From positions 119,570-183,569 of the forward strand of contig CAYYSJ010000002.1 in the NCBI GenBank assembly GCA_964474445.1: a stretch of DNA of 64,000 bases. The letters are read 5' to 3'. The stretch is from an uncultured Gammaproteobacteria bacterium (GTDB taxonomy: Bacteria; Patescibacteriota; Microgenomatia; Levybacterales; UBA12049). A program made the position numbers and the translations under genes. Shown piece after piece: positions 1-64,000 of the stretch. The notes below the pieces were generated by a model, which saw only the letters and a list, made by a program, of their open reading frames with translations, did no database searches and was not told where the DNA came from. How positions within the stretch are numbered: the first letter of the stretch is position 1; the number at the start of each line of letters is the position of its first letter.

Positions 1-104
1 ACCAATTTTTTCTTGATAGCATCAACAGCGAGTATTCGTTCATCCATAAATATTTGGTACCACTTACAAGATACTAGCTATTTGTTTTCTTTTTCAACTA
101 GTAA

Positions 105-836
105 TTAAGATGGCTTTTCTAACCTTGCTTTGACAATAAGCCGTTTCCAAATTGTTCCTGGAGGAGTACATGTAATAAGAGTGATATAACTATCATCGTA
201 AGTTTGTGAAAGAACAGACGTATCTTCTGGTTCTACAACGGTCAAAGAAACTATTGAGTAGGTAAAGATAACACCATTGACCGTTGCGATAATTGTATCT
301 CCTGGTTGCAGCGTATGCACATTGGCAAAAATCGTTTTGTAGTCATTCGGATTAAAAAGTTGGGGAAGTGTTGAATGACCAAAAATGACCGTATTTCCTT
401 TGTCAGGAGGGACAGCTGTACCGGAAAGATTGACAAGATGTTTGGAGAGATCTGTATCAAAAGTTGAGACTTGCGCATTGACAATATGAAGCTTGGGAAT
501 AGAAAGGGTATAGGCAGTCTCACGTGGAGCTGTATGCGAGACAGTATAGGTAGGGTACCAATTAGCTGCGTTCGTAAAATCAATACCTGAGAGTGTCTGC
601 AAACTTGCATTTACAAGGCTTGCAATAGTGATATTTGTCACAACACTATGTTGTGGAATAGGGACTGTTACTTGTTGTTCAGCAAATGCTGGAGCGAGAG
701 TCAATTGCCATAAAATAAGAGGACTAAAGACATAGAAGACAGTACCTAAACCTCCTAAGAAAATAAAAAGTCCTACACATCGTAAGACAATCTTCATGTT
801 CACAAATGAGGGGTTTTTGTAGTAGTACTTATTCAT
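105..836 (-). CDS. Sortase-family transpeptidase (N-terminal TM; His in GHSTLPQ; TLITC catalytic Cys; downstream Arg)
   Basis: The translation carries the sortase signature TLxTC with upstream His and downstream Arg, plus an N-terminal hydrophobic anchor. Its ATG overlaps the stop of the upstream gene (ATGAATAA), which suggests translational coupling. Confidence 0.72.
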   Translation of the reverse strand: MNKYYYKNPSFVNMKIVLRCVGLFIFLGGLGTVFYVFSPLILWQLTLAPAFAEQQVTVPIPQHSVVTNITIASLVNASLQTLSGIDFTNAANWYPTYTVSHTAPRETAYTLSIPKLHIVNAQVSTFDTDLSKHLVNLSGTAVPPDKGNTVIFGHSTLPQLFNPNDYKTIFANVHTLQPGDTIIATVNGVIFTYSIVSLTVVEPEDTSVLSQTYDDSYITLITCTPPGTIWKRLIVKARLEKPS

Positions 837-3195
837 TGGCAGAAAGATTTATTGTAATATTTCTTGATAAGCGAGGAAGTATCTGTGGCAGGAAGAAAAG
901 ATTAGGTGAAAGCTTAAACGTTACTCCTGCAAATTGTGGTGTCCCTGATAGAATTTCTTTTGCTTGTGAGAATGATTTACCGGCGATCTGAGGTGCAATT
1001 GTTTTGGTATCAAGATTAGGAAGCAGTGATGCTTTCATATCAAGCGTTGCTTTTGCACTACCGTCTTTTTGCAGTAAGTCCTTGACGTCATATGTGATGC
1101 CTTGTGAAGCAAGACGCATATCAGCAGGAAACTGACCTTGCATAACTGATTTTGTGTAGGTATCAATATCAGATTTTTTATAAGAAAGACTTTGATATGA
1201 AACAGTCCCAGTGAGGTTAATACTCGTTGCTTGATCACTAACTTTTTTATCAAACGAGCTTTTTGTAATTGTTGTTTTTGTAAAACTTGGCAATATAACG
1301 ACGTCACTGGTTGCTTGCTGTTGCAAATCTTGTTTTGCTTTATCAGTAAGGCTATTGGTCAATTGACCAGATAAATTATCGAGATCTTTTTGTGCAACAA
1401 CAGTAATTGTTTTTTTAGTACCACCAGAAAAAGCATTGTCATTTTTTGCAGCAACTGTCGAACTTGTTCCAACGCTGAATTTTGTACCAGAAGGAAGATT
1501 ATATTCAGTTCCGATATCTGCAGCAGTAACAGGAACATCCTGTTTTCCAGGCTGTGTCCCAGAGAAGATATCTCCACTTGCTGATGCTATTGTCACATCT
1601 TTATCAAGAGTAAATTTGAGACTATTCGAAGAGGTGATTGTTGTTCCTGCAGATAATGTTTTAGCTGAGTCATTATTGTTAAAAATAGTGACTGTCCCTT
1701 TTGCTTTATCACCAATATCTTTACTTCCTGTTGCATTGCCAGATACTGTTCCGTCTTCTGTAACCCCAATATTTGTTGCTGCAATTGTTCCAGAAGTCGT
1801 ATCACTTGAACCAGAAGTTGAAAAGGTCACTGACTGATTTTGTTCGATGACTTTTGGTGTTAAAGAAAGGGTAGCAATTGCATGTATTCCAAAAATATAC
1901 CAAATAAAAAAAAGAACAAGAAGTATAAGAATACCTGGAATAACAAAGATTGCTTTATTGCCACCCGCTGGGATAGGAGAAGGCAGATGAGTAGGAAATG
2001 AAAGGGGATTTTTAGGGAGGCCTTTTTTGATATTTTCAAAAGTTTTTTTTGCGCCTTCCACAAATGCTGGACCGCTGACACTAAATCCCGGAGTGACATT
2101 TGTTTCTTCCTCTTCTTTCACTTTCTCCGGGATTTCTTCAAATGAGTCAGATGCATAATGAGAGATGTGGGGTGTATCTGTTTTTATAATATCTTCATCT
2201 TTGACAAAACCAAAGTATTCCTGACTTGAATCCTCTGCAATTTCTTTTGCATCTTCTTGCTGAAATAACTGGGAAGAGCGATGATCGTGGGGAGTTTCTT
2301 CTCTTTCACCCTCATGAGTCTTTTTAGGGAAGGGGAAAGTAATCTGAGTTTTTTCTTCTTCGTTTGTATCTTCTACAGTTTCTTCTAGATTTTCCATGGG
2401 CTTTGTACTTGGTGCTTCACGTTGTTTTACCAAATCAATTGCATCAAATCCCATTTGCGTTGCTGTCCCAAAAAGAATTGCTCTCGTATCAAAATCTGAC
2501 GCGAGTGTGGTGGCTTGGGGAACATGAAGAAATGGAAGAGATTTGCTCCAATGATGGCTTATGAATGCATGTTCTGCTTTTTGATCACCATTATCAAATA
2601 AGATAAGACGAGAAGGGAAGATTTCTACATTTTCAAATTGTTTGAGTGCTGCTTCAACTGTTTGAGTGAGACTTTCACCGAAAGGTATTTCTTTTGTGGC
2701 AATGATTCTTCCCGCTCGGATAAGAGTAAGTGATACCTGCCTTTTCCCTGCATCAACAAGAATACCGGAAACAGGTGCTCCTTCTTCTTTCTGTAATAAA
2801 TGAGCAATTGCTTCTGGAAAAACCAAAAACCCAATTGGTTGCAAGTCGAGTTCTTGGCTCATTTGCTTGAGTTTTCCTAAGTACTCTTTTGTAATATGCG
2901 AATCTACTACCCAACTTTCTTTTACCCCAAAAACTGTTTTGTGTGTTTGAACACCATCTGGTAATGATTGCTCTGCAATACTAATTGCTCGATCTGCTGC
3001 ACTGAGCAGATTCTCTGAAGAGACATGTTCAAGAGAAGCAGGTAATTCTGCTTTCCCTTGCCCTATAACCTGGATTCGTCCTCCTACCTCTTCAAAAACG
3101 ACGGCATGAACATGTTCGTCACGAAGAAGAAAAGCCAAAAAATATTCTGTTGGCGGAGCCTTTTTAAAGAGAGACCCTAGTATAGGTAGCTTCAT
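829..3195 (-). CDS. Large bitopic membrane protein: N-terminal degenerate actin-like ATPase fold (FtsA/PilM/MreB-like, ~250 aa), acidic disordered linker, one TM helix, ~370 aa Ser/Thr/Gly-rich extracellular domain
   Basis: The N-terminus aligns by eye to the beta1-beta2 and phosphate-2 regions of FtsA/PilM (HAVVFEEVGGRIQVIGQGK; ILVDAGKRQVSLTLIRAGRIIATKEIPFGES), but the DxGT motif is replaced (FLLRDEH). A hydrophobic segment AIFVIPGILILLVLFFIWYIFGI follows, then an S/T-rich C-terminus. Confidence 0.45.
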   Translation of the reverse strand: MKLPILGSLFKKAPPTEYFLAFLLRDEHVHAVVFEEVGGRIQVIGQGKAELPASLEHVSSENLLSAADRAISIAEQSLPDGVQTHKTVFGVKESWVVDSHITKEYLGKLKQMSQELDLQPIGFLVFPEAIAHLLQKEEGAPVSGILVDAGKRQVSLTLIRAGRIIATKEIPFGESLTQTVEAALKQFENVEIFPSRLILFDNGDQKAEHAFISHHWSKSLPFLHVPQATTLASDFDTRAILFGTATQMGFDAIDLVKQREAPSTKPMENLEETVEDTNEEEKTQITFPFPKKTHEGEREETPHDHRSSQLFQQEDAKEIAEDSSQEYFGFVKDEDIIKTDTPHISHYASDSFEEIPEKVKEEEETNVTPGFSVSGPAFVEGAKKTFENIKKGLPKNPLSFPTHLPSPIPAGGNKAIFVIPGILILLVLFFIWYIFGIHAIATLSLTPKVIEQNQSVTFSTSGSSDTTSGTIAATNIGVTEDGTVSGNATGSKDIGDKAKGTVTIFNNNDSAKTLSAGTTITSSNSLKFTLDKDVTIASASGDIFSGTQPGKQDVPVTAADIGTEYNLPSGTKFSVGTSSTVAAKNDNAFSGGTKKTITVVAQKDLDNLSGQLTNSLTDKAKQDLQQQATSDVVILPSFTKTTITKSSFDKKVSDQATSINLTGTVSYQSLSYKKSDIDTYTKSVMQGQFPADMRLASQGITYDVKDLLQKDGSAKATLDMKASLLPNLDTKTIAPQIAGKSFSQAKEILSGTPQFAGVTFKLSPNLFFLPQILPRLSRNITINLSANE

Positions 3196-3301
3196 ACATC
3201 AGTAACCAATTAGCTTCTAATTACTTGTTTTAGCATATCACGATATGTTATTTGTAGCAAATTGTCAGGATATGTGATCGAGGGATGAAAAGTCGGGTTC
3301 T

Positions 3302-5179
3302 TTAGCTAACCAATGCATACAATCTCATAAGGTTATTTCCAAGTTTTTCTTGTTTTGTAATCGTAAATGATTGTATAACACCGGTATGTGCAACATGAGG
3401 TCCTCCGCAAAATTCTTTAGAGTAGGCGTTATAGTCACCTTCTTTTCCAGATCCTCCTATAATATATACTTTTACCTGCTCTTGATATTTCTCGTCAAAA
3501 AGACCGATAGCGTTAATGTCTTTCGCTTTCTGAAGTGGCATCATTTCAAATCTTACTGGCAAATCTTCTGTAATTTTCTCATTGACTGTTCTCTCAAGAG
3601 AGACAAGTTCCTCATTAGTTAATTTTCTGTCAAAGTTAAAATCAAATCGAAGTCTTTCAGTTGTAATATTAGATCCTGATTGATGAACTTGTGTTCCGAG
3701 CAAATCCCTTATTGCCTGATGTAAAAGATGCGTTGCCGTATGACCTTTCACTGTCAGATCTTGCGTATCAGCTAGCCCGCCTTTGAATTTTCCAGCTGAT
3801 GCTGTCTTTGAAAGGTTTTGATGTTCCTTGATTTTCTCAGCCAATTCCTCCTGATTGAATGTATACCCAAGACTTTTCAACTGGGTTGGGGAGAGTCCAA
3901 AGGATGAGATTGCCTTGAAAGCTGTCTCAGGAGAAATTTCCACTACTCCCAGAAGTTCATCCCCCTCTCTAACTCCAGGCAATTTTTCAGGTGACAGGGC
4001 CTGTTTTTGTACATCTTTTTCAATAAGCTTTTTGGCATTAGAGAGCGTTTGTTGGTATTTTTGTTGTTCAGTAAGAAGAGTAAGCAGAATTGGTTCAAAG
4101 TTATCTGTAAGATAAGGATCAGTTTCTTTATATTCTGCAACAATTGCTTCTACAATAGTTTTTGTATCTGCATCTTTTGCAAGTTCCCATAAGTGATCAA
4201 GGCCACGTCTGATAAGCCTTCGCAAAATATATCCTTGTTCTTTATTTGAAGGTAAAATACCATTTGCTGCCATCATAATACTCCCAAGCAGATGATCTGT
4301 TACAACTCTCATGTGTTTTTCGTTCCCTTTATAGGATTTATTGGTTGCTTTTTCTATTACCGTAATGATTGGTTTAAAAAGAGAAGTATGAAAAACATCA
4401 ACCTGATCCTCTGCTGCTGCTAAAAGTCTTTCAAGGCCGCCACCAAAATCAACATTTCGTTGAGGGAGTTCTTTAAAGGTACCATCATCTTGTTTCTGAT
4501 ACTGCATAAAGACACTATTTCCAATTTCCATAAATCGTCCACAGTCACAATTCACATGACATGTCTCATCTTTCCATGGACTATTTTCGTGCAGTTGTAA
4601 ATCTGCCCCAAAATCATAGAAAACTTCACTGTCAGGTCCTCCTGGTTCGCCAGCTGGCATCTTGTCGGGAGTTCCAGAGCGAGACCACCAATTTTTCTCA
4701 ACGCCGTATTCAAAAATTCTTTCATCTGGATTGAGTTCTGCATCAGAAAAGAGTTTTTTCCAAATTGCAGTAGAAGTTTCATCTTCCGGTATTTGATCGT
4801 TTCCTTTAAAAACAGTGACATAGAGCCTTTGTGGATCAAGACGTAGTTCTTTTGTTAAAAATTCCCAAAACCAGGGAATCTGTTCTGTTTTAAAATAGTC
4901 TCCCAATGACCAGTTGCCAAGCATCCGGAAAAAAGTTGTATGTCTGTTGTCTCCAATTTCATCGATGTCTTGTGCCCTGAAACAATTCTGAACATTTACA
5001 AGTCTTTTTCCAGCAGGATGAGACTCTCCTAATAAATATGGTACTAAGGGCTGCATACCGGAAGAGGTAAAAAGGGTAGTTGGATCATTTTCTGGCACCA
5101 GAGGAGCATTGGCAATTCGTGTATGCCTTCTCTTTTCAAAATATGAAATATATAAATCAATAATTTCTCTAGCCGTCAT
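3302..5179 (-). CDS. alaS: Alanyl-tRNA synthetase (short form, no C-Ala domain)
   Basis: The protein carries class II AlaRS motifs (LVPENDPTTLFTSSGMQP; FRMLGNWSLGDYFK) and the editing-domain motif GGPHV...HTG. The ORF-track start at 5233 is probably over-extended. The ATG at 5179 (MTAREII) sits 7 nt downstream of a TTGCTATAAT -10 element. Confidence 0.85.
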   Translation of the reverse strand: MTAREIIDLYISYFEKRRHTRIANAPLVPENDPTTLFTSSGMQPLVPYLLGESHPAGKRLVNVQNCFRAQDIDEIGDNRHTTFFRMLGNWSLGDYFKTEQIPWFWEFLTKELRLDPQRLYVTVFKGNDQIPEDETSTAIWKKLFSDAELNPDERIFEYGVEKNWWSRSGTPDKMPAGEPGGPDSEVFYDFGADLQLHENSPWKDETCHVNCDCGRFMEIGNSVFMQYQKQDDGTFKELPQRNVDFGGGLERLLAAAEDQVDVFHTSLFKPIITVIEKATNKSYKGNEKHMRVVTDHLLGSIMMAANGILPSNKEQGYILRRLIRRGLDHLWELAKDADTKTIVEAIVAEYKETDPYLTDNFEPILLTLLTEQQKYQQTLSNAKKLIEKDVQKQALSPEKLPGVREGDELLGVVEISPETAFKAISSFGLSPTQLKSLGYTFNQEELAEKIKEHQNLSKTASAGKFKGGLADTQDLTVKGHTATHLLHQAIRDLLGTQVHQSGSNITTERLRFDFNFDRKLTNEELVSLERTVNEKITEDLPVRFEMMPLQKAKDINAIGLFDEKYQEQVKVYIIGGSGKEGDYNAYSKEFCGGPHVAHTGVIQSFTITKQEKLGNNLMRLYALVS

Positions 5180-5186
5180 AAAAAGT

Positions 5187-5196
5187 ATTATAGCAA
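5187..5196 (-). promoter_or_regulatory. Extended -10 element TTGCTATAAT (minus strand) 7 nt upstream of the alaS ATG; implies a leaderless transcript
   Basis: The reverse complement of plus-strand ATTATAGCAA is TTGCTATAAT. The same motif recurs before other genes in the window. Confidence 0.45.
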
Positions 5197-5332
5197 AGAG
5201 CAGGATACGAAAGACAGAGCCATGGTCACTCAATAGGAATAGTATGAAATACAGCGAGGAGAAGATGTTGATCTACTCAAATTGATCTCATCATTTCCTT
5301 ACTATTCTGTGTCGCAAAACTTAAAAAGGTGC

Positions 5333-5361
5333 TTGACATATAAAAAATGCTATGGTATAAA
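5333..5361 (+). promoter_or_regulatory. Sigma70-like promoter upstream of rpoB (TTGACA, 17 nt spacer, TATAAA)
   Basis: -35 TTGACA at 5333-5338, a 17-nt spacer, and -10 TATAAA at 5356-5361. Confidence 0.5.
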
Positions 5362-5380
5362 CATAGCTACCTTAGCAAAA

Positions 5381-5412
5381 TAAAGGAAGGGTCGATCGAC
5401 CTTTTTCCTTTT
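5381..5412 (+). promoter_or_regulatory. Strong hairpin (AAGGAAGGGTCGA / TCGACCTTTTTCCTT) followed by a T-run, lying inside the rpoB leader between the promoter and the start codon; attenuator-like
   Basis: The core GGGTCGATCGACC is near-palindromic and is followed by TTTTTCCTTTTTTTT, giving an intrinsic-terminator geometry about 50 nt upstream of rpoB. Confidence 0.4.
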
Positions 5413-5459
5413 TTTTGGTGAAGTACAACTGTCCGAAGCTAATCCTAATTTAGAAAGCC

Positions 5460-8400
5460 TTGCCAAGAATGCCAAAGAATACCACGAACGACAACATTAG
5501 ACAAAACTGGGGACGAACATATTCCATCGTGCCTGAATTGGACCTTCTTTCTATTCAAAAAACATCATACCAATGGTTTAAAGAGCATGCAATTGGTGAA
5601 ATCCTTCAAGAAATCTCTCCTGTTGAGGATTTTACCGAAAAAAACTGGCAACTTACTTTTGGACATTATCGGATCGGTAAATCAACCTACAGTCCAGAAG
5701 AAGCAATGAATAAAGGAGTAACATTTGATGCCCCACTCTATGTAGAAGCAACCCTCTTAAACAAGAAAACCGGTGAAACCCAGACACAAGAAATTTTCTT
5801 AGGAGATATTCCTCAGATGACAGAGAGAGGAACATTTGTTGTAAATGGCATTGAGAGATCTGTTGTTAACCAGTTAGTGAGAAGCCCTGGTGTCTTCTTT
5901 ACTGCAACAGTAGATCCAGTTACCGGAAAACCTCTCTATACAGCAGAAGTGCGGCCTGTTCATGGAAGTTGGCTCGAATTTTCAACAACAAGGCACGGTA
6001 CCATTACCGTAAAAATTGATAGACGACGAAAATTCCCAGTGACTACCTTCCTTCGAGCGATCGGTATTTCTTCAAATGATGATATCCGGGATCGATTTAC
6101 AGGAATTACAGACAAAGAAGCATTTATTGATAACACACTTCAAAAAGATGAAACAGCTTCTGAAACAGAAGCTATGATTGAAATTTTTAAGAAGATGCAC
6201 CCAGGCGAACCTGTTGTGTTAGAAAAAGTCCGTGAATCACTTAACGGACTTTTCTTTAATAATAGAAGATATGATTTAGGTCCAGTTGGAAGATATAAGA
6301 TTAATAAGAAATTAGCAGACACTCAAAACTTTAGACCAGCTGAAGAAAGAGTATTGTCTGTTGATGATGTTGTTGGTACCATTGCATACCTTATTGGTCT
6401 TTCTCAAGGGAATGGTGTTGTTGATGACATTGATAGTCTTGCAAATAGAAGAATTCGATCTGTTGGAGAACTCGTTGCTTCCACTGCATTCAGAGTTGGA
6501 GTATTGCGACTTGAGCGAAGTATTAAAGAAAGAATGTCTCTGATGCAAACAGACGTTCCTTCAACAATTGCAAACCTTATTAATGCTCGACCTATTATGG
6601 CAGCACTCAACGAATTCTTCCGAACCTCCCAGCTTTCCACAATCCTTGACCAAACAAACCCATTAGCAGAAGTAGACAATCTGAACCGTCTTACCGTTAT
6701 GGGTACTGGTGGTATCTCACGAGAGCGCGCAGCCTTCTCTATCCGAGATATTAATGCATCCCAATACAGTAGAGTCTGTCCAATTAGAAGTCCTGAAGGT
6801 CCAAATATTGGTTTGGTTACCTATCTTTCCTTATATACAAGAGTAAATGGGTATGGCTTCTTGGAAGCACCATATAGAAAGGTTGAAGTCAAACAGGACG
6901 GAAAGAAATCTGTTGTGAGTGCATCTGAGGAAATTGTCTATCTTGATGCAGAAGATGAACAAAAGCACTATATTACTCATGCAGGTGCGTTAGACGAAAA
7001 TAATGAACTTACAACAGATCGAGTCCCTGCACGATTTAGAGGCGAGTTTATTGAAATTGAAAAGGAAAAAATTGAATATGTTGATGTAACCCCACAACAA
7101 GTTGTTGGATCTTCAGCAAGTCTTATTCCTTTTGTTGCTCATGATGAAGCTAACCGTGCGCTCATGGGTACTCACATGCAATGTCAAGCAGTGCCACTTG
7201 TAAAGCCAGATAGTCCAATTGTTGGAACAGGAATGGAAGGCAAAATTTCTGAAGTTATGGGACGAGTTGTCAAAGCTCCATTTGATGGGAAAATTACCCA
7301 TGCAGATGCACGAAGTATTGTTTTAGAAGGCAAGAATGAAAAGCAAACATTCATGCTTGAAACATTCCATCGAACAGCAGCAACAACAGCATACACACAG
7401 AAAACAGTAGTCAAAGCAGGTCAATTAGTTAAGAAAGGTGACATCCTTATTGATGGTCCAGCATCACAGAATGGAGAACTCGCTTTGGGTCAAAACCTTC
7501 TTATTGCATATGCATCATTTGAAGGTCTTGGATACGAAGATGCTATTGTTATCTCTGAAAGACTCGTCAAAGAAGATATCCTCTCCAGTATTCATATTGA
7601 GAAATATGAAGCATCAGTTGTTGAAACAAAACTTGGACCAGAAGAAACAACACGAGATATTCCAAATGTGTCAGAGGAAGATTTAGCAAATCTTGATGAA
7701 GATGGAATTGTTGTTATCGGATCAGAAGTCGGACCAGGTGATATTTTAGTTGGAAAGATTGCACCAAAAGGTGAAACAGAATTAACGGCGGAAGAAAGAC
7801 TTTTGAGAGCAATCTTTGGAGAACAAGCACGAGAAGTTCGCGATACCAGTTTGAGAATTCCACATGGTGAAAGAGGAACAGTAGTCAACGTTCAAATCCT
7901 TGACCGAAAGAAAGGTGACGAACTTGAACCAGGAACAATTCGAAAGATTGTTGTTGAAGTTGCTCAATTTAGACACGTTGTTGTTGGAGATAAGCTTGCA
8001 GGACGACATGGAAACAAAGGTGTTATTTCTCGAATTCTTCCAGCATCTGATATGCCATATCTGGAAGATGGAACACCAGTTGATATTGTTATTTCTCCAA
8101 TCTCAGTGCTTGCTCGTATGAACTTGGGGCAGTTACTCGAAGCACATCTTGGGTGGGCAGCACAAAAAATGAATATCAAAGTTGCAACTCCAGTCTTTGA
8201 AAAGATTGAAGAAAAACGAATTCGAGAACTATTGAAAGAAGCAGGTCTTCCAGAAGACGGAAAAGCAAAACTTTATGATGGAAGAACCGGTGAAGCATTC
8301 GAAAATCCAGTTGTTGTCGGTATTGAATATGTGATGAAACTTATTCACATGGTTGAGGACAAGGCACATGCTCGAAGTACTGGTCCATACTCTCTCGTTA

Positions 8401-8864
8401 CCCAGCAACCTCTTGGAGGAAAAGCACAAATGGGAGGTCAGAGACTTGGAGAAATGGAAGTATGGGCACTTGAATCACATCGTGCACAGCATATTTTGCA
8501 AGAAATGCTTACCTACAAATCTGATGATGTTGTGGGACGAACCAAAGCATTTGAAGCAATTGTGAAGGGTACAGATATTCCAACACCACGAGTTCCTGAA
8601 TCATTTAAAGTTTTGGTAAAGGAATTACAAGCGTTGGGTCTTAAAATAGAGGCAGTAGAAGCAGAATTGACTGTTGATGAAACAACTGCTCCAACAGGAG
8701 AAGTACCAGCAGATTTGGCAGCAGAAGAAGTAAGAGAACAAGCAGAAGAAATGGAAGAAGAATTGGGAGGAGCGGAAGTTGCTGAAGGAGAGGAAGGATT
8801 AGATATTGCAGAAAATGAAGAAATAAGAGAGAATATGAGTTCACCAGAAGGAGGAGAAGAATAA
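5460..8864 (+). CDS. rpoB: DNA-directed RNA polymerase subunit beta, with acidic C-terminal tail
   Basis: The full-length beta subunit is conserved throughout (SYQWF, rifampicin-region and GDK(L/F)AGRHGNKG motifs). The start is ambiguous between TTG at 5460 and ATG at 5469. Confidence 0.95.
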   Translation: MPRMPKNTTNDNIRQNWGRTYSIVPELDLLSIQKTSYQWFKEHAIGEILQEISPVEDFTEKNWQLTFGHYRIGKSTYSPEEAMNKGVTFDAPLYVEATLLNKKTGETQTQEIFLGDIPQMTERGTFVVNGIERSVVNQLVRSPGVFFTATVDPVTGKPLYTAEVRPVHGSWLEFSTTRHGTITVKIDRRRKFPVTTFLRAIGISSNDDIRDRFTGITDKEAFIDNTLQKDETASETEAMIEIFKKMHPGEPVVLEKVRESLNGLFFNNRRYDLGPVGRYKINKKLADTQNFRPAEERVLSVDDVVGTIAYLIGLSQGNGVVDDIDSLANRRIRSVGELVASTAFRVGVLRLERSIKERMSLMQTDVPSTIANLINARPIMAALNEFFRTSQLSTILDQTNPLAEVDNLNRLTVMGTGGISRERAAFSIRDINASQYSRVCPIRSPEGPNIGLVTYLSLYTRVNGYGFLEAPYRKVEVKQDGKKSVVSASEEIVYLDAEDEQKHYITHAGALDENNELTTDRVPARFRGEFIEIEKEKIEYVDVTPQQVVGSSASLIPFVAHDEANRALMGTHMQCQAVPLVKPDSPIVGTGMEGKISEVMGRVVKAPFDGKITHADARSIVLEGKNEKQTFMLETFHRTAATTAYTQKTVVKAGQLVKKGDILIDGPASQNGELALGQNLLIAYASFEGLGYEDAIVISERLVKEDILSSIHIEKYEASVVETKLGPEETTRDIPNVSEEDLANLDEDGIVVIGSEVGPGDILVGKIAPKGETELTAEERLLRAIFGEQAREVRDTSLRIPHGERGTVVNVQILDRKKGDELEPGTIRKIVVEVAQFRHVVVGDKLAGRHGNKGVISRILPASDMPYLEDGTPVDIVISPISVLARMNLGQLLEAHLGWAAQKMNIKVATPVFEKIEEKRIRELLKEAGLPEDGKAKLYDGRTGEAFENPVVVGIEYVMKLIHMVEDKAHARSTGPYSLVTQQPLGGKAQMGGQRLGEMEVWALESHRAQHILQEMLTYKSDDVVGRTKAFEAIVKGTDIPTPRVPESFKVLVKELQALGLKIEAVEAELTVDETTAPTGEVPADLAAEEVREQAEEMEEELGGAEVAEGEEGLDIAENEEIRENMSSPEGGEE

Positions 8865-8879
8865 GCAGGAGTTTGCTTA

Positions 8880-11800
8880 TTGACTAAATATATTATGGAT
8901 AATCAAAAAATGAAAAAATTAAAAGACGTAACCATTATTGACTTTAAAGCATTGAAGATTTTACTTGCTTCTAAAGAAGATATTTTAGATAGTTCTTTTG
9001 GAGAAGTTACGAAACCAGAAACAATTAACTATCGAACACTTCGACCTGAAAAAGATGGTCTCTTTGATGAGAGAATTTTTGGACCAACCAAAGACTGGGA
9101 ATGCTATTGTGGAAAATACAAAAGAATCAGATACAAAGGTATTATTTGCGATAAATGTGGTGTTGAAGTGACCCTTTCCAGAGTTAGACGAGAAAGAATG
9201 GGGCATATTATGCTCTCAGCACCTGTAAGTCATGTGTGGTTCTTTAAAGGTGCATCAAGTCCTCTCGCTACATTCTTAGATGTGTCTCAGAAGAGTCTTG
9301 AATCAGTTATCTACTATGCATCTCATTTAGTTGTTGCAGTTGATGAAGAGAAGAAAAAAGAAGCTCTTGAAGTCTTAAATAAGAATATTGAATCTCGAAA
9401 AGAAGCACTTCTTAAGGAAAAAGAAGAAGAAGAGAAAAAGATTGAAGCAGACTCCTCAGAAAAAGCTCAAGATGCAGACAAGATGAAAACAGAACAGAAA
9501 AAGCTTGTTGGTCAAGAGCTTGAGCTTATGAAGAGACAAAAGATTGCACGACTTACCGAGCGATTTAATGAAGAATCAAAGAAAGTTGAAGAAATTGCAA
9601 CAGCTCTCTCAAATCTTCTTAAAAGTCTTAAAGTTTCATCAGTTTTGTCTGAAGACGAATACTTTAAGCTTTTGGAATATGATATCCCAGTATTCTTTAC
9701 GATGAAGACTGGAGCAGAAGCAATCCTTGATCTCATGAAAGATCTGAGCTTGGATGATGTGATTGCAGATTTGAGAAAAGAATTAGAAAAAGCATCAGCT
9801 CAACGATACCTCAAACTTATTAAAAGACTTCGACTTATCGAGAACATGAAAAAATCTAGTATTGATCCTCGAGCGATGATTATGACTGCGTTGCCAGTTA
9901 TTCCACCAGACCTTCGACCTATGGTTCAACTTGCTGGAGGACGATTTGCTACCTCAGACTTGAATGACTTGTACAGAAGAGTAATCAACAGAAACAATCG
10001 TTTAAAGCACTTAATGAGTCTGGGGGCCCCAGAAATTATTCTGAGAAATGAGAAAAGAATGCTTCAAGAATCAGTTGACGCGTTAATTGATGCATCACAA
10101 AGATCTTCACAAGTTGTTGCATCACCGTTGAGATCACTTTCAGACATGCTCCGAGGGAAGCAAGGCCGCTTCCGACAGAACCTTCTTGGAAAGCGTGTTG
10201 ATTACTCTGGACGATCTGTTATCGTTGTAGGACCAGATTTGAAACTCTCTGAATGTGGACTTCCAAAAGAAATGGCTCTTGAAATGTTTAAGCCATTTGT
10301 ATTACGAGAAGTTATTGTCAGAGGTTTTGCTCCAAATATTAAGAGTGCAAAACGATTTATTGAGAAGAGACCACCAGAAGTATTTGATATTCTTGAGGAA
10401 ATCACCCGAAATCACCCTGTGCTTCTTAATCGTGCACCAACTCTTCACAAGCTTGGTATTCAGGCATTCTATCCAAGATTGATTGAAGGTTCTGCAATCG
10501 CACTTCACCCTTGTGTTTGTGCAGGATATAACGCAGACTTTGACGGCGACCAGATGGCTGTTCATATTCCGCTTTCTAAAAAAGCACAACAAGAAGCTAT
10601 TGAGTTGATGATGCCAAGACATAATCTTCTTAAGCCAGCTGATGGATCACCAATTACCCTTCCAAATAAAGAAATGGCTCTTGGTGTGTACTATCTTACT
10701 TCTTTGGATGAAACATTGAGAAAAGAAGACATGCCAGCTTTTTCGGATGCAAATGAAGCACTTCTTGCTTTCACATTAAAGAAAGTGACTCTTCGACAAC
10801 CAATTTTAGTCAGAGTGGATACCGGTACTAAGTTGGAAACAATTGAAACATCTATTGGAAGACTGAAACTTAATGAAAACCTTCTTCCAGGAATGTCTTA
10901 CATGAATGAAGCAGTCAAGGCATCAGGTATTAAAAAGCTTGTTACCAAGGCTCTTCTTACTTATACATCTGATGAAGTTGCAGACTTAATTGACCGAATT
11001 AAAGCACTTGGGTTCTATGGTTCTACCCAATCAGGTATTTCCGTATCTGTTTTTGATAATGAAATGGTTGAAGGAAAAAACAAGATGATTGAAGAAGGAG
11101 AGAAAAAAGTTGCTCAAATTAACGAAGAGTATCAACAGGGTCTTATCACTCTTGAAGAAAAGAAAAGATTACAAAATGATGTCTGGCTTAAGGTAACTGA
11201 TGAAATGGCAGAGAAGACATGGAACAATATGAAAGAAACCAATGTCATCAGAACCATTATTAACTCTGAAGGAGCTCGTGCAGGAAAAGAACAGCTTAAA
11301 CAGCTTTCGGCTATGAGAGGTCTTATTTTGGATCCACTTGGAAAGATTGTTGAACTTCCTATTAAATCTAACTTCCGAGAAGGTCTTTCAATCTTTGAAT
11401 ACGTTGCTTCAGCAAGAGGATCCCGAAAAGGTCTTACTGATTCAGCTCTCAAGACTGCAAACGCAGGATACTTAACCAGAAGACTTGTTGATGTATCTCA
11501 TGATGTCATCATTCGAGAAGAAGATTGTGGATCTGTAGAAGGTGTTACCATTCTTGCACACGATGGTGAACGAACAGCAACCTTGGCTGATAGAATTACC
11601 GGGCGATATGCAGCAGAGAAAGTAACTGCAGATAGAAAGACTTTGGTGAATGAAAACGAGCTTATTACTCCAGAAATTGCAAAAGTAATTTTAGATGCAG
11701 GAGTTGAGGAAGTCATTGTCAGATCACCTCTTACCTGCAAACTTTCATCCGGTCTCTGTAAGATGTGTTATGGTTGGGACTTTTCAACAAAACAAGTTGT

Positions 11801-12692
11801 CAACACTGGTGTACCAGTTGGTGTTATGGCTGCACAATCTATTGGAGAACCAGGAACCCAGCTTACCATGCGGGTCAGACACTTTGGTGGAGTTGTGATG
11901 AGTGACGTGACTCAGGGTCTCCCAAGAGTTGAAGAACTCTTTGAAATGAGAACACCAAAGAACCTTTCACCAGTTGCAGAAATTACCGGTAAAGTTGATG
12001 TTGAAACCACTGATGAAGGGTACAAAATTGTTATCAAGAACACTGCAATGAAACCAGTTGAAGTACAGGAGTACTTTGTTCCACTCGCTTCAGAATTAGC
12101 AGTGAAAGACGGGCAGACTATTGCAGCAGGAACACCTCTTGCGAGCGGATACTTAGATCCAAAAGAAATTATTAAAGTAAAAGGTATTCGATCAGGACAA
12201 CAATACATTTTATCTGAAGCGCAAAGAGTGTACGAATCACAGGGTATTGCAATCAATGATAAGCACTTTGAAATTATCATTCGAAAGATGTCAGACAAAG
12301 TCGTTGTTGAAACCGTTGGTGACACGCCACTTATTCCAGGAGACTTTATTACCCAAAGTAGATTTGAAGAAGTCAATGCTGAGACCCTTTCACAAGGTGG
12401 AGAACCAGCAACAGCACGACAAGTAATCTTAGGTGTTACCAAAGCTGCACTTTTCTCAGATTCATGGCTTTCAGCAGCATCGTTCCAGGAGACAACAAAA
12501 GTTCTTACCGATGCAGCACTTGAGGGTCGAGAAGACAAGTTGTTGGGTCTTAAAGAAAACGTTATCATTGGACGTCTTATCCCTGTTGAAGGACTTACCT
12601 TTGAAGAAGAAACTCCTGAATCAACAGCGGCTGGTGCCACAGAAGGAGAAGAAGCTGCACAACTTGAAGAAAGAACCGTTGTTGAGGTATAA
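8880..12692 (+). CDS. rpoC: DNA-directed RNA polymerase subunit beta'
   Basis: The zinc-finger N-terminus (CYCGKYKRIRYKGIICDKCGVEV) and the catalytic NADFDGDQMAVH motif are present. The likely TTG start at 8880 has an AGGAG 8 nt upstream. Confidence 0.95.
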   Translation: MTKYIMDNQKMKKLKDVTIIDFKALKILLASKEDILDSSFGEVTKPETINYRTLRPEKDGLFDERIFGPTKDWECYCGKYKRIRYKGIICDKCGVEVTLSRVRRERMGHIMLSAPVSHVWFFKGASSPLATFLDVSQKSLESVIYYASHLVVAVDEEKKKEALEVLNKNIESRKEALLKEKEEEEKKIEADSSEKAQDADKMKTEQKKLVGQELELMKRQKIARLTERFNEESKKVEEIATALSNLLKSLKVSSVLSEDEYFKLLEYDIPVFFTMKTGAEAILDLMKDLSLDDVIADLRKELEKASAQRYLKLIKRLRLIENMKKSSIDPRAMIMTALPVIPPDLRPMVQLAGGRFATSDLNDLYRRVINRNNRLKHLMSLGAPEIILRNEKRMLQESVDALIDASQRSSQVVASPLRSLSDMLRGKQGRFRQNLLGKRVDYSGRSVIVVGPDLKLSECGLPKEMALEMFKPFVLREVIVRGFAPNIKSAKRFIEKRPPEVFDILEEITRNHPVLLNRAPTLHKLGIQAFYPRLIEGSAIALHPCVCAGYNADFDGDQMAVHIPLSKKAQQEAIELMMPRHNLLKPADGSPITLPNKEMALGVYYLTSLDETLRKEDMPAFSDANEALLAFTLKKVTLRQPILVRVDTGTKLETIETSIGRLKLNENLLPGMSYMNEAVKASGIKKLVTKALLTYTSDEVADLIDRIKALGFYGSTQSGISVSVFDNEMVEGKNKMIEEGEKKVAQINEEYQQGLITLEEKKRLQNDVWLKVTDEMAEKTWNNMKETNVIRTIINSEGARAGKEQLKQLSAMRGLILDPLGKIVELPIKSNFREGLSIFEYVASARGSRKGLTDSALKTANAGYLTRRLVDVSHDVIIREEDCGSVEGVTILAHDGERTATLADRITGRYAAEKVTADRKTLVNENELITPEIAKVILDAGVEEVIVRSPLTCKLSSGLCKMCYGWDFSTKQVVNTGVPVGVMAAQSIGEPGTQLTMRVRHFGGVVMSDVTQGLPRVEELFEMRTPKNLSPVAEITGKVDVETTDEGYKIVIKNTAMKPVEVQEYFVPLASELAVKDGQTIAAGTPLASGYLDPKEIIKVKGIRSGQQYILSEAQRVYESQGIAINDKHFEIIIRKMSDKVVVETVGDTPLIPGDFITQSRFEEVNAETLSQGGEPATARQVILGVTKAALFSDSWLSAASFQETTKVLTDAALEGREDKLLGLKENVIIGRLIPVEGLTFEEETPESTAAGATEGEEAAQLEERTVVEV

Positions 12693-12747
12693 TACACAGA
12701 AGCGAAAAGCGAACAATAATTTTTCGTTTTATTTTTAGTTTAAAACT

Positions 12748-13179
12748 ATGCCAACATTATCACAATTAGTAAAAAGAGGAAGAGCAAAGAAAACAAAGAA
12801 GGTTAAAGCAACCGGTCTGAGACGTTTATATAATGCAAAAGATCGAGAATACAAAGAATCAGCTTCTCCACAGAAACGAGGGGTTGTTACGTTGGTAAAA
12901 ACAATGACTCCTAAAAAACCTAATTCAGCACTTCGAAAAGTTGCAAGAGTCAAACTCTCAAATAGAACTGAAGTTACTGCATATATTCAAGGAGTCGGAC
13001 ATAGTTTAGCAGAACACGGTATTGTTTTAGTCAGAGGTGGTCGTGTAAAAGATTTACCAGGAGTGAAATATCATATTGTACGAGGTAAGTTTGATTTACA
13101 AGGTGTACAAGGCAGAATGACCAGTCGTTCTAAATATGGTGCAAAGAAGCCACAAGCGAAAGGAGCAGCTACAAAATAA
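12748..13179 (+). CDS. rpsL: 30S ribosomal protein S12
   Basis: [12 protein letters not shown]... is a conserved S12 sequence. Confidence 0.95.
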
Positions 13180-13182
13180 CCT

Positions 13183-13656
13183 ATGAGACATGCTAAAGTA
13201 GCAAAAAGAGTAACAGAGGCAGATCAACTCTATAACAGTATTTTGGTTGCCAAATTTATTAATAACCTTATGAAAGATGGCAAAAAGACTGTTGCCCAAA
13301 AAGTTGTTTATAGTGCATTTGATCTTTTAAAAGCAAAAGGGCAAGACCCACTTGATACTTTCCAAAAAGTTTTGGATACTGTTTCTCCAAAAGTAGAAAT
13401 TAAAGCTCGAAGAATTGGAGGAGCAAATTATCAAGTTCCTGTTGAAGTAAAAGGTGATAGAAAGAATGCAGTTGCTATTCGATGGATCTTAGAAGCAGCC
13501 GCAGGTAGACCAAATAAAGAATATCACACTTTTGCAGAAAAATTAGTTGCAGAATTCACAGATATCCTTGAAGGAAAAGGTGAAGCAATTAAAAAGAGAG
13601 ATAATACACACAGACAAGCAGAAGCGAACAAAGCTTTTGCACACTTTAGGTGGTAA
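13183..13656 (+). CDS. rpsG: 30S ribosomal protein S7
   Basis: Conserved S7 sequence, directly after rpsL. Confidence 0.95.
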   Translation: MRHAKVAKRVTEADQLYNSILVAKFINNLMKDGKKTVAQKVVYSAFDLLKAKGQDPLDTFQKVLDTVSPKVEIKARRIGGANYQVPVEVKGDRKNAVAIRWILEAAAGRPNKEYHTFAEKLVAEFTDILEGKGEAIKKRDNTHRQAEANKAFAHFRW

Positions 13657-13955
13657 TTCCTACTTCTTTTTGTTCTCCTTGATATATCTTTTCGATACCA
13701 TTCCTTCAACTAGATTCAGACCACATGTATAATACACTTGATAGAGTCTTGCGGTGGAATGCTGAAGATCAATCATTAGTAACAGAAGGACTAAAACCTG
13801 GTCAGCGGAGACGTAATGATGGGAACGGTACATATATTTAGAGAAGCAACTAATCCGCCAAGCATAATATGGGAATTACGAAATCCTCAAGGAAAGCTTA
13901 TGGTTCGAAAAAGATTTGCAAGGAATATTCAATAAACTCTGTTTTGAGCCATAAT

Positions 13956-13976
13956 TCCCCGAGAGGGGATTTTTTT
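13956..13976 (+). terminator. Intrinsic terminator (TCCCC-GAGA-GGGGA + TTTTTTT) ending the rpoBC-rpsLG unit about 300 nt after rpsG
   Basis: GC hairpin followed by a 7-T run. Confidence 0.6.
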
Positions 13977-14001
13977 ATGGCAAATTTTACTTCTTGTTGT
14001 T

Positions 14002-14011
14002 TTGCTATAAT
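14002..14011 (+). promoter_or_regulatory. Extended -10 TTGCTATAAT, 7 nt upstream of the CNNM gene ATG (leaderless)
   Basis: TTTTGCTATAATTTAATAT then ATG at 14019. Confidence 0.45.
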
Positions 14012-14018
14012 TTAATAT

Positions 14019-15068
14019 ATGGATCTGTTCTTTCAAGTTCTGTTAATAGTATGTTTTATCTTTCTCAATGGATTTTTTGTATTATCGGAATTTTCTTTAG
14101 TAAGTGTCAGACGTACGCGTATTGAAGAGTTAGCAAGAAGCGGGCATAGAGGTGCAAAACTTGTATTATCTGCTCTCAACGATCTCTCTACCTATATCTC
14201 TGCAACGCAATTTGGTATTACGCTAGTCTCATTGGCACTAGGTTGGTTGGGGGAACCTGCACTAGCACATGTATTTGCGATTATTCTGGAACCTCATATG
14301 CCCTTACGGATGCTCTTTATTTCTTCTCATGCTATTGCTATCGCTACGGCCTTTATTGTGATTACCTTTCTGCAAATTATTTTTGGAGAATTAGCTCCAA
14401 AGACGACAGCATTGCAAAAGTCGGAAAAACTAGTATTTCTTATTATTACACCTCTTATGGCTTTTACCACTCTTTTTAAACCGTTCATTTGGTTCCTGAG
14501 TGCCAGCTCGGGGTTTCTCCTCAGTATTTCTGGTATTGCAGAGGATAGTAAGAGGACAGTACATACAGAAGAGGAAATTAAGCTCATTCTTTCGCAAAGC
14601 GCAAAATCAGGGGAAATAGATCAACAAGAAGTGGATATTATTTATCGAGTATTTAAAATTGGTGATCTACCTATTTCAACAATAATGGTACCTAAAAAAG
14701 ATGTCATTGCTTTTGGTATTCATACTGGTATTCAGGAAATTGCAAAAGATATTACAGAAGAAAATCTCCATACGCGATTTCCTATTTATGAAAGAAATTT
14801 AGAAAATGTAAAAGGGTATGTGTCGGTTACTGATATGTATGTATTTGCAAAAACGCTTCATCAGGATAAAAAAGTGGGAGAGACAGACCTGATTCGAAAA
14901 ATCATGTCAATAAATGAAAACAAACGCATAGATAATGTTTTATCTCTTATGAAAAAAACAGGAGTTCATTTAGCCATTATTACCAATGCAAGTGGTAAAA
15001 TGGTAGGACTCGTTAGTATTGAGGATATTATTGAAAGTCTCGTCGGTGAGTTAGAAGAACAGGAATGA
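14019..15068 (+). CDS. CNNM/CorC/HlyC-family membrane protein (DUF21 TM domain + CBS pair + CorC-HlyC C-terminal)
   Basis: N-terminal 4-TM DUF21-like region, CBS-like repeats and a C-terminal transporter-associated domain (VSIEDIIESLVGELEE). Confidence 0.8.
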   Translation: MDLFFQVLLIVCFIFLNGFFVLSEFSLVSVRRTRIEELARSGHRGAKLVLSALNDLSTYISATQFGITLVSLALGWLGEPALAHVFAIILEPHMPLRMLFISSHAIAIATAFIVITFLQIIFGELAPKTTALQKSEKLVFLIITPLMAFTTLFKPFIWFLSASSGFLLSISGIAEDSKRTVHTEEEIKLILSQSAKSGEIDQQEVDIIYRVFKIGDLPISTIMVPKKDVIAFGIHTGIQEIAKDITEENLHTRFPIYERNLENVKGYVSVTDMYVFAKTLHQDKKVGETDLIRKIMSINENKRIDNVLSLMKKTGVHLAIITNASGKMVGLVSIEDIIESLVGELEEQE

Positions 15069-15094
15069 TAGCCAGAAAATTCAGAATATGGTGA

Positions 15095-15823
15095 CTATTG
15101 AACATCAATTTTTGTCATTTTATCTCCTATAGCAATCTTTTTGACAACATCCATTCCTGAGGTTACTTTTCCAAAAATGGTATAGTTTTTTGGAAGCGAA
15201 GTATTATCTGCAAGCATAATGAAAAATTGTGATCCATTGGTATTTGGTCCTCTATTAGCCATAGCAACAACTCCCTGTAAGTATCCCGCCTTATATGAAG
15301 GGGCACTAGGATTGAGTTCGTCCTCAAAGATATCCCCATAAATTGATCTCCCTCCTGTTCCATCACCATTTGGATCTCCTCCTTGAATAACAAATCCTGG
15401 TTCAACTCGATGGAAAGTGAGGCTATCATAGTAGCCTTTTTTAGCAAGAGTTGCAAAATTGGTAACTGTTTTTGGAGCATCTTGGTTATATAACTGAATG
15501 GTAATATCTCCTTTTGGTGTGTGAATTGCTGCTGAAGTGGCTGTTGTTACCCATTCTGACTGAGGATATAAAAGATTTACTTTTGCTTGAGCTTGTTGCT
15601 GTTGTTGAGCAACTTGTTGTGCTTGAGCGTTTTGTTTATTTTGATTGTTGCTAAAAAAATCAAGAGCAGGTGTTGGGGTTACTGTGGGGGTAATACCCAA
15701 ATTCAATGCATTAATATCAGAATTTGCACTCGTTGGAGATTGAGAAAGTGTTTTAGAGAGAAGAAGAATACCTGAAATAACACCAACCGCAATAACAATA
15801 ACAAAGAATAAGAATTTTTCCAT
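15095..15823 (-). CDS. Cyclophilin-type peptidyl-prolyl cis-trans isomerase with N-terminal TM anchor and a Q-rich linker
   Basis: FHRVEPGFVIQGGDPNGDGTGGRSIYG...FEDE cyclophilin core, plus a signal/TM segment at the N-terminus. Confidence 0.85.
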   Translation of the reverse strand: MEKFLFFVIVIAVGVISGILLLSKTLSQSPTSANSDINALNLGITPTVTPTPALDFFSNNQNKQNAQAQQVAQQQQQAQAKVNLLYPQSEWVTTATSAAIHTPKGDITIQLYNQDAPKTVTNFATLAKKGYYDSLTFHRVEPGFVIQGGDPNGDGTGGRSIYGDIFEDELNPSAPSYKAGYLQGVVAMANRGPNTNGSQFFIMLADNTSLPKNYTIFGKVTSGMDVVKKIAIGDKMTKIDVQ

Positions 15824-15999
15824 ACTGCTCTAGTAGAGATTTTAGCTTCAAATATTCTTGTTTGCAATGAGCATTTTTTTGGGAAATAGATCTTTTCTCT
15901 TAGTAGAAAGTATGGTACAATAATATTAAGTCAAAATTCAAAGGTCAAAAGCACAAAATTGTTTTTTGAATTTTGATTTTTTATTTTACATTAAACACT

Positions 16000-18108
16000 A
16001 TGGCTGATACAGCAGTACGACACGCAGAATTAGACAAAATTAGAAATATTGGTATTATTGCGCACATTGACGCAGGAAAAACAACCACAACCGAACGTAT
16101 CCTTTACTACACTGGTAAATCCTACAAAATCGGTGATATTGACGAAGGAAATACGCAAATGGACTGGATGGAACAGGAAAGAGAAAGAGGTATTACCATT
16201 GTATCTGCTGCTACTACTACGTTTTGGAAGGATTACAGAATTAACATTATTGATACTCCAGGTCATGTCGATTTTACCGCTGAGGTAGAGCGATCTTTGA
16301 GAGTTCTTGATGGAGGTATTACTGTGTTGGATGCTGAAGAAGGTGTGCAATCACAGTCTGAGACAGTTTGGAGACAAGCAGATAAATACAGAGTTCCAAG
16401 AATTTGTTTTGTTAACAAAATGGATAAGCTTGGTGCAGACTTTTTACATACAGTCCAAACCATTGAAGACAGACTTGGTGCAAATCCAGCAATTATGGTG
16501 TTACCAATTGGAGCTGAAAATACCTATGAAGGAAATGTTGATTTACTTACAAGAAAAGCAATCCGATGGGGATCTGACGAATTAGGTGCAAAATTTGATG
16601 TTACTGACAATATTCCAGAGGATATGAAGGCACAAGTTGAGGAATATAGACAAAAATTAGTTGAGAAAATTGCAGAAACAAATGATGTACTTTTAGAAAA
16701 ATACTTAGGTGGAGAAGAAATGAGTATTGAGGAATTAAAGAAGGCTCTCCGAGCAGCTGTTATTTCGTACAAATTAGTCCCTATTTATGCAGGAACATCT
16801 TTGAGGAATAAGGGAGTACAGCCACTTCTTGATGCAGTTATTGACTATCTTCCATCTCCAGTTGATTTGGGAGAGGTTAAGGGTATAAATTCAAAGACAG
16901 AACAAGAAGAAGTCAGAAAATTAGTTCCTGAAGAAAAACTCACTGGACTTGCCTTCAAAATTCAAATCGACCCACATGTTGGAAAAATTACCTACTTTAG
17001 AGTCTACTCTGGAAAAGTTGAAGCCGGATCATACATTTACAATGCAACCAAAGGTATCACAGAGCGTGTTGGCAGAATTCTTTTGATGCATGCAAACCAA
17101 AGAGAAGAAATTAAAGAAGCATATGCAGGAGAAATTGTTGCATTAGTCGGACTTAAGGACACTATTACTGGAGATACTCTCTGCGATGAAAAAGCCCCAA
17201 TAGTACTCGAGCAAATTACCTTCCCAGAACCAGTTATCTCTTTGGCAATTGAACCACAAAGTAAAGCAGATCAGGAAAAGCTTGGACTTGCTCTGAAGAG
17301 ACTTACAGAAGAAGATCCAACATTCCAAGTGAAGACCAATCACGAGACCAATCAGACCATTATTTCAGGGATTGGAGAGTTACAGCTTGAAATTATGGTT
17401 GATAGAATGAAAAGAGAATTTGGAGTTTCAGCAAATGTTGGAGCACCTCAGGTTGCATATAAAGAAACAATTGGCATATTGGCAGAAGGCGAAGGGAAAT
17501 ACATTCGGCAGTCTGGAGGACGAGGTCAATATGGTCACTGCTGGCTTCGAATTGAGCCAAAGCCGCGAGGAGAAGGCTTTGAATTTGTTAATGCTATTAA
17601 GGGAGGAGCAATCCCGGCAGAATTTGTTATCTCCATTCAAAAAGGTGTTAAGGAAACAATTGAAAATGGCGTACTTTTGGGATACCCAATTGTTGATGTA
17701 AAAGTAACCGTTTATGATGGATCATACCATGATGTTGACTCATCTGATATGGCATTTAAAATTGCTGCATCTATGGCTTTCCAGGCAGCTTCAAAGAAAG
17801 CAAATATGCAACTTCTTGAGCCAATAATGAAGGTTGAAGTGACAACTCCTTCAGAATTCATGGGAGATATTATTGGGGATCTTTCTTCAAAGAGAGCTCA
17901 AATCATGGGGACAGAAGAAAGATCACGAGCAACTATTGTGAAAGCCATGGTTCCACTTGCAGAGCTTTCTGGATATGCAACTCAACTTCGAAGTATGTCA
18001 CAAGGCCGAGCATCTTACTATATGGAACCATCCCACTATGAAGAAGTTCCACAAAATATTGTGCAACAGCTTCTTGCTAAATCCACTTTCACAGGACGAG
18101 TAGAGTAA
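16000..18108 (+). CDS. fusA: Elongation factor G
   Basis: [20 protein letters not shown]-domain and full EF-G domain order. The ORF-track start at 15973 is over-extended. MADTAV at 16000 is the likely start. Confidence 0.95.
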
Positions 18109-18129
18109 CCGTAGTCTTTTGTATAATTT

Positions 18130-18990
18130 TTGTCAAATAACCAAGTACGTCTTTGTGTATTCATAGATTACACCTTCCTTGCCCTTTTGCTACAAATACC
18201 ATATAATCGCTCGATGAGAAATGTCGAGGCATGTTCTGAGCTCCGAAAACCTATTTGGGAGCAAAGAAGGGTTGTTGATAAAAAAGCATGGCAAACGGAA
18301 GGAAGCCAATTAGCCCTTTTCAACATGCTAGTTGGTGACTTTATTGCTTCTGGATGTTCTATTGGTGCTATTAATGACCTTATCCCATTAGGAGACTTTG
18401 TAGATAGAGCATTTTTACAAGCAAACTTACCTCTTCGGCAGGAAGAAAAATTAGTTGATCCAGTTGTGCATTCTTACCGTGTCGCCTTGCGTTTTGTTAA
18501 GGGGACACAACTTGATCCGAAAGTATTGCCAACCTATGCTGCGATAGCACTTCTCCATGATGTTGTGGAGGATACCCATACAGACCCTGAAGTTATAAAA
18601 AAAATATTTGGAGAGGAAATTGCACAAGGAGTTGTATTGCTCAGCAAGAAAGTAAATGGGGTAAAAATTTCAATAGAAAGGTACTATGAAGAGCTCCGTA
18701 ATGCAGACCCTGAAATTCGGTGGATTAAAGCTGCAGATAGAATCGAGAATTTATCTGTCTTTTTACGAATGAGTTATGTGCCAGAGCTCATAGATCCTAA
18801 TCAATTTAAACTTCCCAGTGGAAACAGCATCTTACAGGCCATGGCAGAAAACTTAATGGAGTCTCAACAACATGTTATGGAACTGGCAAAAGGTAATCCA
18901 TATTTGCAAAAAGAGCTTCAAGAAGTAATGCAACAAATAAAAGAAAGACTTATACAGCTTAAAGCTCAAAAAAAAGTATTTGATGCGTAG
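18130..18990 (+). CDS. HD-domain protein of the RelA/SpoT hydrolase type (small alarmone hydrolase-like); true start probably internal
   Basis: Metal-binding His (VVHSYRVA), ALLHDVVEDT and KAADRIENL motifs match the (p)ppGpp hydrolase HD domain. There is no synthetase domain. Confidence 0.55.
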   Translation: MSNNQVRLCVFIDYTFLALLLQIPYNRSMRNVEACSELRKPIWEQRRVVDKKAWQTEGSQLALFNMLVGDFIASGCSIGAINDLIPLGDFVDRAFLQANLPLRQEEKLVDPVVHSYRVALRFVKGTQLDPKVLPTYAAIALLHDVVEDTHTDPEVIKKIFGEEIAQGVVLLSKKVNGVKISIERYYEELRNADPEIRWIKAADRIENLSVFLRMSYVPELIDPNQFKLPSGNSILQAMAENLMESQQHVMELAKGNPYLQKELQEVMQQIKERLIQLKAQKKVFDA

Positions 18991-19119
18991 AAGATACATA
19001 TAGATTTTATATTTCTTATTAGATATAGTGTATTCAAATGGCAAATAAAAGACTTATTAGTATTATTATTCTTAACCGTTAACGCGGCGGGATAATAGTA
19101 CTTTGATAACTAATAACAT

Positions 19120-19143
19120 CCCGTCATGAAGACGGGTTTTTTT
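19120..19143 (+). terminator. Intrinsic terminator CCCGTC-ATGAA-GACGGG + TTTTTTT
   Basis: Perfect 6-bp GC stem plus a T-run. It overlaps the over-extended ORF-track start at 19126. Confidence 0.65.
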
Positions 19144-19149
19144 GTGGTT

Positions 19150-20736
19150 ATGAATAAAATTGCAATTATCGGAGGAGGTTTTAATGGATTATGCGTTGCT
19201 GCGCATATCATGCGTCTTGCAACTGAGCAGGGAAAGAAGGCATATATCACTGTTTTTGATGCAACAGGACTACGAAGCGGTAGAATATTCTCTCCTGAAT
19301 TACCTGATAATTTTACCCTCAACCATGAAACTGCAAATATGGGTTCTCTTCATCCTTTTTCATCCGTTGGGACTGACGACTTTTATAATTGGATTCAAGA
19401 AAAAAAAGATGAACCGCTGAAAAGTCTTAGTGGAACAACACTTGCAAAAAGATACAAGAAATGGGATCTTGATAATCCCTCTGGGTATCTTCCACGGAGT
19501 CTTTTTGGACATTATCTGGTGTACCGTCTCGACCAAATGAGCGGAAGTTCCCAAACCGATAATTATACCTTCTCGTATTTGTTAAAAAAAGTCGAGTCAG
19601 TAGTAAAAGTAGGGGGAAAATATAAAATTATCTGGGATGATAAAAAAGAATTGTTTGATACTGTTATTATCGCTACTGGTTTCTGGTACAACAGCAAGGA
19701 TAATACAGAAATAGTATATAAAGGGGAAGAGAAATGGCTCCCTAAGGCTTCAGATCCAATTGCTGTTATCGGTTCTTCATTATCTGCAATTGAGGTTTCA
19801 CTTGCCTTAGCAGATAAGGGTTATACAAATGTGACTATGTATAGTCGACACGGGAGGTTGCCTAAAGTACGTGGGAATACTCATCCATATATACCACGTT
19901 ATGTGACAACAACTGCTTTAGAGAAATTACAAAATAAATTTGGTTACGTAGAGTCTGTACTTCTTTTGCCTTTACTCAAGAAGGAATTTGATTATGCATA
20001 TTTTGTCAAAAGAGAGGGACTTTATCGGCGCGAAGGCATTCATTGGCAAGAGATATTACAGAATACAAACCCCCTCCGACAACTGGAAGAAGATATTAAA
20101 AAAGCAGAGAGTGGAGAAGAATTAGTATGGCGATCTGTTTTGACAAGTCTCTATGAATATGAAGGTGTCATCTGGCGTGGTCTTTCTGGATTTTCCCGCC
20201 ATAGCTTTTTGCAAAAGTACTCAAGTTTACTCTTGAGTTTTATAGCACCGATGCCACTGTTTCAAGCAAAAAGGCTGTTGAAGTATATGAGAAAAAAGAA
20301 AATAAAGCTTGTTGCCGGTGTCGATCATTATCAGGAGGAACATAGTAGATGGGTTATTCAAATAGGTGGGAAAAAGTATGTAAAAAGGTATTTAATAGAT
20401 GCTCGTGGTCCTGCAAAGCATGTAGGAACAAACGCATTTTTACGGTCGCTTATTGACCAACAGCTTTTAGAGAAAAATACAGCTGGAGGAATTTTCGTCA
20501 ATAGACAGCTACAAGTTGTTGTTAAAAATAAGGTTCAGCCTAATCTCTACGCCATAGGCCCCATAGTATATGGTGAACGCCCTCATAATAGCACTGTTTT
20601 TGCGACAGAGTATGCAGAGTTAGTTGCTTCTTATATTGTAAATAGTCTTGATTCATCAAAAGTACATGCTGTAACAGAGGCTGAAGCACCTTTTCTATCA
20701 AGTCACGTTGATTTTCTCCCAACGCTTTTCTCATAA
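19150..20736 (+). CDS. FAD/NAD(P)-binding protein of the YdhS-like family (NAD_binding_9-type Rossmann N-terminus)
   Basis: MNKIAIIGGGFNGLCVAAH dinucleotide-binding motif, a second GxGxxA (AVIGSSLSAIE) mid-protein, and a length (~530 aa) typical of YdhS-like proteins. Confidence 0.5.
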   Translation: MNKIAIIGGGFNGLCVAAHIMRLATEQGKKAYITVFDATGLRSGRIFSPELPDNFTLNHETANMGSLHPFSSVGTDDFYNWIQEKKDEPLKSLSGTTLAKRYKKWDLDNPSGYLPRSLFGHYLVYRLDQMSGSSQTDNYTFSYLLKKVESVVKVGGKYKIIWDDKKELFDTVIIATGFWYNSKDNTEIVYKGEEKWLPKASDPIAVIGSSLSAIEVSLALADKGYTNVTMYSRHGRLPKVRGNTHPYIPRYVTTTALEKLQNKFGYVESVLLLPLLKKEFDYAYFVKREGLYRREGIHWQEILQNTNPLRQLEEDIKKAESGEELVWRSVLTSLYEYEGVIWRGLSGFSRHSFLQKYSSLLLSFIAPMPLFQAKRLLKYMRKKKIKLVAGVDHYQEEHSRWVIQIGGKKYVKRYLIDARGPAKHVGTNAFLRSLIDQQLLEKNTAGGIFVNRQLQVVVKNKVQPNLYAIGPIVYGERPHNSTVFATEYAELVASYIVNSLDSSKVHAVTEAEAPFLSSHVDFLPTLFS

Positions 20737-20804
20737 GTCCTTACTACACGTTTCTTACTGCTCCTTCTCATGATTTTTCTTTTGAATTAGTTACTCTTTG
20801 TTGT

Positions 20805-21488
20805 ATGGTTGAGGCAATTGATGCAAAAGTTGTTTTTATCACAGGCTCAAGTCGTGGGATAGGAGCTGAAACAGCTGTTGCGTTTGCCCGTGAGGAAATG
20901 AATGTTGTAGTTACCTATTATGAAGAAGCGATACATGCTGAAGAGACTGCAAAAAGATGTCGTGCAGCAGGGGCTCCAGATGTCTTTTTAACCCAGCTCA
21001 ATATTCTGGATAGCCATAGCATTGAAGAAGCGGTAACAGCAATTATAAATCGTTATGAAAAAATAGATATTTTAGTAAATAATGCAGGAGTTTTGGTAGA
21101 AAGTTCACTTTCAGAGCAAAGTATTCAGGATATTGAACGTCAAGTAAGAACAAACTTGGAAGGGACGATAAAAGTAACAAAAGTATGTTTGCCATATGTT
21201 AGAGAGGCAATTATTAACATTGGTAGTGGTGCCGGCATAACAGCGTATGCTGGGCTTTCCCCGTATTCTGCGACAAAGTTTGGCGTTAGAGGGTTTACTC
21301 AAGCACTTGCGCAAGAGTTGGATGACATCGCAGTCTATGTCGTAAATCCAGGGCTTACTGCAACAGCAATGACGAATTTCGAGGGGATTCCACCTGAAAA
21401 AGTAGCAGATGTTGTTGTAAAAACTGCAAAAGGGGAATTGAATGCATATAAAGATCGAGATATTAATGTATGGGATTACGTTGAGTAG
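20805..21488 (+). CDS. Short-chain dehydrogenase/reductase (SDR)
   Basis: TGSSRGIG cofactor motif, NNAG, and the catalytic YSATK. Confidence 0.8.
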   Translation: MVEAIDAKVVFITGSSRGIGAETAVAFAREEMNVVVTYYEEAIHAEETAKRCRAAGAPDVFLTQLNILDSHSIEEAVTAIINRYEKIDILVNNAGVLVESSLSEQSIQDIERQVRTNLEGTIKVTKVCLPYVREAIINIGSGAGITAYAGLSPYSATKFGVRGFTQALAQELDDIAVYVVNPGLTATAMTNFEGIPPEKVADVVVKTAKGELNAYKDRDINVWDYVE

Positions 21489-21555
21489 TATTATGCCTTG
21501 ATCTGCTTTATGAATTTATCAACAAGTGTATGGTTTCCAATGATAATAGGACGAC

Positions 21556-22023
21556 TCATGATCTTAGTGTCTTTTTGATTTTTTGGACAAATTTTAAACG
21601 TTCTTCTTGGCTTGCAAACTGTTTATTCAATATTTCTTTATAGAAAGTATCAGTTGTATATCGTGGGAAAACGTGTTGATGATAATGAAATGCATGTTGA
21701 TTACCTGCTGGTTCATTATTTTGCACAAGCGTAATACCCTCACATTTATACGTTTTTTTCAATACTAAAGCAATTTTTTTAGAAATATCTGCAAGGGCAT
21801 ATGCATAGTCATTTGGGAGATCATACAAATTTTCAAAATGTTTATTTGGAACGACAATGATATGTCCTTCATTGCCTGGGATAAAAAATGAATTGATAAA
21901 TGCAGTGACGAGGCCATCTTTATAAATAACGTCACTTTGTTTTAGTAATGTGTCGTTATTCTCAATCCCATTGACTCCTAAACAAATCGGACAAATATAA
22001 TCCGCTGAAGCATGATTATACAT
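21556..22023 (-). CDS. HIT-family hydrolase
   Basis: Histidine triad HYHQHVFP plus the GHIIVVP motif. Confidence 0.75.
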   Translation of the reverse strand: MYNHASADYICPICLGVNGIENNDTLLKQSDVIYKDGLVTAFINSFFIPGNEGHIIVVPNKHFENLYDLPNDYAYALADISKKIALVLKKTYKCEGITLVQNNEPAGNQHAFHYHQHVFPRYTTDTFYKEILNKQFASQEERLKFVQKIKKTLRS

Positions 22024-22045
22024 GAGTAAAATTATATCACTATAG

Positions 22046-22074
22046 TTGAGTAATAGTTTGTTTTCTCTTATACT
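22046..22074 (+). promoter_or_regulatory. Sigma70-like promoter (TTGAGT, 17 nt, TATACT) ending 9 nt before the aclB ATG; near-leaderless
   Basis: Hexamers at 22046-22051 and 22069-22074. Confidence 0.4.
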
Positions 22075-22083
22075 TAAACCACA

Positions 22084-23292
22084 ATGGCGCGAAGAAAACT
22101 TCCTGAATATACTGCAAAAAAGTTATTGTTTGAAAAATTAGACTTACCCTACCATGGAATTGCAATTGAAAGTTTAGATAAAGAAGAATTGCGAAAACTC
22201 GATGTATTGAATAAGACGAAGTCTTATGTAGTAAAAGTAGACCAGGGGATAAAAAAACGAGGGAAGCAAGGGCTTATTGGGGTGAATGTTAACCCGTATA
22301 AAATAAAAAAGTATCTACATGAATTTGCACAAAAAGGTTATTCCCGATTTTTGGTTGAAGACTTTGTTTTACATGAAAAGGTAGATGAAAAATATTTTGC
22401 TCTTGAGAGAACACGAGAAGGTATTACTGTCTATATGTCTCAATTTGGTGGTATTGATATAGAGGAACATCAGGACAAAGTAGAATCAAGAATAATACAT
22501 CCTGAACAGAATGATTATGAAGGAAAAATTACTGAAATTAGCACCTTCTTAGGCTTGGACAAGACGCTTCTTAAAGAGATTGTGAATTTCTTTGATGAAG
22601 CTTATGTCTCCTTTCTTGAAATAAATCCTTTCTTAATTCTTGATTCTAAGTTCGTAATGTTGGACCTTGCTGTGGAAGTTGATAGTGCAGGAGAGTTTTT
22701 TGTGAAAGGAGCGTGGAGTGCGAAAGATGTTGTCAGTAATACAGCAGGGAAAAAATTAACAGATGAAGAAAAGGCTGTTCAGCAACTCAAGGAGAATTCT
22801 CAAGCATCTCTTAAATTGGATGTCTTAAATCCTAATGGGGGTATTTTTACCATGCTTTCAGGTGGAGGGGCAAGTATTACTATTGCTGATGAAGTTTATA
22901 ATAGAGGATTTGCAAAAGAGTTGGCAAATTATGCAGATTATTCAGGAAATCCAAATCAAGAGGAGACATATCTCTATACAAAACAACTGTTACGTCTTTT
23001 ACACAAGTCAGAAGCCTCAAGGAAAGCTCTTGTTATTGCAGGAGGAGTTGCGAATTTTACCGACGTGAGGGTAACATTTAGAGGGATTCTTCAGGCACTT
23101 GCAGAAGATGTTTTAGCTTTGCAAAAGGAAGAAGTCAAAGTCTTTGTGAGGCGAGGTGGGCCGAATCAGATTGAAGGGCTTGCAATGATGAAAAATTTCC
23201 TTACTGAAAAGAATTTATACGGAGGAGTTTGGGACCAAACAATGGTTTTAACAGATGTTGTGAATAAAGCGATAGAGTATGTGAAACCATAG
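22084..23292 (+). CDS. aclB: ATP-citrate lyase small subunit (ATP-grasp / SucC-like; citryl-CoA synthetase beta)
   Basis: Collinear by eye with the N-terminal ~420 aa of eukaryotic ACLY and with Chlorobium AclB (VVKVDQGIKKRGKQGLIGVN, LEINPF, LNPNGGIFTMLSGGGAS, VRRGGPN). Confidence 0.8.
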   Translation: MARRKLPEYTAKKLLFEKLDLPYHGIAIESLDKEELRKLDVLNKTKSYVVKVDQGIKKRGKQGLIGVNVNPYKIKKYLHEFAQKGYSRFLVEDFVLHEKVDEKYFALERTREGITVYMSQFGGIDIEEHQDKVESRIIHPEQNDYEGKITEISTFLGLDKTLLKEIVNFFDEAYVSFLEINPFLILDSKFVMLDLAVEVDSAGEFFVKGAWSAKDVVSNTAGKKLTDEEKAVQQLKENSQASLKLDVLNPNGGIFTMLSGGGASITIADEVYNRGFAKELANYADYSGNPNQEETYLYTKQLLRLLHKSEASRKALVIAGGVANFTDVRVTFRGILQALAEDVLALQKEEVKVFVRRGGPNQIEGLAMMKNFLTEKNLYGGVWDQTMVLTDVVNKAIEYVKP

Positions 23293-23328
23293 TTCAATAC
23301 TACATAGCAAAATAATACATTAACCAGT

Positions 23329-25110
23329 ATGTTAAACATGCAGACACTACGACAAATTAAAGACTTTAACATCTTATTTTTGGGTTCTTATCCGTCTATT
23401 ATTCAATCTATTTTAGATTTTGATTATCTCTCAGGTAAAGAATATCCTTCCATTGTGGGAATTGTTGCAACCGGTCGTCGAACAGAACGTTATTTCTGGG
23501 GAGAGGGAGAAGTGATGCTTCCTGTTTTCCCAAGCGTTGATGCTGTACCCGAGGAAATAAAAAAAGAAGTGAATGCATTTTTTAACAATGCTTCGGGAAG
23601 GCGTGTTTTCTCAACAACGATAAATGCTCTGGATCTTTTTCCTCACCTTCAACTTGGAGTTATTTTTGCAGAAGAGACTCCGGAGAAACATGCTCTCGCC
23701 CTCTACAAAAAAGCAGAAGAAAGACAGGTCATGTTAGTCGGTCCAGCGAGTGTTGGCGTACTTCTCCCTCAAAAACTCAAGCTTGGTCCAATAGGCGGAG
23801 TGGATTTTCGACAAATGATAAGTTCTCAAATTCTCACGCCTGGGAATATTGCCGTTTTTTCTTCATCAGGAGGTATGACAAACGAGCTGATTAATATTGT
23901 CACATCAGCAGGTCACAGACTTTCTTTTGCCATGTCTTTTGGAGGAGATAGATTTCCTTTGATGACTCCTTTAGATGCACTGCTTGCGGTAGAAAAAGAC
24001 AAATCCACAGAATACATAGTCTATTTTGGAGAGTTGGGTGGGTATGATGAATATGATATCGCTGAGGCGCTGAAGACAAAAAAAGTAAACAAGAAAGTGA
24101 TTTGCTACATTGCAGGAACAGTATCAGAGATGTTTGAGACTCCTCCTCAGTTTGGTCATGCGAAGGCAATGGCTGGAAGAAGTGGTGAAGGAGCCTCTGC
24201 AAAAAGAAAAGCGTTACAGGAAGCAGGAGCAGTTGTTGCATCATCCTTTACTGATTTTGTTTCTATGGTAAGAAGTCTTCCACAAAAGCACTACAAGGAG
24301 ACCGAGTATGCTATGATAGGGAAGGTTATGGAAGAGAGACAAAAAGCACTCATTGCAACAACAATCAGTAGTGACAAGGATGGGAAAGTCATGGTGTTGG
24401 GCGAAGAGTTGTTGTCCTTTGCGAAGAATAATTCCTTTGCAAGAATTGTTGGAAGTTTGTTTTTAGGCAAAAAATTACGTTCTCGAGATACAGAACAATT
24501 CATTGATTTTGTTTTAAGACTATTAGTTGATCATGGCCCCTATGTTTCTGGTGCAGTCAATACCATTATTACTGCGCGAGCTGGAAAAGATTTAGTTTCG
24601 TCTCTTGCAACAGGCCTTTTGACAGTTGGTCCTCGCTTTGGTGGAGCAATTAATGAGGCAGCAGGAAATTGGTTAAGAGGTGCTACTAGGGGAGTCTCTG
24701 CTGAAGAATTTGTCGAACATTTTGCTTCTTCTAAAAAATTTATTGCAGGAATAGGTCACAAAAAATATCGAGTGGATTTCCCAGACCCTCGGGTAAAAGA
24801 AATTCTTCGATTTGCACCGGGGAAAAGAATGTTCACAAAATTTGCTTTGGAAGTTGAAAAAATCACAGTTGCTAAAAAAGGGAATCTTATCTTAAATGTT
24901 GATGGTGCAATTGCTGCTGTTTTACTTGATTTACTTTTAGAAAAGGAAGAATATACAGTGGAGGACTTGCAAAGACTTGTTGATATAGAATTCTTCAATG
25001 CCTTATTTGTACTGTCGCGCTCTGTTGGATTTATCTCTCATTTCTTGGATCAGAAGCGACTTGATGAAGGACTTTTCAGACTACCAGAAGATCAAGTTGC
25101 TGAAATATAA
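23329..25110 (+). CDS. aclA: ATP-citrate lyase large subunit (CoA-binding/SucD-like + citrate-synthase-like citryl-CoA lyase domain)
   Basis: VDHGPYVSGAVNTIITARAGKDLVSSLATGLLTVGPRFGGA and GIGHKKYRVDFPDPRV (the citrate-synthase His motif) are present. FVLSRSVGFISHFLDQKRL matches the ACLY C-terminus closely. Confidence 0.85.
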   Translation: MLNMQTLRQIKDFNILFLGSYPSIIQSILDFDYLSGKEYPSIVGIVATGRRTERYFWGEGEVMLPVFPSVDAVPEEIKKEVNAFFNNASGRRVFSTTINALDLFPHLQLGVIFAEETPEKHALALYKKAEERQVMLVGPASVGVLLPQKLKLGPIGGVDFRQMISSQILTPGNIAVFSSSGGMTNELINIVTSAGHRLSFAMSFGGDRFPLMTPLDALLAVEKDKSTEYIVYFGELGGYDEYDIAEALKTKKVNKKVICYIAGTVSEMFETPPQFGHAKAMAGRSGEGASAKRKALQEAGAVVASSFTDFVSMVRSLPQKHYKETEYAMIGKVMEERQKALIATTISSDKDGKVMVLGEELLSFAKNNSFARIVGSLFLGKKLRSRDTEQFIDFVLRLLVDHGPYVSGAVNTIITARAGKDLVSSLATGLLTVGPRFGGAINEAAGNWLRGATRGVSAEEFVEHFASSKKFIAGIGHKKYRVDFPDPRVKEILRFAPGKRMFTKFALEVEKITVAKKGNLILNVDGAIAAVLLDLLLEKEEYTVEDLQRLVDIEFFNALFVLSRSVGFISHFLDQKRLDEGLFRLPEDQVAEI

Positions 25111-25111
25111 A

Positions 25112-25954
25112 TTATTTAGGGGGTTGTTCGAGACGTCTTCTTGCTCTTTTGGTTAATGCACCCTGTTCTGATAGAACACGATGAACTGCAGCTTTACGCA
25201 TGGCATCTACTACTTGTCGCGAAGAAACTTGTTGTACGCTCATGACTTCAGGCCTTCGTGCATGGGCGATTGCGCTATCTACCTCATCTTGCAGTGGTTG
25301 TTGAACAACAACAGGTGGTTCCCCAGCTTTTCGGAAAACAAGTTCTTCAGACATTACTTTGATTTAATCAGAAAGGAGAGTTAGGAACAAGAGAAAGTTA
25401 TCTCAATGCTCGTGGATCTAGACGAATAACTCCTTCACTAATTTCTACTCCATTTAAAACTTCTTTTTTTGCATGCCTTTTATACCATCGTCGTGAGCGT
25501 ATTTTTGGTAAACCCACTGGGGGTTGTCTCCATACTGTACCCTCTTCAACTGTTTTTTGGGGCTCTGTTGGTGGATGTCTTCTTTTCCCCATAGTTTTGC
25601 GCATTATAGCAACTAAGATCTCGGTTGCCTTCTGGAAAATCGTGTGTCGTCAGTTGGTCCTACAGGTGGCTCCAAAATCCACACAGTGGGATTATTTGGA
25701 TCACCTAATGTTCGTTTTGCTTGTGCGAGTGTCTCTTCAACTTTTTCTGGAGTTTTTTTTGTTGAACGGGGTTTGGAAGGTCGTGAATGTGGTTTTGTTT
25801 CACCAAATGAAGCAGGAGGAATTATCCCGTAGGCTGTTTGAATAGCGCGAACCCCTCGACCATCATCTTCTCGTGAGCCTCCATTATTAGTAAGTCCTTT
25901 CCATTTGGAAGAAGGTTCTTTGTTCCCCACAATTACCATAATATCCATATACAC
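25112..25954 (-). other. Three collinear small basic ORFs (113, 68, 80 aa) in a locally GC-richer (~48-50%) patch; unknown function, possible gene remnant or foreign DNA
   Basis: The ORF-track entries 25613-25954, 25398-25604 and 25112-25354 all lie on the minus strand. They are R/K-rich (KRRHPPTEPQ...RSRRWYKRHAKK). I recognise no family for them. Confidence 0.25.
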
Positions 25955-26196
25955 TAAAAAAATACAATGGAGAAAATCATGAGTAAATCCGCATATTACG
26001 TCCTAATGTATGGTAAATAAATATTGATCACCTCAGTTCTCAAAAAAGAGAGATCTTCTCTCAACTACGACATGTCTCTTTACGAAGGAGTTCAATGCTA
26101 GTCCTTTGGTTGTTCTTTCATTATTCTTATTCCTTTTTTGCTTCGTTTTAAGACTCACTCAGCAATAATAAAAAGACGCAAAAGGAGGTGATTTCC

Positions 26197-26568
26197 ATGC
26201 CAGATACCAAAAAATCTTCCCGTAAGGATGAAAAAGAAGAGATGATGGAAGAACAGGGCGATAAAAAAGGGAAAAAGGGTGGAACAGCCCAAGCCACAGG
26301 TCCAAATATTATGGCTGCAGCAATGATGGGTGCTATTGCGGGTGCAGCAGTTGGTGTAGCAACACAAATAGCATTGTCAGATGAAAAAACAAGACAAAGA
26401 GCATCCGAAGTCATGAGCGACATGAGAGATAGAGCTGCAGATAGAATTTCTCAAATGACCAAAACAGCCAAACAGACGGCTTCAAAAGCAGTTGATGCAC
26501 TTCCTGAAAACATGAGGGAGTCTGCCAAAAAAATGACTGAGGGGCAGAATAATAAAAAGGGAGAGTAA
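26197..26568 (+). CDS. Small protein with K/E-rich N-terminus, a Gly/Ala-rich hydrophobic helix and a coiled-coil tail (YtxH/DUF948-like?)
   Basis: AAGGAGG sits 8 nt upstream of the ATG at 26197. The sequence includes AAAMMGAIAGAAVGVATQIAL. Confidence 0.4.
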   Translation: MPDTKKSSRKDEKEEMMEEQGDKKGKKGGTAQATGPNIMAAAMMGAIAGAAVGVATQIALSDEKTRQRASEVMSDMRDRAADRISQMTKTAKQTASKAVDALPENMRESAKKMTEGQNNKKGE

Positions 26569-26724
26569 ACATCCTTTAGGAAGAGATAAGGAAATCCCGT
26601 TTTGACAATATGCAGGATCAAAGCGGGATTTTATGTATACAGATAACATAATAGTGCTTTGAAAATAATCTTACGAAGAGAACCTCTTGCGAGAATACTT
26701 ATATGCTTGTTACAATTAACTCCT

Positions 26725-27060
26725 ATGGATATACTCGTTGGTTGGTTGGTTAGCACACTCTCCATCCTTATTACTGCATATCTTCTTCCTGGTGTCCATT
26801 TACAAAGTTTTGTTGCTGCACTAGCAACTTCACTTGTATTGGGGATTATTAATGCAATTATTAAACCGGTTCTCTTAGTGTTAACACTTCCTATTAATGT
26901 CTTATCGCTTGGCCTTTTTACGTTTGTAATCAATGCATTGTTAGTGTTGTTAGCCTCGCGAATTGTTCCTGGATTTCAAGTGGATGGGTTTTTGTGGGCA
27001 CTTGCTTTTAGTATTGTCCTCTCTCTCGTCAATTCCGTTCTTCACAACCTATCTCGATAA
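26725..27060 (+). CDS. DUF360 / phage-holin-4-like small membrane protein (YvlD-like)
   Basis: LLPGV...KPVLLVLTLPINVLSLGLFTFVINALLVLLAS pattern across 3-4 TM helices. The ORF-track start at 26659 is probably too long. Confidence 0.55.
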   Translation: MDILVGWLVSTLSILITAYLLPGVHLQSFVAALATSLVLGIINAIIKPVLLVLTLPINVLSLGLFTFVINALLVLLASRIVPGFQVDGFLWALAFSIVLSLVNSVLHNLSR

Positions 27061-27075
27061 CGGACACATAATGCT

Positions 27076-28299
27076 ATGAAACAATCATCATTTGCAGCCC
27101 TACAATTTCATGCACTTCGTATTTTTCTTTTTGGACTTTTTGTTTCAACACTTGGTTCAGCAATGCAAACAGTTGCTGTTGGATGGCATGTCTATGAAAT
27201 GACACATTCTGCAATTAGTTTGGGATTTTTAGGTATTGCAGGATTTTTACCAATCCTTCTTTGTTTTTTGCCAGGAGGTGCCATTGCAGACACATTTAAT
27301 AGAAAAAAGGTGCTGATTCTTCTTCAAATTGTTTTTGGATTCGGAGCAAGTGTGCTTGGCTTAGTGACCATATTACACATTGTTAACCCATATATTATCT
27401 ATGCAGTTTTAGCAGTCAATGGACTTTTAGTAACCGTTGATTTACCAGCTCGTTCTGCTATTATTCCACTCCTTGTCCCAAAACAATATGTTTTTGGTGC
27501 AGTAAGTCTTAACACGCTTTTTCGTCAGATAGCTTTTGTGTTAGGGCCTGCAAGTGCAGGATTTTTGATTGCATTGTTTGGTCCACAAAGTGTTTATTTT
27601 TTTAATGCAGTTTCCTTTTTTGTCATGCTTGTTGCTCTTCTTCTCATTCATGTGCCACACCTGGGAGAGAAAAAGGCAGGTGTTTCATTACAGTCAGTAA
27701 GTCAGGGCATCCATTTTATCCGTCAATCACCACTTATCTATTCAACAATACTTCTTGATTTTTTTGTCACATTTCTTGCCTCATCTGTTGTTCTATTGCC
27801 AGTCTTTGCGAGAGAGATATTGCATGTTAGTGCAGCAGAACTTGGACTTTTGTATGCTGCTCCATCCTTTGGTGCTGTACTTGCAGGATTTATTTTTTCC
27901 AGTGTCGGGAATATCCATCGTCAAGGCAGGTTTCTTTTTGCAGCCATAGGTGTCTATAGTGTGGCCACAATAGCATTTGGTGTGTCTCGTTCATTACTCC
28001 TATCACTCCTATTCCTTGCAATTGCAGGAGCAGGAGATATGGTAAGTACAATTATTCGCAATGGGATTAGACAACTTATGACTCCAGATGAGATGAGAGG
28101 AAGAATGACAGCGATCTCTATGGTGTTCTTCATTGGAGGGCCGTTCTTAGGAGACAGCGAAGCAGGGTTTCTTGCAGGATTAGTGGGTGCTCCTCTATCT
28201 GTTATTGTCGGAGGAGTTGCTGCTGTATTATTTATCTTTGGTGTTTGGGTAAAGACTCCAAAACTCACAAACTACAATAACTCAGATATGAGCCTCTAA
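27076..28299 (+). CDS. MFS transporter
   Basis: 12 predicted TM segments and the MFS loop motif (GGAIADTFNRKK). Confidence 0.8.
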   Translation: MKQSSFAALQFHALRIFLFGLFVSTLGSAMQTVAVGWHVYEMTHSAISLGFLGIAGFLPILLCFLPGGAIADTFNRKKVLILLQIVFGFGASVLGLVTILHIVNPYIIYAVLAVNGLLVTVDLPARSAIIPLLVPKQYVFGAVSLNTLFRQIAFVLGPASAGFLIALFGPQSVYFFNAVSFFVMLVALLLIHVPHLGEKKAGVSLQSVSQGIHFIRQSPLIYSTILLDFFVTFLASSVVLLPVFAREILHVSAAELGLLYAAPSFGAVLAGFIFSSVGNIHRQGRFLFAAIGVYSVATIAFGVSRSLLLSLLFLAIAGAGDMVSTIIRNGIRQLMTPDEMRGRMTAISMVFFIGGPFLGDSEAGFLAGLVGAPLSVIVGGVAAVLFIFGVWVKTPKLTNYNNSDMSL

Positions 28300-28320
28300 A
28301 GACAATACCTTTTTTATCCG

Positions 28321-28728
28321 TTATCGCCACAACGCGAACACTGCGCCAAAAATAACAAATGAGACCAAAAAGTAGCCAGTTTCAATAAAATATAGTCCTA
28401 CTTTTTTCCCGGAAAAAACCCAATTAGCAAATTGTGTAGTGGCAGTAAATCCAAGCCACACCATTCCTCCGGTTATAGCTCCAGATGTGAGTGTATGAGT
28501 GCCTGTTAGACGAACAACCCAACTCATGAAATAAGCCATGACGAGTGCAGCAATAAACATCATTCCGTATTTTGCTCCCATATTGCTTTCTTTCATTTGT
28601 TTGTCCATCCATTCTTTGGTGTAGCCATTGTATTTCATCCATGGTTTGGCAAAAAGTGGTCCGTACCAGAGAAAGCCAAGTACCATATTAATAACTGCTG
28701 CTACCAAGACTGCGAGATAATTTGTCAT
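28321..28728 (-). CDS. DUF1761-like small membrane protein
   Basis: A 135-aa 4-TM protein with the LGFLWYGPLF N-terminal motif. Confidence 0.5.
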   Translation of the reverse strand: MTNYLAVLVAAVINMVLGFLWYGPLFAKPWMKYNGYTKEWMDKQMKESNMGAKYGMMFIAALVMAYFMSWVVRLTGTHTLTSGAITGGMVWLGFTATTQFANWVFSGKKVGLYFIETGYFLVSFVIFGAVFALWR

Positions 28729-28852
28729 ATCATTTCACCCCCTTTCTATAAAAATAGTAAAAGTAAGATAGATAAAAGTAAAGTAGAAGATGAGAAGGGG
28801 GGTTTTAAGGCTACAAAAAATGCTTCTCGCATTCTCCTGCTATAATCATTCC

Positions 28853-29908
28853 ATGAAGAAACTACTTTTTGGGATTTTAGTTATTGTGTTGTTAATCGTA
28901 TACACCGTTTCTATCTCACATCCTCAACAAAAAAAACAAACCTCAACTTTTGCTAGTCCAACTCCTACGATAGTTCCTGTAACCCTTACCAATAAAATAC
29001 TTTTTGTACCATATTGGACAGTAAATGGAGGTATCGATGGTACATACAATGAATATGTTTACTTTGGTGTTGTTCCAGATAAAACAGGTATTGTCCGTAC
29101 AGACAGTGGGTATCAAAACATGCAGACATTCGTACATGCTGTACCTACTGGAACGAAAAAATTACTAGGAGTACGAATGGTTAATACCACAATAAATGAG
29201 TCTATTTTGCATAATGATGCGTTGCAACAGAAAGTTATTGCTGATGCAGTTTCCATAGCGCAAGATAATGGATTTGATGGTATTTTACTTGATTTGGAAT
29301 ACAGTGCATTTCCCTTTGATTCTGTTATACAAAGCGTTACGACTTTTTCAAAGCAGTTTGCTGATATAACAAAAAGTCATAGCTTACTTTTTTATCAGAC
29401 AGTTTATGGAGATACCTATTACAGGGGAAGACCATATACGGTAAAGGATTTAGCAAAGAATGCTGATAGGATTTTAATAATGGCATATGATTTTCATAAA
29501 GCCAATGGGGATCCAGGAGCTAATTTTCCTCTTGAGATGGGAAGTGAAGGCTATTCATTTAAGGAAATGGTAAATAACTTTACCAAGGATGTTTCATTAT
29601 CCAAACTGACTGTGATTTTTGGCATGTTTGGATATGATTGGAAAGTAAATGAAAAAGGTAATTCAGTAGGACAAGCTGAAAGCTTGAGTACGAATGAAAT
29701 GTTGCAAAAGTTTGTTGGCAGGTGTTTATTTAAAAATTGTTCAGTCGTGCAAAATGCTTCTTTAGAAACAAACGTTACTTATGAAGATAGCACTGGACAG
29801 AAGCACGAAGTGTGGTTTGAGGATAGAACTTCTATTATCAAAAAAGAAGAAGTTCTGGAGAAAAATGGCATTTCTTCAGTTGGTTTCTGGGCGAATGGGT
29901 ACTTCTAG
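28853..29908 (+). CDS. Glycoside hydrolase family 18-like protein (chitinase/peptidoglycan hydrolase fold) with signal anchor
   Basis: DGFDGILLDLEY matches the GH18 DxxDxDxE catalytic motif. There is an N-terminal TM, and the start at MKKLLFGIL (28853) is preferred. Confidence 0.7.
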   Translation: MKKLLFGILVIVLLIVYTVSISHPQQKKQTSTFASPTPTIVPVTLTNKILFVPYWTVNGGIDGTYNEYVYFGVVPDKTGIVRTDSGYQNMQTFVHAVPTGTKKLLGVRMVNTTINESILHNDALQQKVIADAVSIAQDNGFDGILLDLEYSAFPFDSVIQSVTTFSKQFADITKSHSLLFYQTVYGDTYYRGRPYTVKDLAKNADRILIMAYDFHKANGDPGANFPLEMGSEGYSFKEMVNNFTKDVSLSKLTVIFGMFGYDWKVNEKGNSVGQAESLSTNEMLQKFVGRCLFKNCSVVQNASLETNVTYEDSTGQKHEVWFEDRTSIIKKEEVLEKNGISSVGFWANGYF

Positions 29909-29939
29909 TTATAGGTTTTATTCCTTAAAACTGATGACA

Positions 29940-30830
29940 TTACTTTGTGCTCCATCGAGCAAAAATGCCTGTTGAGAGAAGTCTTTTGCCTGCGGATTCT
30001 TCAAGACATAATTCTCCTACTTCGATTATTCCACTAAATTTATTTAAGTAATCGCCCATAACATTCTCAAGCATGATTGCGGATGAAGAAATAGCATACG
30101 CATTTACAATGACAAAAAGAGGTTTTGGAGAAAGGATTTTTGATATCTGTTCCATAAGTAGAGGAAAATTTTCATTAAATTTCCAAATTTGGCCTGTTGG
30201 TCCATGTCCATAAACAGGAGGATCCATAATAACTCCATCATAGGTATTACCTCTTCGAATCTCTCGTTCAACAAACTTTACTGCATCTTCCAAAATCCAA
30301 CGAATAGGTTTGTCCTCAAGTCCTGATAATTTTTGATTGTCTCGTGCCCAGGCAATTGAAGGACGAGAGGCATCTACATGCGTAACTTTTGCTCCTGCAG
30401 CTGCTGCAGCAAGAGAAGCAATACCAGTATAACCAAAGAGATTCAAAATATTTGGAATCTTAGGATTTGTGGATTTCTGGACTTCTGCATTTCTAACTTT
30501 CTCTTCAATCCAGTCCCACTGCAAGCTTTGTTCTGGAAAAACGCCAGTATGCTTGAAAGCGGTCAGTCTTGCCCAAAAGGATAAATGTTTATACGACATT
30601 TTCCATTTTTCAGGCAGGCGAGTGCGGTATTCCCAAATACCACTGTCAGCGTTCGTTCTTCTGAAACTAACAGCAGCTTTTTCCCATTCATTGCTAGATA
30701 GTGTCGGTTTCCAAATCGCTTGAGGATCGGGACGTACAATAGTATATGTTCCAAATTTTTCAAGTCGGAAACCATTACCACTATCAATTAATTGATAATC
30801 GTTCCAACCTTTACTAATAAGAATTTGCAT
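29940..30830 (-). CDS. Class I SAM-dependent methyltransferase, RlmI/YccW-like (rRNA m5C-type)
   Basis: GYTGIASLAAAAAGAKVTHVDAS SAM-binding motif and the catalytic DPPVYGHG. Confidence 0.7.
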   Translation of the reverse strand: MQILISKGWNDYQLIDSGNGFRLEKFGTYTIVRPDPQAIWKPTLSSNEWEKAAVSFRRTNADSGIWEYRTRLPEKWKMSYKHLSFWARLTAFKHTGVFPEQSLQWDWIEEKVRNAEVQKSTNPKIPNILNLFGYTGIASLAAAAAGAKVTHVDASRPSIAWARDNQKLSGLEDKPIRWILEDAVKFVEREIRRGNTYDGVIMDPPVYGHGPTGQIWKFNENFPLLMEQISKILSPKPLFVIVNAYAISSSAIMLENVMGDYLNKFSGIIEVGELCLEESAGKRLLSTGIFARWSTK

Positions 30831-30943
30831 AGCTTTCTATTATTATACGAAAAAAACGTATAAAAATTTATGATTTTACTATTACCTTTATCAATCAAAA
30901 TATATCAAAATGTAGAAATTTTACAAAAGTTTCAAAAAGGGTG

Positions 30944-30972
30944 TTGACGGGAAATAATAAATGTTGTATCAT
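30944..30972 (+). promoter_or_regulatory. Sigma70-like promoter for tuf (TTGACG, 17 nt, TATCAT)
   Basis: Hexamers at 30944-30949 and 30967-30972. The ORF-track start at 30941 lies inside this promoter and is an artefact. Confidence 0.55.
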
Positions 30973-31012
30973 GACAACAGACTCAATAAACGAGTCTTTC
31001 TTTTTTAAAACT

Positions 31013-32191
31013 ATGGCAACATTTCAAAGAACAAAACCACACGTAAACATTGGAACCATTGGTCACGTTGACCACGGTAAGACAACCACGACAGCAGCTA
31101 TTGCTACCGTTCTTGCTAAAAAAGGAATGGCAGAAGCAAAGAAATACGAAGATATTGATAATGCCCCAGAAGAAAAAGCACGAGGAGTTACCATTAATAT
31201 TTCCCACATTGAGTACGAAACAGCAAAAAGACATTATGCACATATTGATGCTCCAGGTCACGCAGATTACATCAAAAACATGATTACCGGAGCAGCACAA
31301 ATGGATGGTGCTATCCTTGTTGTTTCAGCTCCAGATGGTCCAATGCCTCAAACTCGAGAACATATCCTTCTTGCTCGACAAGTCGGTGTTCCAGCAATTG
31401 TCGTTTACATGAACAAGACAGATATGGTACAAGATCCAGAACTTCTTGATCTTGTTGAAATGGAAGTTAGAGAGCTTCTCTCTAAATATCAATATCCAGG
31501 TGATGATGTTCCAGTTATCCGAGGTTCTTCTCTTAAAGCTCTAGAGGGAGATCCAGAAGCAGAAGCAAAGATTATGGAGCTCATGGATGCAGTTGATTCT
31601 TATATTCCAGATCCAGTTCGAGATACAGCAAAGCCATTCTTGATGCCAGTTGAGGACGTTTTCTCAATCAAAGGTCGAGGAACAGTTGTTACCGGAAGAA
31701 TTGAAAGAGGAGAAGTCAAGGTTAATGAACCAGTTGAGATTGTTGGAATGAAAGCTACAGCACAATCTGTTGTTACCGGAGTTGAAATGTTTAGAAAACA
31801 ACTCGATTCAGGTATTGCAGGAGATAATGTAGGTCTTCTTCTCCGAGGAGTTGAAAAAGATGATGTAGAGAGAGGACAAGTTATTGCTAAACCAGGTTCT
31901 ATTACTCCACACACACAATTTGAAGCAGAAGTGTACGTTTTGGCAAAAGAAGAAGGTGGACGACATACACCATTCTTTAAAGGATACAGGCCACAATTCT
32001 ATATTAGAACAACTGATGTGACTGGAAACGTTACTCTTCCAGACGGAGTAGAAATGATTATGCCAGGAGATAATACAAAGATGACTGTTGAACTTATTGT
32101 TCCAGTTGCTCTTGAAGAAGGTCTTCGATTTGCTATCCGAGAAGGAGGAAAAACAGTTGGAGCAGGAGTTATCACAAAGATCATTAAATAA
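31013..32191 (+). CDS. tuf: Elongation factor Tu
   Basis: [30 protein letters not shown] and the full EF-Tu sequence. Confidence 0.95.
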
Positions 32192-32211
32192 AATGGTCTT
32201 TTCTCCGTGAT

Positions 32212-32236
32212 GACCGCCGTAAGGCGGTTTTTTTGT
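32212..32236 (+). terminator. Intrinsic terminator after tuf (CCGCC-GTAA-GGCGG + TTTTTTT)
   Basis: GC stem plus a T-run 20 nt after the tuf stop. Confidence 0.7.
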
Positions 32237-32243
32237 ATTTTTT

Positions 32244-32252
32244 TGCTATAAT
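32244..32252 (+). promoter_or_regulatory. Extended -10 TGCTATAAT 9 nt upstream of the GTG start of the SET gene (leaderless)
   Basis: TTTTTTTGCTATAATTCTTATAGT then GTG at 32262. Confidence 0.45.
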
Positions 32253-32261
32253 TCTTATAGT

Positions 32262-32678
32262 GTGAAGGTCATTATTCCTTCAAATAAAGTTTACCTTTCA
32301 AAATCCGCAATTCTTAATGCAGGAAGAGGTGTTTTTGCCTCAAAAAATATCTATACAGGTGAGGTTATAGAAATTTGTCCTGTTATTGTTATCCCCTGTC
32401 ATGCAAGTGGCTTGCTAAGCAAAACCCCACTTGTTAATTATTACTTTACGTGGGGAAAAGGACAGGAAACAGTTGCTGTCTGTTTTGGCTTTGGATCTAT
32501 GTACAACCATTCTTACGACCCAAATGCTACGTATAAAAAACACTTTGATAATCTCATGATTGATTTTGTTGCTGTTAAAAATATTAAGAAGGATGAGGAA
32601 ATAACAGTTAATTACAATCACGGTAATCCGGATGATAAGTCGGCTTTATGGATGCTTGACGTCCCACAGGCCATTTAG
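32262..32678 (+). CDS. SET-domain protein (putative protein-lysine methyltransferase), 138 aa
   Basis: GRGVFA N-SET motif, the NHSYDPN pseudoknot motif and the EEITVNY post-SET-like motif. Confidence 0.7.
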   Translation: MKVIIPSNKVYLSKSAILNAGRGVFASKNIYTGEVIEICPVIVIPCHASGLLSKTPLVNYYFTWGKGQETVAVCFGFGSMYNHSYDPNATYKKHFDNLMIDFVAVKNIKKDEEITVNYNHGNPDDKSALWMLDVPQAI

Positions 32679-32695
32679 TTTGTTATAATCCAAAC

Positions 32696-33295
32696 ATGAT
32701 TAAAGCCGTGCTATTTGATGTTGATGGGGTTCTTATTGATATTTCTATTGATAAATCGCAAGAACAGCTGCAAAAAGATTGGGGCATTTCTCCTTTGCAA
32801 ACAGAAAGATTTTTCAAAAATGAGTTCGTCGATTGCTTAAAAGGAGAGTCGGATTTAAAAGAGGTTATAACTCCTTTTCTGCTCGAATGGGGGTGGAGTG
32901 GATCGGTAAACGCTTTTCTGGATTATTGGTTTGAGAGTCAGAAAGATGTTGATGAGCGTTTACTTCAAGAAGTGAAAACATTGCAAAAGAAAGGTTTGAA
33001 AGTATATTTAGCAACCAATCAGGAAAAATACAGAGCAGAGTATTTACTCCATCGAGTAGGTTTTGGAGAAATTTTTGATGGTATGTTTGCTTCTTATGAT
33101 TTTGGCTTTACCAAAAGAGATGCTGTATTCTTCACAGCTATTTTAAGGAAAACCCATCTAAAACCAGAAGAAGTTATTTTTTGGGATGATCATATGAGTT
33201 ACGTCCAGTCTGCGGAAAGTATAGGGATACATGCATATTGTTATGCAAATTTCGAGCAATATAAAAAGATAATGGAAAAGTATGCTCTATCATAA
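32696..33295 (+). CDS. HAD-superfamily hydrolase
   Basis: MIKAVLFDVDGVLID (DxDG motif I) and WDD near the C-terminus (motif IV). Confidence 0.75.
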   Translation: MIKAVLFDVDGVLIDISIDKSQEQLQKDWGISPLQTERFFKNEFVDCLKGESDLKEVITPFLLEWGWSGSVNAFLDYWFESQKDVDERLLQEVKTLQKKGLKVYLATNQEKYRAEYLLHRVGFGEIFDGMFASYDFGFTKRDAVFFTAILRKTHLKPEEVIFWDDHMSYVQSAESIGIHAYCYANFEQYKKIMEKYALS

Positions 33296-33301
33296 AAAGT
33301 G

Positions 33302-33330
33302 TAGACATTGTAAGCTGAGTTTGATATAAT
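33302..33330 (+). promoter_or_regulatory. Promoter for rpsJ (TAGACA, 17 nt, extended TGATATAAT)
   Basis: TATAAT at 33325-33330 preceded by TGA. The -35-like TAGACA is at 33302-33307. Confidence 0.55.
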
Positions 33331-33361
33331 AGCTATCACAATTAGTTCTTTTACATAGACT

Positions 33362-33670
33362 ATGCCAAAAGGAAGAATCAGAGTTAGATTAAAATCATAT
33401 GACGCACGTGTCATCGACACGACATGCCAGCAAATTTTAGATACTGCAATTAGAACAGGAGCTAAAGTTGTTGGACCAGTACCACTTCCTACAGATCGAT
33501 CAGTCTATGTTGTTAATAAAGGTCCTTTCATTGATAAAAACGCACGAGATCACTTCGAAATTAGAATCCATAAAAGACTTATTGATATTGTTTCCCCAAC
33601 AGAAAAAACAATTGATTCCCTTACACATCTTGAACTCCCAGCAGGAGTTGATGTAGAAATTAAGATGTAA
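33362..33670 (+). CDS. rpsJ: 30S ribosomal protein S10
   Basis: MPKGRIRVRLKSYD... is a conserved S10 sequence. Confidence 0.95.
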   Translation: MPKGRIRVRLKSYDARVIDTTCQQILDTAIRTGAKVVGPVPLPTDRSVYVVNKGPFIDKNARDHFEIRIHKRLIDIVSPTEKTIDSLTHLELPAGVDVEIKM

Positions 33671-33693
33671 AAGTACATCAGAGAACAAAATGC

Positions 33694-33717
33694 ATCCGCC
33701 AGTGGGCGGTTTTTTTG
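33694..33717 (+). terminator. Intrinsic terminator after rpsJ (CCGCC-AGTG-GGCGG + TTTTTTT)
   Basis: GC stem plus a T-run. This makes rpsJ a monocistronic unit. Confidence 0.7.
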
Positions 33718-33776
33718 TAGCTTTACCCTAATTTTCTATTATTAGCATTTCTGCTTTTCTATCTGATAAGATACAT

Positions 33777-34430
33777 GTGATGGATATAAATAACCCTTAT
33801 TGTACCTTTTATATTGTTCGTCATGCTCAGTCTCATGGGAATATAAAAAGAATTATTTCTGGACAACAAGATACAAACCTTTCTGATGAAGGACGGTTAC
33901 AAGCGTTTGAACGTGGAAAAGAACTTGTGTCAATTCACTTTGATGCTGCCTTTTCCTCAGATTTGAGTAGGGCACATGAAACAGCAACAATCATTGCAAA
34001 GGAGCATGATTTGGCTGTTACAGCCCTTCAGATTCTTCGAGAAAGACATTTTGGCGCTATTCAGGGGACTGCAGGGGATGATCTTGAAGAGAGCCTCAAA
34101 AAGAAGTTAGAAGAATACAATAATATGAATTACAAGGAAAGATTACTTGTAAAGATTGTACCAGGAATGGAAAACGATGAGGAAGTTATTGGGCGCTTTG
34201 AGACTTTTCTTCGCGAAACAGCACTCGCCTATCCTGGGAAGACGGTACTTGTCGTTGCCCATGGGAATTTAATGCGAACCTTTTTGGTGCATTTAGGCCT
34301 TGGTACGTACCAAGAATTTGGACATGGCTCAGTTAGTAATACAGGTTATTTTGTGCTTCGCTCAGATGGGGTAAATTTTGAGGTCCAAAAAATGGTTGGA
34401 ATTAACAAAATAATTGTAAAAGGTAAGTAA
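33777..34430 (+). CDS. Histidine phosphatase superfamily (phosphoglycerate-mutase-like) protein
   Basis: The RHG motif (IVRHAQSHGN) and a second His (VVAHGNL). Confidence 0.75.
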   Translation: MMDINNPYCTFYIVRHAQSHGNIKRIISGQQDTNLSDEGRLQAFERGKELVSIHFDAAFSSDLSRAHETATIIAKEHDLAVTALQILRERHFGAIQGTAGDDLEESLKKKLEEYNNMNYKERLLVKIVPGMENDEEVIGRFETFLRETALAYPGKTVLVVAHGNLMRTFLVHLGLGTYQEFGHGSVSNTGYFVLRSDGVNFEVQKMVGINKIIVKGK

Positions 34431-34450
34431 ACTTATTGTAAGGCTACCTA

Positions 34451-34479
34451 TTGCGGGATTTTAATGTATTTGATACAAT
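34451..34479 (+). promoter_or_regulatory. Promoter for the rplC operon (TTGCGG, 17 nt, extended TGATACAAT)
   Basis: Hexamers at 34451-34456 and 34474-34479. Confidence 0.4.
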
Positions 34480-34557
34480 ACCCATGTTTCGTCCAACATG
34501 ATCCGACTAACACAACGGATCGATTTTAAAAAGTAGCTTCAGCGTTAACCCAAGAGA

Positions 34558-34580
34558 GGTGGCCTGAGGGCCGCTTTTTT
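34558..34580 (+). terminator. Terminator-like hairpin (GGTGGCC-TGAG-GGCCGCT + TTTTTT) 14 nt upstream of the rplC ATG; candidate L4-responsive attenuator of the leader
   Basis: A 7-bp stem plus a T-run located inside the 5' leader of rplC. Confidence 0.5.
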
Positions 34581-34594
34581 GTTGGAAAAGTCAT

Positions 34595-35467
34595 ATGCAA
34601 GTAGTAATTGGTAAAAAACAAGAACAAACACAAAAATTCCTAACAGATGGAACAAGAGTTCCAGTTACTGTTGTGTCTACCACTGGTGGCAATACCGTCG
34701 TTAGTATTAAGACCATGGATAAGGACGGATATTGGGCATTGCAACTTGGCTTTGGTATCCGAAAACACATGAATAAGCCACTTACAGGACATGTAAAAAA
34801 GGCGCAATTAGAAAAGGCGCCTTTTGCGTTAAAAGAAGTCAGACTTGATGAGAAAGAAGCTGCAAATCTTCCAGAACTTGGACAAGTTTTGGAAGCTGCA
34901 ACTGTTTTAGAAGCTGGAGATATCGTTGATGTTGTTGGTCATTCAAAAGGAAAAGGATTTGCTGGAGGTGTAAAGAGACATAACTTTAAAGGCGGTCCAA
35001 GAACTCATGGTCAATCAGATAGAGAAAGAGCACCAGGATCTTTGGGTCAGACAACAACTCCAGGAAGAGTATACAAAGGGAAAAGAATGGCTGGAAAAAT
35101 GGGTAATGAAACAGTAACGCTGAAGAATTTAGAAGTTGCCAAAGTTGGAGCTGATTATGTGTGGATTAAGGGTCTTGTTCCAGGATCACTTGGAAGTTTT
35201 GTTACTATCAGAACAACAGGAAAGAAAAATAAAAAGTTTGTGGAAGTCATGAAGACTCAAGAAGAATTGGCAGCAGAAGAGGCAGCAAGACTTGCAGCTG
35301 AAGAAGAAGCACGAAGGGCTCAAGAAGCTGCAGAACTTGAAGCAAAGAAAGCTGCTGAGGAAGCAGCGAAAGTTGAAGCAGAAGCAAAGGCGGCAGAACC
35401 TGTTACTGAAGAAGCACAAGCAGCTGAGGAAGTAAAAGGAGAAACAGTAAAGGAGGAAGTTAAATAA
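34595..35467 (+). CDS. rplC: 50S ribosomal protein L3 with ~80 aa A/E/K-rich C-terminal extension
   Basis: Conserved L3 core followed by a low-complexity tail (AAEEAARLAAEEEARRAQEAAELEAKKAAEEAAK...). Confidence 0.95.
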   Translation: MQVVIGKKQEQTQKFLTDGTRVPVTVVSTTGGNTVVSIKTMDKDGYWALQLGFGIRKHMNKPLTGHVKKAQLEKAPFALKEVRLDEKEAANLPELGQVLEAATVLEAGDIVDVVGHSKGKGFAGGVKRHNFKGGPRTHGQSDRERAPGSLGQTTTPGRVYKGKRMAGKMGNETVTLKNLEVAKVGADYVWIKGLVPGSLGSFVTIRTTGKKNKKFVEVMKTQEELAAEEAARLAAEEEARRAQEAAELEAKKAAEEAAKVEAEAKAAEPVTEEAQAAEEVKGETVKEEVK

Positions 35468-35469
35468 CT

Positions 35470-36219
35470 ATGACAGAAGCAAAGAAACCAGCAGTAAAAA
35501 AGACAACAACAGCTAAGAAAGCTGAGACAAAGGTTGAAAAAACAGAAAAGGTTGAAGCTACAGTGAAGACTGAGAAAAAAGCAACAGGATCTTTAACAGT
35601 AACAGTATATGATGCTAAAGGCAAAGAAACAGGGACAATGGAACTTCCAAAAGAAGTTTTTGGAGCAAAGATTAATCCTGTTCTTATGGCTCAAGCAGTG
35701 AGAGTCTATTTAGCTAACCAAAGACTTGGTAGTGCAAACACCAGAACAAGAGGAGAAGTTGATGGCTCCACGCGAAAAATCTATAGACAAAAAGGAACAG
35801 GTCGAGCACGACACGGTGGAATTAGAGCACCAATCTTTGTTGGTGGAGGCGTTGCTCATGGTCCAAAAGCAAAAGACTTTGAATTGTCATTATCCAAGAA
35901 GATGAAAAAAGCAGCAGTTGCTTCAGCACTTTCATCTCTTGCTAAGGACGGGAATATCAAAGTTGTTGCAGGATTTGAAAAGATTGAACCAAAGACAAAA
36001 AGTGTTGCCGCAGCTCTTGTAGAAATGGGACTTTCTCAAAAGAAAGCATTGTTGGTTATGCCAAAGCATTTAGAGAATGTCTTTAAAGCAGCACGAAACA
36101 TTGATAACATAAAGGTTTCTGCAGCAGCAATGCTTACTACCTATGATGTATTGAATGCCGGGACCTTAGTTTTTATGAAAGAAGCAGTTGAAGTAATGGA
36201 AAAAGGAGGAAAAGAATAA
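35470..36219 (+). CDS. rplD: 50S ribosomal protein L4 with K/T/E-rich N-terminal extension
   Basis: GTGRARHGGIRAPIFVGGGVAHGPK core, with an SD AGGAGG upstream. Confidence 0.95.
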   Translation: MTEAKKPAVKKTTTAKKAETKVEKTEKVEATVKTEKKATGSLTVTVYDAKGKETGTMELPKEVFGAKINPVLMAQAVRVYLANQRLGSANTRTRGEVDGSTRKIYRQKGTGRARHGGIRAPIFVGGGVAHGPKAKDFELSLSKKMKKAAVASALSSLAKDGNIKVVAGFEKIEPKTKSVAAALVEMGLSQKKALLVMPKHLENVFKAARNIDNIKVSAAAMLTTYDVLNAGTLVFMKEAVEVMEKGGKE

Positions 36220-36222
36220 TTC

Positions 36223-36522
36223 ATGAATGTTCTTACTGTATTACAGAGGCCATTAATTACAGAAAAATCATATGCTGATGCACAAAATGGTAAATTTACA
36301 TTTGTTGTTGCATTATCAGCAGACAAGAAAGCTATCAAACAAGCAGTTGAAGAACAATTTAAGGTAAAGGTACTTGATGTTGCAACGGTGATTGTCAAAG
36401 GGAAAATAAAAAGAGTCGGAAAAAGACGAACAGAGAAAAAACTAACACCGGTTAAGAAAGCTGTCGTACTGTTGGAAAAAGGACAAAAGATTGATCTGTT
36501 TGATTTAGGAGAAAAGAAATAA
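36223..36522 (+). CDS. rplW: 50S ribosomal protein L23
   Basis: Conserved L23 sequence. Confidence 0.9.
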
Positions 36523-36523
36523 T

Positions 36524-37258
36524 ATGAAATTAAAAGTAATTAGAAAAAAAAATTCGGGGAGAAATTCAAGCGGAAGTGTAACCGTTAGACATCAAGGTGG
36601 CGGCGAAAAACGATTTTTACGAAATATTGATTTTAAAAGAGAAAAGAGAATCGTAGGAAAAGTTGTCGCGATAGAATATGATCCTAATAGAACTTGTGAC
36701 ATCGCTTTGGTACAATATACGGACGGTGAGAAGAGATATATTCTTTGTCCTGAAGGACTTAAAGTTGGAGATAAAATTGAATCAGGAGAAAACGTTGATT
36801 TACGAGTAGGAAATGCGTTGCCATTATCAGCATTACCTCTTGGAACAGTTGTTCACAATGTTGAACTCACTCCTGGAAAAGGTGGTCAATTTGCAAGAAG
36901 CGCAGGTACTGCAGCAACGGTAGCAGCAAAAGAAGGTAATTATGCTCATTTGCGTATGCCTTCTGGAGAAGTACGACTTGTTCCAGTAAGTGGAATGGCA
37001 ACAATTGGACAATTGGGGAATATTAATCATAAAAATGAAGTAATTGGAAAAGCAGGACGAGCACGACACATGGGTAAAAGACCAGCAGTCAGAGGAGTTG
37101 CAATGAATCCTCGCTCTCACCCTCATGGAGGAGGAGAAGGACGATCTGGAATTGGTTTGAAAAGGCCAAAGACCTATGCAGGACGAGCAGCTGTTGGAAA
37201 GAGGAGAAATCCTAAAAAATATTCTAATAAATATATAATACAAAGGAGAAAGAAGTAA
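36524..37258 (+). CDS. rplB: 50S ribosomal protein L2
   Basis: [29 protein letters not shown] motif. Confidence 0.95.
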
Positions 37259-37270
37259 ACATTAATTAAT

Positions 37271-37555
37271 ATGGGAAGAAGTGCTAAAAAAGGACCATAC
37301 GTAGACGATAGACTTTTGAAAAAGGTCTTAAAACAAAAAGAAAGTGGAGATCATACTCTTATTAAGACATGGTCAAGAGCATGCCAAATTCCACCAGAAT
37401 TTGTCGGACATACCATTGGTGTCTATAATGGTCGAATTTTTGTGAACGTTTTTGTTGTTGAAGGAATGGTTGGACACAGACTTGGTGAATTTGCACCAAC
37501 ACGAACATTTAGATCTCATGGACGCATTGTCGCTCGAGAGATTAGTAAGACATAA
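37271..37555 (+). CDS. rpsS: 30S ribosomal protein S19
   Basis: Conserved S19. Confidence 0.95.
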
Positions 37556-37567
37556 GGAGAAAATATT

Positions 37568-37948
37568 ATGCAAGCAGTAGCAACAGTAAAAGGAGCAAGA
37601 GTTAGTCCAAGAAAAGTACAAGTTGTAGCGGATGCAATTCGCGGAATGTCAGTTGCAAAAGCACAGCAAACACTTTCTATCACAAAAAAACACGGTGCTA
37701 CAGTACTGAGTAAAGTGCTGCAGAGTGCAGTGGCAAATGCTGTAAATAATAAAAAATTACAAGAAGATAGATTGGTTATTAGTCAACTTCTTGTTCAGGG
37801 TGGATCATTTTTACGACGATTCCATTCATCAGCACGAGGAAGGACAAGGCCATATACTAAGAGAACAACACATGTAACAATCGTAGTTTCAGAAAAAGGT
37901 TCACATGAGCCACAAGTGACAAAAGAGTCGAAGGGAGAAAACAAATAA
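37568..37948 (+). CDS. rplV: 50S ribosomal protein L22
   Basis: Conserved L22 with a short C-terminal tail. Confidence 0.9.
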   Translation: MQAVATVKGARVSPRKVQVVADAIRGMSVAKAQQTLSITKKHGATVLSKVLQSAVANAVNNKKLQEDRLVISQLLVQGGSFLRRFHSSARGRTRPYTKRTTHVTIVVSEKGSHEPQVTKESKGENK

Positions 37949-38616
37949 TGGGACAAAAAGTTAATCCACAAATTTTAAGACTTGGAACAGTATATAATTG
38001 GGAATCTCGTTGGTTTAATGAGAGAGATTATAAGCAGACACTTTTAGAAGATTACAAACTTCGAAAAGCGTTGATGGAAAAACTGAAATTTGCAGGAGTC
38101 TCCCATATTGAAATTGAAAGATCTATTAACAGTGTCAAGTTAATTATTAATGTGAGTAAGCCGGGTATGGTTATTGGACGAGCAGGTACAGGTCTTGAAG
38201 ATTTGAAGAAATTTGTCATGGCAACTTTCAAGAAAATTGATCCAAAAAAGACTGGTAAATATGCTCCAAAAGTTGATTTAAGAGTAGAAGCTGTCAAGGA
38301 GCCAAATTTGGATGCATTTTTAGTTGCAAAGAATGTTGCAGAAATGCTTGCAAAAAGACTTCCTTATAAAAGAGTTTTGAATAGTAATTCAGAAAGAGTT
38401 ATGGGAGCAGGAGCAAAAGGCGTAAGAATTGTGCTATCAGGAAGAATTGGTGGATCAGAAATTGGACGACGAGAAAAAATTCAGGTTGGGAAAGTCCCAT
38501 TATCAACAATTCGAGAACATATTGAATATGCATCATATCCATCATTAACACAAAAAGGATATATTGGGGTAAAAGTATGGATTAATTCGCCAGAAAAGGA
38601 GGGTAGAAATTCCTAA
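37948..38616 (+). CDS. rpsC: 30S ribosomal protein S3
   Basis: MGQKVNPQILRLG KH-domain S3. Confidence 0.95.
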   Translation: MGQKVNPQILRLGTVYNWESRWFNERDYKQTLLEDYKLRKALMEKLKFAGVSHIEIERSINSVKLIINVSKPGMVIGRAGTGLEDLKKFVMATFKKIDPKKTGKYAPKVDLRVEAVKEPNLDAFLVAKNVAEMLAKRLPYKRVLNSNSERVMGAGAKGVRIVLSGRIGGSEIGRREKIQVGKVPLSTIREHIEYASYPSLTQKGYIGVKVWINSPEKEGRNS

Positions 38617-38643
38617 TTTTTTAAAATTAGCAATTTCTTAGAT

Positions 38644-39054
38644 ATGTTAGTACCAAGACGAGTTAAATATAGAAAACAAATGCGGGGTTCCCGAAAAGGA
38701 GATGCATACCGTGGAACTGATATAACGTTTGGTGACTTTGGTTTACAAAGCATTGAAGCAGGTTGGGTAAGTAGTCGACAGATAGAAGCTGCACGACGTG
38801 CAATTACTCATTACATTGCTCGAGGTGGTAAAGTCTGGATTAAAATTTTCCCAGACAAACCAATTACTAAAAAACCACCAGAAACTCGTATGGGATCTGG
38901 AAAAGGAGATGTGCATGAGTACGTTGCTGTTGTTAAACCAGGTAGAATGTTATTTGAAATGGGGGGAATCAGTAAAGAGGTTGCTGAAGAAGCATTACGA
39001 CTTGCAGCATATAAATTACCAGTAAAAACACGATTTGCTACAAAAGGAGAATAA
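38644..39054 (+). CDS. rplP: 50S ribosomal protein L16
   Basis: [15 protein letters not shown]. Confidence 0.95.
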
Positions 39055-39057
39055 GAT

Positions 39058-39270
39058 ATGGCAAAACAAAAAACAGATAATTATGTACAAAAAAGCGTTG
39101 CAGAACTAAAAGAAACAGTGAAAACACTGAGAGGAGAACTGATGATATTAAGACTGAATCATGCAAAAAGAGAATTAAAGCAAACACGGTCGTTAACAAC
39201 GGTTCGAAAAAATATTGCTCATGCATTAACAGCTTTGAAGGAAAAGGAGGGAATGGTAAAAAATGGCTAA
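39058..39270 (+). CDS. rpmC: 50S ribosomal protein L29
   Basis: The position and sequence ([18 protein letters not shown]) match L29. Confidence 0.85.
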
Positions 39271-39496
39271 ATCATTAGTGGGAAAAGTTGTTTCAACAAA
39301 AATGACAGGAAGTGCTGTTGTTGAAGTAACCATGCGAACACCTCATCCTTTGTATAAAAAACTTTTAAAGAAAAGTAAAAAATATATAGTTGATTTAGGA
39401 GGAAAAGACGTGAAAGAAGGAGATTCGGTACGAATTGTTGAGATGAAAAAAGTTGCAAAAAATAAGAATTTTACAATTCAGGAGGTTTTGAAGTAA
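39263..39496 (+). CDS. rpsQ: 30S ribosomal protein S17
   Basis: [18 protein letters not shown]-fold S17. It overlaps rpmC by 8 nt. Confidence 0.9.
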
Positions 39497-39500
39497 GGAT

Positions 39501-39875
39501 ATGATACAACATAGATCATTATTAAAAGCAGCTGATAACTCAGGAGCAAAAGTCCTTCGAGTTATCCATATCTTTGGTGGTTCAAGGAGAAAATTTGGAT
39601 ACATTGGCGACATTCTTAACTGTGTCGTTATTGAAGCAAGTCCAAATGGTCAAGTAAAAGACAGTGAAATTGTAAAAGTTGTTTTGGTGAGATCTCGAAA
39701 AGAGACAAGAAGAAAAGATGGGTCATATGTTAGATTTTCAGATAATGCAGGCGTTGTTATTGACAATATGAAAGACAAAAATCCAAAAGGGACGCGTATC
39801 TTTGGACCAATTGCGCGAGAAGTAAGAGATGCAGGATTTAATAAGATTGCATCAATGGCTATAGAAGTGGTATAA
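39501..39875 (+). CDS. rplN: 50S ribosomal protein L14
   Basis: [17 protein letters not shown]. Confidence 0.95.
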
Positions 39876-39884
39876 AGGAGCACT

Positions 39885-40205
39885 ATGAAATTATTAAAAA
39901 ATGACGAAATAAAAGTTGTAGCAGGAAAAGACAAAGGCAAGACAGGAAAAATTGAGAAAGTCTTTTCAAAAGAAGCAAAAGTCTTGGTAACTGGGATAAA
40001 TCAGTATAAAAGACATACAAAGGGCGGCTATGGTGGCCAAAAATCAGAAATTTTGACGATTACAAAGCCATTGCCTGTTGCAAATGTGCAACTTGTTTGT
40101 CCACATTGCAAAAAGTTAACACGGGTTGGGTATAAGGTTGAAACAGCAAAAAATGGCGCAGTGAGTAAAACAAGAGTTTGCCGAAAATGCGGAAAGGAAT
40201 TATAA
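39885..40205 (+). CDS. rplX: 50S ribosomal protein L24 with an embedded Cys4 zinc-ribbon at the C-terminus (CPHC...CRKC)
   Basis: KOW motif VAGKDKGKTGKI and TRVGYKVE, with flanking C-x-x-C pairs. Confidence 0.9.
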   Translation: MKLLKNDEIKVVAGKDKGKTGKIEKVFSKEAKVLVTGINQYKRHTKGGYGGQKSEILTITKPLPVANVQLVCPHCKKLTRVGYKVETAKNGAVSKTRVCRKCGKEL

Positions 40206-40209
40206 ACAG

Positions 40210-40749
40210 ATGACATACGTACAAGATAAATATCAAAAAGAAGTAGTAAAAAAATTACAGGAAGAATTGGGGATTAAAAACCCAATGGCTATTCCAGCAA
40301 TTAAAAAAATTGTTGTTAATATGGGTGTCAAACAGGCAACAGCTGACAAGAAAAATATGGAAATTGGTGTAGACGTTATGAAACAGATTACTGGACAAAA
40401 GCCCAAAGTAACAGCAGCAAAAAAGTCTATTGCAAGCTTTAAGCTTCGAGAAGGAGATAAAATTGGTCTTATGGTAACGTTGAGAGGTAACAGAATGTAT
40501 AACTTTTATGGTAAACTAGTAGACGTTGTCTTACCTCGTTTGAAAGATTTCAGAGGAGTTAATAAAGATAGTTTTGATACAAAAGGGAATTACACCCTTG
40601 GTCTTTCAGAATATTCAGTATTTCCAGAAATAGATCCAGGAAAGATTGATAGAGTTCAAGGATTACAAATTACTATTGTAACGAATGCTCAGACAAAGGA
40701 GCATGCACAGGCATTATTGAAAGCAATGGGTATGCCGTTTGTAAAGTAA
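40210..40749 (+). CDS. rplE: 50S ribosomal protein L5
   Basis: Conserved L5. Confidence 0.95.
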   Translation: MTYVQDKYQKEVVKKLQEELGIKNPMAIPAIKKIVVNMGVKQATADKKNMEIGVDVMKQITGQKPKVTAAKKSIASFKLREGDKIGLMVTLRGNRMYNFYGKLVDVVLPRLKDFRGVNKDSFDTKGNYTLGLSEYSVFPEIDPGKIDRVQGLQITIVTNAQTKEHAQALLKAMGMPFVK

Positions 40750-40764
40750 AAAAAGGAAAATTAT

Positions 40765-40950
40765 ATGGCAAAAACATCAGATATTGTTAAATTTAAGAGA
40801 AAGCAAAAATTTGCAGTCAGAATGAAAAATAGATGCAATCTATGTGGTAGATCACGGGCATATATACGACGATTTGGCATTTGCAGAATGTGTTTTAGAG
40901 AATTAGCGCAGAAAGGAGAATTGCCAGGAGTATTAAAGGCAAGTTGGTAA
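40765..40950 (+). CDS. rpsN: 30S ribosomal protein S14 type Z (zinc-binding, 61 aa)
   Basis: [23 protein letters not shown] Cys4 motif. Confidence 0.95.
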
Positions 40951-40954
40951 AACT

Positions 40955-41347
40955 ATGAATTATTCAGTAGCAGATTTTATTATTAGATTAAAAAATGCAG
41001 CAGCAGCCAGGAGAAGAGAGGTTGTACTTCCTTATTCCAAGTTGAATAAAGCAATTGGAGGAGTTTTAGTAAAACGACATCTTCTCGAGTCAATCAAAGA
41101 AGAGACCAAAGAGGGGAAAAAGCAGCTTGTTGGAGTGATAACTTTTGATAAAAGACATGCAGCATTTACAGAAGTTGTTGTTATTTCAAAGCCATCTCTT
41201 CGAGTCTATGCTGGCTCTCATGATGAAGTTGGTCTTATGGGTCGAGGACTTGGAATAACAGTTGTCAGTACCAGTCACGGTGTTATGACAGGGAGAGATG
41301 CATTTAAGAAAGGAGTCGGAGGAGAAGTTCTCTTTAAGATTTGGTAA
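40955..41347 (+). CDS. rpsH: 30S ribosomal protein S8
   Basis: Conserved S8. Confidence 0.9.
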   Translation: MNYSVADFIIRLKNAAAARRREVVLPYSKLNKAIGGVLVKRHLLESIKEETKEGKKQLVGVITFDKRHAAFTEVVVISKPSLRVYAGSHDEVGLMGRGLGITVVSTSHGVMTGRDAFKKGVGGEVLFKIW

Positions 41348-41350
41348 GCT

Positions 41351-41902
41351 ATGTCAAAAATCGGTAAATTACCAATTACGATAAATGGTGGTGTTACAGT
41401 AACTGTTACTGGTGACGTTGTCACTGTTGCAGGGCCAAAAGGAAATGCATCCTATACTCTTCCAAAAGGCATTACAGCAGCCGTTGAAGAAGGGAAAGTT
41501 GTTGTGAAACAGGAAGAAAAAACTAAAGGTGAGACAAAAAACTTATTTGGCCTGACGCGAGCGCTTCTTGCTAATATGGTAAAAGGTGTTTCAACAGGTG
41601 TTGAGAAAAAACTTGAGCTCTCTGGAGTTGGGTACAGAGCACAAGCAAGCGGATCAGACTTAACACTGTCCGTTGGGTTTTCTCACCCAGTAAAAATAAA
41701 AGCACCAGCTGGAGTAACATTCACTGTTGCAGAGAACGTCATTACAGTAAGTGGAACAGACAAGGCAATAGTTGGACTTATTGCATCACAAGTGAGAGCT
41801 GTCAGACCACCAGAACCATACAAGGGGAAGGGAATTAAATATCAAGGTGAATACATTAGAAAGAAAGCTGGAAAAGCAGCCAAGGCTGTCGGAGGGAAAT
41901 AA
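41351..41902 (+). CDS. rplF: 50S ribosomal protein L6
   Basis: Conserved L6 duplicated domain. Confidence 0.9.
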   Translation: MSKIGKLPITINGGVTVTVTGDVVTVAGPKGNASYTLPKGITAAVEEGKVVVKQEEKTKGETKNLFGLTRALLANMVKGVSTGVEKKLELSGVGYRAQASGSDLTLSVGFSHPVKIKAPAGVTFTVAENVITVSGTDKAIVGLIASQVRAVRPPEPYKGKGIKYQGEYIRKKAGKAAKAVGGK

Positions 41903-41907
41903 AAAAT

Positions 41908-42255
41908 ATGGAAAATAAAATTTTGAGAGCAAATAAACGAAAGACAAGAATTAGGGTAAAAATTGCTGGAACAAATGAAGCACCAAGACTTTCTGTTCAT
42001 AGAACAAATGCTTATGTCTATGCACAACTGATTGATGATGCAAAAGCAGTAACACTTGTTGGTGTATCAGAAAAAGAATTAGGAAAAGTTGCAGGAACAA
42101 AAACAGAAAAAGCGAGAGCATTAGGTGCATTGCTTGCAAAAAAAGCAGAAGAGAAAAAAATTAAAAAAGTTGTTTTTGATAAAGGTGCATTCCAATACCA
42201 TGGTCGAGTAAAAGCTTTTGCAGAAGGAGCCAGAGAAGGAGGGCTAGAATTCTAA
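41908..42255 (+). CDS. rplR: 50S ribosomal protein L18
   Basis: Conserved L18. Confidence 0.9.
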   Translation: MENKILRANKRKTRIRVKIAGTNEAPRLSVHRTNAYVYAQLIDDAKAVTLVGVSEKELGKVAGTKTEKARALGALLAKKAEEKKIKKVVFDKGAFQYHGRVKAFAEGAREGGLEF

Positions 42256-42279
42256 GGGAATATTAGAAACATTCAGAAT

Positions 42280-42816
42280 ATGGCATTCAATAGAAATCAA
42301 AACCAAAGAAGAGAAATGAATCAACAACCATCAGAATTTTCTGAAGATATTGTGATGATTAACAGAATCTCTAAGAAAACTCAGGGAGGAAATAAAGTAA
42401 GTTTTGCAGCCCTTGCAGTTGTTGGAGATAAAAAGGGTCGAGTTGGTGCAGGACACGGAAAAGCAGCTGACGTTGCTTCAGCTATCCGAAAGGGTGTCGC
42501 AGCAGCTAAAAAACACCTCATCGAAGTCCCAATTGTGAACGGCACTATTCCATTCAGTGTTAATGTGAAATTAAAAGCAGCACGAGTGATGCTCAAGCCA
42601 GCACCTGCAGGATCAGGTATTATCGCTGGAGGAGCAATCAGAAGTATTGTATCAGCAGTAGGAATTACCAATGTTTCTTCAAAAGTTTTGGGAAGTGACA
42701 ACAAGGCAAGTAATGTTTACGCTGCACTTGAAGCATTAAGACAAATTGCAGAGTTACACAAGAAGAATCAAAATAAAAAAGTTTCAAAAGCATCAAAAGT
42801 GTCAAAGGAGGAATAA
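42280..42816 (+). CDS. rpsE: 30S ribosomal protein S5 with N- and C-terminal low-complexity extensions
   Basis: Conserved S5 dsRBD and C-terminal domains. Confidence 0.95.
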   Translation: MAFNRNQNQRREMNQQPSEFSEDIVMINRISKKTQGGNKVSFAALAVVGDKKGRVGAGHGKAADVASAIRKGVAAAKKHLIEVPIVNGTIPFSVNVKLKAARVMLKPAPAGSGIIAGGAIRSIVSAVGITNVSSKVLGSDNKASNVYAALEALRQIAELHKKNQNKKVSKASKVSKEE

Positions 42817-42819
42817 GAA

Positions 42820-43266
42820 ATGAATTTAAGTAATTTAGTCAAAGTAACACACAAATCACAAAAAAGAAAAGGACAAGGTCATGGTTCTGGAAAAGTCAAA
42901 ACGTCTGGTCGAGGTCAAAAAGGTCAAAAAGCTCGAGGAAAAATTCCATTCACAAAATATAGTGGTGGATCATTGGCTTTTGTAAAGCGTTTGCCATTCC
43001 TTCGAGGCAAAGATAAAAATTACTCATTCAAAAATAAACCTGTTGTTGTTGATGTGGCAGACCTTAACAAACTTCCAAAAGGAGCAACTGTTGATCTTGC
43101 CTCATTAGTTGCACACAAAGTTGTTAATGAGAAAGAAGCAAAGCGGGATGGAATTAAAGTATTGGGAAGTGGAGAGCTAACTGTTGCCCTCACAGTTAAG
43201 CTGCCTGTCTCCAAAAGTGCACAGGAGAAAATTGAAAAAGCCGGGGGAAAAGTAGAACTGAGCTAA
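42820..43266 (+). CDS. rplO: 50S ribosomal protein L15 (directly follows rpsE; no rpmD/L30 between)
   Basis: Gly/Lys-rich N-terminus ([26 protein letters not shown]). Confidence 0.9.
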
Positions 43267-44552
43267 TGAACAATATTCTTTCGCTTTTTAGAAAGAGTTT
43301 TCAATCACCAGAGATTCGTCGTAAACTCCTCTTTACTGCAGCTATTTTTGTTGTATTTAGGTTATTTGCACATATCCCAGTAAGCGGTGTCAACGTTGCA
43401 AGTCTTCGAGCGCTTTTTGCCCAGAATCAATTCTTAGGTCTTCTGGATATTTTTTCAGGTGGCACCCTTGCAAACTTTTCTATCATGGCGTTAGGTCTTA
43501 ACCCGTATATCAATGCATCCATTATTCTCCAATTGTTGACAATGGTCTTTCCAAAACTTGAGGAAATGTCTAAGGAGGGAGAAGCCGGGAGACAAAAAAT
43601 CAATCAATATACCAGACTTTTGACTGTTCCATTAGCAGGTTTGCAAGCATTTGGCATGTTTTTGTTGCTTCGCAGTCAAGGCATCATTCACAATTTTAAC
43701 GCACTGCAAATTGTTGGTCTTATCGTTACCATGACTGCTGGGACTATGCTTCTCGTGTGGTTTGGTGAGCTTATTACAGAACGAGGCATCGGAAACGGCA
43801 TTTCTATGCTTATTTTTGCTGGTATTATTGGAAGACTCCCGGTTGCATTCACTCAAACAGTTACCACAACATCAAGCGAGAACACTTTTAACTTATTGAT
43901 CTTCTTGGGTCTTGGGCTTGCTGTGATTGCAGGAATTGTGATTACGAATGAAGCAACACGACAAATTCCTGTATTTTATGCAAAACAAGTGAGAGGAAAT
44001 AAAACGTATGGAAATCAATCGACACACTTGCCCTTGAGGCTTAATCAAGCAGGGGTTATCCCAATTATTTTTGCGGTATCTCTCGTTTTACTTCCTTCAC
44101 TTATCGCAAACTTTTTAGGCACGGCAAAAAATCCAGCAACGCATACTATTTCTGCTTGGCTTACAACAACCTTTAATCCAAACGGATGGGTCTATAACAT
44201 TGCTTACTTCTTGCTTGTTGTAGGGTTTACCTATTTCTATACTGCTGTTATTTTTAATCCAAATAAAATAGCTGAAGATATCCAAAAATATGGTGGATTC
44301 ATCCCTGGCGTTCGTCCAGGCAAGCAAACAGCACAGTATTTAAATTATGTTTTAACTCGTATTACTCTTGCAGGTGCACTATTTTTAGGTATTATTGCTA
44401 TTTTTCCAACTCTAGCAAAGAGTTTTACAAACATTCAGACCCTTCTCCTAGGAGGTACTGGTATTTTAATTGTAGTTAGTGTAATATTAGAATCTGTTAA
44501 AGCAATAGAAGCGCAGCTTGTTATGCGCAATTATGAAAGGTTTGTACAATAG
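43266..44552 (+). CDS. secY: Preprotein translocase subunit SecY
   Basis: 10-TM SecY sequence in the conserved position after rplO. Confidence 0.95.
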
Positions 44553-44569
44553 TACTAGTAACTAAATTC

Positions 44570-45139
44570 ATGAAACTCATACTGATTGGTATTCAAGGAG
44601 CTGGAAAATCAACCCAAGGAAATATCCTTTCAAAAAAGTTAAAAATACCCTACCTCTCAACAGGTCATATTTTCCGTACAATGGCTCAGGAAAAAACCAC
44701 TGTGGGCCGATACATTAAAGAAGTCATGAATGCAGGCTTTTTAATTCCAGACAAGAAAACACTTGAAATTGTTAGTGAATATCTTTCTCGTCCAGAATAT
44801 GAAAAAGGATACATTATGGACGGATTTCCACGAACCGCAGGTCAAGCAAAAACATTTAAAAATGGGTTAAATGCTGTCATTTATTTGAAAGTAAGTGATA
44901 GAGAGGCTTTATGGAGACTTTCTTTTAGAGACCAGGCAGGCCGAGAAGATGAAACATTGACGGCTCTTCGAAAAAGAATAGAGCTTTTCCATAAATTTAC
45001 TGAGCCAGTTTTGGATTATTACAGAGAAAAAGGCATGTTAATCGAAATTGATGGAGAAAAACCAATCAATGAAATTACAAGCGAAATTTTGGAGAAACTT
45101 GCACAAATTGAAAAAAAGAATGAGCAGCTTACCAAGTAA
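44570..45139 (+). CDS. adk: Adenylate kinase (short, no zinc lid)
   Basis: GIQGAGKSTQG P-loop and the adk core. Confidence 0.9.
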   Translation: MKLILIGIQGAGKSTQGNILSKKLKIPYLSTGHIFRTMAQEKTTVGRYIKEVMNAGFLIPDKKTLEIVSEYLSRPEYEKGYIMDGFPRTAGQAKTFKNGLNAVIYLKVSDREALWRLSFRDQAGREDETLTALRKRIELFHKFTEPVLDYYREKGMLIEIDGEKPINEITSEILEKLAQIEKKNEQLTK

Positions 45140-45695
45140 TAGACCACTCATTATCGGTATAACCGGTGCATTTGGAAGCGGAAAATCAACTGCAAGCTCT
45201 TTCTTCTCGAAAAATGGCTTCCAAGACATCGCCCTTTCATCATTCCTGGAAGAAGAAGCTCACAGACGGGGAGAAACAAAAATAACCAGAAAAGTTCTTC
45301 AAGATATTGGGAATGAATGGCGAGGGCTATACGGAAAAGGAATACTTGCGCAAAAGGCCTTGGAAACTGTTAATGCAGGTGAGAAAATTGTTATTGATGG
45401 CATTCGAAACGTTGGAGAGGTAGAGATTCTTCGAGAAACAGGTAACTTTGTACTTTTAGCAGTCGTCAGCGATCGAGCAAATCGGTTTGAACGGTTAAAA
45501 ACAATGAAAAGGCGTGAAGAACTAACGTGGGATTTATTTGAGAAGCTTGATTATCGAGATTTAGGTATACGGCAGGAAGAAAAAGGCTTACAGGTTGCAG
45601 CATGCATTGCTCTTGCTGACAGATTTATTGAAAATAATGGAACATTTGAAGGGTTTGTGAAAAGACTAGAAGGATTAGTTCAAGAACTGAGATAG
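45120..45695 (+). CDS. P-loop nucleotide/nucleoside kinase-like protein (dephospho-CoA kinase/dNMP-kinase-like fold)
   Basis: IIGITGAFGSGKST Walker A. Probable start at MSSLPSN (45120) overlaps the adk 3' end by 20 nt in another frame. Confidence 0.5.
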   Translation: MSSLPSNRPLIIGITGAFGSGKSTASSFFSKNGFQDIALSSFLEEEAHRRGETKITRKVLQDIGNEWRGLYGKGILAQKALETVNAGEKIVIDGIRNVGEVEILRETGNFVLLAVVSDRANRFERLKTMKRREELTWDLFEKLDYRDLGIRQEEKGLQVAACIALADRFIENNGTFEGFVKRLEGLVQELR

Positions 45696-45707
45696 TATTT
45701 AAATTTC

Positions 45708-46448
45708 TTGACTTTCTTACACATACATAAACGATATTTGAAATATATGGATACAGACAAAAAAGTATTACATGCGATAGCAATTGATGGTCCAGTAGCG
45801 GCTGGAAAAGGGACGATTGCTACAGCACTCAGTAAACGATTAAAGGGATTTCATTTGAATACGGGTGCGATGTATCGATGCCTTGCTCTCTACTGCCTCG
45901 AACAAAATATCCCTGTACAAAAGGTAGATCAGGTTATTGCAGGACTTTCTCGTATTTGGTTTGATTTAGAACCTGACAAAGTCTTTTTAAATGGTGTTGA
46001 TGTAACTGAAAAGATAAAGCAACGTGCAGTGACACAGCTTGTTGCAAAAGTAGCGGCTATTGGACAAGTCAGAGAGGAAATGGTGAAGCGTCAACAAGAA
46101 ATCGGACGTAAAAAGATTGCTCAGGGGATGATTGTCATTGCAGAGGGACGGGACGCGGCAACAAAAATTTTTCCTGATGCATTATTAAAGATTTTTCTCA
46201 CTGCCCGTCCTGAAATACGAGCACAGAGGCGTTTTGAGCAGATGGGAGGCAAAAACAATCATACCATTACATACGAACAAATTTTATCTGATACGAACGA
46301 GCGGGATAGACGAGATTATGAGCGGAAAGTTGATCCATTAGTAAAAAATCCAAAAGAAATGGGATATGTTGTATTAGATAATTCAGACCTGAGTGAAGAA
46401 GAGACAGTGCAGGCAGTTGCTGATGCATGGGAGAAGATAAACAAATGA
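45708..46448 (+). CDS. cmk: Cytidylate kinase
   Basis: IAIDGPVAAGKGT P-loop and the CMP-kinase core. The true start may be MDTDKK at 45747. Confidence 0.85.
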   Translation: MTFLHIHKRYLKYMDTDKKVLHAIAIDGPVAAGKGTIATALSKRLKGFHLNTGAMYRCLALYCLEQNIPVQKVDQVIAGLSRIWFDLEPDKVFLNGVDVTEKIKQRAVTQLVAKVAAIGQVREEMVKRQQEIGRKKIAQGMIVIAEGRDAATKIFPDALLKIFLTARPEIRAQRRFEQMGGKNNHTITYEQILSDTNERDRRDYERKVDPLVKNPKEMGYVVLDNSDLSEEETVQAVADAWEKINK

Positions 46449-47224
46449 GAATACCTATTAAAACACCACAAGAGATAGAAATAATGGTACGGGGAGGAAA
46501 AATCCTTTCAGAGACAATGTGGGAGGTCCTTAAACATGCAAAACCAGGAGTTAGCGAGCTAGAGCTTGACGCTCTTGCAGAGAAACTTATCCGTAAGCAG
46601 GGTGGAGAGCCTGGATTTAAAAAGGTGGAAGGATACAAGCATACCATTTGTATTTCAACAAACCAGGTAGTTGTGCATGGTATCCCCACTCCTTACAGGT
46701 TACAAGAGGGAGATATTGTGGGGATTGATTGTGGGGTCTTTTTAGATGGCTTTCACACAGACATGTCAGAGTCTATTCAAGTGAAACGAGAAGGATCAAC
46801 AGTTAACAGTGAAGAGAGTAGAAAGATTGATCAATTTTTGGCGACCGGGAAAAAAGCACTTGAGGAGGCTATTCAACAGGTAAAACCTGGTAATAGGATT
46901 GGTCATATCTCCCAAACGATTCAGAAAATCGTTGAAGGTGGTGGATATAGTGTGGTTCGTGAGCTTATTGGCCACGGTGTAGGAAAGGAATTGCATGAAG
47001 ATCCCCCTGTACCTGGATATTTCTCAGGGAAACTTGAAAAAACTCCCCTGCTTCGTGAAGGAATGGTGATTGCTGTTGAAATTATCTATAACATGGGGAA
47101 AAAAGCTGTCGTTTTTTCTGGAACAGATGACTGGACAATTGAGACAAAAGATGGGTCGTTATCAGGCCTTTTTGAGCGTACTATTGCAATAACAGCAGGA
47201 GGACATAAGATTTTAACCCCCTAG
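46445..47224 (+). CDS. map: Methionine aminopeptidase type I
   Basis: Pita-bread fold motifs (GHGVGKELHEDP, D..D metal ligands). ATGA start/stop overlap with cmk. Confidence 0.9.
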   Translation: MRIPIKTPQEIEIMVRGGKILSETMWEVLKHAKPGVSELELDALAEKLIRKQGGEPGFKKVEGYKHTICISTNQVVVHGIPTPYRLQEGDIVGIDCGVFLDGFHTDMSESIQVKREGSTVNSEESRKIDQFLATGKKALEEAIQQVKPGNRIGHISQTIQKIVEGGGYSVVRELIGHGVGKELHEDPPVPGYFSGKLEKTPLLREGMVIAVEIIYNMGKKAVVFSGTDDWTIETKDGSLSGLFERTIAITAGGHKILTP

Positions 47225-47304
47225 GTGTTCACAAGTTCAGAAAATGCTAAATTCTGGTATACTGACTCTATCTAGTTTTCTGAGTATTCTGACCTTCTGA
47301 GTTA

Positions 47305-47333
47305 TTGCTCTTTGAGGCAAGGTTTGATATAAT
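47305..47333 (+). promoter_or_regulatory. Promoter for the infA-rpmJ-rpsM-rpsK-rpsD-rpoA cluster (TTGCTC, 17 nt, extended TGATATAAT)
   Basis: Hexamers at 47305-47310 and 47328-47333. Confidence 0.45.
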
Positions 47334-47352
47334 AAGTCTCTAGTTGAGATAA

Positions 47353-47571
47353 ATGGCACATCAAGGATCTTACGAAGTGGAAGGGATTGTAAAAGAGTCT
47401 CTTCCTAATACGTTATTTAGAGTCGAGTTATTCGACGGATCAGTTGTTTTGTGTCATTTAGCTGGCAAAATGCGAATTAATTTTGTCAAAATTTTACCAG
47501 GAGATAAAGTCAGAGTAGAAATGACTGAATATGACAAAACCAAGGGTAGAATTATTTCGAGAGGGAGATAG
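47353..47571 (+). CDS. infA: Translation initiation factor IF-1
   Basis: A 72-aa S1-like OB fold, highly conserved. Confidence 0.95.
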
Positions 47572-47576
47572 AAACT

Positions 47577-47690
47577 ATGAAAGTACAAGCAAGCGTCAAA
47601 CCAAGATGTGCAAAATGCAAAGTTATTAAGCGAAAAGGAGTGCTTCGTGTTGTTTGCGAAAATCCACGACACAAGCAGCGCCAAGGATAA
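47577..47690 (+). CDS. rpmJ: 50S ribosomal protein L36 (37 aa; not in the ORF track)
   Basis: Translation [37 protein letters not shown] with the C-C-C-H zinc ribbon, in the conserved infA-rpmJ-rpsM position. Confidence 0.9.
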
Positions 47691-47693
47691 TCT

Positions 47694-48101
47694 ATGAGAA
47701 TTTCAGGAATTACAATACCAGACGAAAAAAGAGTTGATATCTCTTTGACTTATTTATATGGTGTTGGCAGAAGTAATGCAAAGGATGTTTTGAAAAAAGC
47801 AGGAGTAGATAGTGCAAAAAGAGTAAAAGATTTATCGGAAGATGATCAAAAGAACATTGCAAAGATTCTTGAATCCTACAAGCTTGAGGGAGATTTACGA
47901 GCAGAAGTTACTGGAAATATAAAAAGACTTCGAGAAGTTGGTACATACCGAGGAAGTAGACATACACATAACTTACCTTCAAGAGGACAAAGAACAAGAT
48001 CAAATGCTCGTACGAAGAGAGGAAAGAGATTAACCATTGGAGCTATTAAGAAAGAAGTTGCAGCAAAGATGGAAGCATCAAAAGCAAAAACAACAAAGTA
48101 A
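47694..48101 (+). CDS. rpsM: 30S ribosomal protein S13
   Basis: MRISGITIPDEKRV. Confidence 0.95.
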   Translation: MRISGITIPDEKRVDISLTYLYGVGRSNAKDVLKKAGVDSAKRVKDLSEDDQKNIAKILESYKLEGDLRAEVTGNIKRLREVGTYRGSRHTHNLPSRGQRTRSNARTKRGKRLTIGAIKKEVAAKMEASKAKTTK

Positions 48102-48104
48102 CCT

Positions 48105-48524
48105 ATGGCAAAGAATGTAAAATCAAATGAAAAAAAGTCTGGAGCATCTACTGGACGCAAGAAAAGCGGAGTAGCAGTTAGTACATCAGGCAAAATTTTT
48201 ATTTCTGCTACCTTTAATAACACATTGGTAACTGTTACCAATGATAAAGGAGAAACAGTTTCTTGGAGTTCATCTGGAGCAAAAGGTTTCAAGGGTGCAA
48301 GAAAGTCTACTCCTTATGCTGCGTCATTAGCAGTAGAAGATGCAGCGAAAAAGGCACTTGAAAAAGGACTAAAATCAGTTGAGGTATTTGTGAAGGGTCC
48401 AGGTTCCGGACGAGATAGCGCTCTCCGGGCAATCCGTTCTGCAGGGCTTTCAATTGCTCTGATTGCAGATATTACCCCTATCCCACATAATGGACCTCGA
48501 GCAAAAAAGAAAAGGAGAGTCTAA
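48105..48524 (+). CDS. rpsK: 30S ribosomal protein S11
   Basis: Conserved S11. Confidence 0.95.
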
Positions 48525-48533
48525 CGAAATAGT

Positions 48534-49136
48534 ATGGCACGATATACAGGACCAAAACATAAATTAGCACGACGAGAAGGCATTAACCTGATTGATAAGC
48601 AATCAGCAACCCTTCAAAAAAGATTAACTGTTAAACCAGGAGTGCATGGTGGTAAAAGAGCGAGAAAACTTTCAGAATTTGGACTTCAGCTGCGAGAAAA
48701 ACAAAAAGCAAAAAATATGTACGGTGTTTTAGAAAAACAATTTGCCAATATGGTGCATAATGTTCAAAAAATCAAAGGCGATACTTCAGAGGCAATTATT
48801 GCTCGACTTGAAAGAAGACTTGATAATATCGTCTATCGATTAGGATTTACAAAATCACGATTTATGGCACGCCAATTTGTCTCACACGGGCATGTGTTGG
48901 TAAATGGTAAAAAGTTAACAATTCCTTCTTACCTCGTAGAGTCAGGAGATATTATTGAACTTGGGAAAAAAATTCAAGAAAATCCAGATGTTGTTAAAGT
49001 AATGGCAGATGATAAAGTCCTTTTACCATTTTTGGAAAGAAAAGGACATGTAGGTAAATTAGTACGAGATCCAAAAAGACAAGACGTTGAAGTACCATTT
49101 GACGTCCAAATGATTATCGAATACTACTCACGATAA
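48534..49136 (+). CDS. rpsD: 30S ribosomal protein S4
   Basis: MARYTGPKHKLARREG. Confidence 0.95.
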   Translation: MARYTGPKHKLARREGINLIDKQSATLQKRLTVKPGVHGGKRARKLSEFGLQLREKQKAKNMYGVLEKQFANMVHNVQKIKGDTSEAIIARLERRLDNIVYRLGFTKSRFMARQFVSHGHVLVNGKKLTIPSYLVESGDIIELGKKIQENPDVVKVMADDKVLLPFLERKGHVGKLVRDPKRQDVEVPFDVQMIIEYYSR

Positions 49137-49216
49137 GCATAATAGAATGCTTGTGAAGCAAGCAAATTTGCGTGTTGAATATTATTCGAAGAAATGGTAA
49201 AATACCTATTACTATT

Positions 49217-50140
49217 ATGATGATTGCAAATTTTAAAGTAACAGAACAAAACAGCTCAGAAACATTTGCACAATTTGTTATTGAGCCACTCGAACCAGGA
49301 TATGGTTATACATTAGGCCATGCAATGAGACGAGTCTTACTTGCATCTATTCCAGGAGCAGCAGTCACCTCAGTAAAAATTTCTGGAGTAAAGCATAAAT
49401 TTGCAGCAGTTCCAGGTCTTAAGGAAACAGTCGTTGATTTCCTTCTTAATCTTAAAAATGTTAATTTTAGACTTTCTTCCTCAAAAGAATCAGCAACAGT
49501 AACACTTTCTGTAAAAGGTCAAAAAGAAATTACCGCAGCAGATATTGAGGCTGTTGATGGTGTTGAAGTTGTTAATCCAGATCAATACCTTGGTTCTCTT
49601 TCAGGTGATAAAGCAAAGCTTGAAATGGAGATTACTCTCGAAAGAGGATATGGATACTCTCTCGCTGAAGAACGACAAGTTGAATCACTTGGAACAATTC
49701 TTGCTGATGCAGTATTTACTCCAGTAAAAAGAGTAAACTACACTGTTGAAGCAACCCGTGTTGGACGACGAACTAATATGGATAAATTAGTTCTTCAAGT
49801 ATGGACAAATGGCTCTGTTACTCCAAAAGAAGCTCTTGATGAAACAGCAAAAATCCTTTCATCGTTCTTTAAGCAGGTTTATGAACCACAAACAGAAGGT
49901 GTAGAAGCACCAGTTGTGGCCACATCTTCTGTCTCTGAAGATTTACTCAGACTTACTGTTGATGAATTAGACCTTCCTACAAGAATTTACAATAGTCTTC
50001 GAAATGGCGGTATAGAGACAATTGGTCAACTATTGTCTACACCACGAAAAGATCTTATTTCCATGCGAAATATGGGAGCAAAATCAATTGCAATTATTGA
50101 AGAAAAGCTGTCAGATAAGGGTATTTCACTCAATGTATAA
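49217..50140 (+). CDS. rpoA: DNA-directed RNA polymerase subunit alpha
   Basis: FVIEPLEPGYGYTLGHAMRRVLL N-terminal domain and the C-terminal domain. The ORF-track GTG start at 49172 is probably too long. ATG at 49217 is preferred. Confidence 0.9.
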   Translation: MMIANFKVTEQNSSETFAQFVIEPLEPGYGYTLGHAMRRVLLASIPGAAVTSVKISGVKHKFAAVPGLKETVVDFLLNLKNVNFRLSSSKESATVTLSVKGQKEITAADIEAVDGVEVVNPDQYLGSLSGDKAKLEMEITLERGYGYSLAEERQVESLGTILADAVFTPVKRVNYTVEATRVGRRTNMDKLVLQVWTNGSVTPKEALDETAKILSSFFKQVYEPQTEGVEAPVVATSSVSEDLLRLTVDELDLPTRIYNSLRNGGIETIGQLLSTPRKDLISMRNMGAKSIAIIEEKLSDKGISLNV

Positions 50141-50237
50141 TTGTTGAGTCGTAAGACCGCCCAGTTTAGAAGCGACCAGCTCGCATAGGTAGAATCAGGT
50201 TGCGGGTGGGCGCTTATTTTTTTAGGGAAACAATAGT

Positions 50238-50759
50238 ATGAGAAAACAAGTATTTGGAAGAAAATTTAAAAGAGACGCAAATGAAAGAAAAGCTCTTCTG
50301 AAAGGGCTTATGAATGATTTGGTTTTAAAAGAAGGTATTAAAACAACTGAAGAGAAGGCTAAATCTATTAAAGGACAGGTTGAAAAATTAGTTACAAAAG
50401 CAAAGAATAAAGGTGAAGCATCACGAAGCCTTTTACAACCGTATTTAAATGCAAAAGCAGTTGAAAAAGTCTTAAAAGATTTGGCTCCTCGATTTGCAAA
50501 AAGACAGGGTGGTTATACAAGAATTGTTAAATTAACTGAAAGATTTGGAGATAATGCATCAATGGCAATTATTGAATGGGTTGAAAAAGCAACTGTTGTT
50601 GAAGTAGCAGAACCAGAAAAAGCAGAAAAGAGTAACAAGAAGGAAGCTCTTGAAGCAACAGTCAAAGAAGAAAAGCCAACAAAGAAAGAAACAAAAAAGG
50701 GAGAGAAGAAGGAAACGAAAAAAGAAGAAAAGAAAGCTGGAAAAACAACAAAAAAATAA
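50238..50759 (+). CDS. rplQ: 50S ribosomal protein L17 with K/E-rich C-terminal extension
   Basis: Conserved L17 core, then EKKETKKEEKKAGKTTKK. Confidence 0.9.
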   Translation: MRKQVFGRKFKRDANERKALLKGLMNDLVLKEGIKTTEEKAKSIKGQVEKLVTKAKNKGEASRSLLQPYLNAKAVEKVLKDLAPRFAKRQGGYTRIVKLTERFGDNASMAIIEWVEKATVVEVAEPEKAEKSNKKEALEATVKEEKPTKKETKKGEKKETKKEEKKAGKTTKK

Positions 50760-50762
50760 ACT

Positions 50763-51185
50763 ATGAATAAAGCAACCAAACCAACATCACAAAAAGATAT
50801 CATCAGAAATTGGCATTTAGTTGATCTAAATGATAAAGTATTAGGTCGAGAGGCAACAGCAATTGCTCACAAATTGATGGGAAAAGGCAAGCCATACTTT
50901 GTGACTAACTTAGATTGTGGTGACTATGTTGTTGTCATTAATGCAAAGAGTGTGAAAGTTACTGGGAAAAAGGCAACAGACAAGACATATTACCGGCATT
51001 CTATGTATCCCGGTGGATTTAAATCAGAAACCTTTAAAGAAGTTATGATGAAACATCCAACCGAGGTTATTGTTCATGCAGTAAAAGGGATGTTGCCACA
51101 AAACAAATTACGAGATAAAATGCTTAAGAGACTTTTTGTCTTTGAAGGTGCAGAGCATAAGTACCAAGACAAATTTGCAAAATAA
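50763..51185 (+). CDS. rplM: 50S ribosomal protein L13
   Basis: Conserved L13. Confidence 0.9.
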   Translation: MNKATKPTSQKDIIRNWHLVDLNDKVLGREATAIAHKLMGKGKPYFVTNLDCGDYVVVINAKSVKVTGKKATDKTYYRHSMYPGGFKSETFKEVMMKHPTEVIVHAVKGMLPQNKLRDKMLKRLFVFEGAEHKYQDKFAK

Positions 51186-51194
51186 GGAGATTAT

Positions 51195-51647
51195 ATGGCT
51201 AATAAAACAACAAAAAGAGATTACATATACGCAGTAGGACGACGACGAGAAGCATCAGCTCGAGTTAGACTCTATGCTGCTGTGAAAGATGGTCAAGCCT
51301 GGGGTGAACAGACAGTAAGTAAAGATCAGATGCTTGTTAATGGGTTACCAGTTGAGCATTACTTTTCAGGTCCTGTTGCAAAATCAAGGTATCAACTACC
51401 ACTTGTTCTCACAAATACTCTTGGAAAATATGCTGTTACTGTTAAAGTAGAAGGCGGCGGGAAGACAGGACAGTTAGGAGCACTCGTTTTGGGTCTTGCA
51501 CGAGCACTTTCTCTTGCTGATAAGGAAAAGAATAGACCTGTACTTAAGGCAAAAGGACTTCTCAAAGTTGATGCGAGAGTTAGAGAGCGACGAAAAGTTG
51601 GTACTGGCGGCAAGGCTCGACGAAAGAAACAATCTCCAAAGCGTTAA
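51195..51647 (+). CDS. rpsI: 30S ribosomal protein S9
   Basis: GGGKTGQLGALVLGLARAL and the R/K C-terminus. Confidence 0.95.
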   Translation: MANKTTKRDYIYAVGRRREASARVRLYAAVKDGQAWGEQTVSKDQMLVNGLPVEHYFSGPVAKSRYQLPLVLTNTLGKYAVTVKVEGGGKTGQLGALVLGLARALSLADKEKNRPVLKAKGLLKVDARVRERRKVGTGGKARRKKQSPKR

Positions 51648-51697
51648 TATTTTCCCTCTCAATCCAAACAGAGCGAAAAACGTTATTTTCCAAATTT

Positions 51698-52018
51698 TTA
51701 GAATTTCAGGAGTTCCATGTAAAGGAGAATTTTTAGCAGGCCATTTGTAGGCCAAAGATTATATGTTGCGTGGGGAGGAATAGGAATGAGGTCTCCCGGT
51801 TCTACGTCAAATTTTTCTCCATTAATAACAAACTCTCCCTCTCCATCCAAAATATAATATATTCTTTCCCTATCTTCAATTGTTCTTTCTCCATGTTCGC
51901 CAGTAAATTCTGCATAAGCGACAGTTGTTCCATGATTACTGTCTGGTAATTGGTAATACCATCCATTAACACCCTCTCTGCCATGGTAAATAGTATCTTT
52001 CTTTGAAATCTTTTTCAT
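51698..52018 (-). CDS. Cupin-domain protein
   Basis: Cupin two-motif pattern (G..E.H.H...E.YYILDGEG ... PG..I.IPP..H). Confidence 0.6.
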   Translation of the reverse strand: MKKISKKDTIYHGREGVNGWYYQLPDSNHGTTVAYAEFTGEHGERTIEDRERIYYILDGEGEFVINGEKFDVEPGDLIPIPPHATYNLWPTNGLLKILLYMELLKF

Positions 52019-52473
52019 GATTGTATATGAAGTTCTTGTCTTGGGTTAATAGGAAAGTTCAATGAATCAAATAGAACAAAAAGAGTAGGTTTTATCATGT
52101 AAACATTATGTTCGTCTTTTCCATCAGCAATTTTTTGCCTACGTTCTTCTTTCATGTTCATTCGTTTGGCATAGAGCTCTAGTGCGTGATGAAATTCTTC
52201 TCCAGTAGTTAGCTCCTTTGCGACCCCATCAAATTGTATACCTCTAACAGCATCTCCTGGAGTATGCGGTAAAACAATAGTTCCAGCTACTTTTTGATTC
52301 GCTTTCAATTCTTGAGAGTGTCTTGTTGAAGGCAAAGAGATCCAAAATAGATTAAATTCATCATCAAAAGCAAAATAGACACTACATGCCCATGGCTGAT
52401 TATCTTTTGAAGTTGCCACCTGCATAAGCCGTGCATCATTCAAATACTCTTTAATAAGTTGTCGAATCTCCAT
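52015..52473 (-). CDS. Pyridoxamine 5'-phosphate oxidase-like FMN-binding split-barrel protein
   Basis: PNPOx-like N-terminus (ARLMQVATSKDNQPWACSVYFAFD). It overlaps the downstream cupin gene by 4 nt. Confidence 0.6.
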   Translation of the reverse strand: MEIRQLIKEYLNDARLMQVATSKDNQPWACSVYFAFDDEFNLFWISLPSTRHSQELKANQKVAGTIVLPHTPGDAVRGIQFDGVAKELTTGEEFHHALELYAKRMNMKEERRQKIADGKDEHNVYMIKPTLFVLFDSLNFPINPRQELHIQS

Positions 52474-52507
52474 GCCAAAATTATATCAGAGAGTGGCGAG
52501 TTTTCAA

Positions 52508-53530
52508 TCACTTCCACAATTGCAAAAACGCTTTTTCGTGCTTTTTGACAACGTTTTTATTTCCTAAAAGGCCGTGTTGGGACATATCCGGAGAATATTT
52601 ACTTGCAGGGACAACTCGTCCTAAAGATTCTGCCATTGAACGGACATGATGAGGGCCAGCACCACAACAGATGCCAATGTAGTTAATACCAATTTCCTTT
52701 GCCGCTTTTGTAAACTCTGCCATTTCTGTCCGGGTACAAAGGAATGGATCTAAATGAACGGGAAAGGCGGAATTTCCGTCTTTTTGTTTGAGGAATTGGA
52801 ATGCAGGATACTTAGCAGTCGTATGATACGGTACAGGTTGTGCTGCAGTAAAACATGAGACGGATTTTCGAAGTTTCTGAAGAAGTGGTAATAGTGTCTT
52901 TGGTCCCCTGATACAGTTGAATCCTACAACATCAACACCTTTCTCCTCAAGCATTTTACATCCTTCTATCCAATCAATCCCATCCTTACTTTTCTGATAC
53001 GTCGCTCCAAATGTGACAAGCGCTGGATATCCATACTGCTTAATAACATCCAAAGCGATCAGTGCTTCTCCAACGTATTCAATTGTTTCTGCAATAATGA
53101 AATCAACTCCTGCCTCTTTTGCCCATCCAACTTGCTCTTCATACATATTCCGCACAATTGTTTCTGATTTCTTATCTCCCGGTTTATAAGCCCACGTATT
53201 ACAAATATTTCCAGCAACAAGTGCATGCCCTTCTTTTGCAACTTTTTTTGCAATTTTTAAAGCTTGTCTATTCATTGGCTTTAGGTCGTTCTCTCGTCCG
53301 ATTACTCGCAGTTTTTCTCTATGTGCATAATAAGTAAACGCGACCATCACTTCTGCACCTGCTCTTAAAAACTCTCTATGCAATTCCTCAACAGCTTGAG
53401 GATAATCCAAAACGACCTCAGGTACAAAAGCACCTGCTTTTAGAAAGCCTCTTCTTTCAAGTTCAAAAAGATATCCTTCTGCCCCAAGGACTATCCCTTG
53501 CTGTAATCTCTCTAAAAGTGATTGTTTCAT
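52508..53530 (-). CDS. Betaine-homocysteine S-methyltransferase-family (BHMT/HMT, Pfam S-methyl_trans) zinc-dependent homocysteine methyltransferase
   Basis: Collinear with animal BHMT over the whole length (GAEGYLFELERRGF.KAG.F.PE...HREFLRAGAEV; IGICCGAGPHHVRSMAESL zinc-Cys motif). Confidence 0.8.
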   Translation of the reverse strand: MKQSLLERLQQGIVLGAEGYLFELERRGFLKAGAFVPEVVLDYPQAVEELHREFLRAGAEVMVAFTYYAHREKLRVIGRENDLKPMNRQALKIAKKVAKEGHALVAGNICNTWAYKPGDKKSETIVRNMYEEQVGWAKEAGVDFIIAETIEYVGEALIALDVIKQYGYPALVTFGATYQKSKDGIDWIEGCKMLEEKGVDVVGFNCIRGPKTLLPLLQKLRKSVSCFTAAQPVPYHTTAKYPAFQFLKQKDGNSAFPVHLDPFLCTRTEMAEFTKAAKEIGINYIGICCGAGPHHVRSMAESLGRVVPASKYSPDMSQHGLLGNKNVVKKHEKAFLQLWK

Positions 53531-53534
53531 AAAA

Positions 53535-53560
53535 CTAAAAAACCCCGCTGAGCGGGGAGG
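53535..53560 (-). terminator. Minus-strand intrinsic terminator (CCCCGC-TCA-GCGGGG + TTTTTT) ending 4 nt before the BHMT-family ATG; the terminator arm of an attenuator
   Basis: Reverse complement of plus 53537-53557. Confidence 0.6.
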
Positions 53561-53580
53561 TTCGTATTTCTCAAATAAGA

Positions 53581-53643
53581 CTACAACGAACTTCCCCTCA
53601 AAGAGGACATCATCATAGTCATCATAATTTGTTCATGTATCAT
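53581..53643 (-). CDS. Candidate 20-codon Met-rich leader peptide MIHEQIMMTMMMSSLRGSSL
   Basis: Minus-strand ORF ATG ATA CAT GAA CAA ATT ATG ATG ACT ATG ATG ATG TCC TCT TTG AGG GGA AGT TCG TTG TAG. Six of 20 codons are Met. Its 3' end forms the antiterminator arm. Confidence 0.5.
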   Translation of the reverse strand: MIHEQIMMTMMMSSLRGSSL

Positions 53644-53653
53644 AATTAAATAA

Positions 53654-53682
53654 AGTATATATCTCGAAAAAATTGTTGTCAA
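53654..53682 (-). promoter_or_regulatory. Minus-strand sigma70-like promoter (TTGACA, 17 nt, TATACT) driving the leader-peptide and BHMT-family transcript
   Basis: The -35 is the rc of plus 53677-53682 and the -10 is the rc of plus 53654-53659. The leader ORF ATG begins about 10 nt downstream. Confidence 0.5.
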
Positions 53683-53789
53683 TCATATCCAATGTGGAGG
53701 ATAGCAATTATAGTAAAAACTCTCTGTTACTCCCTACGTTTAATTTTCTCTATTGCTAAGATTATAAGGTATGTTATAATAGTCAAGTT

Positions 53790-54554
53790 ATGCCGAAGAA
53801 AAAAAGAACTCCTAAAAAAACTGATCAAGCAAAATCAGTAAAATCATTAAAACCAGTAAAAGCAGCACGAAAAACAGCCCCAAGAAAAAATGGTGTAAAA
53901 GCTCAAAAGACACAAACAGCTGAACAACAAATGGCTCCTGAAACACATACAACTTCTCAAGCAGTTAGTACAAATGCACGAAATCCAAGACTTTGGATAG
54001 GACTTGGTATTGTTGTTTTGGTTATTTTAGTAGTTGCTTTTAAAGGTTTATTCATTGCAGCAATCGTCAATGGCCAGCCAATTAGTCGATTACAAGTTTT
54101 GCAACAACTTGAGAAGCAAAACGGTAAGCAAGCATTAAGTAGTCTTGTTACCCAAACCCTTATTACTCAAGAAGCAGCAAAAAAACATGTGAGTGTCAGT
54201 CAGGCAGACGTAAATAGTGATTTAAAGAAAATCGATGATGCATTGAAAGCACAAGGACAAAATCTGGATACAGCACTTGCTGTGCGAGGATTGAGCAAAC
54301 AAGATTTGGTCCAGCAAATAACTCTCCAGAAATTAGTTGAGAAAATGGTAGGAAAAGATGTCAAAGTAACAGATGCAGATGTTCAAAAATATATTGATAA
54401 TAATCAAGATACGTTGCCAAAAGACTTGTCTGATGATCAATTACGAGCACAAGTGAAACAACAACTTGAACAACAACAATTGCAGGATAAAACACAAGCG
54501 TTTGTCGCAAATTTGCAGAAGAAAGCAAACATTTCCTACTTCGTTAGCTATTAA
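53790..54554 (+). CDS. Membrane-anchored protein with K-rich N-terminal tail and SurA-N-terminal-like chaperone domain
   Basis: Basic tail, one TM (LWIGLGIVVLVILVVAF), then a Q/L-rich helical domain resembling the SurA N-domain. Confidence 0.4.
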   Translation: MPKKKRTPKKTDQAKSVKSLKPVKAARKTAPRKNGVKAQKTQTAEQQMAPETHTTSQAVSTNARNPRLWIGLGIVVLVILVVAFKGLFIAAIVNGQPISRLQVLQQLEKQNGKQALSSLVTQTLITQEAAKKHVSVSQADVNSDLKKIDDALKAQGQNLDTALAVRGLSKQDLVQQITLQKLVEKMVGKDVKVTDADVQKYIDNNQDTLPKDLSDDQLRAQVKQQLEQQQLQDKTQAFVANLQKKANISYFVSY

Positions 54555-54583
54555 AGTTAGTACCTAATAATTTTGAGTTTTTT

Positions 54584-55213
54584 CTACACCTCAACAATAT
54601 CACCTGTTTCTACCGTTTTAAAATCAATTCCTTGTGTTGCAAAATACTCTTTGAATCGTTGATAGAATGCTTTTCGTGCTTCATCTCTCCAATGCCAATC
54701 ATGTATTGGAATAATAACTTTTGGTTTAAGCTGCAGTGCAAGTTCAACCGCTCGTGTGGTATTACCCCATGGTGCCTGAATGGGAAGTGCTAGAGTATCT
54801 ACAGTTATCGTAAAGGTATGTGAATCACCTGGTGTTGCAAATGTTCCAAATAGTGTTGCCAACACATTTTGTGGCGCAGCGCCAAACCAAATTTTCTCAT
54901 GGGGAACAGGTTTTAAAGAGATAAACTCATTGCCTTCTGTGTAGACATTGTGAATACCTTCTGATATCAGGATGTTCTTTGCTGACTCAGTAGTATAGAG
55001 AGGGGTATGCGGAAATTTTTGCAGAATTTCTTTTATCCAGGGAAGATACATATGGTCTGGATGTTCATGAGTAATGACAATTGCATCAAGTTGGTTCAGT
55101 GAATTTATATCTAACGCATTTTCGTTGTATGAATAATTTCCTGGATCTATTAACACAACTTTTCCTTGGTCCTCGACTAAAAGACAGGAATGGACATGTT
55201 TGGAGATCTTCAT
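54584..55213 (-). CDS. MBL-fold metallo-hydrolase
   Basis: HEHPDH (HxHxDH) motif and a downstream His. Confidence 0.75.
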   Translation of the reverse strand: MKISKHVHSCLLVEDQGKVVLIDPGNYSYNENALDINSLNQLDAIVITHEHPDHMYLPWIKEILQKFPHTPLYTTESAKNILISEGIHNVYTEGNEFISLKPVPHEKIWFGAAPQNVLATLFGTFATPGDSHTFTITVDTLALPIQAPWGNTTRAVELALQLKPKVIIPIHDWHWRDEARKAFYQRFKEYFATQGIDFKTVETGDIVEV

Positions 55214-55577
55214 ATGCAGAGTATATCAAAGGAAATCTGAGAAAACTATCTGAAGAAAATCACAATATAAATAAGCGAGCGTCAATGGATCATCTTTAAC
55301 AATCTTAGAAAATAAGTTCTAGGATGACTATATATAGGTAGAATATTTTTCTACAAGTAAGCAATTATGAATATAATTAGAAACTTTCATAAATTTATTT
55401 TATTTCTTATTTTTACTTTGGCCAAGGCAAATAAGAGAACAGTAGGATTTTTGATTTAACTTTTTATTTTCATTTACATGTCGGAGATCTCGTAGAATTT
55501 TTTTATTACAATAAGAGCAAATTAAAGTAACAAACACAGTCATGTTTTTATTACAAATTATACGAATAGCAATTGTG

Positions 55578-55649
55578 TCGGGGCGACATGAATTGAACAT
55601 GCTACTTCTCGGACCCCATCCGAGCGTTCTACCGATGAACTACGCCCCG
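55578..55649 (-). tRNA. tRNA-Pro (anticodon GGG), 72 nt, no encoded CCA
   Basis: The minus strand reads CGGGGCG-TA-GTTC-ATCGGTA-GAAC-G-CTCGG-ATGGGGT-CCGAG-AAGTA-GCATG-TTCAATT-CATGT-CGCCCCG-A. It has a 7-bp acceptor stem, a 4-bp D stem with GG in the loop, a 5-bp anticodon stem, U33-GGG-G37, and a TTCAAxT T-loop. Confidence 0.7.
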
Positions 55650-55767
55650 GTTGTGTTGTGATTTTACCTTAAATGGTGAAGAAAGAAAAGATCAAGATAG
55701 TATTATAAGTCTTACCAAAAACTTACGTATTTGAGCTAGAATGATCTATTGTATTCCAATGCAGAAT

Positions 55768-55776
55768 TGCTATTAT
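55768..55776 (+). promoter_or_regulatory. Extended -10 variant TTGCTATTAT 11 nt upstream of the recA ATG
   Basis: GAATTGCTATTATAGGTATATATT then ATG at 55788. Confidence 0.35.
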
Positions 55777-55787
55777 AGGTATATATT

Positions 55788-56891
55788 ATGGCACGAACAG
55801 CTACAGCCCCTAAAACAGTAACAGCCGCTCCTGATGCAGATCAACAACATAAAATGGACGCAGTCCGTATGGCAATGGAAGCAATTGAAAAGCAATATGG
55901 ACGTGGATCTATTATGCGTTTTGGAGAAGCTGCACAAAAGCTTGATATTTCTGTTATCTCCACAGGGTGTCTTCCTTTAGATATAGGACTTGGTGTTGGT
56001 GGGTTACCAAGAGGAAGAATTATTGAAATCTACGGACCAGAAGCATCTGGAAAAACAACAATTTGTCTCTCAACCATTGCACAAGCACAAAAGCATGGTG
56101 GTGTTGCTGCATTTATTGATGCAGAGCATGCACTTGATCCACTGTGGGCACAACAAGTTGGGATTAAATTAGATGAGCTGTTGATTTCTCAACCAGACAC
56201 AGGAGAGCAGGCTTTAGAAATTGCAGAGTCATTAGTTCGCTCAGGAGGAATAGACGTTCTGGTTATTGATTCTGTTGCAGCACTTGTTCCAAGAGCAGAA
56301 ATTGAAGGAGAAATGGGTGATGCGATGGTTGGTCTTCAGGCACGACTTATGTCCCAAGCTCTTAGAAAATTAACAGCAGTTATTTCTAAATCCAAGACTG
56401 TTGTTATCTTTACCAATCAGTTACGACAAAAAATTGGTGTGATGTTTGGTAATCCAGAGACGACAACTGGTGGACTTGCTCTTAAATTCTATGCTTCTGT
56501 TCGAATGGATGTGCGAAAAATTGAGACTATCAAAGATGGAGATAAAGTTGTTGGCTCACGACATCGAGTAAAAATTGTCAAAAATAAGGTTAGTGTTCCA
56601 TTTAGAACGGCAGAATTTGAAGTGTCTGAAGATGGCATCTCTAGAGAAGGTGGTATTTTGGATGTTGGTATCGAACTTGGCATTATTTCCAAATCTGGTG
56701 CATTTCTTCGCTATGGAGAGACAATGCTTGGACAAGGACGTGCTGCAGCAATGGATACATTGAAAGGCAATAAAGATTTGGAAGCAGAAATTGTTAAGAA
56801 AATTAAAGAACAATCCCAGACTCGCACACCAATGGAGCTTGGAAAAGAAGATAGTGACGAAGAAGAAGTAGATCGAACCCTAGAAGTATAA
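55788..56891 (+). CDS. recA: Recombinase RecA
   Basis: GPEASGKTT Walker A, L1/L2 loops and the acidic C-terminus. Confidence 0.95.
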
Positions 56892-57005
56892 TCCTCTGTA
56901 TGGCAAAACGAGTGGAAGAGCCTTTTTATCCCCACCAGCTTAAACCCTTTGGTAACACGGTTATAGGAGAAGGTTGGACATGAGGATATAAAAAGTAAGT
57001 AGCTT

Positions 57006-57485
57006 ATGGATTTTAATACTCTCTATACAAAAGCTTTAAAATATCTCAATTATCGCCCTCGCTCAGAAAAGGAAATTCGAGATTATTTGGCAAAAGAACT
57101 TGGAAGCCCTTCCAGTGCAGATCTATCTCTGATTGATCTAATAGTGCTCAAGTTAAAGTCACAAAGATTCCTTAATGACTTGGAATTTGCGCGTATGTGG
57201 GTGAGGAGTAGGACGTCATATAAACCAAAGGGAGAAAGGCTAATCCGTTTGGAATTAGAGCAAAAGGGAATTAGTAAAGAGATTCTAGATGAAGTACTCC
57301 AAAACTCAGAAGTCAGAGTAAGTAATGACCTAGAGCTTGCTATTGAAATGCTTGAGAAAAAACGTGAGAAGTATGAAGGAATGAGTAGGCAAGAAAGATT
57401 TAATAAAGCGGGTTCAATGCTTGCCAGGCGAGGCTACGATTTGAATACAATTCGTAAGGCAATTGACCAAGTTTTTGAAAAATAG
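57006..57485 (+). CDS. recX: Regulatory protein RecX
   Basis: Three-helix repeat RecX-like sequence immediately downstream of recA. Confidence 0.75.
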   Translation: MDFNTLYTKALKYLNYRPRSEKEIRDYLAKELGSPSSADLSLIDLIVLKLKSQRFLNDLEFARMWVRSRTSYKPKGERLIRLELEQKGISKEILDEVLQNSEVRVSNDLELAIEMLEKKREKYEGMSRQERFNKAGSMLARRGYDLNTIRKAIDQVFEK

Positions 57486-57601
57486 TATAATAGAGGTAGA
57501 CGCAAAAGGAATTAGTTTATGAAGAGCCGTCTTTTATTATTCGTTCTTCAGATAGCTTTTAAATAAGCAATTTCTCCTTTTGTTTTAGTTATTAAATATT
57601 T

Positions 57602-58837
57602 ATGGCAAACGATGTATTAGATTTAGAGAAAAAACTCCTTGAAAAACAAGAAAAATTAGACGAACTCAAAGAGAGATTAGAAAAAGAAAAAGAAGAATAC
57701 CGTGAAAAGCTTCAACAGCTTGCTCATCTGACAGCAGATGAAGCAAGAAAAGCCCTCATGGAAGAGACAGAGAGGTCCGAGGCAGCATCTGTTGCGAAAC
57801 TTATTAAAGAGCGTGAAGAAGAGGCAAAAAGAACAGCAGATAGAAAAGCCCAAGAAGTCATCGTCGAGGCAATGAGACATGGCACCATTAATTATGTTGC
57901 TGAATTTACTGTCTCAATTGTGAAGGTTGAAGATGAAGAAATGAAGGGTCGAATTATTGGAAAAGAGGGCCGAAATATCAGGGCTTTTGAATCTGCAACT
58001 GGCGTTGATATTGATTTAGATGAGGAGGGTGTCATTAGACTTTCTTCATTTGATAGTATAAGACGGGAAATTGCTCGACGAGCACTTGAAGTTCTTTTGA
58101 AAGACACAAGAATCCAGCCTTTCAGAATTGAAGAAGTTGTTAATCAAACCAAACAAGATCTGGAAAAGATTATGTTTCAGGAAGGAGAAAAACTTGCTCA
58201 TGAAGCAGGGGTTTTTAGTTTACCAGTGGATCTTATTAAGATGCTCGGTCGCTTTAAATTCAGAACTTCTTATGGACAAAACCTCATTACCCATTCTTTA
58301 GAAGTAAGTAAAATTGCTGTTGGGATTGCTGAAGAAATTGGTGCAGATGTTGATGTTGTCAGACTTGGTGGATTGCTGCATGATATTGGAAAAGTTGTTG
58401 AGGGTGAAGGAAGTCACGTTAAATTAGGAGTTGAGCTTCTTAAGAGATATGGGCTTCCAGAAACCATTGTTAATACTGTTGCTGAGCATCATGAGGACAA
58501 ACCTTTCTCTTCTGTTGAATCAGTTATAGTGCATATTGCTGACCAAGCATCAGGTGGACGACCCGGTGCAAGATATGAGGATGTTGAAAAATATGCAAAT
58601 AGACTGAAGGAAATGGAAGAAATGGCAAAGAAATACGAGGGAGTTGAAGATGCATATGCTTTCGAAGCAGGACGAGAATTGCGAGTGATTATTAATCCTG
58701 GTAAATTAGATGATGCACAGACTGTTATTATTGCAAAGAAATTGCGAGACGAAATTAGTAATTCCTTAGCGATTCCAGGAGAAGTAAAAGTAACTGCAAT
58801 TCGAGAATTCCGTGCTGTTTCAGGGGAAAGTCTATAA
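57602..58837 (+). CDS. rny: Ribonuclease Y (coiled-coil, KH and HD domains; no N-terminal TM encoded in this ORF)
   Basis: Collinear with B. subtilis RNase Y from the coiled-coil onward (GRIIGKEGRNIR, LKFRTSYGQN, LLHDIGK, VAEHH). Confidence 0.85.
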   Translation: MANDVLDLEKKLLEKQEKLDELKERLEKEKEEYREKLQQLAHLTADEARKALMEETERSEAASVAKLIKEREEEAKRTADRKAQEVIVEAMRHGTINYVAEFTVSIVKVEDEEMKGRIIGKEGRNIRAFESATGVDIDLDEEGVIRLSSFDSIRREIARRALEVLLKDTRIQPFRIEEVVNQTKQDLEKIMFQEGEKLAHEAGVFSLPVDLIKMLGRFKFRTSYGQNLITHSLEVSKIAVGIAEEIGADVDVVRLGGLLHDIGKVVEGEGSHVKLGVELLKRYGLPETIVNTVAEHHEDKPFSSVESVIVHIADQASGGRPGARYEDVEKYANRLKEMEEMAKKYEGVEDAYAFEAGRELRVIINPGKLDDAQTVIIAKKLRDEISNSLAIPGEVKVTAIREFRAVSGESL

Positions 58838-59325
58838 TTTACTCAATAACTTCTCTTCCAATTGCATAAATGCCATACCGATTGATTCTCTTTTCATAAT
58901 TACCTAAAGAATGGTAACTTTTTATTCTCTCCTCAATATTGTCGTCGCGTGAATATCCCTTCAGTTTCAAGCATGATTCTGATATCTGGGTAATGATGAA
59001 CAAAATGTACCATTGTTTCTATTTGTTCATGAGTTTTTTCATTTTCAAAGAGAATAGTATTGCCCTTTTTCATTTGTTTATAATCGTATATCTTGAAAAT
59101 CTTTTGGTGTTCTCCCTTCAATTTTTTAAATACCCTTTTTAATTGCGTGAAAAGGACGGGTTTTTAAAGATAAATAGTATTTCTATTGATAAACAATTCT
59201 ACACAATGATTTTCATAATTATAACATTAACAGATATATTGATATAGTTGGCCACATTGACAATATTCTCGTTTGAGTTGTATTGTTAATCTAATCTACA
59301 ACTGCCCTGATAGGAGGTGAAATAC

Positions 59326-59598
59326 ATGACAAAAAGAGATTTAATCGAACTCGTTGCAAAAAAAGCAAATCTTACCAACAAGGCAGCACGAGATAGTGTT
59401 CAAGCAATGCTTAATGCTGTCCGAGATTCTCTCAAAAGAGGAGAAAAAGTTGTTTTGACTGGATTTGGAACTTTCTCAGTGAGAAAGAGAGCAAGTAGAC
59501 CAGGTCGAAATCCAAAGACTGGTGCAAAGCTTACTATCGCTGCACGAAAAGCTCCTGGATTTACACCAGGTAAGACATTAAAGAAAGCAGTTCGCTAA
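59326..59598 (+). CDS. hup: HU-family DNA-binding protein
   Basis: MTKRDLIELVAKKANLTNKAARDSVQAMLNAV...GFGTFSVRKRASRPGRNPKTG. AGGAGG precedes the ATG at 59326. Confidence 0.85.
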   Translation: MTKRDLIELVAKKANLTNKAARDSVQAMLNAVRDSLKRGEKVVLTGFGTFSVRKRASRPGRNPKTGAKLTIAARKAPGFTPGKTLKKAVR

Positions 59599-59620
59599 GG
59601 TTATCTGCTTTCACATACTA

Positions 59621-59662
59621 AAGAGGTTTTTTACAATTTATTTGTGAGAAACCTCTTTTTTT
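59621..59662 (+). terminator. Intrinsic terminator after hup (AAGAGGTTT / AAACCTCTT stem with long loop + T-run)
   Basis: Inverted repeat followed by TTTTTTT. Confidence 0.55.
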
Positions 59663-59684
59663 GATACCATAACAGTTACTAGAT

Positions 59685-60668
59685 ATGAGTACAATTTCTG
59701 TTAAAAATTTAGTCAAAGAATATACAGTATATAAAAAAGAACCAGGATTTGTAGGTTCTTTAAAATCATTATTTTCTCGAAAATATGAAAAGGTGAGGGC
59801 AGTTGATGATATCTCCTTTGAAATAGAAGAAGGAGAATTAATCGGTTTTATTGGTCCAAATGGAGCAGGGAAAACAACAACGCTTAAGTGTTTGTCTGGT
59901 CTTTTATATCCAACGCATGGAGAGGTAAAAGTACTTGGATTTACCCCATTTGAGCGGAAAACAAAATTCTTAAAAAGTATTGCATTGGTAATGGGACAAA
60001 AAAATCAATTGTGGTGGGACTTGCCTGCCATGGAGAGTTTTTCACTAAATAAGGAAATTTACGAAATTCCAGACAAACAATTTCAAGAAGTAGTACATGA
60101 TTTATCAAAACTATTAGATGTAGAAGAATTCCTTAAAGTCCAAGTTCGCAAACTGTCATTAGGACAGAGAATGAAAATGGAATTAATTGCTGCGTTGTTG
60201 CATAATCCAAAAGTATTATTCTTGGATGAACCAACTATCGGTCTTGATGTTGTCATGCAACAGAATCTGCGTGAGTTTATTCGTGAATATAACAGAAAAT
60301 ATAAAGCAACAATATTGCTAACTTCTCACTATATGGGAGACGTAGAGGCATTGGCAAAAAGAGTGATAGTTATTAATCATGGGAAAATCTTATTTGATGG
60401 ACAACTCTCAGATTTGGTAAAAAAGCATGCTCCATATAAAGTGATTTCCGTGGTGCTCAATAATATGCCAAATCCGAAAATCCTCGAAGGAATGGGTGAA
60501 ATAGAGAAATTTAAATACCCGGAGTTAATTTTAAGAGTTCCAAGAGACAGGGCAAGTGAAATTGCAGGAATTATTCTTTCCAAACTTCCTGTTGAAGATG
60601 TAAATATTGAAAATCCGTCAGTGGAGGATATTATTCGAGATGTTTTTTCAGGAAGTCAGGCAAAATGA
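59685..60668 (+). CDS. ABC transporter ATP-binding protein (COG4586-like, with ~100 aa C-terminal extension)
   Basis: Walker A GPNGAGKTTT, the LSLGQRMKMEL signature, Walker B LFLDEPT and the H-loop. Confidence 0.85.
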   Translation: MSTISVKNLVKEYTVYKKEPGFVGSLKSLFSRKYEKVRAVDDISFEIEEGELIGFIGPNGAGKTTTLKCLSGLLYPTHGEVKVLGFTPFERKTKFLKSIALVMGQKNQLWWDLPAMESFSLNKEIYEIPDKQFQEVVHDLSKLLDVEEFLKVQVRKLSLGQRMKMELIAALLHNPKVLFLDEPTIGLDVVMQQNLREFIREYNRKYKATILLTSHYMGDVEALAKRVIVINHGKILFDGQLSDLVKKHAPYKVISVVLNNMPNPKILEGMGEIEKFKYPELILRVPRDRASEIAGIILSKLPVEDVNIENPSVEDIIRDVFSGSQAK

Positions 60669-60671
60669 CCT

Positions 60672-61451
60672 ATGCGCTATGCGAGAATACTTTTTCTTAA
60701 TTTTCAACAAGTTTTTGAAGAAAGAACACGCTCTTTTATTTGGTTTCTGCTATCTCTTTATGGACCTCTGTTAATGGTGCTTTTTTGGAGAGGAGCAAAG
60801 ACGAGTATCTCGTTCTCTTCAATTTCATCATATTATTTTCTTCTTGTTATTGGAGGATCTTTTCTTATGTCTCATTCAGAAGAGAATATCGCTCTTATTG
60901 ATATTCAAGAAGGTCGCTTAGGTAACTATATCCTTAAACCTTTTATATATTTCTTTGCTAAATGGATGGAAGAAATACCATATAGATTGTTGCAAGGATC
61001 TTTTGGAGTTATCACATTAATATTATTTTTATTCTTTTTTCATGTTCATATTCCTTCGTTTTCCTTTAAACCCTTGAATATCATCATGATGATACTACTC
61101 ACATTGGGTGCAGTAGTTCTTACGCAGATTTATAAAACCTGTTTGGGATTTATTGCATTTTGGATGACTGATGCGTATGGAATTTTTCAACTATCAGAAA
61201 TGCTCATATTTATTTTTGGAGGATACATTGTTCCTCTTTTCTTGTTTCCTCATACTATTGAAATTATTGCATACATAATCCCTTTTCCTTATATGCTCTA
61301 TTTCCCAGTAGCTGCCTTTGCTGGAGTATTTAGTCAATTGCAATTGCTTCTTATTCTTTTGGGGCAATTACTTTGGATTTGTTTTTTTATTGGTATATAT
61401 CTATTGCTGTGGAGAAAGGGTCTTAGAATTTTTGCTGGAGTAGGACAATAG
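60672..61451 (+). CDS. ABC-2-type permease paralog 1 (6 TM; GNYILKP motif)
   Basis: Hydrophobic 6-TM protein. It shares the G-x-Y-L-L-x-P motif with the three following paralogs. Confidence 0.7.
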   Translation: MRYARILFLNFQQVFEERTRSFIWFLLSLYGPLLMVLFWRGAKTSISFSSISSYYFLLVIGGSFLMSHSEENIALIDIQEGRLGNYILKPFIYFFAKWMEEIPYRLLQGSFGVITLILFLFFFHVHIPSFSFKPLNIIMMILLTLGAVVLTQIYKTCLGFIAFWMTDAYGIFQLSEMLIFIFGGYIVPLFLFPHTIEIIAYIIPFPYMLYFPVAAFAGVFSQLQLLLILLGQLLWICFFIGIYLLLWRKGLRIFAGVGQ

Positions 61452-61458
61452 AAAATCT

Positions 61459-62247
61459 ATGATAAGATATCTCAAAATTTATTTTTATTTACTAAAAATA
61501 AATATCTCATTACTTTTTGCGTATAGAGCAAACTTTTATAATGCAGCGTTAACGACAGTGGGATGGGGGATTATATCGATAACATCAATAATGCTTCTTA
61601 CGGCAAAGACATCAAGTGTATATGGGTGGAACCGTCAAGAGTTATATCTGTTGACTGGCTTGTACAGTATTATTATAGGAATTTTTCACATGTTTTTTTC
61701 TGCAAGTTTAGAACGTTTTGCACGAACAGTTAGTTTAGGGCAGTTGGATTCATATCTTTTAGCTCCTGTAGATGCGCAACTTTTCCTGAGTATCAAGAAT
61801 TTTCGTCCAGTCTCTATACTAAGGGTCATCATAGGAACTCTATTTACTCTCTATCTTCTGCAAACCATGCATATTATCTTTACATTTTTTACATTATTTG
61901 TTTTTATACTCTTTATCAGTATGGGTGTTTTACTGTTATATTCTGTTTGGTTTCTTGTAATTACTATTACAATTTGGAACCCAAATTTGTCTAATTTAGT
62001 AGATTTTCTATACAACTTTAGCAATCTTGGGAGATATCCTCCAGCGTTACTGCTTTATACAAGAAATATGGTGGTTTTTTTACTTATTCCTCTCACGCTT
62101 ATTGCTTCTGTACCTGCTCGAATAGCTTTGGGTAAAGTGACAACGATAGAAGTTATTGGCCTTGTCGGATTTTCCGTAGGCATTTTTACTCTCTCCCGTT
62201 ATTTTTGGAAATTTGCTTTACGACATTACACAAGTGCAAGTAATTGA
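61459..62247 (+). CDS. ABC-2-type permease paralog 2 (LDSYLLAP motif)
   Basis: 6-TM protein, paralogous to the neighbouring permeases. Confidence 0.7.
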   Translation: MIRYLKIYFYLLKINISLLFAYRANFYNAALTTVGWGIISITSIMLLTAKTSSVYGWNRQELYLLTGLYSIIIGIFHMFFSASLERFARTVSLGQLDSYLLAPVDAQLFLSIKNFRPVSILRVIIGTLFTLYLLQTMHIIFTFFTLFVFILFISMGVLLLYSVWFLVITITIWNPNLSNLVDFLYNFSNLGRYPPALLLYTRNMVVFLLIPLTLIASVPARIALGKVTTIEVIGLVGFSVGIFTLSRYFWKFALRHYTSASN

Positions 62248-62296
62248 CAGTATATGTTAACCTGAGTTTGTTTGCTGGCAAATCGAAATCTACTAT

Positions 62297-63100
62297 ATGA
62301 AAAAATTGACAACATATTGGCTCGTTGCAAAGAATACATGGGATGAGGCTTTAACATATCGTCTCAATTTTGCTGTTTGGAGACTGCGAGTTTTCCTTTC
62401 ACTGATATCAACCTATTTTTTGTGGTTAACACTTTTGCCAAAAGGTTCAACAATTGGGATTTACAATCAAGCCTCAATGCTCACTTATATTTTGGGAGGG
62501 TCAATTATGTACTCGATTGTTATGTCAACAAGGGCAGCTGGAGTAGCAGATGATATTGTTCAAGGGAATTTATCTAATTACTTGCTCCGTCCGGTTAATT
62601 ATATTTTCTATTATTTTTCAAAAGATATTGGAGATAAGGCAATGAATATTGCTTTTTCATTATTTGAAATATCTCTTGTTTTTCTATTGCTTCGTCCGCC
62701 TTTTTTCATCCAAACAAATCTTTTGTATATCATACCCTTTACTATTTCTGTTTTATTAGCTGTATGTATTAATTTTTATCTGAATATGATGCTTTCATTC
62801 ATAGGATTCTTTAGCTCAGAAGCCTGGGCACCTCGCTTTATTTTTTATATTCTTCTTACCTTTTTTGCAGGTTCTCTGTTTCCTCTTGATATTTTCCCAG
62901 CACCAATTTATCTATTTCTTAAATTACTGCCATTTTCATATTTACTCTATTCTCCAATGAAGATCTATCTTGGGCAAATGTCTCCTTTAAATATAGCTAT
63001 TAACCTTGTATTGGCAATACTCTGGACAGTACTGTTGTATTTTTTCGTTAACTTACTTTGGAAGAAAGGTTTGCGATTGTATACTGCAGAGGGTAGATAA
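62297..63100 (+). CDS. ABC-2-type permease paralog 3 (LSNYLLRP motif)
   Basis: 6-TM protein, paralogous to the neighbouring permeases. Confidence 0.7.
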   Translation: MKKLTTYWLVAKNTWDEALTYRLNFAVWRLRVFLSLISTYFLWLTLLPKGSTIGIYNQASMLTYILGGSIMYSIVMSTRAAGVADDIVQGNLSNYLLRPVNYIFYYFSKDIGDKAMNIAFSLFEISLVFLLLRPPFFIQTNLLYIIPFTISVLLAVCINFYLNMMLSFIGFFSSEAWAPRFIFYILLTFFAGSLFPLDIFPAPIYLFLKLLPFSYLLYSPMKIYLGQMSPLNIAINLVLAILWTVLLYFFVNLLWKKGLRLYTAEGR

Positions 63101-63103
63101 GAT

Positions 63104-63886
63104 ATGCGAAAATACTTTATTATTTGGTGGACTCTTACTAGTAATGCAACCCAAATTGCCTTTACATCTCGTTTAGGTGCTCTTATTTTTCTTATAGGCA
63201 AAGTTCTCCGATTTGTCTTTTTCTTTTTTATTCTTTTTGTTCTACTTGCACGGACCAAATCACTCGCTGGATATACAGCACAACAAGTTTTTTTCTTCTA
63301 TCTTACTTTTTGTATTGTTGATAATATCCCCCAGATGTTTTTTAGAGAAGTCTATCGTTTCCGGCAGCAGGTTGTTTCAGGAGATTTTGATTATTATCTT
63401 CTGAAACCAATATCAACGCTTTTCAGGTCTATTGTTGGAGGAGCAGATATCCTAGATGTCCCACTTACTAGTATTTATATCGGCCTTCTTATTTTTGTTG
63501 GTCTTCATCTGCCAGGAGTGACCGTATTTAATACCGTCCTCTATGTCATATTGTTGATAAATGCTCTTGTTATTGCATTTGCGTTTCATATATTCGTTGT
63601 TAGCCTTGGGATTCTTACAACAGAGGTTGATAATGCAATTATGCTTTACAGAGACTTTACACAAATGGGAAGATTTCCTGTTGATATATATAAGCAACCA
63701 TTACGAGGTATACTAACACTTGTTATCCCAATTGGTATTATGATGACCTTCCCTGCAAAGGCATTCATGGGTATTCTTTCCTGGCAAATTCTTATTGCAT
63801 CCATTGGGGTAGGTGCTATATTTTTGTTTTTGAGCTTTACTCTATGGAGATATGCATTGAATTCTTATTCAAGTGCAAGTAGTTAA
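63104..63886 (+). CDS. ABC-2-type permease paralog 4 (FDYYLLKP motif)
   Basis: 6-TM protein, paralogous to the neighbouring permeases. Confidence 0.7.
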   Translation: MRKYFIIWWTLTSNATQIAFTSRLGALIFLIGKVLRFVFFFFILFVLLARTKSLAGYTAQQVFFFYLTFCIVDNIPQMFFREVYRFRQQVVSGDFDYYLLKPISTLFRSIVGGADILDVPLTSIYIGLLIFVGLHLPGVTVFNTVLYVILLINALVIAFAFHIFVVSLGILTTEVDNAIMLYRDFTQMGRFPVDIYKQPLRGILTLVIPIGIMMTFPAKAFMGILSWQILIASIGVGAIFLFLSFTLWRYALNSYSSASS

Positions 63887-64000
63887 AGGAAATCTCTGAC
63901 ATGTGAGAAAGCAAAATTGTCAGAAGGGACATACTATTGTCGGCGATTTTTTAGTCTTTATGCTTGTTTAGTGCTATAATACTCCTATGGTTGTTAATAG

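Follow-up and report, generated by a model that had tools for sequence, protein, structure and literature searches.

FtsA and PilM both act as docking platforms, binding short peptides in the cytoplasmic parts of bitopic partners. The type II secretion protein GspL/EpsL is itself bitopic: its cytoplasmic actin-like domain has lost nucleotide binding and is used for docking, and a single transmembrane helix connects it to a domain outside the cell. RodZ is bitopic as well, its cytoplasmic domain being tied to the actin-type cytoskeleton and its outside domain to the wall machinery. As for sortases, dedicated enzymes are typically encoded beside a single substrate, which is established for classes C, D and GN.

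The locus described here lies in a window of 64,000 nucleotides (the whole stretch of DNA that was analysed) and encodes a large bitopic protein and a sortase. FtsA has about 400 aa, whereas the corresponding domain of the large protein has about 250 and is devoid of the 1C and 2B subdomains and of the Gly-rich phosphate loops; moreover, a transmembrane helix stands where FtsA has its amphipathic helix, the gene is not beside ftsZ, and the FtsA Pfam models give no match. Compared with PilM (with PilN), the 1C (SHS2) subdomain, the ATP-binding loops and any sequence-model match are missing, and the platform itself carries the transmembrane helix and a large ectodomain, whose outside part is not PilN/PilO-like. 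The overall logic is the same as in GspL/EpsL; nevertheless, GspL gave no Pfam match and was absent from the top 50-60 structural matches, and no T2SS genes lie nearby. RodZ resembles the large protein in its general layout but binds MreB by an HTH domain, whereas here the cytoplasmic domain is itself of the actin fold. A RodZ-like gene is present in the same conserved neighbourhood as the large gene. In known sortase-partner pairs (class C sortase-pilin, class D, class GN 'marine') the sortase likewise stands directly beside one conserved partner gene, but the partner described here lacks a sorting signal and crosses the membrane itself (N-in/C-out), and its sortase scores below the class cut-offs. 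With the Baseplate J/gp47/T4 gp6/diffocin TRI-2 wedge proteins only the barrel domain is common at the sequence level; unlike them, the large protein is membrane-anchored with a cytoplasmic domain, and has neither a phage or tailocin context nor viral relatives.

A pared-down FtsA/PilM-type domain, a barrel of the phage-baseplate type and a sortase have not been reported in combination. No description of the pair was found in the literature on Patescibacteria/CPR sortases, baseplate J in CPR, Levybacteria, or actin-like proteins with sortases, which agrees with an earlier reading made from the sequence only, where the architecture was not recognised as a known system. A 2026 'Pam pilus' preprint was considered and set aside, as it deals with a different, chaperone-usher-like system. 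How the surface of these ultra-small, host-dependent bacteria is organised is largely obscure. Within one large uncultured lineage the pair is a core module, its two genes being strictly linked. Sortases as such are near-ubiquitous in Microgenomates (PMC6744442).

The gene pair and its conservation

The genes of the locus are as follows.

829..3195, minus strand: gene of the large bitopic protein (ORF of 788 aa)
105..836, minus strand: sortase gene (ORF of 243 aa)
829..836, minus strand: 8-nt stop/start overlap, octamer ATGAATAA, holding the large-gene stop and the sortase ATG
3302..5233, minus strand: alaS (alanyl-tRNA synthetase), 106 nt upstream of the large gene on the same strand
1..47, minus strand: start of the next downstream gene (MDERILAVDAIKKKL...), cut by the window edge and compared with the L003 orthologue

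As the sequence-only reading had noticed, the stop of the large gene overlaps the ATG of the sortase gene, the octamer ATGAATAA being common to both, and from this overlap it seems plausible that translation of the sortase is coupled to that of the large gene. We found 731 homologues of the large protein (E<=1e-3), all of them full length, while 1415 clusters at 50% identity match its N-terminal domain by itself; the two are therefore real genes rather than chance ORFs. A relative is encoded in 237 species-level genomes, and the family is Levybacteria-wide.

The neighbourhood was examined in the best-matching 80 of these 237, a set biased to closer relatives. The large gene and the sortase adjoin in all 77 related loci that were informative (those in which the DNA continues downstream), and no two of these come from the same species-level genome. 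The same 8-nt overlap, with the ATG at -8 relative to the upstream stop, occurs in about 61 of the 77, and in the remaining ones the sortase ATG lies between -4 and +24 nt of the large-gene stop. The pair is kept also in a more distant clade, where identity to the window protein is only 30%; a walk from one such homologue, P0251, led to the same architecture, lineage and sortase neighbour. A search with the sortase returned orthologues only. Co-occurrence with the sortase, on which the sequence-only reading had made its proposal depend, is seen both in these loci and in the 30%-identical clade.

The conserved order in the 80 loci is alaS, large gene, sortase, nucleoside-phosphorylase-like gene and mltG, with alaS directly upstream of the large gene in nearly all of them. 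The truncated gene at 1..47 is orthologous to a nucleoside/AMP-phosphorylase-like gene (Pfam Glycos_transf_3 and PYNP_C matches), which in related loci stands before mltG. No terminator-like site was found in the gap between alaS and the large gene, and a promoter/terminator scan gave counts at or below shuffled expectation. Envelope genes are found among the conserved neighbours, namely mltG downstream and convergent RodZ-like and FtsK genes, and rpoBC is also near. In our reading the two genes are a core, vertically inherited feature of Levybacteria-type Patescibacteria. Because the operon also holds unrelated housekeeping genes (alaS and the phosphorylase-like gene), the gene order partly reflects a frozen core-genome arrangement. 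Adjacency and overlap show co-expression, not complex formation.

Domains of the large protein

An AF2 model of the large protein has a mean pLDDT of 83.4. The following parts were distinguished.

2422..3195, minus strand: cytoplasmic N-terminal domain, aa 1-258, a minimal ASKHA/actin-like core
2512..2553, minus strand: conserved surface loop HxWSKSLPFLHVPQ (aa 215-228 region), a candidate partner-binding site
1957..2421, minus strand: acidic disordered cytoplasmic linker, aa 259-413 (pLDDT <50; 22% Asp+Glu over residues 259-411)
2188..2214, minus strand: short linear motif FGFVKDEDI (consensus FGFVxxxD[IV]) in the linker, recognised by conservation
1885..1956, minus strand: single transmembrane helix, aa 414-437, the sole hydrophobic segment in the large protein (hydropathy)
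1414..1713, minus strand: extracellular beta-barrel, aa 495-594, homologous to phage/tailocin wedge proteins (Baseplate_J, gp47, TRI-2)
832..1416, minus strand: C-terminal extracellular region, aa 594-788, of alpha/beta domains, ending in a conserved LSPNLPFLPKxLPR segment

In the predicted secondary structure, the N-terminal domain consists of two uninterrupted beta-beta-beta-alpha-beta-alpha-beta-alpha lobes within about 250 aa, that is, the two-lobe ASKHA (actin-like) fold, and in the predicted structure the 1B/1C/2B inserts are absent. Comparison of the predicted fold placed it closest to FtsA and PilM:PilN; only about 215 of FtsA's 370-380 residues align. Residues 1-260 gave no Pfam or NCBIfam match even at E<=1, the FtsA/SHS2_FTSA, PilM and GspL models included, and a family profile run against PDB sequences found no ASKHA protein, so that the domain is recognised only by fold comparison and not by sequence models. 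The likeness to FtsA, and perhaps to PilM, that the sequence-only reading had claimed is therefore one of the predicted fold and does not extend to a match with any FtsA, PilM or GspL sequence model. An SHS2 insert, which that reading had weighed against an actin fold, was not seen: the domain is a bare two-lobe ASKHA core without SHS2/1C or 2B.

Glycine-rich phosphate loops are missing family-wide (121/121 members). The family consensus at the phosphate-1, phosphate-2 and adenosine loop positions, as assigned by place in the predicted fold rather than by residue-level superposition, is LLRDEK, LVExGKK and IILFD[GS], respectively. The domain is thus probably a pseudo-ATPase that has lost its activity, and the loss of the loops is compatible with, though no proof of, the non-catalytic role suggested earlier. 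Since acidic residues are retained at both phosphate-loop positions (D26/E27 and E/D148), together with one Gly at 150, binding of a nucleotide or metal may still occur. In the surface loop HxWSKSLPFLHVPQ, W216, F222, L223, H224 and P226 are invariant in 121/121 sequences, and H214 and Q227 are found in 120. Conservation is highest in the cytoplasmic domain, where mean column identity is 64% vs 40-47% for the whole protein.

The linker varies between 93 and 223 aa across the family. Its FGFVxxxD[IV] motif is found in 115/121 homologues, also in the 30%-identical clade, with G329 and F330 invariant. The transmembrane helix was modelled at 415-436 (AF2), and its Y433 is nearly invariant. Hydropathy, composition and pLDDT all bear out the succession of acidic linker, single transmembrane helix and S/T/G-rich ectodomain that had been read from the sequence.

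The ectodomain (438-788) is large, rigid and rich in Ser+Thr (26%; 33% with Gly counted). Its barrel matches Baseplate_J (PF04865) with 28.9 bits vs a gathering threshold of 21.1, covering only profile positions 21-110 of 255, and PHROG 6 over 86/548 positions. Structurally it is similar to TRI-2, Mu gp47 and cyanophage wedge proteins, and the same barrel is also found in GlxA, a non-phage secreted enzyme. The last 195 residues gave no match to any solved fold. The Baseplate_J homology had been missed in the sequence-only reading; because of it the family bears the PGAP name 'baseplate J/gp47 family protein', which is misleading for this family and could lead to prophages being called wrongly in CPR genomes.

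The sortase and the search for sorting signals

Three parts of the sortase were distinguished.

120..506, minus strand: catalytic domain, aa 111-239, with GHS His, TLITCTPPG Cys and Arg
720..794, minus strand: transmembrane anchor, aa 15-39 (hydropathy), with G29 and P39 invariant and Y35 nearly so
798..836, minus strand: cytoplasmic N-terminal peptide M-x-K-[YI]-Y-Y-K-K followed by basic residues, recognised by conservation

The earlier assignment as a sortase with its TLITC, His and Arg and an anchor of its own proved correct: Pfam PF04203 matches with 78.7 bits vs a cut-off of 26.6 (E 4e-22), GHS, TCTPPG and the downstream Arg are at least 95% conserved in 78 orthologues, and the N-terminal transmembrane segment is present. 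The protein lies below every NCBIfam class cut-off (A-F, GN), the best being class C (71.1 bits vs 160), followed by 50 vs 165 bits for class D and 47 vs 160 for class E. The nearest solved chains are 4d70 ('sortase family protein', E 3e-13) and the class C sortase 8t28. Judged by these scores, the enzyme fits no defined class and is closest to classes C and D. Within its N-terminal peptide, Y5 is conserved in 68/78 sequences, Y6 in 63/78, K7 in 54/78 and Lys at position 8 in 57/78 (Asn in the window). This conservation reaches past the overlap, and the overlap constrains the first 8 nt only.

Neither the window protein nor any of 121 homologues has an LPxTG, a C-terminal hydrophobic segment or a basic C-terminal tail. 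The large protein had already been said to be without an LPxTG-like motif, and the absence of a sorting signal throughout the family indicates that it is not an ordinary sortase substrate. Two invariant segments, NLPSGT and LPxxLPR, were weighed as possible cryptic sites for the sortase and rejected, as both are inside folded domains; NLPS falls within the Baseplate_J barrel and is common to phage homologues. A search for sorting-signal proteins beyond the large protein, by regex and hydropathy, covered every ORF in the window and about 900 more in the 80 loci (about 1 Mb); it gave two false positives only and hence no candidate.

Proposed function and its alternatives

As the best-supported reading we propose, with a probability of about 40%, that the large protein is an envelope-spanning scaffold which works in complex with its sortase, the two forming an envelope module. 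Inside the cell, the minimal FtsA/PilM-like actin-fold domain, with its nucleotide-binding loops lost, would serve as a protein-docking module, joined to the single transmembrane helix by the long acidic tether with its FGFVxxxD[IV] motif, while outside the cell a baseplate-wedge-type beta-barrel and novel alpha/beta domains would form the rigid ectodomain. The sortase, made from the same mRNA by coupled translation, would insert beside the scaffold and act in complex with it, and the scaffold might position or gate the anchoring of surface proteins or pilus subunits in the wall, so that sortase activity would occur at sites set from the cytoplasm. The two could plausibly make contact by docking of the sortase N-peptide (MxK-YYKK) onto the actin-fold domain, in the manner of PilM:PilN.

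In favour of this proposal, the genes adjoin in every informative locus, mostly with the identical overlap, and stay together in the distant clade. The predicted fold is closest to known docking platforms, and the cytoplasmic domain is better conserved than the rest of the protein. Gly loops are missing from every one of the 121 members, whose other surface loops are invariant, and the sortase N-peptide is conserved beyond the codons constrained by the overlap. Envelope genes (mltG, RodZ-like, FtsK) are among the conserved neighbours, and the family-wide lack of a sorting signal speaks against an ordinary substrate. Against the proposal, no sortase substrate turned up in the window or in the roughly 1 Mb of related loci scanned, acidic residues are kept at both phosphate-loop positions, the folds are predicted ones, the loci are biased to closer relatives, and housekeeping genes share the operon. 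If the scaffold docks and positions the sortase, sortase activity would be controlled in space by a principle that is new, and an actin-fold pseudo-enzyme would serve as a transmembrane adaptor. A further-reaching version, which we consider rather unlikely, is that the pseudo-actin scaffold grips the YYKK peptide in PilM:PilN fashion and the wedge-like ectodomain oligomerises into an extracellular platform, the two forming a fixed 'sorting station' by which the anchoring of surface proteins or pili is coupled to cytoplasmic cues in ultra-small CPR cells; sortase activity would then be organised in a way not recognised before, and a phage baseplate domain would have become part of the core envelope machinery of the cell.

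The sequence-only reading suggested a link to the cytoskeleton or divisome with recruitment of the sortase. A lineage-specific divisome or elongasome anchor could tether FtsZ, MreB or other cytoskeletal elements to the wall in an FtsA-like manner through its transmembrane helix, the sortase being a mere co-transcribed neighbour with a housekeeping role of its own. This seems unlikely to us, as the FtsA 1C and 2B subdomains, which bind FtsN and FtsZ, and the ATP loops are absent, the conserved neighbourhood (80 loci) is devoid of ftsZ and dcw genes, and the strictly conserved 8-nt overlap would be unexplained if the genes were functionally unrelated. That the large protein is an assembly platform, GspL-like or fused PilM-PilN-like, for type IV pili or for a machine related to type II secretion is highly doubtful. 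Neither the 64-kb window nor the conserved neighbourhood of the 80 loci holds type IV pilus genes (pilB, pilC, pilT, pilins), and no PilN/PilO-type periplasmic domain follows the transmembrane helix.

The large protein might instead be the dedicated partner-substrate of the sortase, processed at a non-canonical site or offering an ectodomain nucleophile by which other proteins or pilins would be bound covalently to a base in the membrane. The single-substrate habit of class C, D and GN sortases, the closeness of this enzyme to classes C and D and the large, rigid, Ser/Thr-rich ectodomain speak for it, but the lack of all three sorting-signal elements in every homologue, the modelled placement of the near-C-terminal LPxxLPR before a strand that belongs to a folded domain, and the position of the invariant NLPS within the barrel, as in phage homologues, make it improbable. 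As for a prophage or tailocin baseplate protein, which the public name implies, the Baseplate_J and PHROG 6 matches and the structural likeness to wedge proteins concern only about 100/788 residues (90/255 Pfam and 86/548 PHROG positions) and a barrel that GlxA has too; a transmembrane helix and a cytoplasmic actin-fold domain are foreign to baseplate proteins, and the position between alaS and the sortase, near rpoBC, is fixed in 77+ species, so that this reading is effectively refuted already. No relatives were found in 2.9 million viral contigs (IMG/VR) or 50,697 phage genomes (INPHARED); with PHROG matching the barrel only and PADLOC giving no match, a prophage or defence origin was rejected.

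A conserved gene pair in a housekeeping region

The window, from a low-GC (about 38%) Patescibacteria genome, covers a housekeeping region with alaS, rpoB, rpoC, rpsL, rpsG, fusA, tuf, the S10-spc-alpha ribosomal operons, secY, adk and map. The sequence-only reading had placed here a large bitopic protein and an overlapping sortase gene, and all of its factual elements (ORF pair, overlap, sortase identity, single TM helix, acidic linker, Ser/Thr-rich C-terminal part) were found to be correct. The genes in question are:

829-3195, minus strand: large gene, 788-aa ORF
105-836, minus strand: sortase gene, 243-aa ORF
1-47, minus strand: start of the next gene downstream of the sortase, first 15 codons only (nucleoside/AMP-phosphorylase-like in related loci)

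The stop codon of the large gene and the sortase ATG both lie within the octamer ATGAATAA, which forms the 8-nt overlap. Upstream of the large gene, 106 nt away and in the same orientation, lies alaS; a scan of the gap showed no terminator-like site. Family-wide, the large protein almost always ends in N-[EDG]-stop (window 829-831), a pattern that probably reflects the overlap with the sortase start (ATGAxTAA) and not a functional need of the large protein.

The expectation that the pair is conserved as neighbours held in related genomes. Among the best 80 of 237 loci, 77 contain DNA downstream of the large gene (the other three stop at a contig edge), and the sortase follows immediately in 77/77. 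Its ATG lies exactly 8 nt before the large-gene stop in about 61 of them; in the remaining loci the extremes are an overlap of 4 nt and a gap of 24 nt. The genes rpoB (minus strand) ... alaS, the large gene, the sortase gene, the phosphorylase-like gene and mltG (YceG) stand in this conserved order and share one strand; a clade with 30% identity to the window protein keeps the last four. The phosphorylase-like gene (thymidine/AMP-phosphorylase-like; Glycos_transf_3, PYNP_C) and then mltG are always present in related genomes on the sortase strand (9188-11516 in the related locus L003). Also conserved is a convergent trio (L003 11575-14393, with equivalents in about 50 loci) of one or two acidic-tailed small TM proteins, a RodZ-like protein (HTH_25, TM helix, Glucodextran_B-like beta domain) and FtsK, and the module therefore lies within a conserved cell-envelope and division neighbourhood. 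The phosphorylase-like gene is a nucleotide-salvage gene inside this otherwise envelope-related string.

Relatives of the large protein are encoded by 237 species (GTDB contigs, one genome per species). At E<=1e-3 we found 731 homologues, named 'baseplate J/gp47 family protein' by PGAP in some cases and 'hypothetical protein' in others; the best 120 come from MAGs labelled Patescibacteria or Levybacteria and are nearly all full length; four are of similar length but align over a shorter stretch in BLAST. Searching with a profile limited to the N-terminal domain (N-domain) recovered 1415 clusters at 50% identity, 633 of them at E<=1e-30. Fragments apart, the best 150 all share the same 700-820-aa architecture, and a search restarted from a member 30% identical to the window protein returned the same architecture and lineage names. 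Many MAG records with the cluster (L002, L003, L005 and others) carry the title 'uncultured Gammaproteobacteria bacterium', and a few name Eisenbacteria, Methylomirabilota or Lysobacterales instead; such public records are evidently mislabelled. Because NCBI MAG titles are unreliable, we name the lineage only as 'Levybacteria-type Microgenomatia'.

Predicted architecture of the large protein

The large protein was modelled with AlphaFold2 from 121 homologues (mean pLDDT 83.4; >90 at residues 10-255 and 420-788). The N-domain, its best conserved part, is predicted to consist of two consecutive beta-beta-beta-alpha-beta-alpha-beta-alpha lobes, a bare ASKHA core, and a Foldseek search of the PDB placed P. 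aeruginosa PilM on top (E 1.6e-9), followed by PPX/GppA, EutJ, MreB and FtsA. The model thus supports the proposed actin-like fold. Nevertheless, the N-domain falls outside the FtsA, PilM and GspL families: the predicted fold has no room for 1C/SHS2 or 2B inserts, no sequence model recognises it (Pfam, NCBIfam; family profile against PDB sequences), and its loops are divergent. The three nucleotide-binding loops, located from their place in the predicted fold, have the sequences LLRDEK, LVExGKK and IILFD[GS] where DxGxxxxK, DxGGGT and GG would be canonical; the canonical phosphate-binding residues are absent, as had been claimed. Acidic residues persist at both phosphate loops, and we thus consider the domain only a likely pseudo-ATPase. 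The most striking conservation is found in the loop HxWSKSLPFLHVPQ, invariant or nearly so in 121 sequences. The N-terminus M-K-L-P (aa 1-4, window 3184-3195) is also nearly invariant (at least 90% of 121 homologues) and K12 is likewise highly conserved, such a conserved start being unusual for a cytoplasmic domain.

The acidic linker (22% Asp+Glu) is predicted to be disordered at residues 259-411 apart from a helix at 376-392; across the family the linker is 93 to 223 aa long, and 115 of 121 members carry an FGFVxxxD[IV] motif in it. Residues 414-437 are the sole hydrophobic segment. The C-terminal part (26% Ser+Thr) includes an ectodomain stretch, residues 495-594, with homology to baseplate wedge proteins: the barrel region matches Pfam Baseplate_J (E 8.7e-7) and PHROG 6 (E 1.9e-9), and the family profile matches diffocin TRI-2 (E 1.1e-5).

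The sortase and its possible relation to the large protein

The sortase matches PF04203 (78.7 bits, cut-off 26.6) and has an N-terminal TM segment, and its His, TLITCTPPG Cys and Arg are conserved across 78 orthologues, in agreement with the earlier description of a membrane-anchored enzyme with these residues. It falls below every NCBIfam class cut-off (best class C, 71 bits vs 160); among solved structures, chain 4d70 ('sortase family protein', E 3e-13) and class C pilus sortases come closest. Outside the catalytic domain, the N-terminal cytoplasmic peptide M-x-K-[YI]-Y-Y-K-K is conserved, and since the gene overlap constrains just the first two and two-thirds codons, conservation of YYKK is independent of it.

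As had been noted for the window protein, a C-terminal LPxTG-like motif is missing, and neither this motif nor a C-terminal hydrophobic segment or basic tail occurs in any of the 121 members. No sorting-signal proteins were found in the window or the 80 related loci.

The two genes are strictly adjacent, their conserved overlap is of a kind linked to translational coupling, and the large protein is no sortase substrate; all this suggests that the two proteins are produced jointly and act together. The closest structural analogues, PilM and FtsA, serve as platforms to which bitopic partners (PilN and FtsN) bind by short cytoplasmic peptides, and in GspL a domain of this sort has lost nucleotide binding and acts purely as an adaptor fused to a TM helix. 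On these grounds we tentatively propose, with a probability of about 0.4, that the large protein may be a bitopic scaffold which would dock and position the sortase, perhaps via the sortase N-terminal peptide or its own intramolecular FGF motif.

A rival reading, an FtsA-like anchor in the envelope with no tie to the sortase, would leave the strictly conserved overlap unaccounted for; we regard it as unlikely. That the large protein is a non-canonical sortase substrate or acceptor is doubtful, adjacency speaking for it and the missing sorting features against it. Less probable again is a pilus platform of the GspL/PilMN type. A baseplate remnant, which the ectodomain homology recalls, is very improbable; relatives were found neither in IMG/VR nor in 50,697 phage genomes. 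With no viral relatives, no PADLOC match and a fixed chromosomal position, a prophage or tailocin origin of the present-day gene is excluded. The leftover probability belongs to functions beyond the scaffold and these four rivals.

Literature searches found no published description of the family or of its pairing with a sortase, in line with the initial impression of an undescribed system; a 2026 Pam-pilus preprint concerns a different system. What is new is the ectodomain and the sortase partner of the proposed bitopic actin-fold adaptor, such adaptors being of a known kind.

Other features of the window

Two candidate secreted or envelope proteins, both without a sorting signal, are a GH18 chitinase-like protein with an N-terminal hydrophobic segment (28790-29908, plus strand) and a SurA_N_3-domain protein (53790-54554, plus strand). 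The sole tRNA gene found in the 64-kb window is tRNA-Pro(GGG) (55577-55649, minus strand). Three consecutive small Pro/Arg-rich ORFs of 80, 68 and 113 aa without a Pfam match (25112-25954, minus strand) lie between a gene that ends at 25110 and the gene for a small basic protein at 26188; they may be spurious or encode small proteins specific to the lineage.

Follow-up and report, generated by a model that had tools for sequence, protein, structure and literature searches.

Extended −10 Boxes Abutting Start Codons as a Probable Signature of Leaderless Genes in a Levyibacteria-Like Member of the Patescibacteria

Box-Bearing Genes of the Window

The window considered here is the whole stretch of 64,000 nt that was analysed, and it belongs to a genome with a G+C content of 38%. 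The source is an uncultured, ultra-small CPR bacterium whose genome is Levyibacteria-like, within the Microgenomates; an affiliation with Chlamydiae, Chlorobi, or Aquificae, considered because of aclBA and the SET gene, was rejected after the tblastn search with alaS. Among its genes are alaS, a transporter gene with CNNM and CBS domains, a SET-domain gene, recA, aclB and aclA, and the genes for L4, L23, and HU. Pfam confirms all these identities, aclB being an ATP-citrate lyase. The initial annotation had noticed a short promoter-like element just 5′ of several start codons. The sites that it listed, together with one further exact copy, are the following.

5195-5187, minus strand: alaS box TGCTATAAT, 7 nt to ATG 5179
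14003..14011, plus strand: CNNM/CBS transporter gene, extended −10 box TGCTATAAT, 7 nt to ATG 14019
14019..15068, plus strand: CNNM + CBS transporter gene, 349 aa (Pfam; public gene calls give the same start)
22046..22074, plus strand: aclB promoter, TTGAGT, 17 nt, TATACT (22069-22074), 9 nt to ATG 22084
25603..25611, minus strand: box TGCTATAAT of the fourth exact copy, 10 nt to ATG 25592
25592-25398, minus strand: candidate 64-codon basic ORF, starting 10 nt after the fourth exact copy
32244..32252, plus strand: SET-domain gene box TGCTATAAT, 9 nt to GTG 32262
55768..55776, plus strand: recA box TGCTATTAT, 11 nt to ATG 55788, −35 TTGTAT

Two of these boxes directly follow an intrinsic terminator. 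The terminator of the rpsG unit (13956-13969, with its T-run) lies immediately 5′ of the CNNM box, and that of tuf (32212-32229) immediately 5′ of the SET box. No Pfam match was obtained for the candidate ORF at 25592, nor a homologue among the related loci compared, and the same holds for the small ORFs of 25112-25954 on the minus strand.

The coordinates given earlier for the exact motif at alaS, CNNM, and SET are correct, and so are those of the one-mismatch variant at recA and of the aclB TATACT with its −35 at 17 nt; only the fourth exact copy (25612-25603, minus strand) had been overlooked. The motif is real, but the form first described is merely the commonest version of TGnTATAAT. Its use by unrelated genes had also been understated: TGnTAtAAT or TATAAT stands 6-11 nt 5′ of the start in about 16 window genes instead of five, and weaker or more distant boxes are found at 4 further genes. 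The additional sites are listed below.

15987..15992, plus strand: fusA, weak candidate box TACATT, 7 nt to ATG 16000
15913-15921, plus strand: fusA, alternative candidate promoter TGGTACAAT
18202..18207, plus strand: HD-domain gene, TATAAT, 6 nt to ATG 18214
22031..22039, minus strand: HIT-family gene, box TGATATAAT, 7 nt to ATG 22023
23316..23321, plus strand: aclA, weak candidate box TACATT, 7 nt to ATG 23329, no Shine-Dalgarno site
26708..26716, plus strand: holin-family gene, box TGTTACAAT, 8 nt to ATG 26725
28838..28846, plus strand: GH18 gene, box TGCTATAAT, 6 nt to ATG 28853
30842..30847, minus strand: SAM methyltransferase gene, TATAAT, 11 nt to ATG 30830
32681..32689, plus strand: HAD hydrolase gene, box TGTTATAAT, 6 nt to ATG 32696
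33764..33772, plus strand: histidine phosphatase gene, weaker box TGATAAGAT, 7 nt to ATG 33780
49195..49203, plus strand: rpoA, box TGGTAAAAT, 13 nt to ATG 49217
52480..52488, minus strand: PNPOx-like gene, box TGATATAAT, 6 nt to ATG 52473
53772..53780, plus strand: SurA-like gene, box TGTTATAAT, 9 nt to ATG 53790
55220..55228, minus strand: metallo-beta-lactamase-fold gene, box TGATATACT, 6 nt to ATG 55213
63972..63980, plus strand: gene running off the window, box TGCTATAAT, 6 nt to ATG 63987

The HIT box and the aclB promoter stand back to back within a 60-bp intergenic region, and the box of the PNPOx-like gene falls inside the preceding gene, at its 3′ end. The histidine phosphatase gene sits between rpsJ and rplC; a GIY-YIG-like identity considered for this ORF (33780) was rejected on the Pfam match. 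The rpoA box is likely an internal promoter with a leader of about 6 nt. The GH18 product begins with MKKLLFGILVIVLL, a signal-anchor-like N-terminus.

Number and Spacing of the Boxes

The sequence TTGCTATAAT is present exactly four times, where shuffles of the window predict 0.34, and none of 100 shuffles reached 4. All four lie 7-10 nt 5′ of a start codon. The broader forms behave in the same way. An ATG that opens an ORF of 60 codons or more is found 6-11 nt downstream of 8 of the 13 TGnTATAAT boxes of the window (expected 0.26, Poisson P ~5e-10) and of 10 of the 52 TATAAT hexamers (expected 1.06, Poisson P 2e-7), with counts of 0-2 at control offsets. The distribution of box-to-start distances, a check that had been proposed together with the motif, shows a narrow maximum at 6-8 nt, both in the window and across 1.4 Mb from related genomes. 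Levyibacteria-like loci (0.51 Mb) and Patescibacteria loci (1.38 Mb) share this peak, which is strongest in Microgenomates groups.

The aligned window boxes carry T at −15 in 18/19 cases and G at −14 in 14/19. A TG precedes 31% of the −10-like hexamers that are adjacent to an ATG and 5.9% of all others, a difference of about fivefold. Most window boxes have no −35 hexamer matching 4/6 positions at 16-18 nt; a −35 element is present at aclB, at recA, and at the methionine (Met) leader described below. A generic scan for two-hexamer −35/−10 promoters gave no enrichment (54 versus 57 in shuffles). Since such a scan misses extended −10 promoters that lack a −35, it is neutral for the case. Matches to the 10-mer with one mismatch are enriched only about twofold (17 versus 8.1 expected).

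Operon Position and Shine-Dalgarno Sites

Genes at the head of operons and genes inside them were compared on start calls made without reference to the motif. In the window, a −10-like hexamer at 5-12 nt is found for 11 of 36 head genes and for 0 of 27 internal genes, whereas Shine-Dalgarno 4-mers precede 8% of the head genes and 41% of the internal ones. At more distant loci, some boxes (49/264) also lie 5′ of closely spaced genes. The 6-11 nt spacers between box and start in the window contain no Shine-Dalgarno sequence, in line with what had been claimed for the box-bearing genes, and AGGAGG-type sites do occur where they had been reported, 5′ of rplD (35470), rplW (36223), and hup (59326).

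The initial annotation had deduced from this that two modes of translation initiation coexist. Shine-Dalgarno-led and box-adjacent starts are indeed found side by side, but the modes appear to be three rather than two. The genes tuf, rpsJ, and rpsL form a third class, with ordinary promoters, leaders of 30-55 nt, and no Shine-Dalgarno site; leadered genes of this kind have no box beside their ATG. Because these three genes are clearly leadered and only about 30% of the head genes score, box-adjacent initiation is to be regarded as one mode among several.

Assignment of the Start Codons

Four ORF starts lying upstream of their elements had been called artefacts, and Pfam coordinates and sequence bear this out: tuf starts at 31013 and not at 30941, fusA at 16000 and not at 15973, rpoA at about 49217 and not at 49172, and alaS at 5179 and not at 5233. 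The starts beside the boxes agree well with the protein families. Pfam matches begin within residues 1-9 in the products of alaS (residue 5, tRNA-synt_2c), CNNM (residue 9), the holin-family gene (residues 1-105 aligned with profile positions 1-105), the HAD hydrolase (residue 2), the metallo-beta-lactamase-fold gene (residue 2), and the PNPOx-like gene. The tblastn alignments of alaS begin at residue 1 in most loci. For recA, the N-terminus MA(K/R) is kept in most of 120 homologues, and the internal Met is Leu in many of them. The N-terminal offset of the SET protein is the same in 32/60 homologues and within 2 residues in most. The start codons next to boxes are thus supported as correct by comparison of the encoded proteins, except for the candidate ORF at 25592.

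Conservation in Related Genomes

Of 69 orthologous alaS loci, 44 have a −10 box at a distance of 5-12 nt from the start in spite of diverged flanks, and 4 boxes are found at the control offset. Among these 44 boxes, 28 stand at 6-7 nt and 31 carry the TG; a second, smaller group (9/44) stands at 10 nt. When 30 window proteins were searched by tblastn against the alaS loci, only alaS, rpoB, sortase, and a baseplate-J-like gene were matched. The synteny of these loci stops short of CNNM, so they are uninformative on the other sites.

A metagenome scan with CNNM gave 4 loci only. The arrangement is present in 2 of 3 CNNM relatives: two 46%-identical homologues have TGgTATAAT 10 nt 5′ of the ATG. 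The SurA-like gene has its box 6 nt 5′ of the ATG in both of two relatives. The recA promoter is kept in 5/5 relatives as TTGTAt, 16-17 nt, TGnTAnnAT, and 11-14 nt to the ATG. One syntenic relative (L097) covers several genes at once: there the SET gene has TGaTATACT 6 nt from its GTG, the HAD gene TGcTATAAT 6 nt from its ATG, the SAM methyltransferase gene TATAAT 6 nt from its ATG, and the histidine phosphatase gene, 3′ of a terminator, TGcTATAAT 6 nt from its ATG. In these further orthologues, as in those of alaS, the arrangement persists although the sequence around it has changed.

A Predicted Methionine Leader Peptide

A box-adjacent start also occurs in a predicted regulatory region, a Met leader-peptide attenuator 5′ of a gene for homocysteine S-methyltransferase that starts at ATG 53530. 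The attenuator is made up as follows.

53537..53682, minus strand: predicted Met leader-peptide attenuator
53682-53677, minus strand: −35 TTGACA
53659-53654, minus strand: −10 TATACT
53643-53581, minus strand: leader ORF MIHEQIMMTMMMSSLRGSSL followed by stop, starting 10 nt after the −10, no Shine-Dalgarno site
53597-53586 and 53565-53554, minus strand: antiterminator arms
53557-53537, minus strand: terminator

The leader ORF is rich in Met codons, reading MMTMMM in the window and MMAMMM and MMQMM in two relatives. The minimum free energy fold has a 1:2 hairpin and a 3:4 terminator (z = −2.8), and regions 2 and 3 are complementary at 11/12 positions. Mutually exclusive antiterminator and terminator hairpins followed by a U-run are therefore predicted. 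The attenuator is conserved in two relatives (L092 and L094), in the latter with the same layout and a different sequence, and in the three genomes the ORF starts 8-10 nt after a promoter of the form TTGACA, 15-18 nt, −10. Attenuation requires that the leader ORF be translated, yet it has no Shine-Dalgarno site, and this gives indirect functional support for box-adjacent initiation.

An Rfam search of the whole window at gathering thresholds returned only tRNA-Pro, and an E-value search of the leader gave insignificant matches only (Trp_leader at E 0.99). No description of a Met leader-peptide attenuator was found in the literature searched, and the region is a candidate for a new, predicted attenuator class. 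The structure resembles the trp, his, and leu attenuators and the polycysteine leaderless short ORFs of mycobacteria, which are cysteine-responsive attenuators (bioRxiv 10.1101/834739). Like these, it has a 5′ short ORF with codons of a single amino acid upstream of a gene that makes this amino acid, no Shine-Dalgarno site, a start beside the −10, alternative 1:2, 2:3, and 3:4 hairpins, and an intrinsic terminator. It differs in the amino acid that is sensed, predicted to be methionine, and in its CPR host.

Interpretation and Alternative Explanations

The motif is best read as the extended −10 element (T−15 G−14 n TATAAT) that housekeeping promoters of the sigma-70 type carry; a usable −35 is mostly missing. 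The usual start point of RNA polymerase is about 7 nt past the −10 hexamer. With the box so near the start codon, transcription would begin at the AUG or a few bases before it; a spacing of 6-8 nt would leave no 5′ UTR and a spacing of 9-11 nt a 5′ UTR of about 2-5 nt, in either case with no Shine-Dalgarno sequence. Messengers of this kind would be expected to be translated as leaderless mRNAs are, by direct binding of ribosome and initiator tRNA to the 5′-terminal AUG, and the internal operon genes, notably those of ribosomal proteins, would use their ordinary AGGAGG-type sites. We estimate at about 0.8 the probability that the boxes are extended −10 promoters giving mRNAs that are leaderless or have leaders of 5 nt or less. 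Transcription start positions and the mode of ribosome recruitment are both deduced here from the DNA. At this level, the extended −10 abutting a start codon is supported as a leaderless-gene signature that coexists with Shine-Dalgarno-led initiation. Points against this reading are the GTG start of the SET gene, since in E. coli this codon serves leaderless initiation poorly, the weak boxes (TACATT, TAAGAT) at fusA, aclA, and the histidine phosphatase gene, and the lack of a homologue or domain for the 64-codon ORF behind the fourth exact copy.

How short the leaders would be is a closer question. In a refinement of this reading, to which we give slightly less than an even chance, the boxes are promoters and most transcripts keep a leader of 2-7 nt, mainly those of genes with spacings of 9-13 nt. 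Such spacings are found at the SET gene (9), aclB (9), the SurA-like gene (9), the small ORF at 25592 (10), recA (11), the methyltransferase gene (11), and rpoA (13), as well as at the Met leader ORF, and with a normal distance from the −10 to the transcription start they would give a leader of about 2-7 nt and not of zero. The 10-nt CNNM relatives and the 10-nt group of alaS point in the same direction, and for recA a short leader is the more likely, because the 11-14 nt spacing is found in all five relatives examined. Initiation on these mRNAs may then differ from strict 5′-AUG leaderless initiation. However, the main peak at 6-7 nt puts the usual transcription start on the A of the ATG, and the spacing of one gene drifts between relatives (SET 9 versus 6, methyltransferase 11 versus 6, SurA-like 9 versus 6). 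This drift over 6-11 nt within one gene suggests that the two spacing classes are functionally interchangeable. Mycobacterial studies class leaders of 0-5 nt as leaderless.

The other explanations are far less probable. The element might be a translation signal other than Shine-Dalgarno, for instance an enhancer rich in A/U or some other ribosome-binding motif, on an mRNA that starts further upstream. The A+T-rich genome would suit such a signal, and tuf, rpsJ, rpsL, and perhaps aclA do initiate without Shine-Dalgarno on leadered mRNAs, so some mechanism of this type exists. We nevertheless consider it improbable, because the motif is the exact sigma-70 extended −10 consensus down to the TG at −15/−14, is missing 5′ of all internal operon genes scored, unlike group B motifs (PMC6028130), follows directly upon terminators where other promoters are lacking, and is not found beside the ATG of the leadered genes without Shine-Dalgarno. 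Somewhat less probable still is that the adjacent ATG or GTG codons are not the true starts, translation beginning at a downstream codon of ordinary leadered mRNAs. For some recA relatives (344-346 aa), NCBI does annotate a start about 22 codons downstream, and the small ORF at 25592 is of unverified coding status. Against this stand the Pfam domains of six genes, the alaS alignments, the N-terminus of recA with its often replaced internal Met, and the constant offset of SET; moreover, the downstream candidate codons are all without a Shine-Dalgarno site. Chance placement of TATAAT-like words near an ATG, given intergenic DNA rich in A+T, would fit the modest excess of one-mismatch matches and the flat two-hexamer scan, but the excess of exact copies, the positional P value, and the persistence of the arrangement across dozens of genomes refute it, and its probability is close to nil.

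Comparison with Known Systems

Leaderless architecture is already known. In the GeneMarkS-2 classification, the leaderless genes of group C have their start 6-8 nt from a Pribnow box (PMC6028130); Zheng et al. (2011) described the leaderless architecture and a TG peak in low-GC genomes (PMC3160421), and the same architecture is present in Deinococcus-Thermus (PMC12340547). The window is similar to group C genomes (Actinobacteria, among them Mycobacterium and Streptomyces, and Deinococcus-Thermus; PMC6028130, PMC3160421, PMC12340547, PMC3898074) in the 6-8 nt distance, in its restriction to first-in-operon genes, in the lack of Shine-Dalgarno sites at heads and their retention at internal genes, and in a share of about a quarter to half of the transcription units. 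It differs in its host, a Levyibacteria-like member of the Microgenomates in the Patescibacteria/CPR, and in composition: high-GC phyla have a degenerate TAnnnT, whereas this A+T-rich genome has the full TGnTATAAT consensus.

The boxes also recall the extended −10 (TGn) promoters known from E. coli and from Gram-positive bacteria, with TG at −15/−14, TATAAT, and a weak or absent −35. Those promoters, however, normally lead to a 5′ UTR with a Shine-Dalgarno site, whereas here the box abuts the start. With the Bacteroidota-type group B they share an A/T-rich motif near starts without Shine-Dalgarno. Group B motifs are not promoter-like and occur 5′ of internal operon genes too (PMC6028130), whereas the motif of the window is promoter-like and confined to operon heads.

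No report of leaderless genes in CPR/Patescibacteria was found in the literature searched. Loss of the anti-Shine-Dalgarno sequence is described for some Parcubacteria (PMC9297842), and a set of transcription start sites for the CPR bacterium Nanosynbacter lyticus TM7x (PMID 35975994) is mentioned by way of citation in PMC12641261. Within the literature searched, what would be new is thus the occurrence of this architecture in CPR bacteria.

Significance

The CPR/Patescibacteria are a huge and mostly uncultured group with stripped-down ribosomes, and to our knowledge almost nothing is known about how transcription and translation start in them. For annotation, the signature offers a concrete rule for calling starts, and here it bears on four over-long ORFs and one conflicting recA start. 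It would also account for compactness such as that at HIT/aclB, where 60 bp hold two divergent promoters together with the two start codons. In engineering, the boxes could serve as ready-made promoter/start modules when the first genetic systems for CPR bacteria are built. The predicted Met attenuator would be a regulatory use of box-adjacent starts and is a directly testable candidate.

On a broader scale, we lean slightly towards the view that leaderless or near-leaderless mRNAs are a major and ancestral mode in Microgenomates and perhaps more widely in CPR, serving about a third to half of the transcription units and used also for a Met-sensing leader peptide. If this is true, many gene starts, intergenic small ORFs, and attenuators of CPR bacteria would be misannotated or missed. 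The finding would also bear on the question whether leaderless initiation is an ancestral trait and follows Terrabacteria-like lineages (Actinobacteria, Deinococcus-Thermus), and a deep-branching, large phylum with reduced ribosomes would join the few bacterial lineages in which leaderless genes abound.

Extended −10 Boxes Next to Start Codons

The exact sequence TTGCTATAAT is present in four copies in the 64-kb window, versus 0.34 expected from dinucleotide-preserving shuffles, and at least four copies were reached in 0 of 100 shuffles. The initial annotation had located correctly the copies at alaS, at the CNNM/CBS transporter gene (CNNM), and at the SET-domain gene (SET), as well as the recA variant, all of which were re-found in the sequence; the fourth copy was missing from its list. 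The aclB promoter, described as TATACT 9 nt from the ATG with a −35 element at 17 nt, was also found. Gene identities were all confirmed by Pfam.

14000-14011 (+): CNNM box TTTTGCTATAAT, then TTAATAT and ATG at 14019
5196-5187 (−): alaS copy of TTGCTATAAT, 7 nt, then ATG 5179
32243-32252 (+): SET copy of TTGCTATAAT, 9 nt, then GTG 32262
25612-25603 (−): fourth copy, 10 nt upstream of the ATG of a 64-codon ORF
recA box TTGCTATTAT, 11 nt upstream of ATG 55788
aclB promoter: TTGAGT, 17 nt, TATACT, 9 nt, ATG 22084
25112-25954 (−): three tandem small ORFs (113, 64, and 80 codons), the middle one downstream of an exact TTGCTATAAT box
22084-25110 (+): aclB and aclA, ATP-citrate lyase (Pfam Citrate_bind, Citrate_synth_N, Ligase_CoA, Citrate_synt)

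The three small ORFs, which are putative coding regions, have no Pfam match and no homologue among the related loci compared. [quoted passage not shown]

The wider set of boxes was collected by a window scan for −10-like hexamers 4–12 nt upstream of start codons opening long ORFs and by a second listing of every TGnTAnAAT box in the window. These give 16 window genes with a good box at a spacing (box end to start codon) of 6–11 nt. In four further genes (fusA, aclA, rpoA, and the histidine phosphatase gene) the box is weaker or farther from the start.

Table. Window genes with a good box: gene, spacing, box.
HD, 6 nt, TATAAT without TG
GH18, 6 nt, TGnTATAAT
HAD, 6 nt, TGnTATAAT
PNPOx-like, 6 nt, TGnTATAAT
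MBL-fold, 6 nt, TGaTATACT
Gene at the window's end (ATG 63987), 6 nt, TGnTATAAT
CNNM, 7 nt, TGnTATAAT
alaS, 7 nt, TGnTATAAT
HIT, 7 nt, TGnTATAAT
Holin, 8 nt, TGtTACAAT
SET, 9 nt, TGnTATAAT
aclB, 9 nt, TATACT without TG
SurA-like, 9 nt, TGnTATAAT
Small ORF (ATG 25592), 10 nt, TGnTATAAT
recA, 11 nt, TGcTATTAT
Methyltransferase, 11 nt, TATAAT without TG

When the window boxes are aligned on the hexamer, T occupies −15 in 18/19 and G occupies −14 in 14/19, with a T-rich stretch upstream and a −35 element mostly absent. The 11-mer of the initial annotation is thus the commonest spelling of the classical extended −10 promoter TGnTATAAT. The pairing of box and ATG is not due to chance. When ATGs that open ORFs of 60 codons or more are counted, 10 of 52 TATAAT boxes have one 6–11 nt downstream (expected 1.06; Poisson P 2e-7), as do 8 of 13 TGnTATAAT boxes (expected 0.26; Poisson P 5e-10), versus 0–2 boxes with an ATG opening an ORF in five control offset windows.

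Start Codons

The start codons proposed next to the boxes are correct. In the alaS, CNNM, holin, HAD, MBL, and PNPOx products, the Pfam domain starts within residues 1–9 (holin residues 1–105 align to Pfam positions 1–105), and the GH18 product opens with the signal-anchor-like MKKLLFGILVIVLL. Nearly all recA homologues open with MA(K/R), and the internal Met taken as the start by some NCBI annotations is Leu in many of them. The 20-residue offset ahead of GRGVFA is kept in SET homologues. Longer ORF starts are artefacts, as had been claimed, the true starts being tuf 31013, fusA 16000, rpoA ~49217, and alaS 5179.

19120-19150 (+): region with an intrinsic terminator, CCCGTC-ATGAA-GACGGG with T-run, crossed by the longest ORF (ATG 19126) of an FAD/NAD-binding gene

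The real start of this gene is probably ATG 19150 (MNKIAIIG...), a start that lacks both a Shine-Dalgarno site and an adjacent −10 box.

Promoter versus Ribosome-Binding Motif

The box is a promoter and not a ribosome-binding motif. Intrinsic terminators, each with a T-run, lie immediately upstream of the boxes of CNNM (13956-13969) and SET (32212-32229). In an operon-position test, starts were set without reference to the motif, by taking the first ATG in every long ORF; −10-like hexamers were then found 5–12 nt upstream of 11/36 operon-head genes and 0/27 internal genes, whereas Shine-Dalgarno 4-mers were found at 8% of the former and 41% of the latter. Counted over the window and all related loci, 31% of the −10-like hexamers adjacent to an ATG have a TG before them, versus 5.9% of all others.

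Ribosomal-protein genes had been said to carry Shine-Dalgarno sites, and the internal ones, together with hup, do show clear AGGAGG-type sites. The claim of two coexisting initiation modes holds for box-led operon heads and Shine-Dalgarno internal genes, but it omits a third class, leadered without Shine-Dalgarno.

tuf: TTGACG, 17 nt, TATCAT, leader of ~35 nt, without Shine-Dalgarno
rpsJ: TAGACA, 17 nt, TGaTATAAT, 31 nt from box to ATG, without Shine-Dalgarno
rpsL: 54 nt from box to ATG, leadered without Shine-Dalgarno
30944-31012 (+): tuf promoter and conserved leader, the leader with hairpin AGACTC-N7-GAGTCT then T-run
33780-34430 (+): gene for a histidine phosphatase (His_Phos_1), under a promoter of its own, between rpsJ and rplC, splitting the S10 ribosomal-protein cluster
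34471-34594 (+): TGATACAAT box, ~115-nt leader, and terminal hairpin with T-run (GGCCTGAGGGCC TTTTTT) just upstream of rplC

The syntenic locus L097 of a related genome likewise has tuf and rpsJ leadered without Shine-Dalgarno. It also conserves the tuf leader (in the region of about 1400-1470), the His_Phos_1 insertion (5116-5763), and a similar hairpin upstream of rplC (about 6240-6311). tuf is presumably highly expressed. rplC has neither a Shine-Dalgarno site nor an adjacent box, and the leader before it may control the rplC-rplD operon by attenuation.

Organism and Conservation

The closest alaS relatives (60–76% identity) are in MAGs labelled Candidatus Levyibacteriota or Patescibacteria group, which places the window in a CPR bacterium; the next (45–50%) are in Daviesbacteria, Woesebacteria, and other Microgenomates.

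3302-5179 (−): alanyl-tRNA synthetase of only 625 aa
829-3195 (−): 788-aa protein with a weak Baseplate_J-like domain, next to an overlapping sortase gene, 105-836 (−)

Bacterial alanyl-tRNA synthetases typically have ~870 aa. In the window product, the only domains given by Pfam are the catalytic one and the second additional one, and the short form is common to all 80 related loci. The Baseplate_J-like and sortase pair adjoins alaS in many of these loci.

Among alaS orthologues, a −10 hexamer (at most one mismatch) ends 5–12 nt before the start in 44/69 loci, 28 of them at 6–7 nt and 31 with TG, versus 4 at a control offset. The surrounding sequence is otherwise unalignable between orthologue loci, so that selection holds the arrangement and not the sequence. 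The arrangement is also kept in 2/3 relatives at CNNM, in 2/2 at the SurA-like gene, and in L097 at SET (again with GTG), HAD, methyltransferase, histidine phosphatase, and a GNAT gene. Beyond the window, box-ATG distances again peak at 6–8 nt, both in Levyibacteria-like DNA (0.51 Mb) and in Patescibacteria DNA (1.38 Mb); the peak is clearest in Microgenomates and weak in small Parcubacteria-type and Saccharibacteria samples.

Leader Length

At a spacing of 6–8 nt, the usual start point of transcription coincides with the first base of the ATG, and a spacing of 9–13 nt implies a leader of about 2–7 nt. recA is better described as a gene with a very short leader, because its promoter (TTGTAt, 16–17 nt, TGnTAnnAT, 11–14 nt to ATG) is kept in 5/5 relatives examined. 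In other genes the spacing varies from 6 to 11 nt between relatives, and the two classes look interchangeable.

A Candidate Methionine Leader-Peptide Attenuator

53537-53682 (−): candidate transcription attenuator with a methionine leader peptide, ahead of the homocysteine S-methyltransferase gene (53530-52508)
Promoter (−): TTGACA, 17 nt, TATACT, then 10 nt to the leader ORF
Leader ORF (−): 20 codons, MIHEQIMMTMMMSSLRGSSL*
Terminator (−): ends 6 nt before the homocysteine S-methyltransferase gene (ATG 53530)

The leader ORF 3′ end, GGGGAAGTTCGT, could pair at 11/12 positions with ACGAACCTCCCC, a segment overlapping the terminator's 5′ arm. Structure prediction gives the 1:2 + 3:4 conformation of classical attenuators (z = −2.8), and the 1:2, 2:3, and 3:4 hairpins are alternative. 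The same layout occurs in two relatives (L092, L094) where the gene heads its operon, with leader peptides MNKLSAKMMAMMMTPLRGNSL and MTHEPIAREAMMQMMPQPSPRGLLSA and Met runs MMAMMM and MMQMM; in the relative with MTHEPIAREAMMQMMPQPSPRGLLSA*, the hairpin sequences are entirely different. It is absent in three relatives whose homocysteine S-methyltransferase gene is not at the operon head or is in another context. In 3/3 genomes the leader ORF has no Shine-Dalgarno site and starts 8–10 nt past the −10 box. Since such an attenuator works only if its leader ORF is translated, this gives indirect support to initiation near a −10 box without Shine-Dalgarno. The candidate resembles classical trp-type attenuators and mycobacterial polycysteine leaderless short ORFs (bioRxiv 10.1101/834739); the leader matched no Rfam family, and no report of a methionine leader-peptide attenuator was found in the literature search.

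Proposed Mechanism and Significance

The reading of the box as a leaderless-mRNA signature is supported in silico, with refinements on leader length, recA, and the third class. From sequence and comparison, we put at about 0.8 the probability that the boxes are promoters giving leaderless mRNAs or mRNAs with leaders of at most 5 nt. Established leaderless systems include lambda cI and those of mycobacteria and Deinococcus. By analogy with known leaderless systems, including those of PMC6028130, PMC3160421, and PMC12340547, we infer the start site and the ribosome-recruitment route of box-led genes: a sigma-70-type RNA polymerase would recognise the extended −10 element, transcription would begin at the AUG or just upstream, and the 5′-terminal AUG would be decoded via the leaderless route. 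What the sequence analysis itself shows is that the boxes are promoters and how they are placed.

This kind of arrangement is already known, as it matches published leaderless-gene definitions. It fits the bacterial leaderless genes of GeneMarkS-2 group C, where first-in-operon genes have a Pribnow box 6–8 nt ahead of their start (PMC6028130), those of Zheng et al. 2011, where a TG peak was noted in low-GC genomes (PMC3160421), and those described in Deinococcus-Thermus (PMC12340547). A full-text literature search found no paper describing a leaderless mode in Patescibacteria/CPR, Microgenomates, Saccharibacteria, or TM7x; the nearest report is of an anti-Shine-Dalgarno motif missing in some Parcubacteria (PMC9297842). 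A transcription start site set exists for Nanosynbacter lyticus. The mechanism itself is unsurprising to a specialist, and the weight of the finding lies in the lineage, in how strong the comparative signal is, and in the attached attenuator.

Follow-up and report, generated by a model that had tools for sequence, protein, structure and literature searches.

A probable two-subunit ATP-citrate lyase operon in a Levybacteria-like CPR bacterium

Introduction

Most of central metabolism is missing in CPR bacteria (Patescibacteria) and, to our knowledge, the source of their acetyl-CoA has rarely been addressed. Two adjacent genes in a 64-kb stretch of DNA (hereafter the window) raise this question directly. 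An initial annotation read them as a complete two-subunit ATP-citrate lyase (ACL) in what appeared to be a CPR-like genome, and considered such an enzyme atypical of these organisms. Here we ask whether the pair encodes ACL, how widely the enzyme occurs in CPR, and what it might supply to the cell.

Results

Organization of the locus

The two genes, aclB and aclA, lie in the same orientation and are separated by 36 nt (Table 1). A promoter had been proposed in front of aclB, and the site can indeed be reproduced, its −35 hexamer at 22046 marking the start of the initially annotated span and its end lying 9 nt before the aclB ATG. However, such sites are no denser in the region than in shuffled sequence (11 found versus 10.1 ± 3.5), so that the match is at the level of chance. 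In 22075..22083, upstream of the aclB ATG, we see no Shine-Dalgarno motif, and a terminator scan found no plus-strand terminator-like site after aclA.

Upstream of aclBA in the window are genes for a HIT protein, an SDR and an FAD oxidoreductase. The divergent HIT gene noted in the initial annotation is real, but it is a conserved neighbour in none of 77 related loci, and all three genes were rejected as functional partners and considered incidental because in those loci no gene clusters with any of the three. The downstream side has small ORFs together with genes for a holin-like protein, an MFS_3 transporter, a DUF1761 protein and GH18.

Table 1 Features of the aclBA locus (positions in the window).
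Feature	Position	Strand	Basis
HIT gene, divergent	21556..22023	minus	HIT domain 3.2e-18 (Pfam)
Promoter-like match, TTGAGT-17nt-TATACT	22046..22074	+	9/12 consensus matches; weak evidence only
aclB, ATP-citrate lyase beta (small) subunit, 402 aa	22084..23292	+	ORF list, Pfam, PDB phmmer
AclB ATP-grasp domain, aa 3-211	22090..22716	+	Pfam PF24948 Citrate_synth_N 2.7e-32, PF08442 ATP-grasp_2 5e-07
AclB citrate-binding domain, aa 224-398	22753..23277	+	Pfam PF16114 Citrate_bind 1.3e-55
aclA, ATP-citrate lyase alpha (large) subunit, 593 aa	23329..25110	+	ORF list, Pfam, PDB search
AclA CoA-binding/CoA-ligase half, aa ~19-317	23383..24279	+	Pfam Ligase_CoA 6e-12, Succ_CoA_lig 3e-08
Codon of His277, predicted catalytic phosphohistidine (QFGH277AKA)	24157..24159	+	Translation, human alignment
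AclA C-terminal citrate-synthase-like citryl-CoA lyase (CCL) domain, aa 341-584	24349..25080	+	Pfam Citrate_synt 9.6e-18

Subunit architecture and conserved residues

The domains are distributed as in ACL, with ATP-grasp and Citrate_bind on the small subunit and the CoA-ligase and CCL domains fused on the large one. All of the motifs named in the initial annotation are found in the translations of the two ORFs. In AclB these are LEINPF at aa 178, SGGGAS at 259 and VRRGGPN at 355; within LEINP, E179 and N181 do not vary among the CPR homologues compared (74 of 74). The PF16114 match spans profile positions 2-176 of 177. Within it, the GGG loop 260-262, G288, N324-F325-T326 and R356-R357 align with human G281-283, G309, N346/F347/T348 and R378/R379, respectively; all of them vary little or not at all among the 74 CPR homologues, and the citrate-binding residues G288, N324, T326 and R357, together with G260-262, are kept in 72-74 of the 74 homologues.

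AclA carries QFGHAKAMAG at aa 274-283, VDHGPYVSGAVNTII at 400-414 and GIGHKKYRVDFPDPRV at 474-489. Its CoA-ligase half is homologous to the alpha subunit of succinyl-CoA synthetase (SCS) and aligns with human ACLY 503-800, E115 corresponding to human E599. The histidine on which an assignment to ACL depends is in place, as H277 of QFGHAKA, which pairs in the alignment with human H760 (QFGHAGA). Both E115 and H277 are invariant in 78 of 78 CPR homologues. The CCL domain, which matches NCBIfam citryl-CoA lyase models at 2e-22, contains H402, H477, R488 and D525, and the first, second and fourth of these align with human H900, H975 and D1026 (human numbers counted off the printed alignment). Across the catalytic residues H402, H477, D525 and E115, conservation is 76-78 of 78.

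Relationship to solved enzymes

In phmmer searches of the PDB, AclB matched ACLY-A of Methanothrix concilii (6hxi_A; 1.7e-61, 212 bits), human ACLY (1.1e-60, 209 bits) and Chlorobium AclB (6hxj_A; 1.7e-41, 146 bits), followed by the large subunit of citryl-CoA synthetase (CCS) at 9e-18; the matches listed at E<=0.001 include no SCS-beta chain. Single-sequence PDB searches with AclA likewise returned human ACLY (5e-112 over query residues 19-591, 378 bits), Methanothrix 6hxi_B (2.5e-108, 366 bits) and Chlorobium 6hxj_B (1.7e-68, 235 bits), whereas SCS-alpha reached at most 80 bits, the CCS small subunit 73 and CCL 68. A profile built from 36 CPR sequences scored the human, Methanothrix and Chlorobium ACLs at 489, 474 and 308 bits versus at most 110 for the others. 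Overall, bit scores to SCS, CCS, CCL and citrate synthase are 2-5 fold below those to solved ACLs, with which the alignments are full-length (1e-61 to 1e-112). AclA is collinear with human ACLY 503-1092 and with 6hxi_B 18-607, and the same domain order extends over both subunits, as initially proposed.

The order and orientation of aclB and aclA are conserved in related loci, with a gap of at most 40 nt in 65 of 71. The domain architecture, the full-length alignments and the catalytic and citrate-binding residues thus uphold the initial assignment to a complete enzyme, and the two genes probably form a bicistronic operon for a functional heteromeric ACL in a Levybacteria-like CPR bacterium.

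Distribution of ACL in CPR

The genome is CPR, as initially guessed: RpoB of the window is 73-77% identical to Levybacteria sequences, and no L30 gene lies between S5 and L15 in the window. A scan of species-representative genomes for ACL yielded at least 585 confirmed matches. The best 80 of these are almost all from Patescibacteria, with aclB directly upstream of aclA in nearly all of them. The CPR-wide family includes, among the matches listed, Levybacteria, Woesebacteria, Roizmanbacteria, Magasanikbacteria, Saccharimonadia and Paceibacteria/Kaiserbacteria. ACL is therefore a recurrent trait of several CPR classes, not a rarity. The initial annotation overstated its case on this point, given hundreds of genomes and earlier publications: in 2019 Sieber et al. 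(PMC6851277) reported an ACL, described as archaeal-like and 'rarely detected in CPR', from Gracilibacteria 'Detritibacteria gulfii', and a 2025 study (PMC12577380) found Saccharimonadia MAGs to be enriched in aclAB. In the literature searched, we found no analysis of the CPR-wide family as such. Public records name homologues 'citrate/2-methylcitrate synthase', 'succinyl-CoA synthetase alpha' or 'hypothetical protein'.

Gene neighbourhoods of aclBA

Within three genes of aclBA, a GNAT acetyltransferase is found in 26 of the 77 related loci, glmS, glmM or murB in 24 and tdh-kbl in 4, together in 42; these counts are not phylogenetically independent. Most of the genes share a strand with aclBA, at spacings of at most 60 nt or overlapping, and Kbl is assigned at 581 bits (cut-off 460). 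Among 145 immediately flanking genes there are 19 GNATs and 10 MurBs, and among 145 control genes at least six genes away in the same loci no GNAT family reaches two members. These associations recur in several separate ACL clades of a neighbour-joining (NJ) tree. Because such genes adjoin aclBA in this many loci, the neighbours point to supply of acetyl-CoA for acetylation and cell-envelope synthesis rather than to a reductive TCA (rTCA) cycle. In this window, none of GNAT, glmS, glmM, murB or tdh-kbl is a neighbour of aclBA.

Two more specific candidates were rejected. Assignment of the flanking GNATs as GNA1-like glucosamine-6-phosphate N-acetyltransferases would complete a glmS-GNA1-ACL triad, and GNA1 entries from several eukaryotes are among the matches in a single-sequence PDB search of a flanking GNAT; however, profiles rank diamine, N-terminal and aminoglycoside acetyltransferases above GNA1, and NCBIfam gave nothing specific. 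The MFS transporter at 27076..28299 was considered as a citrate importer, but it matches only MFS_3/MFS_1, the former of 'secretion effector' type, and no citrate-carrier family, and it does not recur beside aclBA in the related loci. We found no gene in the window recognisable as a citrate transporter.

Discussion

Proposed mechanism and physiological role

From the homology with ACLY of known structure, we expect the ATP-grasp domain of AclB to bind MgATP and phosphorylate His277 of AclA. The phosphoryl group would then pass to citrate in the citrate-binding domain of AclB, contacted by G288, N324, T326 and R357, to give citryl-phosphate. CoA bound on the N-terminal half of AclA would attack this intermediate, and the resulting citryl-CoA would be split by the CCL domain, through H402, H477 and D525, into acetyl-CoA and oxaloacetate.

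With confidence about evenly divided, we suggest that citrate scavenged from a host or community may provide acetyl-CoA for GNAT acetylations and for UDP-GlcNAc/peptidoglycan precursors, and that the enzyme does not serve autotrophic rTCA. The oxaloacetate released could be used, for example, for aspartate. The reconstruction of the Gracilibacterium reads its ACL likewise, as converting external citrate to acetyl-CoA and oxaloacetate (PMC6851277). Such a role would be functionally analogous to that of the cytosolic ACLY of eukaryotes. A broader proposal, which we put forward only tentatively and think somewhat more likely to fail than to hold, is that ACL is an old, largely vertical trait of several CPR classes, with citrate that leaks or is taken from a host or community as the main source of acetyl-CoA in these episymbionts, and with coupling to N-acetylation and envelope precursors through operons that include GNATs, glmS, glmM and murB.

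Alternative readings

The enzyme might instead run mainly in reverse, forming citrate, CoA and ATP from acetyl-CoA, oxaloacetate, ADP and Pi, so that ACL would serve substrate-level phosphorylation and citrate would be excreted or passed on. The reaction is near equilibrium, CPR bacteria live by fermentation and rely on substrate-level phosphorylation, and this use of ACL was reportedly described in Desulfobacter postgatei by Moller, Schauder, Fuchs and Thauer in 1987. The tdh-kbl pair that directly adjoins aclBA in four loci makes acetyl-CoA and fits this direction equally well. However, reversal would use up an oxaloacetate for each ATP made, in organisms whose anaplerotic capacity is small, and far commoner neighbours are acetyl-CoA consumers (GNATs) or belong to the UDP-GlcNAc/murein pathway. 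Moreover, no downstream use of citrate is visible, because neither aconitase nor isocitrate dehydrogenase is among the recurrent neighbour clusters or annotated window ORFs. We regard predominant reversal as unlikely.

It is very improbable that aclBA was acquired recently by horizontal transfer, or stems from contamination during assembly or binning, rather than being a trait of the lineage. The Gracilibacterium ACL was inferred to have been laterally transferred from archaea (Sieber et al. 2019, PMC6851277), and a few non-CPR labels (Dormiibacterota, Gemmatimonadetes, 'Gammaproteobacteria') appear among the matches listed. Yet the aclBA genes share one contiguous 64-kb stretch with core CPR genes, among them rpoB, EF-G, EF-Tu and ribosomal protein genes, and show no GC anomaly (0.37-0.40 versus a window range of 0.33-0.405), and the same protein is found on three further independent contigs. 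In a coarse, arbitrarily rooted NJ tree, whose outgroups were human ACLY 503-1092 rebuilt from the printed alignment and one Thermoplasmatota sequence, the window AclA nests within a Levybacteria clade that has EF-G ... aclBA synteny in common, EF-G upstream of aclBA being common to Levybacteria-type loci. AclA is ~61% identical to Levybacteria homologues, its best match among the 80 species-representative loci kept (the best 80 of at least 585) being 62% identical; together with an RpoB identity of ~74-77%, this is of the order expected for vertical descent.

In Chlorobi, Campylobacterota, Nitrospirota and Aquificota, ACL classically marks the rTCA cycle, and on that ground the organism might be thought to fix CO2. 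We consider this extremely improbable: no partner enzyme (2-oxoglutarate:ferredoxin oxidoreductase (OGOR), PFOR, fumarate reductase, aconitase or IDH) is among the annotated window ORFs or the recurrent neighbours in the 77 related loci, and in type the CPR enzyme stands closer to the ACLs of eukaryotes and Methanothrix than to that of Chlorobium. According to Castelle 2018, as cited in PMC6851277, the TCA cycle is generally missing from CPR genomes.

The chance that the proteins are an SCS, or a CCS plus CCL system, mistaken for ACL is practically nil: although NCBI labels close homologues 'citrate/2-methylcitrate synthase' or 'hypothetical protein', JGI labels some 'succinyl-CoA synthetase alpha subunit' and the top NCBIfam matches are SCS models, those models score only 65-116 bits against cut-offs of 336-376 (TIGR01016, 64.9 versus 375.6; PRK05678, 116 versus 336), PDB scores are 3-5 fold higher to ACL (209-378 bits, versus 73 and 68 for the CCS subunits and 68 for Ccl), and both readings are refuted by the domain architecture, namely the ACL-specific Citrate_bind domain, the C-terminal citrate-synthase-like domain absent from SucCD and the fusion, unlike in CcsAB and Ccl, of the lyase to the CoA-ligase half on one polypeptide.

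Implications

The window genes thus gain a secure ACL annotation where public records give homologues other names, and the impression of ACL as an oddity in CPR genomes is corrected. A widespread ACL with intact catalytic residues, often in operons with acetyl-CoA users and UDP-GlcNAc/murein genes, suggests that citrate is a host-derived acetyl donor. If citrate from a host or community is the main source, CPR bacteria would depend on their hosts for acetyl-CoA supply, a concrete metabolic dependency that can be tested. Metagenome surveys that take aclAB as a sign of rTCA autotrophy also call for caution.

Comparison with known systems

The closest counterparts are ACLY-A/B of Methanothrix (Methanosaeta) concilii (6hxi/6znw) and human ACLY (6hxh, 6poe and others), which share with the window enzyme the order ATP-grasp, citrate-binding, CoA-binding, CoA-ligase with the phosphohistidine loop, and CCL, as well as all of the catalytic and citrate-binding residues examined. 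The Methanothrix subunits are split at the same point as AclB and AclA of the window, whereas animal ACLY is fused; identity to the human enzyme is only ~37% over the AclA part. After the GIGH histidine, human ACLY has R976 where the window has K478; K is found in 50 CPR homologues and R in 27. The hosts differ as well, an ultra-small fermentative bacterium as opposed to a methanogen and a eukaryote.

Chlorobium limicola AclBA (6hxj), the classical rTCA enzyme, has two subunits, the same aclB-aclA order and the same chemistry, but it is clearly the more distant relative, at 235 bits for AclA and 146 for AclB where the archaeal/eukaryotic type reaches 366-378 and 209-212, and it serves rTCA, whereas the window locus is without rTCA context. 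The CcsAB and Ccl proteins of Hydrogenobacter thermophilus (6hxq, 6hxp) and SCS have homologous modules (ATP-grasp beta, CoA-ligase alpha and citrate-synthase-like lyase), but score only 68-110 bits; in the window, by contrast, alpha subunit and lyase module form a single protein, and an ACL-type citrate-binding domain is part of the beta subunit. Within CPR, the ACLs of Gracilibacteria 'Detritibacteria gulfii' and Saccharimonadia are likewise two-subunit enzymes read as cleaving citrate to acetyl-CoA and oxaloacetate, the loop being GHAGA in the Gracilibacterium (PMC6851277) and GHAKA in the window enzyme.

Identification of a two-subunit ATP-citrate lyase

The initial annotation had read two adjacent ORFs as a complete ATP-citrate lyase (ACL), with the small subunit AclB encoded ahead of the large subunit AclA, and all the motifs that it quoted were found in the translations of the two ORFs. 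The genes are co-oriented and 36 nt apart. ORF1 contains an ACL-type ATP-grasp domain (PF24948, 2.7e-32) and a full-length, ACL-specific citrate-binding domain (PF16114, 1.3e-55). In ORF2, a single polypeptide joins a CoA-ligase half, similar to the α subunit of succinyl-CoA synthetase (SCS), to a C-terminal citrate-synthase-like domain. The predicted domain make-up of the pair is the AclB–AclA architecture.

Each subunit was compared against all solved structures. AclA aligned end to end with human ACLY (378 bits, 5e-112, query residues 19-591), Methanothrix concilii ACLY-B (366 bits) and Chlorobium AclA (235 bits), versus at most 80 bits for SCS-α, 73 for the small subunit of citryl-CoA synthetase (CCS), 68 for citryl-CoA lyase (Ccl) and at most 39 for citrate synthases. 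AclB scored 212 bits with Methanothrix, 209 with human, 146 with Chlorobium and 68 with the CCS large subunit, and no SCS-β chain was among its structure matches at E ≤ 0.001. The ranking was unchanged with a profile built from 36 CPR homologues (489, 474 and 308 bits to ACLs versus at most 110 to others). In the printed alignments, the phosphohistidine is present as AclA His277 (human His760), and the further AclA counterparts are Glu115 (Glu599), His402 (His900), His477 (His975) and Asp525 (Asp1026). Those in AclB are Gly260-262 (Gly281-283), Gly288 (Gly309), Asn324/Phe325/Thr326 (Asn346/Phe347/Thr348) and Arg357 (Arg379). All of these residues occur in the window and are kept in 72-78 of 74-78 CPR homologues. 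Because the structure scores favor ACL and the mapped residues are present and conserved, neither outcome that the initial annotation had named as counting against ACL, branching with SCS or loss of the phosphohistidine, was found. Its call of a complete AclBA in a CPR genome was correct and careful; the enzyme is apparently functional, as predicted from sequence, and its chemistry would follow from homology to ACL.

Features of the window and of related loci
Feature	Location	Strand	Product or remark
Sortase gene overlapping end of 788-aa ORF	105..3195	minus	
Promoter-like site	22046..22074		
ORF1, aclB	22084..23292	+	402 aa
ORF2, aclA	23329..25110	+	593 aa
Three small putative ORFs	25112..25954	minus	80, 68, 113 aa; just downstream of aclA
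Ribosomal protein S5 gene	42280..42816		
Ribosomal protein L15 gene	42820..43266		
ABC ATPase gene, then four tandem paralogous ABC-2 membrane protein genes	59685..63886		PF06182, ~260 aa each
rpoB, rpoC; EF-G, EF-Tu; ribosomal protein gene block, secY	window		
AlaRS; recA, recX; RNase Y; one tRNA-Pro	window		
tdh-kbl example	L009:5966-6985 and L009:7594-8796		
tdh-kbl example	L077:7639-8826		
Single ORF matching AclB and AclA	L083:4839-7973	+	~1044 aa

Host genome

The aclBA genes are part of a Levybacteria-like CPR genome. The best named relatives of RpoB are Candidatus Levybacteria/Levyibacteriota and ‘Patescibacteria group’ (73-77% identity). The absence of L30, a CPR hallmark to which the initial annotation had alluded, was borne out: the S5 and L15 genes are only 3 nt apart, and therefore no L30 gene lies between them (42280..43266). 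A contaminant origin of aclBA was rejected on the basis of the CPR core genes in the window, the lack of any compositional anomaly at the ACL region in a scan of the window, the EF-G gene upstream of aclBA that is common to the window and Levybacteria-type loci, and the occurrence of the same AclA protein in three other independent contigs.

Nearly all 2-kb bins of the window (1..64000) have a positive GC skew, the cumulative skew climbing steadily to 3.55, and the large ORFs are mostly plus-stranded, a pattern that fits the entire window lying on one leading-strand replichore.

Distribution of ACL in CPR

The initial annotation had also regarded ACL as untypical of CPR genomes, whereas it is common there. 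One genome per GTDB species was scanned with two CPR-type peptide patterns; this gave at least 585 confirmed stretches, and ACL is therefore present in the genomes of some hundreds of species or more. The best 80 of these loci are from Levyibacteriota, Saccharibacteria/Saccharimonadales, Woesebacteria, Roizmanbacteria, Magasanikbacteria, Kaiserbacteria, Paceibacterota and Minisyncoccia, the exceptions being a few loci with doubtful labels and one Thermoplasmatota archaeon. An AclA protein search returned 2163 matches at E ≤ 1e-20; the best 120 have at least 57% identity, nearly all at full length, and the named ones among them are Levybacteria, Saccharimonadales or Patescibacteria. The aclB gene lies immediately 5' of aclA, with a gap of at most 40 nt in 65 of 71 loci. 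In a coarse neighbor-joining tree, the CPR sequences cluster together, with human ACLY and the Thermoplasmatota sequence outside the cluster; its sub-clades match taxon labels, and the window belongs to the Levybacteria clade.

Some public labels are at odds with this placement. ‘Uncultured Gammaproteobacteria bacterium’ (TPA co-assembly MAGs) is the title of related loci L004-L006, L010, L015, L018-L020, L022-L025, L072 and L081, whose aclBA, EF-G and MurB synteny and sequence point to Levybacteria or other CPR, and an RpoB 85% identical to that of the window is labeled ‘Candidatus Eisenbacteria’. Such titles appear to be placeholders or labeling errors.

Gene neighborhood and possible role

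Neighbors within three genes of aclBA were counted in 77 related loci. GNAT acetyltransferases of three sequence families occur in 26 loci, murB in 14, glmS in 6, glmM in 4 and tdh-kbl in 4, and 42 of the 77 have at least one of these, mostly on the same strand as aclBA and with gaps of at most 60 nt or overlaps. Curated cut-offs were exceeded for GlmM (448.1 vs 447.55), GlmS (748 vs 418), MurB (193 vs 144.5) and Kbl (581 vs 460), and Tdh fell below its own (340 vs 380). Among 145 genes directly flanking aclBA, 19 encode GNATs (Acetyltransf_1) and 10 MurB, versus no GNAT family with two members among 145 random genes at least six genes away in the same loci. The associations recur across separate ACL clades, although the counts are not phylogenetically independent. 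None of these genes is near aclBA in the window.

Acetyl-CoA is consumed by GNATs, and one molecule of it is spent per UDP-GlcNAc in the GlmS-GlmM-(GlmU)-MurA-MurB pathway. The simplest reading of the gene context in related loci is that ACL would provide the acetyl-CoA used in acetylation and envelope synthesis by organisms otherwise without a TCA cycle. A minority reading, in which ACL runs in the reverse, ATP-yielding direction, draws on the four loci (L009, L038, L077 and L081, from different ACL clades) where a threonine dehydrogenase-like gene and Kbl (glycine C-acetyltransferase) adjoin aclBA: Tdh and Kbl convert threonine to glycine and acetyl-CoA, and two acetyl-CoA-linked modules are thus clustered. 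A role in reductive TCA autotrophy is very unlikely, with no partner enzyme among the annotated window ORFs or the recurrent neighbor clusters of the 77 loci and an enzyme closer to the eukaryote/Methanothrix type than to the Chlorobium type.

Other features of the window

The divergent HIT gene reported upstream of aclB exists; it is not a conserved aclBA neighbor among the related loci. The promoter-like site does end 9 nt before the aclB ATG, but such sites occur here at chance density. The three small putative ORFs beyond aclA encode Pro/Arg/Gln-rich, low-complexity-looking products without a Pfam match, in a 2-kb bin (24001..26000) whose GC of 0.405 is tied highest in the window; genes are called at their positions in two contigs of the same species (L001 and L002), where the products of the middle and third differ slightly in length, at 64 and 111 aa. 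The sole Pfam match of the 788-aa ORF is a weak Baseplate_J-like domain (8.7e-07), which would be odd for what is possibly a sortase-anchored surface protein. The four-fold ABC-2 permease array is unusual.

Comparison with known systems

SCS has no lyase domain, whereas ORF2 carries one, and the NCBIfam SCS models reach 65-116 bits where their cut-offs are 336-376; SCS identity was rejected. NCBIfam has no ACL model, which together with these sub-threshold scores explains the poor public names of homologues. CCS/Ccl identity was likewise rejected: in Hydrogenobacter (CcsAB plus Ccl) the lyase is a separate protein, whereas in the window it is a domain fused within ORF2, and scores are 68-73 bits versus 209-378 for human and Methanothrix ACL. 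The single ORF in L083 (Thermoplasmatota archaeon JAQUQK010000054.1) is predicted to encode an ACL fused in the manner of animal ACLY. With human ACLY 503-1092 its C-terminal part shares 58.6% identity, any CPR sequence being far lower (~37%), which fits the sister relationship published for ACLY and Thermoplasmatota-E3 (PMC11976288).

A two-subunit ACL was reported from a Gracilibacterium by Sieber et al. (2019), who called it ‘rarely detected in CPR’ and interpreted it as converting citrate to acetyl-CoA and oxaloacetate (PMC6851277), a 2025 groundwater study found aclAB enriched in Saccharimonadia MAGs (PMC12577380), and a 2022 preprint reported mis-annotated citrate-cleavage enzymes in CPR and DPANN. 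No analysis of a CPR-wide ACL family or its gene context was found in the literature searched. The AclBA of the window is a further member of a known enzyme family already reported from CPR; only the repeated occurrence of CPR aclBA in operons with acetyltransferases and UDP-GlcNAc/murein genes might be new.
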